A DNA stretch of 63,856 nucleotides, counting the filler, from Reclinomonas americana ATCC 50394 (lineage: Eukaryota): assembly GCA_048213135.1 (NCBI GenBank). It is 15 parts of 15 records of this genome, joined end to end, with 100 filler letters (N's around TTAATTAATTAA, not from the genome) between each part and the next. Parts side by side here need not be neighbours in the genome. Positions count along the whole stretch, not along the records: positions 34,325 to 44,432 come from AFZH01023118.1; 14 more parts are not named here. The stretch is one strand, 5' to 3'. The translations under genes and the position numbers were made by a program. The notes below the pieces were generated by a model. It was not told the DNA's origin. It made no database searches and saw nothing but the letters and a program-made list of their open reading frames with translations. Positions 1 to 63,856 of the stretch are shown in pieces (positions within the stretch are counted from its first letter, which is position 1; each line of letters opens with the position of its first letter).

Positions 1-122
1 GTTTACGGTTAACGTACCGTAACCGTAAACCGACCGAACCGTACGTACGTACGGTACGGTACCGTACGTACCGTACGTACGTCGTACCGTACCGTACCGT
101 ACCGTACCGTACCGTACCGTAC

Positions 123-250
<128 letters not shown>

Positions 251-259
251 AATCAAGGA

Positions 260-3200
260 GATGGTCAGCACCCGGCGGTCCAGGGCAGCACGAACAACTA
301 TGCGTGAACACGCAACTGCCGTCGTTGCACGAATACAGGCGGCCAGCAAAGAGCACGACTCCGAGCACAGAGAAGAACAGGTGGATGACACCGAGGCCGA
401 GTGCCAGCTGTGATCACACCCTCAAGGTCAGTGCCACGACAATGCTGCATGCCAGACAAGCAGCAATGCACACGCACCGGCAGCAGCTTCTTCATCGTCT
501 TGAAGAAACTCCGAATGATAAACTTGAACGATTCGAAGCGCGAAAAGAGCAAAAAGATGCGCAGGAACCGAGCCGCTCGCAGCATGCGCCCGATTTGTGA
601 GGCTTGTCCGGCGCTCGTAAGCGTCACCAGAATGCTGAGGTAGGCCAGTACGAGGATGAAAAACTCGAGGAAGTTCCAGCTGTTGTTGAAGTAGCCGTTC
701 GGACGAGGTGCGTTCTTGAGTGGCTTCTGATAGAATCCGTACGCCATAATCTTGAGGAGGAATTCGACGCTGAAGAAAATGACAAAGAGGTACTCGCTCA
801 AGCTGCGCGCGCATATGTGTGTGTGAGCGAGATGCCAACGCCCATCTCATGAAAAAGAGACTCGTGCAGACCTCAGACTCTTGACTTTGCCGGCGGCCTG
901 AATGCGCGGATCGTTGCCAGCCAACAGCACACAGTTTGCGATAATGAGCCCCGCCATGAACACCGGATACACGGCCAACGAGAAGCCATACTCGAAATCA
1001 GCCGTGATTGCCAGACGCCGCATTCGGAACCTCTCCACCTCCTCACCGACGGCGTCAAACGATGTGCCGGGTCGGAGCCAACTCGGCGACTGGGCCACTG
1101 CACACGAAAAGATGAAGAAGGTGAGGCGTCGACGTGGAGAACGCCGTGATTCATGGCGCAAGTACTACATACCTCTCACACGAGAACCGAGAGGAATGAG
1201 CCGTTTCGTGTCATCTACCGCGGCACCATGGAACTTGTACGTCTTGCCTCGCTGCAAACCGTCGACGCGGAATCGCACCATGCGGTTCCGTGGATGCAAC
1301 ACGAAGCGCTTCATCAGCACGCCATCGTGCAACACTCGCAGAATAATCTCCTCCGGCTGCGGCACATCTACGTGCGAGGCAAAATGCACCTCCACCGCCG
1401 TGTCACTCAGCTCCACGACTTGCATTCGATAGAGCCGCGACGACACAGCAGTGTTGCTTTCGTGAGCGTTTGCCGGACTGCCGCCATCTGTGCGTGAGGA
1501 GCGAATCAGTTAGCCAACGCCCCAGCAGCAAGCGAGCGACCACCTGCAATGTACCATCACGGGCGGCATTTTGCAAGAGCGCCTCGTTGGTCAAATCTCC
1601 CAGCTCAAGTCCTGCAAAGAGCACCCGCACACTCTCAGACAACCACTCTTACGCCGCCCACCACCTCATGTCATCACCACAGCGCACCTTTGTGGCGACG
1701 ACGCAGTCCGAGACGGAAGAGCAGCGCCAGCCGGCACCACAGACTGATGCGATTGCGATCAAAGCACCTGCGAGGCGAGAAAGAGATGTCAGCGACAGCG
1801 ACTCAGTGATCAATTCGGTGCATCAAGAGCACAGGACTGCTCACTCACGTCTCGCGATTGTGTGCGACCACAATGTCTTTGATACTTGTGACCGTGTCAG
1901 CGTCGGGTCCCTGGACGGCAGTTGAGGTACCAAGGTTGAAGCCACGCTGCGCGAGGCTCCCAAGCGCAGTGGAGGCGGTGGTGGGCGAGAGACGAATCGA
2001 CAGCCGGCTGCAGAGGCACGCCGATTAGAAAAATGCAAGTGCCTCACAGAGTTAGTTGTTCACACGAACGAACCGCATTGTTTGCCGGCGGGTCATGCTG
2101 CCGTCGTGCAGCTGCGCTTGGAACGCACGTCGACTCTGCTCTTCGCGACGAGCGCGCGAATCACTAGTGGTCGTTTGCTTTTGAATAATCTGCACGCGGT
2201 GTGAAGGCGGGTGAGAACCAGAAGCAACGGCAAGCACACGGCAGACAATACGAGCGGCGAACCCGTTTGAAGAATGAAGCCTGCGACAAGTCGTCGTCCA
2301 ACTCCTTGTTCTCGAATTCGTTCTCGTCGCCAAATGACTCGACAATCACGGCAATGACCAGCGACAGGATAATGTCTGCAAATGAGTGAGTCAGACAGAG
2401 TCGCGCATGTCACCAGTGAGGGTGGCCACCAACTCACAAGAGGAGAAAACCACAAAGGTGAAGAAGAACACAATGGCGCCCCAGCGACTCTCGGTGAGCA
2501 TTGTGGTCTGCCAGGTGGCGGCCCAGTTCTCTCCCGACAGCATGATCATCATGGTGATGAGCGACTGACTGAATCCGTCAAAGTTGTTCCGCATGGTGTC
2601 GTACGGCAGATTGATGGTGGCACTGTCGTCTCCGCCGTCGTCTCGTAGCCTCACTCGTCTTGCACTCCATTTGGAGAGTTGCTCCGAACCTGCCGATACA
2701 GAGACAGTCAGCGATCAAAGGAGGCACGCCAAGTCATGCGCGCGCCATCTCTCCGCACCTGGTAGAGTCACCGAGTACTGATTCTGAATCGAGTCCTCCG
2801 CCGACACACTGGGGTCCACAATCGGCAGCAGCAGCTGGTTTTGGAATAATGACATGCCCATGATGGCCCAGCAGATCAAAAAGTAGAACAGCACAATGAC
2901 ACTGCGAGTTGTTTTGCCACGCCGGTGAGCGACAAGTATGGGGGAGATAATGCGGGAAATAAAGTGTGAACGCAACACGTTGAACACGTCCTTGCGGTTG
3001 CCGAATGCACGCGACAGTACACGTCGCATAAAGCCAATGTATAGAGGCAAGAAGAGAATGCGGCAAGCGCGAATGGTGCCGGTGTATCGGCTATAAAACG
3101 TGAATGGGTTGACGAGGCCGCCTACGGCCACAATGACGCGGAGATCATTCACTGCCCGGTGCACGAGTCAGCTGAAGCCACGCAAGACATTGCGCATACA

Positions 3201-3380
3201 CGGGAAAGCCGCCATGCTCACCAAGGCTGCAATACGAAAATCCGTCAATGTAAAATCCAACAACGACGTCCGTGAAAAAGAACGCCGCAATGACGCCGTC
3301 TGGGTACCGAAGCGCATTGATTTGATCGGGACTCAGCCCTGCAGGCAGCAGTGAGCGACCACCATGAGACAAGCACAAGT

Positions 3381-3458
<78 letters not shown>

Positions 3459-5838
3459 CGTACGTAGGTACGTACGACGACGTACNNNNNNNNNNNNNNN
3501 NNNNNNNNNNNNNNNNNNNNNNNNNNNNNTTAATTAATTAANNNNNNNNNNNNNNNNNNNNNNNNNNNNNNNNNNNNNNNNNNNNTGGCGCCACCGGGAG
3601 GCTTGCACCAAGTTTGCGGTATGGAGACTAAGTAGCCTGGATTGTAAAAGCGCGTACTCATCCCACTGCCGTCGCCGCCTCCACCGTCGCCCCCTCCACC
3701 GTCATCACCCCCACTGTCAGTCCCGGGTGCCACAACTGCATCGCCAACGACGACATGAGCACCTCAGAAACTCACACTGCAAGAGAAACATGCGCAACTT
3801 CCTGGAATGTCGCTCGGTGGCGGATCCTGCAACGAGACGCCAGGCAGCACGCATCTTCTTTGCAGAGAGCCCATGAAGGGCGGAATGCCGAAGAGGATAA
3901 AGGCAAAAGTCACAAACAGCGTCATGGCCGCGATGGCGAGAAGCTGCGAGCGCGCCTGCCGGAAGCTGACAAACAGCAGGCGCAGCGCATTGAAGTAGCG
4001 GGCCAAGCGGAAGGGTCGGAAGCCGAGCGTCAGCACTAATATGTACGGATCGGTGTTCCACGTTCCCGGGAAATGAATGAGCCACGACAGCAACACGATC
4101 AACATGTCGGCCACTTGCAAACTGCTGGTGAAGAACTCGCGCAGACCGAAGCCGTAGATGCGCAGCAGGATTTCGAAACTGTGTGCGGAACAGACGATGG
4201 CGAGAACGCGTCAGCGCATGTGTGCGTGCGTGCACAGACCGCGAAGAGTGCACACTGACCTGCACAAGCCGTTCAGTACGAGATCCAAGATCATAACATT
4301 GTGGTCGAGTTGCGATGGATCCAACCACGCGGCGACACCCACACTCAGCGCTTGTATCACCGCAATAAACCAATAGAACCACCTGTAGGTGAATTGGAGT
4401 TGCGTGAGTGCGCGTGTCTGCGGCAAACTTGCCCGTCGGCAGCTGACGACGCAACCAGATTCCAGTCTCCGACTCAGGAGCCACCAAGTCAAGTACGAAT
4501 CGCCGCTTGAACCAGGAATTGTCGGCATTGGCTGGTCTGTACGGCGGCGCGAACACGTTTCCAATCTTCTCCTCGCCTGCATTGCATACGTGTGTGAGCC
4601 AACTCGACAACCGGACACGAAACACTCCAGCAGCGTCTCTCATCACCGTTGGCGCGCAAGCCGAGCGACAGCGGCTCACGTTGCAACCAGTCGGCATCCA
4701 GCAGTGGCGACGAGGTACCAAAGCCAGCCGACCCCGTGCCACTGGACGCCTCATCGGCGTCCTTCTTGGACGACGGGTACTTGGTGGGCGACATGATACG
4801 CGATCGCCGCATCGGCCTCTGCTCCATCTGCTGCCTGCGCATAAAGTCGGCGCGCTCCGTGGGCGGCACCAGCAGCGCATTCGGTTGCCGCCGGAAACGC
4901 GGCGATCCTGGTCGCACCGGCGACAGGGCACCCGATTGCGATCCGGTCTCCAGCGCCGTGCGGAAGGCCAAACCCGGTCGTGTCGGCCGCACCTCATTCG
5001 ATCGCGGCGACAGCACACTGACACGCCGTCGCCTACGCGCAGCTGCCGCCGCCGCATCATCCACACCATCAGGTGAGTTGCTGATCGAGTCCGGTGTCGA
5101 CGAGCGCAACGACGAGCGCGATCCACTGCGTTTGAGCGGCGACGGAGGCCGATGCACTCCGCTGCCACTATCTTCCTGCTCCTCCTCCTCCTCGTCCACA
5201 GAGACGCCAGAGTCGACGCTCTCCAGATCCTCCAGAGAAATGCTCTCCAGTGCGACAGGCGCCGAACGCGCGACAGCAGGCAAACGCGGTGGGGCGCGCA
5301 GAGATGGGTGGAGGACAGGCGGTGCAAAGGAAGGCGCGCGAAGCAGCGCCAGCCCTCGAAGGTGTGCTCCACCTTGCGCCATCTAGAAGAGGCAGAGAGA
5401 GAGAAGAGAGAGGGAGAGATTGAGAATCACAATCTCACACACACACACTCTCTCTCTCGTACACACAATCACACACTCTCTCTCGTACACATGCACACAC
5501 ACACACACACACACACGCACACACACACTCTCTCTCCTCCCCCTCTCATGCACACACACAGACATGACACTTTTGTGCGCAACTGGCGAGGGAAACACCG
5601 GCTGCGGTGTTCTCACTCTCTGTGCTTGCCTCTCTTGCACAGGCTCGTCCCTCTCGTCATCATCATCATCGTGTGAGACAGGCGAGGGAGTGCCGGCGCT
5701 GATCACATCGTCGATTCCATACTCCTCATCTTCACTGGGTTCCTCCTCGTGTTCTACCACTCCTCTGCTGCTGCTGCTGTTGTTGCTGGGTAGGATGGGT
5801 GGAGGTGGAAGTGGCGCGCGGCGTCTCTCACCGCTCAT
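260..5838 (-). CDS. Multi-exon voltage-gated Ca2+/Na+ channel alpha-subunit-like protein (domains I-III visible, 3' end runs off the contig; spans gap at 3486-3585)
   Basis: Ion_trans motifs in separate exons: FEILLRIYGFG..FFTSSLQVADMLIV and S4-like LGFRPFRLARYF (domain I); pore loop NNFDGFSQSLITMMIMLSGENW and S6 ILSLVIAVIVESF (domain II); FSVEFLLKIMAYGFY..YFNNSWNFLEFFIL and RMLRAARFLRIF (domain III). GT..AG introns between exons; candidate ATG at 5838. Confidence 0.85.
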
Positions 5839-5911
5839 TCTCTCTCTCGCGTGAGTGTCTCTTTTTCACATCTGGACACGGGACATAGACAAGTCGCATT
5901 GTTTATATTGA

Positions 5912-8900
5912 TCAACATCTAGTGCCGAACTGGTGGCCGCGCATGCTGCAGACGGGAGAATGCAGTGAGAAAAACGTGGATGAATCACAGCGAGAGGATG
6001 ACGAGTGCTGCTGACCTCAGTGTGCTCAGAGGGACCGGGTAGTCCAACGGGCCAGGCTGCTTCGGTGGCTCCGGCTCCGCCAGGCGTCCTGCCAGTGACA
6101 TGCTCGGACCTGGCGACGGCGGCCGCACATCGTCTGCATGCACACAACACATTGGCAGCGTTAGAAGAGAGGCGCACTGACTAATCTTCATGCGATGACT
6201 GGACGACGCACAAGTGCCAGGCCCAGGAATCTCGTCGACAGGATCGGTCAGCCGCTGGCCAAAGGTGAATCCGCCACTGGACTTGCGCAGAGTGGGATCG
6301 TACTGGCCTGGTCCAGGTGCATCCTCCGCCGGATCTGCAGCACGACAGTAATCGTCAGCACCGAGAAAAGTAGGCGATACGTGGCCATCACTGGCACATA
6401 CCATGCACTGGCAACCGAGCACCAAACGAATACGCTGGAGGACTGCGCAACGTGCCGTCCACCGTCGGCCTGTTCCCAGCGCCATGAGTCACACACATAG
6501 CATCTCGGCAAGGAAACAGTGGAGCAAGAACACTCACGAGTACGCAGTGGGCGGTGGAGCACAGGAGTCTTCAGCCCACGCAAGGCGCGGCGCAATCGTG
6601 AACGCCGGACCTGACTCTCGTCGTCTCGGATCGTACGCTCCCTGTAGGCACGACTCATAAGCGACCAAGCCGCAGTGCAGTGCAATGCAGCATTACTGGA
6701 CAGCAAACACACCGGTCCAACAGGGCTGCCTTCGGACTCCGGAACTGCAGCAAGTAACGTACCGCCTTGTCAGCCAATGCATTCACGCGCACTTTACGCG
6801 GCAAAGCAGACGCAACGATCGTAGCGGGGTGCCATGGTATATGCTGGTGGTGCAGGCTTCACCAACTTCACCGACGGCGAGTACGACGCCGGATTGACCA
6901 TCGTGTCTGGATCGGCCTCCGGCAACCTCTGTCCGAACGAGAACTTGGGTCCATCAGGCTTCGCCTTCGGATCGTAATCGCCAGGGCCAGCAGTTGTCTC
7001 CACATGATCCTCTGTAGTAACAGAAGACAGCGAGTGAGCGAAATGCACACACGAGACACAACACAGACACAAACAAACCTGGTCTGCCGTACAGCGAGAA
7101 TGCTGGTCCCTCACGCTTTGGCTTGACATCGTAGTGACCAGGTCCGGGTCTGTCATCCTCCGGCTCGGGCAACCTCTGTCCAAACGAGAACTTGGGTCCG
7201 TCGGGCTTCACCTTCGGATCGTAATCGCCAGGACCAGCAGTTGTCTCCACATGGTCCTCTGTAGCAACAGAAGACAGCAAGTGAGCGAAATGGAACGCAC
7301 AGACACAGCAACAAACAAAAACAAACCTGGTCGGCCATACAGCGAGAATGCTGGTCCCTCGCGCTTCGGATTGACATCATAGTGACCAGGTCCGGGTCTG
7401 TCATCCTCCTGCTCCGGCAACCTCTGTCCAAACGAGAACTTGGGTCCGTCGGGCTTGACATTCGGGTTGTAGNNNNNNNNNNNNNNNNNNNNNNNNNNNN
7501 NNNNNNNNNNNNNNNNTTAATTAATTAANNNNNNNNNNNNNNNNNNNNNNNNNNNNNNNNNNNNNNNNNNNNGCGCTTCGGCTTGACATCGTAGTGACCA
7601 GGTCCAGGTCTGTCATCCTCCGGCTCCGGCAACCGCTGTCCCATGGAGAACTTGGGTCCGTCGGGCTTGGTGACCGGGCTGTAATCGCCAGGACCGGCGG
7701 TCGTCTCCACGTGGTCCTCTGCAAAAGACGACAGAGAGTGAGCGAAATGAGTCACACGAGACACAGCAAGACGCAAACAAACCTGGCCTGCCGTACAGCG
7801 AGAACGCTGGTCCCTCACGCTTCGGATTGACGTCGTAGTGGCCAGGTCCAGGTCTGTCATCCTCCTGCTCCGGCAGGCGCTGTCCCATGGAGAACTTGGG
7901 TCCGTCGGGCTTGGTGATCGGGCTGTAGTCGCCAGGGCCGACGTCAATCCTGTCGACAGCTGTTGCATTTTCACACAACGACTTGTCAGCAAACAAATTT
8001 CAACACAGATCTCGCACCACGACACAAGACGCAACGATCCACAACACGACCACTCAGACTGTACCGAGGGCCCGCAGGCTTCGTAAAGTCAACCTTGGGG
8101 CTGTACGCAGTTGCACTCGGACCGGTCGGCGACGTTTCCTCCAGGCGACGTCCCAGGCTGAATGCTGGACCAGCGCCAGCTGACGGAATGTCGTCTACGC
8201 GTAGTTCACAAGTGAGTAGCGTGAAACTCACACAGTCTTCTGTCGATGTAGCCAAAGATCTGCTGGACGCAACAATAGCCCGGTGTCTCGTCGGCGTACT
8301 GCGGGAGGCGACCCAACAGCGAATACTGTGGTGGTGCAGGCTTCGTGAGATCGACCTTGGGAGAGTATGCTGTGGCGCCTGGTCCATCGGAAACGTCGTC
8401 GCGATCAATGCGTGCACCAAGCGAGAAGGCAGGTCCATCTCGTGGCAACTTGGGATCATCTGCAAGCCAGCGAATGAGACCACGTCATGAATGAGGAGAT
8501 GCGACAAACACAACGACGCACATGATCCAGGGCCAATCTCAACATCCGGACGCGCTGTGCACAGACAACAACCTCGAGGTGAGCTACAGTGCGTCCACGG
8601 CGACGGCAACGATGGGAAACAGGCTGCACACGCAACGTTCGGGCAGTCGACCATGAAGCGCCACCTTTGCCGAGGACGGTCTTGTCAAATCATGCTTCGG
8701 CGAGTACGCCGTCACAGGCGGCACCTCCGGTGACTAATTTTCGTACATGGGAATGAGAATGCCATCACACGCAGACACATACAGACGGATGAACATGATA
8801 CGCACCCGCTCACGCTCCGGCCGGGCACCCAGAGAAAAGGCTGGTGCTGCGCGACGCACAGGTGACGAGTTCGGGTTATATGCCGTCGGTGCCGGAGTGG

Positions 8901-11900
8901 TCACGTCCGGCTCCTGCTCGATGCGACGGCCAAGTGAGAACTTGGGAGCGCTGCCGATGGTGCTCTTGACGGCATCTAAAAAAGGCATACGTTCAAGATA
9001 AATGAGGAACAAACTTCGGATAAGGATTGCACACAGGGACTCCACGCAACAGGAGCCGGGGCCAGGGGCAGGCGAAGAAGCTGGACACACATACACACAC
9101 GCACACAAGCGACGACCCAGTCAGACCAACACAGTACAAGACGCAGAACAAAACGGTGTCGACGACATGACGCACGATCCATCATTGGACGACCAACGCA
9201 GTGGCACGGATTGTGACGACGAAGTGGGCTCGGGCTGCTGGTGTTTCGTCCACCGACAAACTCACGGCGAGCAAACATGGGGCCGGAGAGGTCAATTCCC
9301 CGAGAACGCGCGCTGGGCGACGCGGAAGACCGATTCGCCGACGGCGAGCGCGCTGCCGACTTGGGCCGACCAGCCTCGGGCGAAGTCACACCACCATTGG
9401 CGGCTGCGGATGGCGGGCGAGGCGCAGGCGAGCGTGCAGACGAACGCGAAGCAGACGGCGGTCGATTCACAGTTGGCGAAGCGCGACGCATCGGCGACGC
9501 AGGAGATCCCTTGCTGCTGCTGTTGGGAGCGCGTGGCACCCGCGCAGGCATTCCCGGCGGCGATCGCACGTCCGACGGGGGAAGCGGCGGATACACAACT
9601 GTCGACGGCTGACTTGCACCCTGCGACCGCGACGATGTGTCGTTGGTCGCCGAGGAGCCACTGGCCATGGACGCTGTTCGCTGCTTGGTGCTGGGCGAAG
9701 CAGCGCGACCGGCCGACATGGATCGCGCGTGCGGTGACTGCGGATTGCGCCGAACGGGCTCCACTGGCTGCACCGGGGCAGGCGGCGTGGCAGCCGTCTG
9801 CGGACGCGGCTTGTTCACAATGGTGCCTGCAGTAATAGGTGACCGGGATGCCGGTGGAGAAGTGCGGCGTGGCTGCGTCGGGGCCGGCATCGGCGACACC
9901 GTCTTGGCAGACTGCAAAAACAAAGTCAGCGGCGGCCACAGCGTGGCAACAACCAAATAGAGAAGCGAGAGAACACACACCGGGGGCGAGGAAGCGGAGG
10001 CGACCTTGGCCGGTGTGAAGCGGAAAGTTGCGGTCGTGCCGGTCTTCGGAGGCGACGACTTGGGCGGCGATGACTTGGGCGGCGTCTGCTGCGAAGATGG
10101 TTCCTGCGTGAACCAACGCACCCCGTCAGTCGTGACATCATCGATTGTTCTTCTCTGTGACACACACACACACACTCACCGGCGAGCCATACGACTTGTT
10201 TCGCAGTTCCTCAATGCGTGAGCGCACCGACGCAGAAATTGGTCCACCAGAAGAACGGCGCTGCAATGGATGGACACAACAGTGAGACTCACACAGACCC
10301 ACTTGAGGTGATCGACAGTGAGAACAACACACCGAGACGGACGTCTGCGAGGGAGGGGAGCGTTGTGGTGGCGACCCCGCCTGCGGGACTGGAGCGCGCA
10401 CCGCAGGCTCCACAGTCACTGGGGCGACAGGTGCAACAGGTGCTGCCGGAGCAACAGGCGTGGGCTGCGCGACCACTGCTGGTGGGCTCGGCTGCTCCCG
10501 CACAGGCGACACGGTACCAGAAAGCGGCGACTGCACCAGACACAAAGGTGAGCATGCAAACTGAGGTGACATTACGCGGACACTTCTAAGGACGCACAGC
10601 TGTCGCGGATCGCGCTCCCGACACGGTTTTCCAGCCCAGACGATTATCCGGCTGCGCAGCCACAGCAATTAGACAGCAGAGCATTCAAATCTCACCAATC
10701 GATCATAGACGCACCGACGTGCTCCGGTCACGCTCCTGTTGCCGAGGTGACACTGTCCTCCATTCACCCTGTTCGCTTGTTTTTTTAGCACACGCCAACA
10801 TCATTCTACTTTTCAGACATGGAGTAAGACGCAACATCCGCCCTGGGAGAGTTGCTGCGGCGTGGCGATGCTTCGTTTGGCGACAACAGCGACGGCGGAG
10901 AGGCGAGAAGGTGGGGCGGGGACGCTGCAGACGACACTGCAGGTGGTGAAGACCGAGTCGACGTCTCAGAGGACTGAGTCTGCAGGTCAAAACGATACGC
11001 GTGAGAGCTTGCATCTCCACAGCCACTCGGGTCTACGCACAAAAATGAGAGTGGTCCGCACAGTCTCCTTGGACGTGAAGCGAGTCGTGGTTGTCATGTT
11101 GACCACTGTCGAGACTGAAGAGCCTGTCGTTTCCTTTGGCGGAGACTCAGCAGCGCCCGGCGCGGCCTCGGCAGGGGTCTCGGTAAGCGTGGGCAGCGGC
11201 TCGGCCACTTGACGCTTCACAGGCGTGATCGAATCGCGCGGGCTCCGCTCCGCAGGCGCCAACTGTGGCAACCGACCCGGCAACGGAGCACTCTCCTTGA
11301 CAACAGGCTGCGATTTCTCCTCCATCACCACAACCTCCGGCGTCTGTGACCGCCAAACAAGCAGGGATGATGAGCGAGGAAACATGGTGAAAAAAAGAAG
11401 CATCTGACTGACAGCACGGATGAACCTGAGGCATGGCTCGCGGCGGCGGTCGGTTGACGTACGTTTCGCCCGCGACAGGAGTCCGAATCTCTCGCTCCTC
11501 CGTCATGGTGATAACGGTGACAAGGACTTCTCGCATGTGCGGTCTGCAGGTGAAGACGGCGCGTCTATTTAGCTGATAGACCCCAGAACAACAGCAAAGC
11601 ACCACTGAGGCTGCGCACTTCATCTCCTGAATCGACACTGCACCAACACCTTGCACGTCAAGCTCCTCAAACTCTGCGCGTACGTACACACACAGTCATC
11701 AGCATTCAGCGACGCGAGTGACGTGCGCAATGCACTCTCGTGCGACAATGACAAGTGCACTCAACGAATCTCCAACTCGTCATCAGCAGGCATGCGCTCG
11801 GCCGGTACTTGCAAGTTCGAGTAGTACTCACGCATGGTCTGGCCAAGACGGATGTCGGTCGGTGAGCAACGAATGACGAGGAGCACTCCATGTGAGCAGA

Positions 11901-14303
11901 GAGCACGTCAAAACCTTCTTGAATTCGGGTCGACCCAACGGCACCGAGGGTTGTGCGGCCGCGGCGCGGTACGTGCGTTGCACGAGACGGTCAAAGCGAG
12001 CCTCGTCTTCCAGCATACTGCGTAGAATGGTCGACGGTCGAGGCAGGCTGCTTTCCTCGCCAGTGGCGATGGCCGATGGCGGTGAGCGAGCATGCGGTGG
12101 CGACGGCTGCCATGCGTGAGCAAACAAACACTTGTGTGAGACGCGCGCGGCGCTAAAACACATCAAAACAGCAACGGTCGAGCACCTGTGTCTGCTGTGC
12201 TTGCGGCGGAGAGCCGTACGTCTGCGACAGCGAGCGCACCTTCTCCGAACCAGGCGACGCACCAGATGCACCAGCAGTCGTGTCGCTACCCGTGCTTCCA
12301 GAGCGGAACTGGCGAGCAGCATCCTCCACCACCTCGTGCGGAATCACAGGTGGCGCGGTGGGAACCGCAGCATGTGATCCCTCGACTGCGCCCTGCTCAA
12401 AGGCCTTGGCCAACTCGGCCACACGACGACCGGGAGACACCATCTCCACTGAGCCCTCGGTGGAGCGCGCAGAGAGCGGGAGCGACGGCGAACTGCGCGA
12501 CTCGAAGCTTTGCGCCAACTGCGGCACTCGGCTACCCGACGGCGGCGACGTCTTGGTGTCGGCACCCGCCTGTGTGCTGGGTGGCACTGGAGATGCCGAC
12601 GATTGGAATGAGTGAGCGAGTTGTGAGACACGCGAGCCACCGGCGGCGTGATGCTCCACCACCGTCATGTGGGACACATTCAGCGTGTCGGTGGATGTCA
12701 CTGACGAGAAGGACGTCTCGGCCTGTGCGCGCAACGTGAGGAGGGGTAGGCAGGCAGGCAGGCAGGGAGGTGAGACGACAAGACTGACCGTGTCCACGTT
12801 CGACTGCTGGAACAGGGCTCGCTTCTCGTTGAACGAGAGGTACTGCGGTGATAGCGGGGTATCCGCGGCAGCGCCCTTGCCGTGCTGCGGTGCCTCGGCT
12901 TCCACCGAGATTGGCGCGGGTGCCTCCACCACCGCCACTTCTTCTTCTACTTCTTCTTCCTCCTCCTCGCCTTCGCCCTCCTCGTCGTCGCCTGCATCGC
13001 CTTGCGGTTCCACACCGTCGCGGCTGTACGAGCGATCGGTCTGGTACCACTCCGCAATCTGTTCCATCTGCTCCTCTATGCTCTCCAGATCACGCGTGGC
13101 CTGCTCCAACACCTCTCGCATGTGCGGTCTGAACTCCTCGACCGTGAGGCGTCCGTGATTGTGCACGTCGAGGTGACGGAATTCTGCTCGCAATGACGTG
13201 TGTGTGAGAAGGGAAGGGAGACGAGAAAAGAACGCACAGAGAATGACGCAACTCTCCTCCAGTGCTTCTTCTGTCGGAAACTGTGATCGCGGAAGATGCA
13301 GATGCGCACAAAAGCCGTGCATCATCTGACAACACACCACATCGTGTCAGCACGCACAACAATCACGCAAATCGACACACGAAGACGAAACCTCGGCAAA
13401 CTCGGAGAGCGACACGGAACCCGACGCATCGACATCGACGGCGCGGAAGTGTCGCTGCACCACCTCATCGAATCGCTCATCGTCCTCCAGCACCCCACGC
13501 AGCATCACCGACAGCCGCGGAGTCGTAAACGGAGCATCCTCCTCCACATCTCCCGCTGCGGCCGTCGTGGGAACGTCTACAACAGGCGGCAACGCAGCAG
13601 GTGCCTGCGCGCAGCAACCAACAACAAAAACAAACCAAACTGACATTCAATTTCACGAACAAGGGCATGACATGCACTCAGCGACTCTCTCGCTCTCTCT
13701 TCTCCCCAACTATCACTGTTGTTCCGAACATGAACACACAGAGAGAGACACACATACAGATGTGCATGGCACACAAAGAGAGAGAGAGAGAGCGCGCGCG
13801 CGCAACGAAAAAAGTGTGCCATGGCGCGAAAAACACAAACTAACCACACACACACGCGCACTCACACACAAAGCGAATCTGGCAAATCGCATGCATGCAA
13901 CCCAATGTGCACACGAGTGAAAGACGACAGCAGTGCGTGTGTGTGCGTGTGTGTGTGTGTGTGCAAGAGTGAGAGAGAGAGAACAGCAACTCCCTCTGCG
14001 AAATGGATATCGATCATGACAGCCTCGCCGCCACCGCTGCTGCTCACTCTCACGCACACACACGCACAGACCAAGGCACATGGACACACACACGCAGAGA
14101 GACACAGACAGAGAGAAAGAAAGCGAAGTGACATTGCGCCATGAAAACACACACACACACGCACACACTTGCAAACGCGCACTCACCGAGGCAGAGCCAC
14201 TTGCATCTCCATCAGAAGCCGAGCCAGCCGCAGCCGCAGTCGACTTTTGCTGCGACTGCTTGTTCTTCTTCTTGGCACTTCCACTCTTCTTCTTCTTGCC
14301 CAT
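5912..14303 (-). CDS. Large multi-exon protein: Lys-rich N-terminus, two EF-hand-pair modules, long Pro/Ser-rich linker, C-terminal PGPGxY (SHIPPO/ODF3/STPG) repeats; may be one gene or two
   Basis: ATG 14303 (MGKKKKSG). EF-hand loops DVDASGSVSLSEF, DVHNHGRLTVEEF, DVQGVGAVSIQEM. Many repeats such as PGPGHYDVKPKREGPAFSLYGR and GPGATAYSPKV at 5.9-9.1 kb. Inferred last exon ends MRGHQFGTRC* (TGA at 5912-5914). Confidence 0.7.
6900..7950 (-). repeat. Tandem exon+intron unit (~240 bp) encoding PGP repeats, at least 4 copies, interrupted by an assembly gap
   Basis: Near-identical exons EDHVETTAGPGDY..DGPKFS.GQRLPE.EDDRPGPGHYDV.PKREGPAFSLYGRP, each followed by a similar GTTTGT..CAG intron. Confidence 0.9.
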
Positions 14304-27475: not shown

Positions 27476-30400
27476 ACATGTCCTCGTCTTCCTCCTCTTC
27501 ATCCTCCTCGTCCTCTTCATCCTCCTCATCCTCTTCATCCTCCTCCTCCTCTTTCATCACCACCTCCATCTTCATCGGCTTCTCCTTCACCCTCCCGTCA
27601 CCCAACCCTGCATGATCCGCATGAGTCACGCAGAGGGTGTCAACAGCAAGTTACTCCTGTGTTCATCACTCACCGGCACGTACAATCTCCGCCTGCGAAA
27701 GACGACCGTCTCGAAGCAGGGCGGCCAGCAGGCCTGGATAGTCGCGAAAAGCCTGCATTGCCTGCGTGACAAACGGCAGAAGAATGTTTGGCTTCCCATT
27801 CTTCCGCAACCTTGCAGACTCCTGTCACTCGAGACACGAGAGAAAGTGAGTCAAGCATCGTAGATGCAGAGCACAACCACAGTCCACGTGCCTCAGAGTA
27901 TCCACTTTCATGCACCACAACCAGTGGTCTTCAGATTGCATCCACCAGCGCAGCTCCTCGAAGACCGCTCGTCTATTTATCGCACGTATGCGGCCGCGGC
28001 AAGTAAGTAACAATAATCTCGTCGTGTGAAACAGCAGAGCAAACAATGAGAACTCACATCAATGTAATTACTGATGCTCTCAAGCACGCTTTTCGTTGAC
28101 CTGGGCATTTTGCTGCGAGTATGACTGGCAGTCCATCCAACGCACTCAGCGAATGCAGCCATAACTGCGGATGATGGGCGGCCCGGTCCCTTTGACGGCA
28201 TGTCGCATTCGTCGCAGGCAAGTTGGAAGAGAATATACTGATGATGGCGCACTGTGGATGCCACCACCACCGATGCCATCAGACCAAATGCCTTCACCAG
28301 TAATCTCTTCTTGTTGCAACCCTGCTCTGGCAAGAGATGGGTTGGCAAGGGTGAAGCGTTGATGGCAGCATTTTCGACGACAGTGTCGACGACAGGGACA
28401 GCAGCGCGCAACGAGCAGTCTTGCCAGGATCAGTTGGTCGTTGCTGCTCAGTCTGGCAGAGCCCTTGCTGTCCTGTGGATGCGAACCATAATCGTAAGGA
28501 GAAACACCGCGCGCGGTCTCGATCAGCACACAAAACTTGCGTCGAGCACACCTTGGCTTCTGCAGCGTCGCGACACACACTGTCACTGATGCTGCTGGTG
28601 CCCTTCTTCTCGTCTTTGCTCACCATTTTCGCGCCGGTCAGAGCTATTACTTACTTGTGAATGCCAGCAGACTGTGCCGTTCGGGAACACAGACTGCCAA
28701 ACCTCGTACACTGCACCACTCGACTGCGCGTGCGATCTCGCGCTCGGACAAACAACCGTCTCGAAGCAGAGTGGCCAGCAGGCCAGGGCAGTTGTGGAAA
28801 GCATGCGTGGCCTGAGCAACGAACGACATACGGGAATTCTGCTTGTACTGCTTAATACTGGGCAGCAGTGATGATTCCTGACACGCAGAGAGTATGAGTA
28901 CACAAACCCAACCACCACGATGACAAGACAACTTAGCTACCTCAGAATGGCCACGACTGTTGACAACAATCGGTGGTCTCTCAACAGCATCGGCCAGAGC
29001 GGCGCCGCGCAATTCACTCGCCTGCAACATTTCACAGGCATTGATGTTGGCTCTATTTGCAGTCGCAAGTGATCGGCACGACACGTGCTCACCTCGATAA
29101 AGTTGCTCATGCTTTGGAGCACCCCTTCAACCGACTTCGGAGTCTCACTGCGCGCCTTCTTGGCAACCTGGCTAAGACTTGAGCCGAATGCATCCATGAC
29201 TGCAAACGACGGACAGCGGGAACCCGATAAAGGAATGCCACACTCTTTGCATGCGAGTTCAAAGAGAAATCGCTGATGATGCAAGACTGTGGATCCCATC
29301 ACAATAGGCGTCATGATTCCAAATGCCTTCGCCAATACTTTTTTGTTGCAGCACTGCACGTGTATGAGTTGTGAGCACACGACTAGCCAGCAGACCTCAA
29401 CGGAAAACGAAAGAGTCAACCCACGAAACAAGCAGTCTTGCCAACACTTGCCGCTCACCCGCGCTCAGCGTCGCATGCGCACTCTCGCCCCGCTGTGATC
29501 GACCTCCATGAGATGCAGGCACAGCACGCAAAAACCCACTAGCGACGGGAATACCTTGTTCCTTCTGCACGCGGTGCTCACGTCGTCATACGCAGTCTTC
29601 GCCACTCCTCTGCCAACCTTCTTTGCCGCCGTCAGAGCTACGGATACATCTCACTTGTGAGCCCACATGCAGAGCGCACGAAATGCAAACTACGACGTCA
29701 AACCTCGTTCTGAGCACCACTTGACAGCGCGCGCGATCTCCGTCTCAGAGAAAACCCCCTCACGAATCAGCGTTGCCTGCAATCCAGGACATTCTCGCAT
29801 TGCCCGCGAGGCTTGCGCGACAAACAAAGCCAGTGAATTTCTGCACCTATTCGCATCCGGCACCACTGACCATGACGCCTGTTACGCACGCCGTGGAAGA
29901 AACATGTGACTCGTCCACAGCAGCATGCAAACGTGTGTGGCTGCAACATACCTCCGAGTGACCACGTTCGTCCACCACAATCAGCGGCCTCTCAATGGCA
30001 TCCACCAGATCATCACCGCGCAGTTCACTCCTCTGCAATGTTGCACATGCGAGTAGTGTTAGCTCACGTCCCAGACGCGTGTGCGACGGCAGCACACATG
30101 GATGCTCACCTCGATATACTTGCTCATGCTCTTGAGCACGCCTTCCACCGACTTGGGTGTGTCGCTGCGTGCACTACTGGCAATATTGCCAAGACTTCGT
30201 CCAAATGAGTTCACAACTGCGGTAGACGGGCTGCCTGTTCCCGAGGAAGGGATGCCACACTCCTTGCATGCGAGTTCACAAAGAGTGCGCTGATGGTAAA
30301 CAACTGTGGTCCCTATGACAGTCGGCGCCATGGAGTATCTTCGTCTTGTTGCACCGCTGTTCGCACACACACACGCACGCATCAGCATATGCGACTGGCA

Positions 30401-32060
30401 AGCAAACGGCATGAATCAGCTCTGAGGAGATGCACTGCACATGCCCACGCAACATGCATTTTGTCAAGCAATAAACGCTCGACATTGCTCAAGACGGTAC
30501 TCGACACCAGCTGAAAATACTGACCATGTGTCACCGTCAACACATTCGCCACATCCAACACATACAATCATGGACACCACGCACAGTTCTCGGCGTTGAT
30601 TTCTCGACATCCACACAAACTGCCGAAAACTGTAAACGCACTTGTCAGTGCCTGACTGAGCGCAGTCACTCCCTTCAACTATGTCTCCTCCGTACCTTGC
30701 CATCATTTCCTTCGCGAGAATCCTCTTGGTCTTCATCCCCATCCGCTTCCGTCTTCGCGTCTGTCTTCGCACTGATAGTCACGTCTACGACACAGGTCAA
30801 CAGGAATGCAAGCACACACAGCAGCTGTCGGAGACTGCAGACCTTTCGACTGGCACCATGTGACGGCGCGCGATATCTCGGCCTCAGAGAGGTGGTTGTC
30901 TCGAAGCAGAGCAGCCATGAGACCATCGCATTCGCGTATCGCATCCACGGCCTGCCTGACAAACGGCAGAAGGTGGTCTACCTGGTTCTTCAGTTGCGGT
31001 GGCAATTTTCTCCACGATTCCTGTCACAAGCAAATCCGGGTGAGCGAACAAAGATCAGTCGTCGCAGAAGATCATACAGAAAAACTCACCTGCGAATATC
31101 CGCGCTCATCCACCACAATCAGTGGTCTCTGAACAGCATCAACCAGAGCCGCGCCACTGAGTTGACTCATCTGCAGATTGCAATCATCTGCTCGTTGCTT
31201 CAAATGTCATGGTCGCTCACAGCCATACGCTTCCTTACCTCGATGAAGTTGCCCAGTCTCCGCAGTACACCCTCGACTGACTTGGGCGTTCTTTTGCGCG
31301 AATGACCAACAGTCCACCGAAGCTTATTGTCAAACGCACACATGACTGCAGATGAATTGCGACCCGGCTCCGACAACGGAATTCCGCAGTCGTCACAGGC
31401 CACCTCGAAGAGAACACTCAAATGGTGGAAGACAGAAGATTGCTGCACAACGGGTGCCATCAGGCCGAATGTCTTCACCAGGACCCTCGTCCAGTTGCAT
31501 CGCTGTGAGTGACAAATGAAAGATGATGAGCGAAATGAGGAGAAGGAGGAGTGAGAAGGATGACAGCGAGCATGCACACGCAACAAGCAGCTTGTTCAGC
31601 AACAGGTTCTCGTCTGTGCTCAACTCTTCTGGCTCTTTACCAGCTCGAGCATTGCGACTCTGTGAACCCATAACATGCATCATTGACACAAAGAACCCCA
31701 ACAATGACAATGACAGAATCCACACGTTCTTCTTTGGCGGTGCAAGCTCGTCGTCGCTGGATGCATGCACCTGCTGAGAATAAAGAATAATATGAGGTGT
31801 TACTGTGATGCACGAGCATGCCACATCGGAGCTCACCTCCAGAGAGCGCTTGCGGATCGATGTCTCAACTGAGTCATGTGCAGGCAAGTCGCCACTGTGA
31901 TCCACCACAAGCGAGTACACTCACTGTTTCCTCGCAAGTTGTTGTGCAATCATGTCAAGGGCCAGTGAGAGACATGCTCTGGGATGACACACAATCAGTG
32001 TACCTCGACAATGCCTTCCATCCCCGTGTGTTCCATGTGCTCCTGGTGAGCAGCTGAGTG
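27476..32060 (-). pseudogene. Multi-exon gene with four ~1 kb tandem copies of an unrecognised ~200-aa domain and an acidic tail; carries an in-frame stop and a frameshift
   Basis: Four homologous exon sets, e.g. (K/T)(A/T)FG.M.P.V..S.V.HH...LFE.AC..CGIP.S..G..S.AV..AF......R...PKSVEGVL..(M/L)S.(F/Y)IE at ~28060-28320, 29095-29355, 30110-30355, 31240-31500, with conserved intron positions. TGA at 27931-27933; frameshift near 30333. Confidence 0.75.
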
Positions 32061-32384
32061 GATACACCGCTCAGGTGAGACAGCGCGCGACGTGAGGACA
32101 CCGAGGACTGCAACAGCAAGAAGAAGAAGAAGAAGAAGAAGAAGAAGAAGAAGAAGAAGAAGGGGGATGAGGAGGAGAGGAGGAGGAGGAGGGAGAAACT
32201 ATGCACTCTCCATCACCATCATTCATCATCGCATGGAGAGGAAGCGGATATCGAGCTCAAAACAGCCACGCAAACACACAGAGAGGGGGAGGGAGTACGC
32301 ACAGGGGTGGCCGCATGAAGGGCACAAAGAGAGCAACGACAACACGAGTGCAACAGGCACAAGGAGAGAGAGAGAGATGAAGAT

Positions 32385-32468
<84 letters not shown>

Positions 32469-32989
32469 CACTANNNNNNNNNNNNNNNNNNNNNNNNNNN
32501 NNNNNNNNNNNNNNNNNTTAATTAATTAANNNNNNNNNNNNNNNNNNNNNNNNNNNNNNNNNNNNNNNNNNNNTTACAGACGTGGAGGAAGAAGAAGATG
32601 AGGCCACTCGTCGCCTCGCCATCGCACGATGAGCAGACGACCCAGATGCGCTCTTCTTCCTGTTCTCGTCATCATCATCGTTGCTGTTGATAGAGAGAGA
32701 GAGGAGGAATGCATCATCATCGTCGTCGTCATCACATGCTGCTTGCTGCGATGAGCATCATCTCTGCTTCCTCATCGTTGTCGCACGGAGAGGAGGCAGA
32801 CATCGACAGCGAAGGAGTTGTTGTTGTTGTTGTTGAGTGAGGGCGTGGACGAGGAGGAGGACGTCGAGCGGCCATTTGTGTGTGTCTTGGTTGTTATTCC
32901 GCACACACGCGCACGCGGTGCGTGATGCAAGAAACGAAGAGAGATGAGATGATGAAGATTCGTTGATCCGAACAAAAAGGGAGGGGATG

Positions 32990-33863
32990 ACAACAGAGCC
33001 GCCTGGCGACCGAGGGCCACCGAGTTGAACGTTAGTGTTCCGGTGAAGTTGACAATCCCACCCGTCTCGCCGCTCAGCGCAGTGATGGTGACATTCTGCT
33101 GTGTGATGGTGGTGTCTGCGGCATAGGTGCCCGGCAGGATGACCACCACGCGCCCAGAGGAGCCCGCAAGAGTGCATCTTTGTGCAAGAGTGGCCACCGC
33201 CGACTGCTCGCATCGACCGTTGTTGGCGTCGTTGCCGGTGGCGGCGGAGACATAGACGGCATTGTTGAACACATTGTCGAGTGCGCCTATGGTGCCCACC
33301 GAGGGAATGGAGGGAAAGGTGGCGAGAGAGAGATCGCCTCGCAGGTATTGTGCCGTGGTGCCAGTGGTGATGACATTCTGCTTGCTTGTTTGCAGAGCGG
33401 TGATGGCGGACCCTTGGCTCGCCGTTGTCGATGAAGTGTGGAGATGGCGGATCCCTGGCTCGCCGTCGTGGATTGCAGCGATGGAATCGATGCTCCCTGG
33501 GTCGTCGTTGTGGATTGAAGGGCGGAGATGGCAGAGGAGTTTCCACTCACCGTCGACTGGAGAGTTGTGATGCGTCCCTCGGCTGTGGTGACTCGGCCGG
33601 CCAGCGAAGCCTGTTGCGACGCGACTGTATCGAGGTTTGCGCCATTGGAACTCATGATCGCACCGGCTGTTAATGAGCCACCCACCGTCGCATTGCCCTG
33701 CAGCAAGAGTCTGGCCTCGCCGGTAATGTCGGATGTTGCGCGAATGGTGCTGGCGAGGAGTGGTTGGCCTGGAACATACGCACCCGACTCGTTGATGAGT
33801 TCGACTACTGCATCGTACACTCCTGGTCGATTCCATGGCACGGTGTCTTCAACGATCCGTCAT
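32990..33863 (-). pseudogene. Viral fibre/spike-like protein (coiled-coil shaft + start of right-handed beta-helix), intronless, frameshifted and 3'-truncated
   Basis: Heptad repeats RITTLQSTVSGNSSAISALQSTTTTQGASIPSLQSTTASQGSAI; phage-fibre-like KQNVITTGTTAQYLRGDLSLATF; beta-helix cap YVSAATGNDANNG..VATLAQ..VVILPGTY. Frameshifts near 33857 and 33430. Confidence 0.65.
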
Positions 33864-33920
33864 GGTGAGATGATGGTAAAACCCGGAGATGTATTATTTG
33901 TGCAGTGAGTTTATCGTTGC

Positions 33921-35672
33921 ATGTCGGAATCATTGATCGCCGCTGGTGTTGTCGCGGCCGCCGCCGCCGCCGTTGTCGTCGCTCTCCCTTCTCCCCCTGC
34001 AACTCCATCTCCATCCCCTCTTCCTCTCCCTTCCCCTTCCCCATCCCCTCTCCCTCTCCCTCTTCCTCCTCCAACACCGATACCGATACCACCTCCAACG
34101 CCGATGCCGACGCCCGATCCAGAGCAAGGGCGAAACCCCTTTCCGTTGATGGCCTCCGAGTACGTCATCCATCGGGAGGAGGGGCTATCCATATTCGCGA
34201 GCCTGCCTGCAGTGATCCTCGGCCNNNNNNNNNNNNNNNNNNNNNNNNNNNNNNNNNNNNNNNNNNNNTTAATTAATTAANNNNNNNNNNNNNNNNNNNN
34301 NNNNNNNNNNNNNNNNNNNNNNNNCCCCCTCGCAACTCCACTCTCCCATCCCCTCCTTCCCTCTCCCTTCCCCTTCCCCCACTCCCCTCTCCCTCTCCCT
34401 CTTCCTCCTCCAACACCGATACCGATACCACCTCCAACGCCGATGCCGACGCCCGATCCAGAGCAAGGGCGAAACCCCTTTCCGTTGATGGCCTCCGAGT
34501 ACGTCATCCATCGGGAGGAGGGGCTATCCATATTCGCGAGCCTGCCTGCAGTGATCCTCGGCCGTCGCATGAGGAACGAGAGACAAGGTGAGGTGCCAGG
34601 CATGCATGGCGATTCGCCGTCGGCGCAGATGGTGCTGGAACTCGCCTGGCAGAATACCGTACGACTACAACACACGGCTGGCGCATCAGGCGCGGTGGGA
34701 GGACATGGCAACCGTGGCCTTTTTGAAGGTGGAGATGAACGAAGCGATGCAATGCCCCTTTGTGGGGAGACCCCGTATGCTGATGTTGGCGTTCAACTGC
34801 CCGACCTCGCACTGCCAGCAGCCGACTGGCGCCACATGTGGCTGGATAGACCAACCCTGAATCCATTGTTCCGCTTTGCCGTCAACGGAGTGCTCGCCTA
34901 CAACTTTCCCAAGCCGGATGTCGACGTGAACAGCATCTACTTTCCAGCGAACGGCTGTGTGCTGTACATTATGGACCCCGCCGACTTTTCTTGTCGTCCA
35001 CACGCATTCTACCAGCCCATTGAGCCTGTGGGCCAGTGGTCGTACAAGCACTTGGGCGGTGCCAAGTATCTTCTCGTGCCTGCTCGTGGCTCCACCGATG
35101 GCCACCAGAACGGCACCATGCATGCAGTCGATGTGCTGCAGTGGAGTTCGAAGCACTTTATCTCGCGCGAGGTGCTCAACGATCTCACCTCATGGGATCC
35201 GCAGTTTGGATTCATCAAGGCGGTCACTGGCGGCAACGGCCGCTCCCTCGTTCCGCGAGCGCCATTGATGCTGCCTCTCAAGGTGTCCGCCTCTAGATCT
35301 TCTCCACCGACTGACGACATGCTCTGGGTGTGGCAGCGCGATTCCGGCATGACGCTGACCTCGGTCTACATGGATCTCGACAACTACTACCTCATCCCGT
35401 ACAATGGACATGCGATCGCCATCCCCCACCCATCCGAAACCATGAGTAACGAAGATGAGTACTTCTATTGCTCACTGTTTATTGCAGATTGTGCATGCTG
35501 TGTCGGTGTGACGCTCTCTCGAATCCCTCGTGGATGGTACCTGGCGGGCGGCGTCCTCTGCCATCGATCATCGCTGCTCACGAGTGCACAGGCAGCAGAG
35601 TGGCAACGCAACGGAGTGCTTCTCGGACCAGGGCCTCATTGTGTGGACTCGTTTGGCATTCCTTGGAATTGA
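33921..35672 (+). CDS. Intronless orphan protein (~470 aa once the redundant contig overlap is removed): hydrophobic N-terminus, Pro-rich linker, aromatic/Cys-rich globular part; probably viral
   Basis: ORF 33921 (MSESLIAAGVV..) continues into the 409-aa ORF 34443-35672 through the duplicated contig ends. No introns; divergent from the fibre gene with a 57-bp spacer. Confidence 0.7.
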
Positions 35673-35926
35673 TCCTCCTCTCCACCCTCCTCCAGCACAT
35701 CCTCCTCCTCCCCATCCTCGTCGCTCATGGGCACAAAGGTGAGATGCTCGAGCACCTCGTTGATGAGTTCCAAGACCTCGTCGAATCGCTCATCGATGAT
35801 CGCTCGGAGCTGCTCAAAGGCGGTGGTGGAGCGCGGTCGGGATGCTGGGATGCGGCAGTTTGCATCGGCGTCGGTGGCAGAGAGGTGGTCAACGTCACGG
35901 CGGCGAGTGGAAGTGAAGCGGTGCAT
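35636..35926 (-). CDS. Small intronless protein with acidic tail, unknown function (viral segment)
   Basis: 96-aa ATG ORF with amphipathic helix FEQLRAIIDERFDEVLELINEVLEHL, preceded by an AT-rich spacer (35950-35980). Confidence 0.5.
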   Translation of the reverse strand: MHRFTSTRRRDVDHLSATDADANCRIPASRPRSTTAFEQLRAIIDERFDEVLELINEVLEHLTFVPMSDEDGEEEDVLEEGGEEDQFQGMPNESTQ

Positions 35927-35979
35927 GAGATGGATGATGGATGATGGATGGATTGATTGAATAAATATTTTACACTCCG

Positions 35980-36800
35980 TTACGTTACGTCACGCTCCAC
36001 CCATTCTTCCACACGCGGGGGTGTAGCATTGTCTGCAGAGGAGATGGTGGGCTCTTGAGGCACCGCCAAGTCATCGGACGCAGCTTGCACATCCATGAGG
36101 CGGCAGAGCGAAATCATGGCCGGCACCACATCGTGCTGATCAAACTGAATGGTCATCTGCAACCGCCGCACCGCCACATCGAGGTCGGCAAAGGCTCGTC
36201 GCACCACCTCGGCCTTTTGTTGCGGCTTGAGGGCCGATTGCAATCTGGTGAGGCAGAGAGAGGACACTCATCGTCACATTCACAGTCGGTGAGGTGACAG
36301 CCAGTGAGGAGAGCGCGGTGAGTGCAGTGGTGGTGCCGAGCAACAGAATGCGACACGTGCCATCGCATGCCTTGTAGAACAACAGTTGGCGTCGCAGTGA
36401 ACGGAGGCGACTGACGGCCTCTTGAGCAGTCTCGTGCAGCGACTCGTGATATCTTTCGTTGCATTTATTCTGCGGCTCTCTTTGTTGACCATCGTTTCAG
36501 GGCGTAGAAGCGATGTCGTAGCAAGTCGCGTTCAGGCTCGGTGAGACAGATGGCGGGGTATGTCACGGCGAACTCGGCCATTAGCTGACCGAAGCGCTCT
36601 GGCATCTTTCGGATGATAGGTTTCAACCCATGGCCAACCGGTTAACCACCTATCGTCATCCATGGCCATGCGCTGGCGAGGATCATCATGCGCGGGTCGA
36701 ACTGCGACATGCCCTTGCCCAACAGGAACTCGCGGAGCCACCGGAGCCAGGCGAATGCCACTTCGTCGGTGATCAAGCAGTTGCGTTGTCGACTTCCATC
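35980..36800 (-). pseudogene. One or two decayed intronless ORFs (viral segment)
   Basis: Protein-like text switches frame several times: LITDEVAFAWLRWLREFLLGKG / IIRKMPERFGQLMAEFAVTYPAICLTEPERDLLRHRFYALK / CLTRLQSALKPQQKAEVVRRAFADLD. Confidence 0.45.
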
Positions 36801-36855
36801 TTGTTCTCGGTTGCGTTGGTCTGGGAGGATGATGTATACAGCGCCATACATAATC

Positions 36856-37068
36856 TCAGCGCCCCTTTCTCGCCTTGATCTCGTCGGCTCTCGCCTTGAC
36901 ACGAGCGTGCTCCGCTGTGCCGCGCTTCGGGATGGGATTGATATCGATGCCACTGGAGCCCTTTTTCAAGAATTCGAAGCCCAGGTCTCGCAATGCGGCA
37001 ATCCACGGCGAGTTCTCCACGGAGTGCTTCTTTCTCGGCTGTCTCTTCTTCCTTGTCGAGTTGTCCAT
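36856..37068 (-). CDS. Small basic protein, putative viral DNA-binding/core protein
   Basis: 70-aa Lys/Arg-rich ORF with SPWIAALRD..IPKRGTAEHARVK, immediately downstream of the capsid gene. Confidence 0.6.
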   Translation of the reverse strand: MDNSTRKKRQPRKKHSVENSPWIAALRDLGFEFLKKGSSGIDINPIPKRGTAEHARVKARADEIKARKGR

Positions 37069-37276
37069 GTCGTCTGTATCGGGGGCTATATATGTCGCTG
37101 TCGGCGGAGGAGGGGAATATAATATTAATAGGCGCGGAAGAAGTTTCTTCGCTCGAGGGGTTCAATGCAGAAGTTTCTTCGCTCGAGGGTTGCGAGGGCA
37201 ACGAGGGGTGCAACACAAAGGGAATGTTCATTGTCTTGGTGGTTGGGTGATGGAAGAGAGTAGGATAGAAAAATAA

Positions 37277-38335
37277 CTTGTTCACCATCTTGTTGAATGT
37301 GACGCGACCGGGAGTGGAGGGCGTGAACACCATGGCATTCTGCGAGGTCCACTGGAGGCGAAGAACGCTCGTGGACCCGAGCGACGAGGGGAAACTGACC
37401 TGCAGCGTCGGCGAGGTGGAGCCGGCCGAGCCAAAGTTAAAGGCCGATGCATCCTCGCCCTCCTCCTCGTTCTGACTGTTGCGGCCAAACACAGCCCCAT
37501 ACACGGAAATGTCGGAGATGTTGCGGATGCCGGCGTCGGGGAACACGGTCCAGCGCACATAGTCGCCGTCAATGGGAGCATTGGAGAAGATGTTGTTGCC
37601 GTTGCTGGTGAACTGGTACTGGGTGACGGCAAGGCGAGTGGTTGGCTGCACATTGAACGGGGTGGTGATAGACGCCTGTGCCACCGTGTCAAAGAGCACG
37701 TAGGCGACCAGGCCTCGCGCAGAGTTGAGATCGACATTGTAGGAGGCCAAACCCGATTGGAGTGTCGTATCCTGCTCATAGAGATCAAGGTAGAGCTGGG
37801 CCACTTGCTGACCGCTGCCCACCCTCGCGACGAAGGCCTCATCCGCACGAGGCTCCGTGGTCGGCGAATCGTAAAAGGCGGCCTGGAGGTACGCCGACGT
37901 AACGGTGGCCGCGGCATTGGCCGGTGAGCCTTCCACACAGAGGGAGAGGGGTTGCAAGGTGACGGTGATGATAATGTCGCTGCTCGTCAACAGGTAAGGC
38001 AACGGCGATGTGTCGAGCTCGAGGAAGGTCGGCAGATGGATCACCCACTTCTTGGCGGCGGCCGCGAATCCCTGTCGGGCAGAGAGAGTGGCGTTGAGAC
38101 CTGTGGCGGCCTCCAGCGCGATGAGCTTGGAGATGGAGGCATTGCGCTCGTTCCTCAGCGAGATGGACTCGCCACCAAACAGCTGCACCTGCTGCGAGCC
38201 CACCTGGATCGACACGGACTGGATGAAGCGCGAAACATCGGGCACCCAAGCCGGGAGGTTGGAGCCGGTGTAGGTGATGGCCGAGGTGTTGATGACAAGG
38301 TCGAGGTCGGCGAGCCACTGACCAGAGCGCAACAG
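37277..38335 (-). CDS. Double-jelly-roll major capsid protein (Bamfordvirae-type: Polinton-like virus/virophage/NCLDV-related), N-terminus missing, reading frame runs on to 36773
   Basis: Motifs in the same order as DJR MCPs: LLRSGQWLADLDLVI, FIQSVSIQVGSQQV, WVIHLPTF..PLPYLLTSSDIIITVTL, SAYLQAAFYD, YNVDLNSARGLVAYVLF, QYQFTSNGNNIF, ISVYGAVFG..AFNFGS..LQVSF..LRLQWTSQNAM. Intronless and beta-rich. Confidence 0.8.
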
Positions 38336-39309
38336 GGTGGTTGCGGTGGTGGTGGTACCGCCGCCGTCGTGGCGCTGGTCGGCGTCAGCGAGGTTGCGAC
38401 TGGCGGCAATGCCGGTGTAATGGCCGGCGGCAACGTAGGCGACGTAAGCAGCAGACCAGCCGTGTGCGGCAGCTTCCCGCGATCGCGACCACGTGGAGGT
38501 GGTGAGGTTGGTGTGGCGGTGACGGGCGATGAAAACAGCGGCGTTGCAATGTCTGCCGGCACTGCTCCACCAGCAGCACCATTGGTGTCACTATGCGGAC
38601 GAGGAGCAGCCGGCTCAGCAGCCGGATCAGCTGGCCGATGCCGCTTGCGCGGTGGAGATTGCCGGAGGGACCGATGTTGGAGCCGACACTGACGGCGGCG
38701 GCAGCGAGCCCAGCAGCGACATGGACGGCAGCGACGGCAGCGGGGGGATTAGAGAGGCAGCTGCGGCGTCCACCGTCGACGCGTCAAGGCCGTGGAGTCC
38801 GAATGTGGCGCCGACATGGCCGACACGGCACGCGGAGGTAACAGTAGTGGTCGCGATCGATGCTTCTCCGTGGCGAGCATTCGCACCTGCTTGTAGGGCG
38901 CCAGGCGATGCAACACCGGGTCACGCAGTTGATGCTGCTGGTCATGAAATGGTGGGGCGCGAGGGCTGTGTGCGTGCGGTAGATTTAAATGAGCACAAGT
39001 GGCGCGGAGCACACACACGTATACGAAAAGAGAGGAGACAAACCGTCAGCAGCTTTGACACGTCGCTGGGTCCCGATGAACGACGCGTCGACACCGATCC
39101 ACCGGCGAATGATGGAGGCGGCGGCACTTGTGGCGCTCCAAACATGGGCGAGAAGGATGCGCCCAGTGCTGAGGCGGCGGACGCGTGTGGCAAGTCTGCT
39201 CGATCAACGGCATTCATCATCAGAACGTCGGGGAGCATTGTCGAGGAGGCCGACGATGAGCGCGTGTGCGGGTGGTGCGCACCACCCACAAACGACAGAG
39301 GCGGCAGAA

Positions 39310-39780
39310 ACCCGACAGGCCCGTGACCGTGCACTGCGACACGGTGCTCGTCGTCGACAGCGTGCACATGCTGGGCGACGTGGTCGAAGGCACAAATGGT
39401 GCGGTAGTCGGCCGCCGACTGCAGCTGCAGAATCGCCATACCAGTGTTAACGTCAACGTTGGCCGGTGCCACCGCCGACGATCGCGAGACCACGGTTACC
39501 ACGAGTGCCCGACTCAGCGGCAGCACGGCGGAGGCCGACACCTGGGGTCTTGCGGCGTACGCGTGATGCTGCCGATGGTGAGGGAGAGGTTGGAGGCTCG
39601 GCGCCGCAGTACCAAAAGCACCACCCAGCGTGCCCGCAATGCTGATGTGCGCCGAGATCGTGTACGTACGCAAACGCCGGCTTCAGGCGATTGATAGTGC
39701 AACGCCACTCGCCATTGGTGTCGGCCGTCGCGGCCAGGAGTCGGTGAGCGCTCTCCAATCGGCATATAACACAGCAACAA
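39310..39780 (-). pseudogene. Frameshifted fragment of a fibronectin-type-III-like protein
   Basis: Across frames: TADTNGEWRCTINRLKPA / RTYTISAHISI and MCTLSTTSTVSQCTVTGLSG, resembling the FN3 C.V.GL.PG..Y signature. Confidence 0.4.
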
Positions 39781-40108
39781 CAAATGACAAGTGGACCACC
39801 AGCACACGCGACTGCGCACGGTCGTCATTCTGTCGCTCTTGCGAGCGTGTGCGTGCGTGTGAACAATCGCGGGTGAGATCGTCAACGACGTCGACGTCGA
39901 TCAGACCTTGATGTCCTGTGACCCGATCTGGACCCGCCCCGCCCGCCCGCCGACTCTCGGTCGACTCACGCCATACATCTTCAGCGAGATCAGGTAACTG
40001 AGGGCCACACGTTCGTTGTTCTTCTCAGCCATTCTGAGCTCAGTGATAAAGCCTCCTCACAGGCAGACAGACAGATCTGTGTTCGCACATTCTTGATCAC
40101 CGTCCGCA

Positions 40109-41402
40109 ATGTCCGTCAGCGGCGAGCCTGGAGGAAGTTCGTCAACAGTTGAAAAGAGTAACGTTCTTGCCTGGCGCAACTACATTGCCGACAGCATCGG
40201 CAATCTTGCCGACATCAACGACCTATTCGTCGACCGAATGCAAGTCGGTTTGGAGCAACTCAGCAGCTTCGGCATCGTGGCGTCTCTACTCTTTGGGTTC
40301 TCTGTCGCCTGGATTGAGGTGCGTGTGTGTACACTTTCTCGCAGAGTGAAATGTGTGTGCGCTGGTTTACCGCCATGTCGTGCAAATCCAAATCACAGAC
40401 ACCTTCCGACCAGGGGTCGTCTTCGAGCGGCACTGCTCCGAGTCAGCCCGGTGATGCTCCTTCGCGAGGGAGATCAGCACTCTCTGCCATCATCCTGGCC
40501 ATATGGTTGGTGTTTTTGATGCTAATCATTCGCAACTCGAAGTACTTGGCGCGACTCAAGTCAGCGGTGAGAATCATCTATGTCAACTGCATACGCTGTC
40601 AATCTTGCACTCAAAGCAAACGCACCTGTAGCTGGGATTTGATTCGGAGTGCCGTGTCAAGTCATTGGAGCGGGATATCAAGTGGCTGCGCGAAACCCGT
40701 CACCTGCTGTTGCTGGAGGACGCATGCTATTCCCTTGAGAACCTCAGAAGCCTTCGGCTTGAGGTCACTGACGAGGCGCGGCGGATCGCAGCGTGGCTCG
40801 GGTGGACATTGCGATATCTGATGGTTCTGTTGGGAGTTCAGGTCTGCGCAATGGAGTGAGTTGCTGCTGGTATTGTTCCCTCACAGCTGCTTGACACACA
40901 GCTGGTGCTCAGGCTCCTGTTGGTCGGAAATGATGGCTACGAGGCAACAACCTTTATTGTTGCTGCTGCAGCCGCGATTTGGGCATGGCCAGTGCTCTTT
41001 CTTCTCTTTTCTGGAACATGGACGCCCGCGACTCCAGCAGATCGTCGTCCTGGACCATCTCTTGCTTCCCCACTGACATCAGGAAGACAGATGAATGACC
41101 GCACAGCCACTTTCGTCGCACGTGCTGGGCGGGAGCGTCCATGGCGTCGTTGCGACTTAATCTCCGTCGTCGCTGCTCATGTCCTGGGAACCGTGTTTCC
41201 GTTCCGTGGCGACGTTGACACTGCGGAGGTGCTCGACAACGACTTCGGCGCTTGCTGGGCTCGGTTCCGGGTGTGGAGAATGCATTTCGATGTGCTTTGT
41301 GATGCTGCCAAGCGCGAGGCAGACGAAGTGGGTCGCTTGACGCGCGATCCGTGGCCAGATGCAGTACTTGAACAAGAACAAGACTCAGAGTCTGAAGATT
41401 AA
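40109..41402 (+). CDS. Intact four-exon, ~4-TM membrane protein, possibly Orai-like
   Basis: Exons ~40109-40318, 40399-40566, 40632-40841, 40902-41402 join in phase 0 through GT..AG introns into one open frame. TM1 is EQLSSFGIVASLLFGFSVAWIE. Confidence 0.75.
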
Positions 41403-41599
41403 AATCGAGTGTGGGAGTTGCTCGTGAGAGTTTTCCAAGTATTTACGCTATATTATTTACAAGTGATTGGCAGTGGTCCGTGCCCTGCGTCTGCATTCGT
41501 GTCAAGCAACTTGGAAGTTCACGCCCTGCCACTCCGGATGCGAGGTTCTGCGCCAAGGTGAGTGGACGTCCGCGACCTCGCACTAATGGTCATTTCGGT

Positions 41600-42600
41600 G
41601 TACTGCGCAAAGCAACCGTTAAGAAAAGGGCTATCGATACTCCATCAGAGATCTGCACATACCGTTTCTTTGCGCTGGTGCGCGCGACGGCTCTCTTCGT
41701 GTAGCTTGGGCTGTCGAGGCGACATTGCCGGGATGGGAGCAGTCGCAGCAGAGGGCGCTGATGGTGTCGGTTCTCGTCGAGCTCGAGGGTGCGTAGACAA
41801 CTTCTCAGTGAGTCGGGGGGTGGGCCCGCGCGCAGCTGGCACACGCGCAGTGGCACCCGGCGGCGGAAAATCGCCGTACGCCTCGTCGCGAATCGGTGTC
41901 GGAGTGGGTCGAGGTGGAGGCGTCGGCCGAGGACGCGGAGGTTTGGGCCTCTTCGGTGGATCCTCCGGTGGGGACGCAGTTCCGGATACTCGTCTCTGTT
42001 TCGCCAACTCGGTAACCCGAGAGACCAGATCCTCCTTGATGCCGGTGACACGCTCACCATTGTGCTTGAGAATCGACTTGAGTTGAGGGACCTTTAGTTC
42101 GTTGAGCTTGTAGCATGCGCAGAGAAATGAAAAACAGAGCGACAATGCATACGGGAGTGCTCGTGCATCAGCGTACCATGTTGGCTCGTATCAGCAAGTC
42201 GTAGTCAATGTCTGGAACATCGACGAAACCTCCCTGGATCTCGCGAACGTGGTCATAAGCCGGCTCGAGGGTGGAGGCGATGAACTTCTCCACACGAAGC
42301 ACCAACTCTGGTTTGCTGCCAGAGCATTTAGCGCCATGACTGCGGAGAAATCCTCGCAGGTCATTCACCCCCACATCCCCGAGCTGCGAGTCATTCGACA
42401 ACCCACGATCAGCTGCAGGCGGCGGCACTTTTGCAAGTCAAACCAATCGTGATTTCACGGAAACACACCGTGCGAGACCTTGCGACGCGAAGCCAATCGA
42501 TTGCGGCGGCCGCAGGTGCTGCATGCTGGTGTAGGCGTGCTCTCAACTCATCGACGGCGTTCGTGTCTGCATCGGCATCAGTCCCGGGCCCGCCGCGCAA
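41600..42600 (-). CDS. Protein with two SAP DNA-binding motifs and a Pro-rich tail (ends uncertain)
   Basis: LGDVGVNDLRGFLRSHGAKCSGSKPELVLRV and LNELKVPQLKSILKHNGERVTGIKEDLVSRV both match the SAP consensus. Confidence 0.75.
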
Positions 42601-43637
42601 GACAGCACGAGAAGCCTTGGCTTGTAAACGCGCTGAGTGCGAGAGAGAATGCCATTAAATAAGCGCAAAAGCAATTGCAAGCAAAACAAGAAGAACTCTC
42701 TTCCTCCGCACAGTGCACCGTACGGCTTTTCCTTGGCTGCTGCATGCGGAGGGGGTGCGCGCATGGGCGACACCGCGCCATCACGCACAGATGCAGCACC
42801 TTGCAATTGTCGCCTGGCAGCCACGTCGAACACCTCGAGATTCGAGACGAAATGAACTGCGCCTCCGTGCCGGAGAGCGCCACTGCGACCGTAGAGCGAC
42901 GGGTCGTGCAAGGTCTCCATTTGCCAGTGGGTGAGGAGTGTGGCGGGAATTCGTCGATCTGTTGGTCTCCGAATTCACTTTGGTCTTCTCTTCTCTGCCT
43001 TTCTCAAACATCCAGCGTGAAACACGCAGAACTTGTAAGTGTCCCTCTGCCGTCGATGCACGCTGATAGTATTCTGATGCTCTCTTCTCTGAGTCTCACT
43101 CCTCATGATCAATGCACTCCTGCTCTCACACTCCACGAGCGGGCACCACAAGCGTCTGCGCGCTTGACCCGTGTGTGTACCCTGTCCGTGATCACACGGG
43201 ATAGAACAGTTCTTGTCGAAGATCGTCTGAAGCACAGCGCTTGCAAGCTTGTGTTGCCGTGCACTTCACATGCATCCTTTCACGAAGAATGACGCGTGCT
43301 TTCTCACACGCTAGCGCTGTGGTGCTGCAGGTGTCGACGTCGAGGAGGTTTCCATTCGACTCGCGGCTATGTCAATCCCTGCAATTGCTGACTTTGGCCA
43401 GGTTTGCTTATTCGAAAAAAACTCTTGATAGACTGCTGAACAATGTATCGGCATGACCTCCAGATACCAGTTAGACCTCAGCCTGCAGCGGATGGCGACC
43501 GCCGTGCTGATGCAGCCGAGGCTCACCGTCTAGACGATAGCGATCACGATTCGAATGCCGTCGAAAGTCACCCTGCAGAGGACGGCGAAAGTGACATAGG
43601 GTCGGATGCCTCCGGATCCGGCGGTCACTTGCAACCA

Positions 43638-43770
43638 CCTCAAGTGGACGGTGGTGGCGGTCCGAATGCCGCCGGTGGTCAGCCTCAAGTGGATGGTGGT
43701 GGCGGTCCGAATGCCGCCGGTGGTCAGCCTCAAGTGGATGGTGGTGGCGGTATCGGTCCGAATGCCGCTC
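43638..43770 (+). repeat. 45-bp coding minisatellite (~3 copies; PQVDGGGGPNAAGGQ) in an unidentified ORF (43443-43871)
   Basis: cctcaagtgga(c/t)ggtggtggcggtccgaatgccgccggtggtcag repeated. Confidence 0.85.
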
Positions 43771-44703
43771 CGAATCCAGCGCTGCTGTGCCTCGTTTATC
43801 GCGGGGGTGAGCATCCGGTCAGTGCCTCTCGTAATTATGTAGTGTGCCTGAAGCAATCAGCACGTTATTGACGCTGCTGTATCTCCATGCACACAACGGC
43901 CACGATCATGAAGCGTCGGATACGTGCGAATACCCTTGACGGATTCCTTTCTCGCGCGCGATTGCGTCTATGCACCAGCCAAAAATGCAACTCGTGTATC
44001 ACCCTCATCTATAGGGCTAGCCCCGGGCCTGCCAACGTCGGTGGTCTCCATCCAGTACCACATGCATGGATCCAGCTCCGAGATACGGAGGTTTCGTTGT
44101 TTGTCGGCAGCATCGTGCAATCTAGAATTTTGAATGACCAACTCACGAGTCTCGTGCTCTTTCGACGGTGTATATAACAGGACTGGACAGACTTGACTCA
44201 GCTGCGCGTGGCACCAGACGTCGACTGGGTTGACATTCGAGCGACCAACCTTTGCGAGGCCTGCTGTTGCTATCTATGCATCGAGTCGTCGTGGAACTCA
44301 ATCCTGTGCTGCTGGTGGTGCTTTTGCTAGCAGACTGCGACCATAGTTGCATGCACCCTCATGATTACGAGATCCCTGTAAACGGAGACTTGTAGGCCAT
44401 ACTCGTCTCTCTCTCTCTCTCTCTCTCTCTCTNNNNNNNNNNNNNNNNNNNNNNNNNNNNNNNNNNNNNNNNNNNNTTAATTAATTAANNNNNNNNNNNN
44501 NNNNNNNNNNNNNNNNNNNNNNNNNNNNNNNNGTACGTACGTACGTCGTCGTCGTCGTCGGTTCGGTTCGGTTCGTTCGTTCGTACGTACGTACGACGTA
44601 CGTACGTACGTACGTACGTACGTACGTACGTACGTACCGTACCGTACCTACGTACGTACGTACGTACGTACGTACGTACGTACGTACGTACGTACGTACG
44701 TAC

Positions 44704-44769
<66 letters not shown>

Positions 44770-45336
44770 GACCCTGGGAGAGGCGGGGACTTTAGCATGC
44801 TACCATGCTGCTACGAGGGCGTTAGTTGGCGCTACCAAGCGCTAACTCGCTGCTAGTTGAAGTGAATTGCATGTTCTAGTTTGCTACGACGCGGTAGCAG
44901 GTGAAGTGCACTGCTACGACGACGTTAGCGGGTGACTGCGTCATGAAATTTCCCACCTCTCATTCGCTCACACAGCAGAGTTCACAGCAGTGCTTGGACG
45001 GCGTGAGGGAGTGGGTGGTGTGTGCTGCGCCGCCACCGATGCGGCGCACGGCGACAGGCTGGCGGTGCGTTGGCTGCTGATTGGGTCGATTGTGTACATG
45101 TGTGCGACACCTTGGCTGACCGATGTACATGTGCACCTGTCACACACAGCTCATCGACCTGCGCTGCAGCTGCTAGTTGGTGGCTGGCGCGTGGACGGCG
45201 TGAGGGAGTGGGTGGTGTGTGCTGCGCCGCCACCGATGCGTGGGTTGCTAGCGTCCCAATCCATCGCACTGACGGCGGCAGACAACGACGCGCTGGCTGA
45301 CAAAGTGCGGCACTACATGCGTAACGAAGTGCGGTT

Positions 45337-45796
45337 TTATTGCTGTGCGCTTCCACCGACGTGCCGTGTCGCTGCTCAGAGTTGCGTCGCGTGTGGTGGA
45401 CGTGCAAGTGAGGGAGGTGATGTGTACTGAATGGGGAATGAGCAGCTCGTCGAAATGATGCCCAGGCAGCCGGAGCACGCAGCACTGCTGCGCGACATTC
45501 GCTACTGGCTGGAGGACGTGAGCTCGGCGTTTAGTGTGGGCCCGCGAGAACCGGCCGTGTCGCGCAACCTGGCCGTCGTGAACGCCTTCCTGGCCGAGTG
45601 CGTTCCCGCGGAGCAAATGCCGGACGCCGACACCCTGCAGCGCATCGTGCGTCACTCGCAAGACTACCTCGCCAGCCAACCCAATCTGCAGATCGACGAC
45701 CGGCAACGAGTCACCAACATCATTGCGCTAGCCTCGGCCAAACTGCGCCGCATCGCCGACGCAGAACGTGAAGCACGCATGCAGATCGCTCAGTGA
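45337..45796 (+). pseudogene. 5'-truncated duplicate of the TMEM260-like 3' end
   Basis: Encodes the same 121-aa ORF as 25513-25878, but upstream sequence is unrelated to the TMEM260-like gene. Confidence 0.8.
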
Positions 45797-46018
45797 AATG
45801 AAAAAGCAAAGCAAAAGAGCAAGTGACATCAGCATTGCGAAGCATCGTCGATGCAGAATGCCCAAAGAAAACAGCGCCAGCAAATGAGCGAAAGCTGCGC
45901 CGCATCGCCGATGCAGAACGTGAAGCATGCATGCAGTGCGCCCAGTGAAAGAATAACAGCCAGCAAAGAGAGCACAAGACACCAGGCATTGCATTTTCAA
46001 ACAACACCACCACCGGCC

Positions 46019-46412
46019 TCACGCCGACAACAGCCGATACGCATCGTAGAGAATGTAGTCGGTCTGCCCGTCCTTGGCCAACAAGAACTGCTCGGAAAAC
46101 ACCCGACTCTTGTTCTCTGCAAACTCCACCGAGCCGCTGACCAGCACCAGCTTGGCCACCTCTCCACCCACAAACACCGGCTGGCAGTCGAACGCCGTAA
46201 TCACGTGCTTGGAGAAGGGCAGCTGTTGCTGGAAGAAGGCGTCAATGTTGCGGCATCCCGTGTATGGTGTGCCATCCCACACCAGTGTGGAGTTGTCGCG
46301 GTATAGTTGTGCCACATCCTGGAGAGGGAAAGGGTGAGAGGGGAGGAAGAGGAGAAGGCGGAGGGAGAAGAGAGAGAAAGAGAGAGAGGGGTGTGTGTGC
46401 GTGCGTGCGTGC

Positions 46413-46484
<72 letters not shown>

Positions 46485-46650
46485 AACGTGTCTCTTGTGG
46501 TCGAGCCATCGATAGAAGATGTTCTGCACAAACTCATCGGCCGCTGCAACACGCAGACAGTGAGTGTGAAGGCGAATGAAGGGAAGGGAGAGGAGAGGAG
46601 ACATGGGCACCTCTGATGGTCTCCAGCACCGCTGCGCTGAGGTCTGACAT
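46019..46650 (-). CDS. NXT1: NTF2-related export protein NXT1-like (copy 2, complete, 3 exons)
   Basis: MSDLSAAVLETIR|AADEFVQNIFYRWLDHKRH|DVAQLYRDNSTLVWDG..YDAYRLLSA*. Confidence 0.88.
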
Positions 46651-46819
46651 CGTGAAGAACAAGCGAAGATCAGTCGATTGTGTGGTTTGATGAAACTCTC
46701 TTACAATGACTTCGCGCGTNNNNNNNNNNNNNNNNNNNNNNNNNNNNNNNNNNNNNNNNNNNNTTAATTAATTAANNNNNNNNNNNNNNNNNNNNNNNNN
46801 NNNNNNNNNNNNNNNNNNN

Positions 46820-47021
46820 GCTGGGCATGATCTGGGGGATTGTGTTGATTCTTCTCGGCATCCTCACCGCCGTCTTCTTTGGCCTGCAAGTCAGGTTCTC
46901 CGGCGCTCTCATGGCTCCCTTTTGCTGTGTGGTGCTGTATGCGGTGATTGTGCTGCTGAACCTCAAGTACGTTCTCAAGCCACTAGTGCCGGGGCCGGAT
47001 GCCGGGATCTTCATGCAATGA
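46820..47021 (+). CDS. 3' exon of small membrane protein, possibly TspO-like (copy 2)
   Basis: Same translation as 26933-27127. Confidence 0.45.
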
Positions 47022-47479
47022 TGGTGATGAGGAGAAGAAAAAGGAAAATAAAGGAGCTTGTTTGTTGTAGCTCTTGTTGGCTTTGAGGGTGGATGTAGAC
47101 ATTTTCACAGCAGCGTAAATGATCATGCTTCATCATGGCAGCATCAACACCGAGGAGGAGCCGCAGCGAGAGACAATGAGAAGGGTCACGATATCGCGAT
47201 CCAGCTGAATACCACAACCCCAGATGGCCATCGAGACTGCATTCCAACCGCGCCCGCTGAGATGGTGTCGAGTGCAGGGGCAGGAGTATCCACAGACCCA
47301 GCAAATGCAGCACTTCTTTCTGCTCGTCCACATTGATCCACAACAAGACGAGTCACACGCACAATCTCGTGATGGGTACTCCCTCCCCACAGCTGCATTT
47401 GCTCCACGCAGCCATGCTCAAAAAAAAAGCGCAACCCGCCTTCACTCGCTACCTCTCTCTCTACTCCTCGCCCTCATCT

Positions 47480-48645
47480 CTATTCCACCGCCACCACACC
47501 ATTGTAGTGCTCCCCAGCTGTAAACATGCGCAGATGGTACGACAGGCGAATCGTCCGCTCATCACGGTTGCCGTCGCCAAACGAGAACCCGCTCGTGCCC
47601 GCCTGATACACCATCACGCGACACTGCAACGCGTCGGCCAGCGCCTGCAGCTCCAGGTGGCCACCCCAGTCACTCGACGACTCCACCGTGCGGCAGTAGC
47701 CCTCGTAGGCCTCGTCCGTCAGCGGCCCACTGCTCTCGTCTTGCTCCTCGGCGGCCACAAACGGACCAAACTGATCGCGATGAGCACGCAGGTGCGCAGC
47801 CACCAGCGCACGCACCGTCAGGTGCGTCGATTCACCGCCACCACCGAGACCGAGCCGATTCATCTGGTCGGCCACGGCCCGATACAGGCAGTGGCCATCG
47901 GAGGGGACCTGCAATGGAAGCATGAGCGAACACAAGAGAAAGACGTTTACGCCTCCCCTCTTCCCAGAACCGCACCATCTTCACAGTCAGGCCGAGCGGT
48001 CTCAAAATCTCCATCAGCACCGCCATCTCCCGCTCGCCCGGCGACACATGCGACGCCAGCAGACGGTCAAACTCTTCTTGCGCCGCTCGTTCCTCCGCCA
48101 GTCGCTTCTCACGTCGTCGCTGACTACGCGTCTTCCCATCAGATGCTGCTGCTGCTGCTCCAGTGGTGTCTGCAGCAGCAGCAGTGGTGGTGGTGGTCGT
48201 TGTCGTTGTCGAGGAGGAGCTTGACGCAGCAGTCTGAAGAGAGAGAGTGAGTGAGTGAGTTGCCTCATTGAGCGCATTCTCTCTTTCTCCTTTGATGATT
48301 ACCATGGCTGCGGCCGCATCCAGTGCTTCCACCTCTGCCTGTTGTTTCCCACGCAGCGCCTCCTCTGCCTCCTTGGCCTCCTTTTGTAGCGCCTTTTTCG
48401 CGTTCTTGTCCTTTTTCAGCGCACGGCCCTTCTTGTCGAACTCGTCGCGGAGTGCCTGTTGGCAGCGACTGAGTGAGTGAGTGAGTGAATGTGCACAGAG
48501 AGAGAGAATACTCATTGTGGACCTTGATTTCGCGCTTGTGTCGCTGCAGCATTTTGCCGCGCGATTCGCTGCCCCCCTCTGTCTCCTCCCCGCCCTCCTC
48601 ATCCTCCACCTCGTCGCCTGATGACGCGTACTCGTCGTCGCTCAT
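47480..48645 (-). CDS. OTUD6B: OTU-domain deubiquitinase, OTUD6B/Otu2-like
   Basis: N-terminal MLQRHKREIK and coiled coil; catalytic VPSDGHCLYRAVADQ; WGGHLELQALA; LSYHLRMFTAGEHYN. Confidence 0.92.
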
Positions 48646-49477
48646 GGGTGCTTGCTTGCGTGGAAATGACTTGTCCCACGCGCGTGGGAGTTCGACGTTC
48701 ACTGTAGTGCGAGACATGTGCGGTGATGGATTTGTGCATCGGCGATGGTGCCGTGCTTGAGAGACTGCAAGCAGTTCTGTGCATTTTTTTGAGGAGGTCT
48801 GGAAGCACATGAAAACAACTTCGAATTCGAAAATGCAGTTTTTGACTGTAATGCTGGCGTTTCTGCAAGAGAGAAACCACGGCCCGTGACAACTGCAGGT
48901 TTTGCCATTGACTTCAGTGGCAGCGCACGGATAGAATTCTGGAGGCCCATATATATTTCCGCCAAGAAGAGAACCAGGGAAAAGTCGTGCCTGCTTCGAT
49001 TTCGGCTGCCAAGAATTCGATCGCGAATTCACCGGCTTTGTTTGAGACGCGTTTCCCACTTTCTGGAATTACGCAGCGACGGTGCAGCCCCACTTGGGTT
49101 TTTTACCCTGCCTGGCGCAATACGCGCGGCGCTGCGGTGCGCCCAGTAATTCAAATCGACTTCGCAATCGATGTATTTCGAATACCGCAGCTCGTTTCGG
49201 GTTCTCGCGAATCGAAGCTATTGAAGGCTAAGGGCTGCACCAAACCATCCAGCTTCCAGCGCTGAAAAACAAGCTGCTTTCGATTTCGAATTCGTTTTGC
49301 CCCTGGGCCTGCTGCTGAATTCGAATTCGAATGACGAGTGCCATCCTCACCGCTTCGTGATTACCCATCACAAAATATAGCATCACCAGGCCCCCTTGGC
49401 CACACATCCTCCAACTTCAATTTCGGTCGACCCGCGCAATTTCGCGGGTCAATCAACGTGAATTTTTTTTGTGAGCA

Positions 49478-50278
49478 ATGGCGACCCGACTGGAGCTGCA
49501 GAGCTACTTGCAAGAGAAGCGCGTGGAGGAGATACTATCAGAGGTCGTGCAGGAGGTGCTGCGCGAGCGACCAGACGGTGTGTGCATGCTCTCTCACGCA
49601 CACACACACACTTGACACACACAAAGAAGAAAGAAGAGAGCGCGTGCAGTGACCGTTGTTTGCGTGCCTCACTCATTTCGGCACTTTTCAACTTTGCGCC
49701 ACTTTCTCTCTCTCACTCTCTCTCTGTGTGTGTGTCTCCACAGATGTCATTGCGTTTATGCAGTCGTCACTGGAGGAGATGAAGCAGCGTTTTGCCCCGA
49801 GAAAGGAGGTGAAGATTGACACAAACACAACACAAATGAGTGTCATTGTAACGTATTTCTCACGCACACACACGCGTATACATTGTGCTCTCTCTCCCCC
49901 TGTCTCTCTGTGTGCGTGCCTCTCTCTGTTTGTCTGACTTCTTGTGTATTGTTGTCTGTGTTTGATGTTTGTGTTTTGTGTGTTTTGTGTTGTTTGTTAC
50001 ATACACACAGGCGCAACCGTTCTTCTTGCCTGAGAGCCCGCTTGACACCGAGTCGGATGCTGACGTGGCGGCGTTGCTGGGTCGTCGGTACTCGCAGGCG
50101 CGCTCGCGTCGCATGTTGCGTGATCGCCCCCACCCCATCGCACGCACACAAACGCACACACGCGCGCAGACAGACAGAGACAGGGAAAGAGGGCGAGAGT
50201 GTGTGTGTGAGAGAGCAAGGCAGAGAGAAAGAGGGGAGGACGAGAGACAACGCGCGTTTGCACTCTGACAATCGTACA

Positions 50279-50345
<67 letters not shown>

Positions 50346-51109
50346 AGAGAGAGNNNNNNNNNNNNNNNNNNNNNNNNNNNNNNNNNNNNNNNNNNNNTTA
50401 ATTAATTAANNNNNNNNNNNNNNNNNNNNNNNNNNNNNNNNNNNNNNNNNNNNGCGAGGGCGGCGGAGACTCGCCGGCCGAGAATAGTACGCCCGTCAAG
50501 GCGGCCGACCATCGCGCGCGACCATCGACAGTACGCGATCCCGATCCCGTGGCCTCGTCGCCGGCGCTGCGTGCACTGCGCGAATTCAAGGAGGCGCGTG
50601 TGCGTCAGTCGGGCACAGTGCCGTCGGCGTGGCGTGCACGGCCCGACGAAGACGACGAGCATGTGGCCGGCGAATCGGCTGCCATGGACGCCGTCTCCGG
50701 TGCGGTGCCTCGACGCTTGCCACCGGTAAAGGCGCGCTCACACGCACGACGACGCTCCTCTGTCGATGTCGGCAAGACCACACACGCACGCACCAACAGC
50801 GGGAGCAGCAAACCGCAACCGGACACAGATGGAGTCACCGACGTGGGCGTTGCGGGCGTGCACTCGCCTCAGCAAGCACAGGAGGGACGCGAACAGGAGC
50901 CGGCGGCAGACGACAACAATCCCGTGGATGCACCGCTGCCGCCGCTGGCGGTGCCTCGAATGCGCTCCTTGCCGCCCCTCGAACCGGCGGCCAATGACAG
51001 CGCCGACGATGGTGGTCACGTCGCCGCCGACACGGCGCTGGTACCATCGGTGCGGCCACTGGGTCGACTGCCTCCTCTGCGGCGTCAGTCGCTGGTTGTC
51101 GATTCATAA
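49478..51109 (+). CDS. Protein with N-terminal RIIa/Dpy-30-like docking domain and low-complexity tail (spans gap 50354-50453)
   Basis: MATRLELQSYLQEKRVEEILSEVVQEVLRERPD|DVIAFMQSSL matches the YL....l..l...l...rP.dP..f pattern. Link to the last exon across the gap is inferred. Confidence 0.6.
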
Positions 51110-51375
51110 AAGAAGTGGTTGAGCAATACGGCATCACTGCATTTCATTCTTGTCGTCCTCTCTCTTTCTCGCTCTCGGTGTACCTCGTCCCAATACAGGC
51201 AACAACAACAGGAGCAGCAGCAGAGAGAGAGAGTGGAGAGATGTGGTGTGAAGAGAGAAACGGAACACAGGTGGCCACAAAGCGCAGCGAAACAACGTGA
51301 CAAGGCTATGCGCACCAGCAGGAAACACGAAAGAGCAGAAACAACAAAACAAGTATTAATGTAGGGTGCTGGGGA

Positions 51376-54300
51376 TTATGCCCAGCCAAACTCGCGCAGG
51401 CAGTCCACAATGCCAGAGCCGTGCTTGGCCTCCAGCACCGGCTTCTCCTGCGTCGGCAACATCGTTCGGCACGAGTCCTGCAAACACGCACAAAAAATGA
51501 GGGGGAGGAATGCATTCGAGTGACATACATGCGCGAGTGGACGCAACGAGCAACGGGGCGCTGGCCGGGTTGATCACAATGCCCTTGTGCCACGGGGCGG
51601 CGCCGTCAATCAGTTCCAGATCGTTGGCCGAGTCGCCGCACACGCAAATGTAGTCGAGTGAGCTCATTGGCAGGCGACCCGACTTGAGCAGGAAGTCGAG
51701 CGCTTGGCGCTTGCCGGCGACACGCGGGATAATGTCGACCCAGCGGTGCGTACCGTGGCCCGACACAATGACACGCGCATCGAAGAGTGCCTGCATGGCA
51801 TTCTCCAGGCGCTTCTCCTCACGCAACACCTCGCCCACCTCGGCCTTGTAGCCGACCTTCAGCGGCATCGAATTCGCCGCCTCGTACTCCTGCACCTCCA
51901 GGAACGGGAAGTTGGTGGCGCAAAACGCCACAATGCTCTCGCGGGTGAAGCGCGGGCAGTGGCGGTGCTGAATGGCATCCCACTCCTCCACGTGCATGAA
52001 CGGTGGCTCCACGCCGCCCAGCAGAGCCGACGACAGGCGGTAAATGCCAGTGCCGACGCCGCAGATCAGCTGCAGGAATGGGGGAGTAGAAGAGTGAGTC
52101 GAATGGATGAGAGAGAAAAGACTGAGAAATGTGACGCACCCAGTCGGGCAGCGGCAGGCCGGCGGTGACCTGGGCCTCCATGAACACCTTCAGGTTGCGG
52201 CCCGTGTTGTAGACGAGGGTGGAGCCGCGGAACGCCTGCTCGCAGTCCCAGTGCTGCGTGAATGCGTCGCTCTCCAGATCGCGACTGGCAATGCCGCTGC
52301 TGCTGTCGACCAGCGCACCATCGATCGAGGTGACCAAGGTGATGGGCGGCAGGTCGAGGCGGAGACGGCGGATGATGCCGTTCGACAGTGTGTACGCACC
52401 GCGCGGCAGGTTCTTGAACGACGACGTCGGGCTCAGCACCGAAGCGGCGCCCTCCGGCTCACGCAGCACGTAGTTCTTTTGCGGCACGGCATCGGCGTTG
52501 TCCCACGCACCCTCGCCGTTGGTGATGGAGAATTGGAGAATCGAGTGCTCGGCACCCTCGTAGACGGGCAGCAGAGCCTCGCGCCAGCCACTGCACACAG
52601 AGGTGATGAGTCAATGGTAAAGGGGGTATAAGGTGAAGCAGACAAACCTGCGCATGGCGGCGGGGATGCGGGGCGAGTTGGCAATCATCTCCTGCGTCTT
52701 CCACTCCTCCTCGTGGGTGACCGGGTTGCGCATCAGGTAGTGCACGAATGCACGCGGCCACGAAGTACGGTACAGCAGCAACACCTGCGACACGCATCAG
52801 CTTGAGTATGCTTTAAAAACTGGAATTTGCAACAAAACAGGAGACCTTGTTGCGCTCATCGTCGACCGAGGCATCGGCCACGGCAGTGGCGGCCGCGGTG
52901 GCCTTGGAGGACGACGCCGGGGGCGTCGGCACCTCCACCTCCTCCTCCTCGCCGTCATCGGCCGTGACATCGCTGCTGTCCTCGGCGGCCAAATCAAACG
53001 CCACCGCCTGCTGCGGCGGCGCCTTCTCCGTCAGCACCTTTTCGCTCTCCGACTGTGTGGAGGTGGCGACGGGGCTCTTGCGGTTGGGCGAGCGGTCGGT
53101 CTGGAACCACTCATGAATGTCCTTCATGCGGCGCTCCAGATCCTCGACCTTGAGCACGGCCGCATTGAGGAAGTCCTTCATCACCGGCCTGCTCGAAAAG
53201 CCAACAGAATCAGCAATTCACATGCATGCATGCACACCAAGCAGAGGATTCTCCGGGGGGCAGCGGCAACACGCAACTCAAACTCCTGCACGGTGATCTG
53301 GCCCGACTTGTGCACGTCCAGCTCCTCAAACTCTGCGATTCCCTTCCGGTCAGAGACAGAGACACAAAGAGATGGACAAGGTAAGAGTGTGTGCGCAACT
53401 CTTGGCCAGATCCGCATCCGACGGCACCTCGCTCGGCGGCAGCAGCATGTGCTTGTAGAACTCCTTGGTCGTCTGTTCCGACAGAGGGAGGAGATGATTA
53501 GCATATGACAACAACAAGAAGTATTGAGTGTCCGCGCAACAGCAATGAACTCGTCGCACGACAGATCGCCATTGGCATCAATGTCGGAGGAGGTGAAGAA
53601 GCGCTGCACAGTGCGCCTGTGTGCACAGAAAGAGCCAATTTGAGATCGTGGCACACACGGGGGAGAGAGAATCGCAACGCAACTTGAACTCCTCTGTCGA
53701 GTTGAGGGCGCGACGCTGTACAAGCAGCACACAAAGAGTGAGAGAGTGAGTGAATGAGAGAGCCAGTGTGCTGATATTCTGCGGAAATGTATGTGATTGT
53801 GCCAGTGCATCACTCTTAGTGTGTTGCGTGTGCGCTGAGTGTGTGTATGTGCAGCAGATGATGACGCAAGCACGCGCACAATGAGTGACCGGAAGAAGGG
53901 AAATCGTCCCGGGCGCGCGAAAGACATGTGCAACGCAACACACACTCTCTCTCGCTCCAGCAGCACACACGCACACAAAGAGCAAACACCACAGAACGCA
54001 CATAAAGAGAGAGAGAGAGAGAAAGATGCGCTCGTGCACACACTGCTGCACCAGTCGCAAGATTCGCACAACAAAAAACTATCTTTCAGGCACACGCACC
54101 ATGCGCTGACTGAGTGTGAGTCCACCAGCCGAGGGCGAGGCAAAGGCGCCACTCAGAGTCGACATGGTCGCTGTTGCTGTGGAGCTGCTGCTGCTCTTGG
54201 TCGGTGTGCTGACAGCAGTGGGAGAGGCGAGGATGTTGCGCATGGCTTGCACGGCGGCGGCGGCCGCAGATGGCGAAGGCGAGGGGCGTGCGGCGCCTGA

Positions 54301-54450
54301 GGAGGAGGACGACGACGAGGAGAAGGTGGATGACTGCGAGGAGAACGACGACGACTGCTGCGCGGTGGTGGTGGTTGTGCGTTGCGTCGAGCTGCGTTGT
54401 GCGGCCTGTTGTTGCTGCTGTTGAGAGGCTTGTGGGCGGCGAGATGACAT
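51376..54450 (-). CDS. Fusion protein: Ser/Gln-rich N-terminus, EF-hand pair, starch-binding (CBM25-like) module, sucrose-phosphatase-like HAD-IIB domain
   Basis: DIDANGDLSCDEF and DVHKSGQITVQEF; LLYRTSWPRAFVHY..FSITNGEGAWDN..NY; LVTSIDGALV, LVYNTGR, LPLPD|LICGVGT, VDIIPRVAGKRQALDFL, VCGDSANDLELI; inferred end GIVDCLREFGWA*. Confidence 0.85.
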
Positions 54451-54609
54451 GGTGTGATGGGTTGATGATAAGGAGGAGGTGGCCTGCACGCGCGGCGAGA
54501 GGAGAGAGAAGAATGGGTTGGTAAGCCAGGCGGACAAATGCAATTCTCGTGCACCAGTCGATCGCGAAGGACTGGTGCACAACGTGCGTTTTTCTTTGTT
54601 TCTGTTGAG

Positions 54610-55191
54610 TGTGTGCGTGTATGTGAATATGTGCGTGTTTCCTTGTGCGACAGCGGGTGTCTGTGCTGATGTTGTTGGTCTTGCATGATGTCGCAGTGTC
54701 GAGGGAATCTCTGCATCTTTGTCGTCAGCTGTCGCAGTGGAGATGGGGTGGTGAGTCGGTCATTGTCGTTCTCGGTGTCACGCATGACCACGATGTCGGC
54801 TGCTTGCGATCTACTTCCCACTCCACCAACTGCAACCAAACTCAAGAAAATCGACAACAACATCAACACACCAAGTGGGCGTACGTGTCATCACTTCATT
54901 CATCATACCAGATCGGGTGAATCCTCACTCAGCAGCAAGTGGTGCACGACAAGGAGAAGCACACGAGAATCGCAGTATCCATTGTTGTGCACTGTCAGTG
55001 AATGCGACAAGGCGATGAGGAGTCAGAAGAACACGAAGATATACCCAGTTGGATGTAGGAGCACACATATCACTGCATATTGTTATTTACACCTTTAATC
55101 CTGAACTGCAATCGCCACTCGTCGCGCACACAGTGTTAGTTACCGGCGGCACCACTCCAGCTTTGAGGCAGCACGTTCCCGTTGAAGACGT
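54610..55191 (+). repeat. Start of tandem duplication unit (3' flank and last PAN exon of the adhesin gene), homologous to 60910-61540
   Basis: Long shared blocks such as gtgtcgagggaatctctgcatctttgtcgtcagctgtcgcagtggagatgggg and tttacacctttaatcctgaactgcaatcgccactcg. Confidence 0.9.
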
Positions 55192-55291
55192 NNNNNNNNN
55201 NNNNNNNNNNNNNNNNNNNNNNNNNNNNNNNNNNNTTAATTAATTAANNNNNNNNNNNNNNNNNNNNNNNNNNNNNNNNNNNNNNNNNNNN

Positions 55292-58200
55292 AGCCACCGA
55301 CCAGTCCGCCCAGCCGAAGTGATGCGCAGTTGGTTGCCTCCAGAAATGTTGAACCAGGCACCGTGTGGTCCGCCCACAATCGAAAACGTGTACGACTGGC
55401 CAGTGACCACGGGCGACGGCACGCTCAGCGTGCCCACCACAACCTGAGCAACCGACGGTGACGTATATGTTCCCGGAGTCAGGTTGATAAACACTGGTGC
55501 GGGCGGCATAACCACCGTCACAAGCACGGTGCCAGTGGCACTCAGAACACCACCTGTGCCCTGTGCTCCGCCAGAGTTGCCATCGCTGAAAGTCCACCGC
55601 ATCAGTACCGTCGACGCAGGTGCAGCACTGGGGTTTGCGTACGCAATCTGCTGCATCGCTGCATTCACCAGCGTGTTTGTCGCGCTGCCGTTGAACGTGA
55701 GCACAACCGTGCCGCCACTGTTGGTCGTGACTGTGCCAATGACCGTGCCGCCAACGGTACACGTGCCGCCCTCAGTTAGTGCTCCAAGAGTGCCCACGGC
55801 GGAAAACACGTCCTGCACACTGGCACCGCCATCGCGCGTCACCGTGAATGTCGCACCAGAAAAGTTGTTGAGAAGGCTCAGTTCGGCGTCGTAGATTGTG
55901 ACGCTGCTGACGAGCGCAATGCCGCTGCCGCCTGCATAGTACGTGGCAGAAGAGCTGGCCGACGCGGCGACCGGTGCGTCGTTGATGCTGGTCACCGTCA
56001 GCGAGGCAGTCTGGGTCGCTGTGCTGAAGGCCGACAGCCCACCGTTCGAGCTCGCGTCTGCCTGCGACCCTGCTGCACCTCCGTCAGTCTGGTCCCAGGC
56101 ACGGAAAGTCACTCCCGCTGTGCCACCAATGACAGTGTCTGGCAAGAACCGAACCCTGTCAGTGTCTCGCAACAACAGCGCCGCCGTGTTGCTCAGGCCG
56201 CCAGGCATGTTGCTCCATGAGCTGCCGTTGTCCAGCGAGAACTGCCATACGCCACTGCCTGCGACACTGACACCCGTCACGGCAACGCCCTTTGCCGACG
56301 CGCGCGACGCGTCTGCATCTGTCACACGTCCACTGATGACAGCCGATACCAAGTCGCCCGAGCTGTTCGTCTGATCCTCGGTGATGGCACTCAGTGCATT
56401 CGCTCCAGTCAGTGCTGGAGCGGTGTTCGCGCTCGCGGTAATGGACCACATTTTGGAAGCGATCAACGAGCTGCGGGCGGTGCTTCCAGTGGGACCGTAG
56501 AACACGCCAGAGGCCCCCAGCGTGACGGCTGACTTGACGTTCTGAGCGGCCCAACCGACCAGAATGGCATTGAAGTTGGGCACACTTAGACCGCTGCTGT
56601 CAAACATGCTGCTCATCGAGGTCACTTGGGTCACATTCCACCCGCCAATGTTCCGATTGAATGCCGTCGCCCCCTTGAACATGTTTGCCATGTTCGTGAC
56701 GGCAACAGTGTTCCATCCGCTGATATCACCATTGAACGCCGTCGCCCCCTGGAACATGGCCGACATATCGGTAACGGCAGCAGTGATCCATCCGCCAACG
56801 CTCTGGTTGAACGCCGTCGCGCCGTAGAACATGCTCGACATGTGGGTGACGGCAGCAGTGCTCCATCCGCCAATGTTCTGGTTGAACGCCGTCGCCCCGT
56901 AGAACATGCTTGACATGTTGGTGACTGCAGCAGTGTTCCATCCGCCAATATTCTGGTTGAACGCCGTCGCCGAGTAGAACATGGTCAACATGTTGGTGAC
57001 GGCAGCGGTGTTCCATCCGCTAATGTCACCGTTGAACGCCGTCGCCACCTTGAACATGCTCGCCATGTTGGTGACNNNNNNNNNNNNNNNNNNNNNNNNN
57101 NNNNNNNNNNNNNNNNNNNTTAATTAATTAANNNNNNNNNNNNNNNNNNNNNNNNNNNNNNNNNNNNNNNNNNNNGGCAGCAGTGTTCCACCCGCTAATG
57201 TCACCGTTGAATGCCGTCGCTCCCTGGAACATGGTCGACATATCGGTAACGGCAGCGGTGTTCCATCCAACAATGTTCTGGTTGAAAGCCGTCGCCCCGT
57301 AGAGCATGCTCGCCATGCTGGTGACAGCAGCGGTGTTCCATCCGCTAATGTTCTGGTTGAACGCCGTTGCGCCACGGAACATGGCCGACATATCGGTAAC
57401 GGCAGCAGTGTTCCATCCGCCAATGTTTCCGTTGAATGACGTTGCCCCGTAGAACATGCTCGACATGGTGGTGACGGCAGCAGTGCTCCACCCGGTAATG
57501 TTCTGATTGAATGCCGTCGCCCCATTAAACATGCTTACCATGCTCGTGACGGCAGCCGTGTTCCATCCGCCAATGTTCTGGCTGAACGCCGCCGCCCCAT
57601 AGAACATGTTCGTCATGGTGGTGACGGCAGCAGTATTCCATCCGCCAATGTTCTGGTTGAACACCGTCGCCAACTTGAACATGCTCGACATGGTGGTGAC
57701 GGCAGCAGTATTCCACCCGCTAATGTCACCGTTAAAAGCCGTCGCCCCGTTGAACATGTACGACATGTTGGTGACGGCAGCAGTGTTCCATCCACTACAG
57801 TTCTGGTTGAACGACGTCGCCCCGTTGAACATGTACGACATGTTGGTGACTGCAGCAGTGCTCCACCCGCTAATGTCACCGTTGAAAGCTGTCGCCCCGC
57901 TGAACATGAACGACATGTTATTGACGGCAGCAGTGTTCCATCCACTAATGTTCTGATTGAACGCCGTCGCCCCGTTGAACATGTACGACATGTTGGTGAC
58001 GGCAGCGGTGTTCCACCCGCCAATGTTCTCGTTGAACGCCAACGCCCCGTTGAACATGCTCGACATGTTGGTGACAGCAGCAGTGTTCCACCCGCTAATG
58101 TTCTGGTTGAACGCCGTTGCGCCACGGAACATGGCCGACATATCGGTAACGGCAGCAGTGTTCCATCCGCCAATGTTACCGTTGAATGACGTTGCCCCGT

Positions 58201-59222
58201 AGAACATGCTCGACATGTTGGTGACGGCAGCGGTGTTCCATCCAACAATGTTCTGGTTGAAAGCCGTCGCCCCGTAGAACATGCTCGCCATGGTGGTGAC
58301 GGCAGCGGTGTTCCATGCGCCAATGCTCTGGTTGAACGCCGCCGCCCCATTGAACATGTTCGTCATGGTGGTGACGGCAGCAGTACTCCACCCGCCAATG
58401 TTCTGATTGAACGCCGCCGCCCCGTAGAACATGCCCGAAATGGTGGTGACGGCAGCAGTGCTCCACCCGCCAATGTTCTGATTGAACGCCGCCGCCCCGT
58501 AGAACATGTACGACATGTTGGTGACAGCAGCAGTGTTCCATCCGCTAATGTTCTGGTTGAACGCCGTCGCCCTGTAGAACATACCCGCCATGTTAGTGAC
58601 GGCAGCAGTGTTCCATCCCCCAATGTTCTGGTTGAATGCCGTCATCTGGAACATGCTCAACATGTTGGTCACTGTGGAAACATCCCAGTTCCAATTAGCT
58701 CCCGCGCCCGTCAACAAAGTGCAGCCCGAAAACGTGCTAGCTAGACTACTAGCGTTGGCCAGATCGGGTATGTCGGTCGCTGTGACTTGTAAATTGGCAC
58801 AACCGGCGAATGCGCTGCTCAGGTCGGTGAACGCCACATTCCCCCACTGACTGATGCTGCTCAGCTTCAGCTGATCACCACCGTTGTTGAACTTGAGACC
58901 CGCAAACTTGCCCACAATCGTCACAGTGTACGTGCCACTGGCGGCGTACGTCTTCGTCACCGTACCGGTGGCCACTTGCGAGCTTCCATCGCCCCAAAAC
59001 ACTCTGAAATTGTTGGTTGCGCCGCCAGCCACTGGCAGCTGCAACTGGTTGCTGGCAGTCCCCGCTTTGGTGGTGTCGAAAACCAAGACATGGCCAACGG
59101 TGCGCGCAGTTGTTTCGTCAGCCGCCACCGTCAGCGTCACCGAGGCCGTGGCCGTGTCGATGCCGTCAGTAGCACGATAGTCAAAGCTCCGCACGACGCC
59201 TGCAGTTGGCGCCGTTACGCCC
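55292..59222 (-). CDS. BspA-like/DUF285 repeat surface protein with PKD-like and bacterial Ig/cadherin-like domains (copy 1; spans gap, both ends in gaps)
   Basis: About 25 25-aa repeats FNQNIGGWNTAAVTNMSSMFYGATA; VFWGDGS..TYAASGTYTVTI..ISQWG; VWQFSLDNGSSW..FRAWDQT..VTSINDAPV; VNAAMQQIAYAN..WTFSDGN; cadherin-like VGTLS..YTFSIVGG..FNI. Intronless. Confidence 0.92.
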
Positions 59223-59793
59223 NNNNNNNNNNNNNNNNNNNNNNNNNNNNNNNNNNNNNNNNNNNNTTAATTAATTAANNNNNNNNNNNNNNNNNNNNNN
59301 NNNNNNNNNNNNNNNNNNNNNNCAAGCGCCATCGTATGGCGCCGGTGCTGCCAAGCAGTACAACTACGCAGCCGGTGCGCACTCACGTGGCGTAAGTGTG
59401 CAGCGTTCTGCGATGGAGAACGAGCAAGTCCAACATGCGGGCGCGAAAAAATGTGCATGAGATGATGACAAACGAAACACACACATACGTACACGCGTGC
59501 ACGCACCGGCGTCAACGTTGCTTGTCGCAGTTAGCTGGATTGTCGATGAAGCAACAGCGTTCGTGTGATTCAGGGGGAGAGAGTGTGCGCAAAGTCCGTT
59601 TCACGCCGTTTAGTACTACCAGTGGACTGACGACGGACACCAAAACGTCGCGCTCTCTCTCCTCTAATCTCCCTCCTCTTTCATCGTACTGAGCATACAG
59701 GCGTACACCACCGCTCCCTGCCTACTCATCAAACACCAACTCACCTGTGACACCGTGACATCCAATCAATCACATCTCACTATCAAACACATC

Positions 59794-60901
59794 ATGTCTG
59801 GAGCCTCGGCCACTCGCTCCTACTGGGACGACGGCGAGGTCGAGTCACTGGCCACACACACCGCCTCCGCCGCCGCACCATCCTCCTCCTCCTCTCACTC
59901 CTCATACAATGCACTGCGCAAGTCTATTGGGGGCCACGCGTGTCGCGTTCCCTCTCCACACGCCGCACTCGGCAACTCGCGTCAGCAACTGTACATGGAC
60001 TGGACGGCGTCGGGTCGCTCGGTGCATGCGATTGAGCGCTTCCTCGCGGAGAATGTGTTGCCGACGTATGGCAATACACATACTACGGCCTCCCATTGTG
60101 GGTTGCAGGTGAGTGGAAAGGGCGAAGGGAGGGAGAAGAGAAGGATGAAGATCGACTCATACTCTCCCTCTCTCACACACATCCTGTCCACACCCATCAT
60201 GTGCTGCTCAAGCTCTCTTTCAGTTACCACCCTTCTCCAGCTTTCAATCTGTCTCTCACTCTTCTTGCTTCTCTGTACTGTGTGCGTCTCAATCCTTCAA
60301 GCAAGACAGAGAGAGCTACAAGTTCGGGGTGGACAGGAAGGCTAGAACAGAGAGAGAGAGAGGGGGGGGGGAGAGCATGAGTCGGTCTTTATCCTTCTTC
60401 TAACTCACCCTCTCCCTCTCTCTCTGTGCTTCTCTCTTTCTCACTCTCTTCTTCCGCCACTCTTCTTGCTTCTCTGTGCTCCCCAAACTGTGTGTTTCTC
60501 AAGCCGTCAGTCACCATCCTTCAAGTAAGAGAGCGAGAAGGCTTGTGAATCACACAGCTGGGGGGTGAAGAGCGAGTGCGTTCGTGAGAGAGTGAGTACC
60601 TCACTCACCCCATCCACTCTCTCTTCTCTTTCCCCCTTCCGTCCAGTCCACCTGCTTCCGCGAGGATGCACGACAGATCATTGGTCGTGCGATGAACGCT
60701 CGCATTCAGTGCACCGACGCCCTCTCGGACTGCGTGCTCTTTGTGGGCACGGGAGCCACGGCGGGCAGCAACCGACTCGTGCACATTCTCGGCCTCCACG
60801 CTCCGGTGCCTGCTGAGCAGCAGCGTGCAGTGGTCTTTGTGGGACCGCATGAGCATCACAGCAACGAGCTGCCGTATCGCGATGCACCCGGCTGTGATGT
60901 G
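59794..60901 (+). pseudogene. 5' half of a class-V aminotransferase/cysteine-desulfurase-like gene, cut at the duplication boundary
   Basis: LYMDWTASGRSVHAIERFLAENVLPTYGNTHTT|STCFREDARQII..LFVGTGATAG..VVFVGPHEHHSNELPYR. No further exons (including the PLP-lysine region) are visible after 60901. Confidence 0.8.
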
Positions 60902-61434
60902 GTGAGAGAATGTGCGTGTTTATGTAATTGTGAGTGAGCTTCCTTGTGCGACTGCGGGTATGTGTGCTGGTGTTGTTGGCCATGCATGATGTCGCAGTAC
61001 TAGTGTCGAGGGAATCTCTGCATCTTTGTCGTCAGCTGTCGCAGTGGAGATGGGGTGGTGAGTCGGTCATTGTCGTTCTCGGTGTCACGCATGACCACGA
61101 TGTCGGCTGCTTGCCTTACAATGATCGGTACGAACACCACCACTCCACCAACTGCAAAACCAAACTCATGGTCAAAAATCAACAACAACGTCAACACGAC
61201 TAGTGGGTACGTATGTGTCGCGCTTCATTCATCATACCAGATCGGGTGAATCCTCACTCAGCAGCAGCAGCAAGTGGTGAACGACAAGGAGGGAAACACA
61301 CGAGAATCGCTGGCGATCACTGACAAACAGTATCCATTGTTGTGCACTGCTGGTGAATGAACACATTGAGCCAGACAATTCGAAGTCGAAGAGACGCCCA
61401 GTTGGATGTAGGAGCACACTTCTCATGTTGTTAT

Positions 61435-62155
61435 TTACACCTTTAATCCTGAACTGCAATCGCCACTCGTCGCGCACAGAGTATTAGTGACCGGCGACAC
61501 CACTCCCGCTTTGAGGCAGCACGTCCCCGTTGAAGACGTGTATGTCCAGCTCCCGCACGCCGCCTCGGCGGAGCACGCCACCGAGCAAGCTTGTGGTCCT
61601 CCGTACAAGGCGCTGTTGCAGCTCACATCGACACCACCTGTTCGAGCTACATGCACACGATACACACCACCTTTACATGAGCACAGGCATTGAAGGATTG
61701 CGTGACTCACACACACAAACCAGAATAGATCTCAAAGTTCCAGCTGTCGTACTTGGCCGCCAGTGTTTTCTTGCCCGACGACATGCAATAATGGGACCCG
61801 CAGATGTTGTTGGTCTCGGCATTGGCCACTGTGGCTGGAACAGTGGACTGGAAACTCTCAATAATGAGCACATCATGGCGCGTACACAAACCACTTTGCG
61901 AGCATCCAACAACATAAGGAACCTTGAGCCTGCACAAATTGACACCGTCCGCGTTGCTGGCCGCTGCTCCATCCAAAAACGTCCATGATCGACACACCGG
62001 GTCGCGATCACACAGGTAGCAGCACGCCAGCTCGTGCGCAACTCCCGTGTGCACCGTGTACACACTGCCTGGCCGGTCGACGGCTTCGATTGCGCACACC
62101 TCCAGACCCACTGTCGCACAACGCACCACGCATAAGTTGAAGCGATACAAGCCCC
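61435..62155 (-). CDS. PAN/Apple-domain exons, probable C-terminus of adhesin copy 2
   Basis: ACCYLCDRDPVCRSWTF..CRLK and ACSVACSAEAACGSWTY..CCLK..CATSG, separated by a GTTTGT..AAG intron; stop at 61435. Confidence 0.75.
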
Positions 62156-62255
62156 NNNNNNNNNNNNNNNNNNNNNNNNNNNNNNNNNNNNNNNNNNNNT
62201 TAATTAATTAANNNNNNNNNNNNNNNNNNNNNNNNNNNNNNNNNNNNNNNNNNNN

Positions 62256-63856
62256 AACCACCTACCAGTCCGCCCAGCCGCAGTGATGCGCAGTTGGTTG
62301 CCTCCAGAAATGTTGAACCAGGCACCGTGTGGTCCGCCCACTATCGAAAACGTGTACGACTGGCCAGTGACCACAGGCGACGGCACGCTGAGCGTCCCCA
62401 CCACTACCTGAGCAACAGATGGTGACGTATATGTTCCCGGAGTCAGGTTGATGAACACTGGTGCGGGTGGCATAACCACCGTCACAAGCACGGTGCCAGT
62501 GGCACTCAGAACACCACCTGTACCCTGTGCTCCGCCAGAGTTGCCATCGCTGAAAGTCCACCGCATCAGCGCCGTCGACGCAGGTGCAGCACTGGGGTTT
62601 GCGTACGCAATCTGCTGCATCGCTGCATTCACCAGCGCGTTTGTCGCGCTGCCGTTGAACGTGAGCACAACCGTGCCGCCACTGTTGGTCGTGACTGTGC
62701 CAATGACCGTGCCGCCAACGGTACACGTGCCGCCCTCAGTTAGTGCTCCAAGAGTGCCCATGGCGGAAAACACGTCCTGCGCACTGGCACCGCCATCACG
62801 CGCCACCGTGCATGTCGCACCAGAAAAGTTGTTGAGAAGGCTCAGTTCGGCGTCGGAGATTGTCATGCTGCTGACGACCGCAATGCCACTGCCGCTTGCA
62901 TAGTACGTGGCAGAAGAGCTGGCCGACGCGGCGACCGGCGCGTCGTTGATGCTGGTCACCGTCAGCGAGGCAGTCTGGGTCGCTGTACTGAAGGCCGTCA
63001 GCCCACCGTTCGAGCTCGCGTCTGCCTGCGACCCTGCTGCACCTCCGTCAGTCTGGTCCCAGGCACGGAAAGTCACTCCCGCTGTGCCACCAATGACAGT
63101 GTCTGGCAAGAACCGAACCCTGTCAGTGTCTCGCAACAACAGCGCCGCCGTGCTGCTCAGGCCGCCAGGCATGTTGCTCCATGAGCTGCCGTTGTCCAGT
63201 GAATACTGCCACACACCACTGCCTGTGACACTGACACCCGTCACGGCAACGCCCTTTGCCGACGCGCGCGACGCGTCTGCATCTGTCACACGTCCACTGA
63301 TGACAGCCGACACCAAGTCGCCCGAGTTGCTCGTCTGATCCTCGGTGATGGCACTCAGTGCGTTTGCTCCAGTCAGTGCTGGGGCGGTGTTTGGGCTCGC
63401 GGTAATGGACCACATTTTGGAAGCGATCAACGAGCTGCGGGCGGTGCTTCCAGTGGGACCGTAGAACACGCCAGAGGCCCCCAGCGTGACGGCTGACTTG
63501 ACGTTCTGAGCGGCCCAGCCGACCAGAATGGCATTGAAGTTGGGCACACTCAGACCGCTGCTGTCCAACATGTTGCTCATCGAGGTCACTTGGGTCACAT
63601 TCCACCCGCCAATGTTCCGATTGAATGCCGCCGCCACGTAGAACATGCCTGCCATGTTGGTGACGGCAGCAGTGTTCCATCCGCCAATGTTCTGGTTGAA
63701 CACCGTCGCGCTACGGAACATGGCCGACATATCGGTAACGGCAGCAGTGTTCCATCCGCCAATGTTCTGGTTGAACGCCGTCGCCCCGTAGAACATGCTC
63801 GACATGTTGGTGACGGCAGCAGTGTTCCACCCGCCAATGTTCTGGTTGAACGCCGT
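62256..63856 (-). CDS. BspA-like/DUF285 + Ig/cadherin adhesin (copy 2, runs off the window)
   Basis: Translation nearly identical to 55292-57075 with scattered substitutions. Confidence 0.92.

Follow-up and report, generated by a model that had tools for sequence, protein, structure and literature searches.

Endogenous capsid genes form a record of which protists are infected by which small DNA viruses. To our knowledge, most lineages of polinton-like viruses (PLVs) are represented by metagenomic sequences only and have no host. A survey of 462 protist genomes reports more than 35,000 endogenous major capsid protein (MCP) matches of the PLV, virophage and Maverick types, many of them degraded in appearance and many on short contigs, with 17% of the endogenous MCP matches located on contigs that carry the MCP alone (PMC10120064). 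According to Bellas et al. 2023, what looks like a defect in an endogenous viral gene is in many cases introduced by the assembly (PMC10120064). A 2026 preprint describes the PLV-sized groups Zora, Zephyr, VC40 and Alpensee, which possess NCLDV-like capsid modules; for the Zephyr group, it states that neither an endogenous example nor a host is known (10.64898/2026.06.19.733378). Together with the mriyaviruses, these groups comprise small elements (15–45 kb) whose MCPs are related to those of NCLDVs (10.64898/2026.06.19.733378).

Here, we analyze a capsid-like gene of Reclinomonas americana ATCC 50394 (assembly GCA_048213135.1), found in a stretch of 63,856 nucleotides, filler included, hereafter called the window. 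The confirmation route followed that of PMC10120064: a collection of metagenomic relatives, an AlphaFold model, and a Foldseek comparison with the PDB. The locus resembles the endogenous PLV MCPs of that survey in having a double-jelly-roll (DJR) MCP of ~400 aa within eukaryotic DNA, and many of the surveyed genes are likewise solitary, apparently defective, and located on short contigs (PMC10120064). It differs from endogenous PLVs in that no minor capsid protein, A32-like ATPase, integrase, polymerase, primase-helicase, or terminal inverted repeats were detected. Six short peptide strings were absent from one supplementary spreadsheet of the survey (PMC10120064).

Gene structure

The original prediction had placed a frame of ~350 aa at 37277..38335. 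Such a frame exists, and the interval coincides almost exactly with the homologous core at 37280–38359, but the strand is minus. In the frame listing of the window, the core is part of a minus-strand open frame that extends from stop to stop at 36773–38587 (604 codons). The MCP core itself (37280..38359, minus strand), delimited by the profile match and the predicted fold, consists of 360 codons free of internal stops and frameshifts; it is not a bounded ORF, however, having neither an ATG nor the stop codon of its family.

On the 5' side, the core is preceded by 76 in-frame codons without an ATG (38360..38587, minus strand), which may represent a diverged N-terminal arm of the capsid protein. 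TGA and TAG codons lie immediately 5' of the frame (38588–38593), with more stops farther upstream; nothing in the window suggests an alternative genetic code that would read through them. On the 3' side, the last block of the family alignment, together with the sequence, reveals AAG (37277..37279, minus strand) in place of the stop codon shared by the eight closest relatives. The frame continues from there into a read-through tail without relatives (36773..37276, minus strand), comprising 167 codons and a stop at 36773–36775 and containing a short tandem duplication. The only ATG-started ORF in the frame is 36773..37333 (186 codons), so the first in-frame methionine is found close to the C-terminus of the capsid-like part.

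The GC content at codon positions 1/2/3 was 0.55/0.49/0.80 in the MCP core and 0.55/0.49/0.54 in the tail (36776–37279). With a GC3 of 0.54, the tail therefore lacks a coding signature and appears to be non-coding. The GC3 of the upstream in-frame stretch (38360–38587) was 0.75, and the value of the core is near the 0.63–0.79 range of the cellular genes on the window's contigs.

Homology and phylogeny

For the sequence comparisons, residues were numbered along the protein read from 37277–38587 on the minus strand. A phmmer search against 1,835,955,588 representative proteins identified 19 relatives at E ≤ 1e-3, including nine at ≤ 1e-10 and six at ≤ 1e-30. The best match (E 5.4e-41, 32% identity) paired residues 81–434 with residues 47–399 of a 401-aa protein; a chance ORF was rejected on this E-value and on the predicted fold. 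The relatives are 356–431 aa long, all unnamed or annotated as 'hypothetical protein', and are encoded on metagenome contigs taken from Logan, ENA, JGI/IMG or NCBI, those of P0007, P0009, P0013, P0021 and P0022 measuring 26–37 kb. With contigs of 1.3–37 kb and some members detectable by an NCLDV MCP model, they are comparable with the mriyavirus, Zora, Zephyr, VC40 and Alpensee elements.

An HMM built from the 11 closest relatives (404 positions) matched 37280–38359, i.e., residues 77–436, with its positions 43–404 (E 1e-87). The capsid frame was the only match to this HMM, a single copy in the whole window, and profile positions 1–42 found no match in any frame of the window. The eight closest relatives all terminate exactly at window residue 436, where the window continues with the AAG codon. 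In the maximum-likelihood tree, the window protein fell into a clade with these eight relatives (support 100/99); its placement as the earliest branch of the clade received a support of just 80/81, and its branch length of 0.72 was inside the clade range of 0.45–0.89. The window protein retains 14 of the 16 columns invariant in the eight closest clusters, and each relative did equally well in the leave-one-out comparison.

Recognized capsid families were reached less directly. The window protein alone yielded nothing in Pfam (0 families at E ≤ 10), PHROGs or the PDB by phmmer, a single match at E 1.8 in these searches being attributable to chance. The original prediction had noted the lack of a canonical NCLDV sequence signature, and indeed neither Pfam Capsid_N nor Capsid_NCLDV matches the protein. 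A profile built only from the closest subgroup matched no capsid in the PDB. Because both the window protein and this profile miss the PDB capsids, MCP membership at the sequence level rests on more distant intermediates. When 22 relatives were scanned singly, seven matched Capsid_N at E ≤ 0.1 and four (P0013, P0014, P0015 and P0019) exceeded the curated cut-off, all four falling outside the closest subgroup; these four proteins are matched directly by the window protein (phmmer, E 4.7e-7 to 5.4e-4). At E ≤ 10, the profile of a 20-sequence alignment matched 17 PDB sequences, every one of them a DJR capsid or scaffold protein: among them were the EhV-201 MCP (3e-13), PBCV-1 MCPv1 (4.9e-11), MCPv4 (5.6e-8) and Vp54 (2.3e-5), and poxvirus D13 (about 1.7e-4), and no virophage chain was present. 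As judged from these alignments, the window protein is homologous to recognized MCPs, with such intermediates as the link.

The word-indexed homologue search found no match with the capsid protein and only P0015 with the 20-sequence alignment. No true relative was found in viral contigs searched with the window protein, P0009, P0011, P0004, P0013, P0019 and P0016, in metagenome contigs searched with P0009 and P0011, or in genome contigs searched with P0013. Locus L001 (27 residues, E 7e-4) was rejected as a relative, as it matched neither family HMM.

Structural modeling

The AlphaFold2 (AF2) model, computed from the 20-sequence alignment, had a mean pLDDT of 74.4 and a pTM of 0.75. The pLDDT was mostly 80–95 over residues 80–437, with a loop at 369–379 below 50, and was < 50 for residues 1–76 except residue 67. 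The model consists of two beta-sandwiches, spanning residues about 80–240 and 260–435. Foldseek returned 218 PDB matches at E ≤ 1e-3, headed by a PBCV-1 capsid chain (5.8e-19) and followed by SGIV and EhV-201; the named top matches in BFVD were NCLDV MCPs, and the probability was 1.00 for the MCP matches listed from both databases.

VIA-align superposed the model on the PBCV-1 MCP with a Z of 34.1 and an rmsd of 2.5 Å over 353 residues (model residues 55–435). Z values for the other capsid and scaffold proteins were 31.9 for the Faustovirus MCP, 30.1 for the SGIV MCP, 29.6 for the EhV-201 MCP, 27.8 for ASFV p72, about 25 for poxvirus D13, 22 for PRD1 P3, 19.8 for the STIV MCP, 18.5 for the Sputnik MCP, 18.0 for the mavirus MCP, and about 14 for the adenovirus hexon. 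By class, they amounted to 26–34 for NCLDV capsid proteins, 23–26 for poxvirus scaffolds and ~18 for virophages.

The NCLDV MCPs (PBCV-1 Vp54 and its variants, EhV-201, SGIV, Faustovirus) thus provided the best matches both structurally and in the PDB profile search, with superpositions of Z 29.6–34.1 and rmsd 2.5–4.5 Å over 332–366 residues that include both jelly rolls. Sequence identity to them is, however, 11–15%, the window protein is shorter (about 400 aa versus 413–622 for the aligned chains), and the window contains no other NCLDV gene. The virophage (Maveriviricetes) MCPs of Sputnik and mavirus share the double-jelly-roll architecture, but reach Z values of only 17.6–18.5, have longer chains (503–515 residues), and gave no sequence match in any search. 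A virophage-type capsid was rejected on a Z of 18 versus 34; of the affinities initially proposed, 'virophage-like' was the poorest structural fit, given the 26–34 of NCLDV capsid proteins.

Homology and the predicted fold together identify the gene as that of a Bamfordvirae-type DJR MCP of an NCLDV-like/polinton-like rather than virophage-like capsid type. This agrees with the original prediction of a DJR MCP, since two tandem jelly rolls are present in the AF2 model and the Foldseek and VIA-align results concur with the phmmer and profile matches; the six motifs on which that prediction drew can all be read in the translation, in the same order. In a virion, a virus-derived protein of this type would build an icosahedral shell from trimeric pseudo-hexagonal capsomers. 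Its predicted fold is nearest to the NCLDV/phycodnavirus type, as would be expected for PLVs and NCLDV-like relatives, and it belongs to a clade of ~400-aa MCPs encountered so far on unnamed metagenome contigs only.

Genomic context

Fifteen contigs make up the window; between each and the next stands the same 100-nt linker, N44-TTAATTAATTAA-N44. The capsid gene is located on a contig of 10,108 nt (34325..44432; AFZH01023118.1), outside which linkers lie at 34225–34324 and 44433–44532. The start of this contig (~240 nt, 34325–34563) repeats the end of contig 32574–34224 (33993–34224) with a 97% match, and on account of this overlap the two contigs are taken to be truly adjacent. The capsid contig ends in a (CT)n microsatellite of the type found at other contig ends.

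The frame was initially described as sharing its contig with intron-containing host-type genes at 40.1–42.6 kb. Both regions do lie within 34325–44432, but the sole recognizable cellular-type feature on the contig is an exon-like SAP-domain ORF without an ATG (42171..42437, minus strand; Pfam SAP, E 5e-8, score 32.8 bits, cut-off 23.9), positioned 3.8 kb upstream of the core, and the other ORFs at 40.1–42.6 kb have no Pfam match. Other contigs of the window carry split eukaryotic genes, namely those for a kinesin motor, an ion-transport protein, a protein kinase (three ORFs) and S6PP (two frames), as well as an EF-hand, NTF2 and large DUF285 arrays, all detected by Pfam. These genes speak for the proposed endogenous location in eukaryotic DNA; what is demonstrated there, however, is a lone capsid gene rather than an integrated virus genome. 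The tetranucleotide correlation with pooled host contigs was r = 0.79 for 34325–39700 and 0.88 for the rest of the capsid contig, against a host range of 0.77–0.94; by this measure the capsid flank is not separable from host contigs.

The search for viral partner genes covered 37 ORFs of at least 110 aa (27–47 kb) and 96 ORFs of 45–109 aa (32.6–44.4 kb), all scanned with Pfam. The short set combined 47 ORFs of 50–109 aa (39.6–44.4 kb) with 49 of the 56 ORFs of 45–109 aa at 32.6–39.7 kb, the remaining seven being left out as overlapping the capsid gene. These 37 + 96 ORFs contained no A32/FtsK-type packaging ATPase (very divergent or unassembled copies are possible), no integrase of the rve or tyrosine recombinase type, no replication gene (pPolB, polymerase, primase-helicase), and no protease or further capsid family. 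Since PLV proteins, the minor capsid protein among them, are poorly detected by Pfam, the absence of partners is weak evidence. No convincing terminal inverted repeats were found in 32574–44432, where three inverted pairs of 22–31 nt with 71–77% complementarity occur besides the linker palindrome; the 2-kb direct repeats at 25419–27393 and 45337–47312 carry a cellular NTF2-type gene. An integrated virus, as originally envisaged, was thus not borne out, neither a second hallmark gene nor terminal repeats having been found in the Pfam scans and in 32574–44432, respectively. Mriya48, the HUH endonuclease, VLTF2/3 and the A32-like ATPase, which serve as markers in the preprint (10.64898/2026.06.19.733378), were not detected in the window by Pfam either.

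Two frames near the capsid gene deserve mention. An orphan ORF at 34443..35669 (plus strand), which comprises 463 codons between stops and encodes 409 aa when started at its ATG, lies at a distance of 1.1 kb from the capsid frame. It was considered as a candidate minor capsid (penton) protein; no homologue was matched in Pfam, the PDB or the word search, its best Atlas score of 0.81 is at chance level, and its single-sequence AF2 model (pLDDT 31.7) is unusable. The second, a frameshifted and truncated fibre-like frame (33003..33859, minus strand), encodes Ser/Thr-rich repeats followed by an apparent beta-helix start, in two overlapping minus-strand frames that switch at about 33430–33450. It has no Pfam match, and the PDB search returned only unrelated proteins at E ≥ 0.13. 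Its nearest Atlas clusters are viral tail-fibre-like with scores of 0.81–0.87, under the 0.9 level that counts, and DUF1565 is present in two of the eight clusters listed (48% and 93% of members). As a lead only, this frame may represent another decayed gene of viral origin.

Origin and state of the capsid gene

We infer, with a probability of roughly 70%, that an endogenous PLV with an NCLDV-type MCP has left an isolated remnant at this locus, deprived of its 5' end or start codon and of its stop codon. The capsid gene would thus sit in eukaryotic DNA as what is left of an endogenous element: its N-terminal part and start codon would be gone or altered beyond recognition, its stop codon would have been replaced, so that the frame continues into non-coding sequence, and genes for packaging, integration or replication would not be recognizable alongside. 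Most likely, no capsid is made from the gene as assembled. As the core is well preserved, the insertion or inactivation may be recent. The state of the core also counts against a remnant, given that it shows no decay in terms of stops, invariant columns (14/16) or branch length, and loss of start and stop by point mutation next to a clean core is unexpected under long neutral decay. Two further points weigh on the same side: the apparent defects may be assembly artefacts in a fragmented assembly, and the frames 34443–35669 and 33003–33859 are left unexplained.

The same observations would suit an intact, potentially active integrated PLV, in which the loss of start and stop reflects assembly or consensus error, or the start lies in an upstream exon, and in which the partner genes are too divergent for Pfam or lie on contigs not assembled alongside. 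The clean core with its conserved invariant residues, normal branch length and GC3 of 0.80 fits this scenario, as do the two long unexplained frames adjoining the capsid gene, one of them fibre-like, and the fragmentation of the assembly. Defects of this kind often vanish on polishing, and larger insertions that assembled poorly are described as the origin of lone capsid genes (PMC10120064). Nevertheless, we consider an intact element unlikely: the defects at the two gene ends are separate, family profile positions 1–42 have no counterpart in any frame, the fibre-like frame is itself frameshifted and truncated, and 20 kb of sequence provided no ATPase, integrase or polymerase, nor were terminal inverted repeats present. 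In addition, the SAP-domain ORF, just 3.8 kb upstream of the core, leaves little room for further viral genes on that side.

It is very unlikely that the capsid gene has instead been kept by the host (exaptation) and is expressed within a cellular transcript whose start is supplied by splicing. The core does look constrained in a setting where viral partners are undetectable, its third-position GC is host-like, and the host genome has introns; however, a coding signature is missing from the read-through tail, no ATG-bearing upstream exon was found, and the clean core would follow just as well from a recent insertion. Finally, contamination or mis-scaffolding that brought in DNA of a free virus or of another organism, conceivable in a chain of small contigs with artificial linkers where 34325–39700 falls near the bottom of the host tetranucleotide range, is hardly credible, considering that one unbroken 10.1-kb contig also carries the SAP-domain ORF and the shared (CT)n end, that the rest of this contig has an r typical of host contigs, that GC and GC3 match the window's other contigs, and that a replicating virus is not expected to carry a gene without start and stop.

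The locus holds a genuine DJR capsid gene and, read as the remnant of an endogenous PLV, adds one more case to the viral capsid genes that are known to be common in protist genomes. The phenomenon is well documented, with tens of thousands of genes, and one more lone copy leaves the picture unchanged. It is quite unlikely that we are dealing with the first endogenous copy of the ~400-aa NCLDV-like capsid clade of the metagenome contigs, or with a host-kept capsid gene; if true, the first cell-linked copy would name the host lineage for one small 'giant-virus-like' PLV group. Through this capsid copy, a divergent MCP clade whose predicted fold is NCLDV-like becomes linked to one particular eukaryotic genome, and the copy's combination of lost ends and an untouched core could help to date endogenization or to test capsid-gene domestication.

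Contig structure of the window

All 14 gaps in the window, distributed between positions 3486 and 62255, consist of the same 100-nt linker, N44-TTAATTAATTAA-N44, which introduces stops in all six frames. Since the linker is identical in every gap, the window is a chain of 15 contigs, each 1.6–12.5 kb long, and the neighbourhood of contigs across a linker is to be trusted only as far as the scaffolding itself. Many contig ends, including the one at 44533–44770, carry long microsatellites of the types (ACGT)n, (CT)n, (GT)n and (GA)n, which probably explain the breaks in the assembly at these points.

Repeat proteins and a tandem array

Very large repeat proteins of the DUF285 family (PF03382) are encoded on the minus strand at 55292–59222 and 62256–63856, with seven matched stretches detected in one frame (E 1.6e-213). 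Both regions display an internal periodicity of 75 nt, and they share a duplicated segment of 1.6 kb (55294–56892 vs 62258–63856; 95% identity). A separate array at 27660–31600 is composed of four tandem units of ~1.0–1.1 kb with a mutual identity of 60–74%. Each unit contains a short minus-strand ORF, the four ORF sequences being related to one another; a Pfam scan of these ORFs returned no match. The units may represent a small tandem gene family.

Genomic context of the capsid gene

The fibre-like frame at 33003–33859 (minus strand), a lead for a second decayed viral gene, is built of serine/threonine-rich repeats with units of the LQSTT.SQGSAIS type. It is interrupted by a frameshift at ~33430–33450, followed by a short stretch that resembles the beginning of a beta-helix; beyond this stretch the frame degenerates. 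Its neighbours in Atlas are viral tail-fibre-like clusters, with scores below 0.9, the level from which a match counts. In divergent orientation to this frame lies a plus-strand ORF of 409 aa (34443–35669) with a proline-rich N-terminus; 1.1 kb separate this ORF from the end of the double-jelly-roll major capsid protein frame. Neither relatives nor a fold were detectable for this ORF by Pfam, PDB, word search, Atlas or an AF2 single-sequence model. Elsewhere on the contig of the capsid gene, at 43482–43772 (plus strand), five 45-nt tandem units share 62–100% identity; three of the five encode 'PQVDGGGGPNAAGGQ' inside a 142-aa ORF.

A direct repeat of ~2 kb was found at 25419–27393 and 45337–47312 (92–97% identity), the ~18 kb between the copies including the capsid gene. 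A linker occupies an equal relative position within both copies, and the second copy contains an NTF2-domain frame. The repeat could have arisen by segmental duplication, could reflect two haplotypes placed in series, or could be the footprint of a recombination event.
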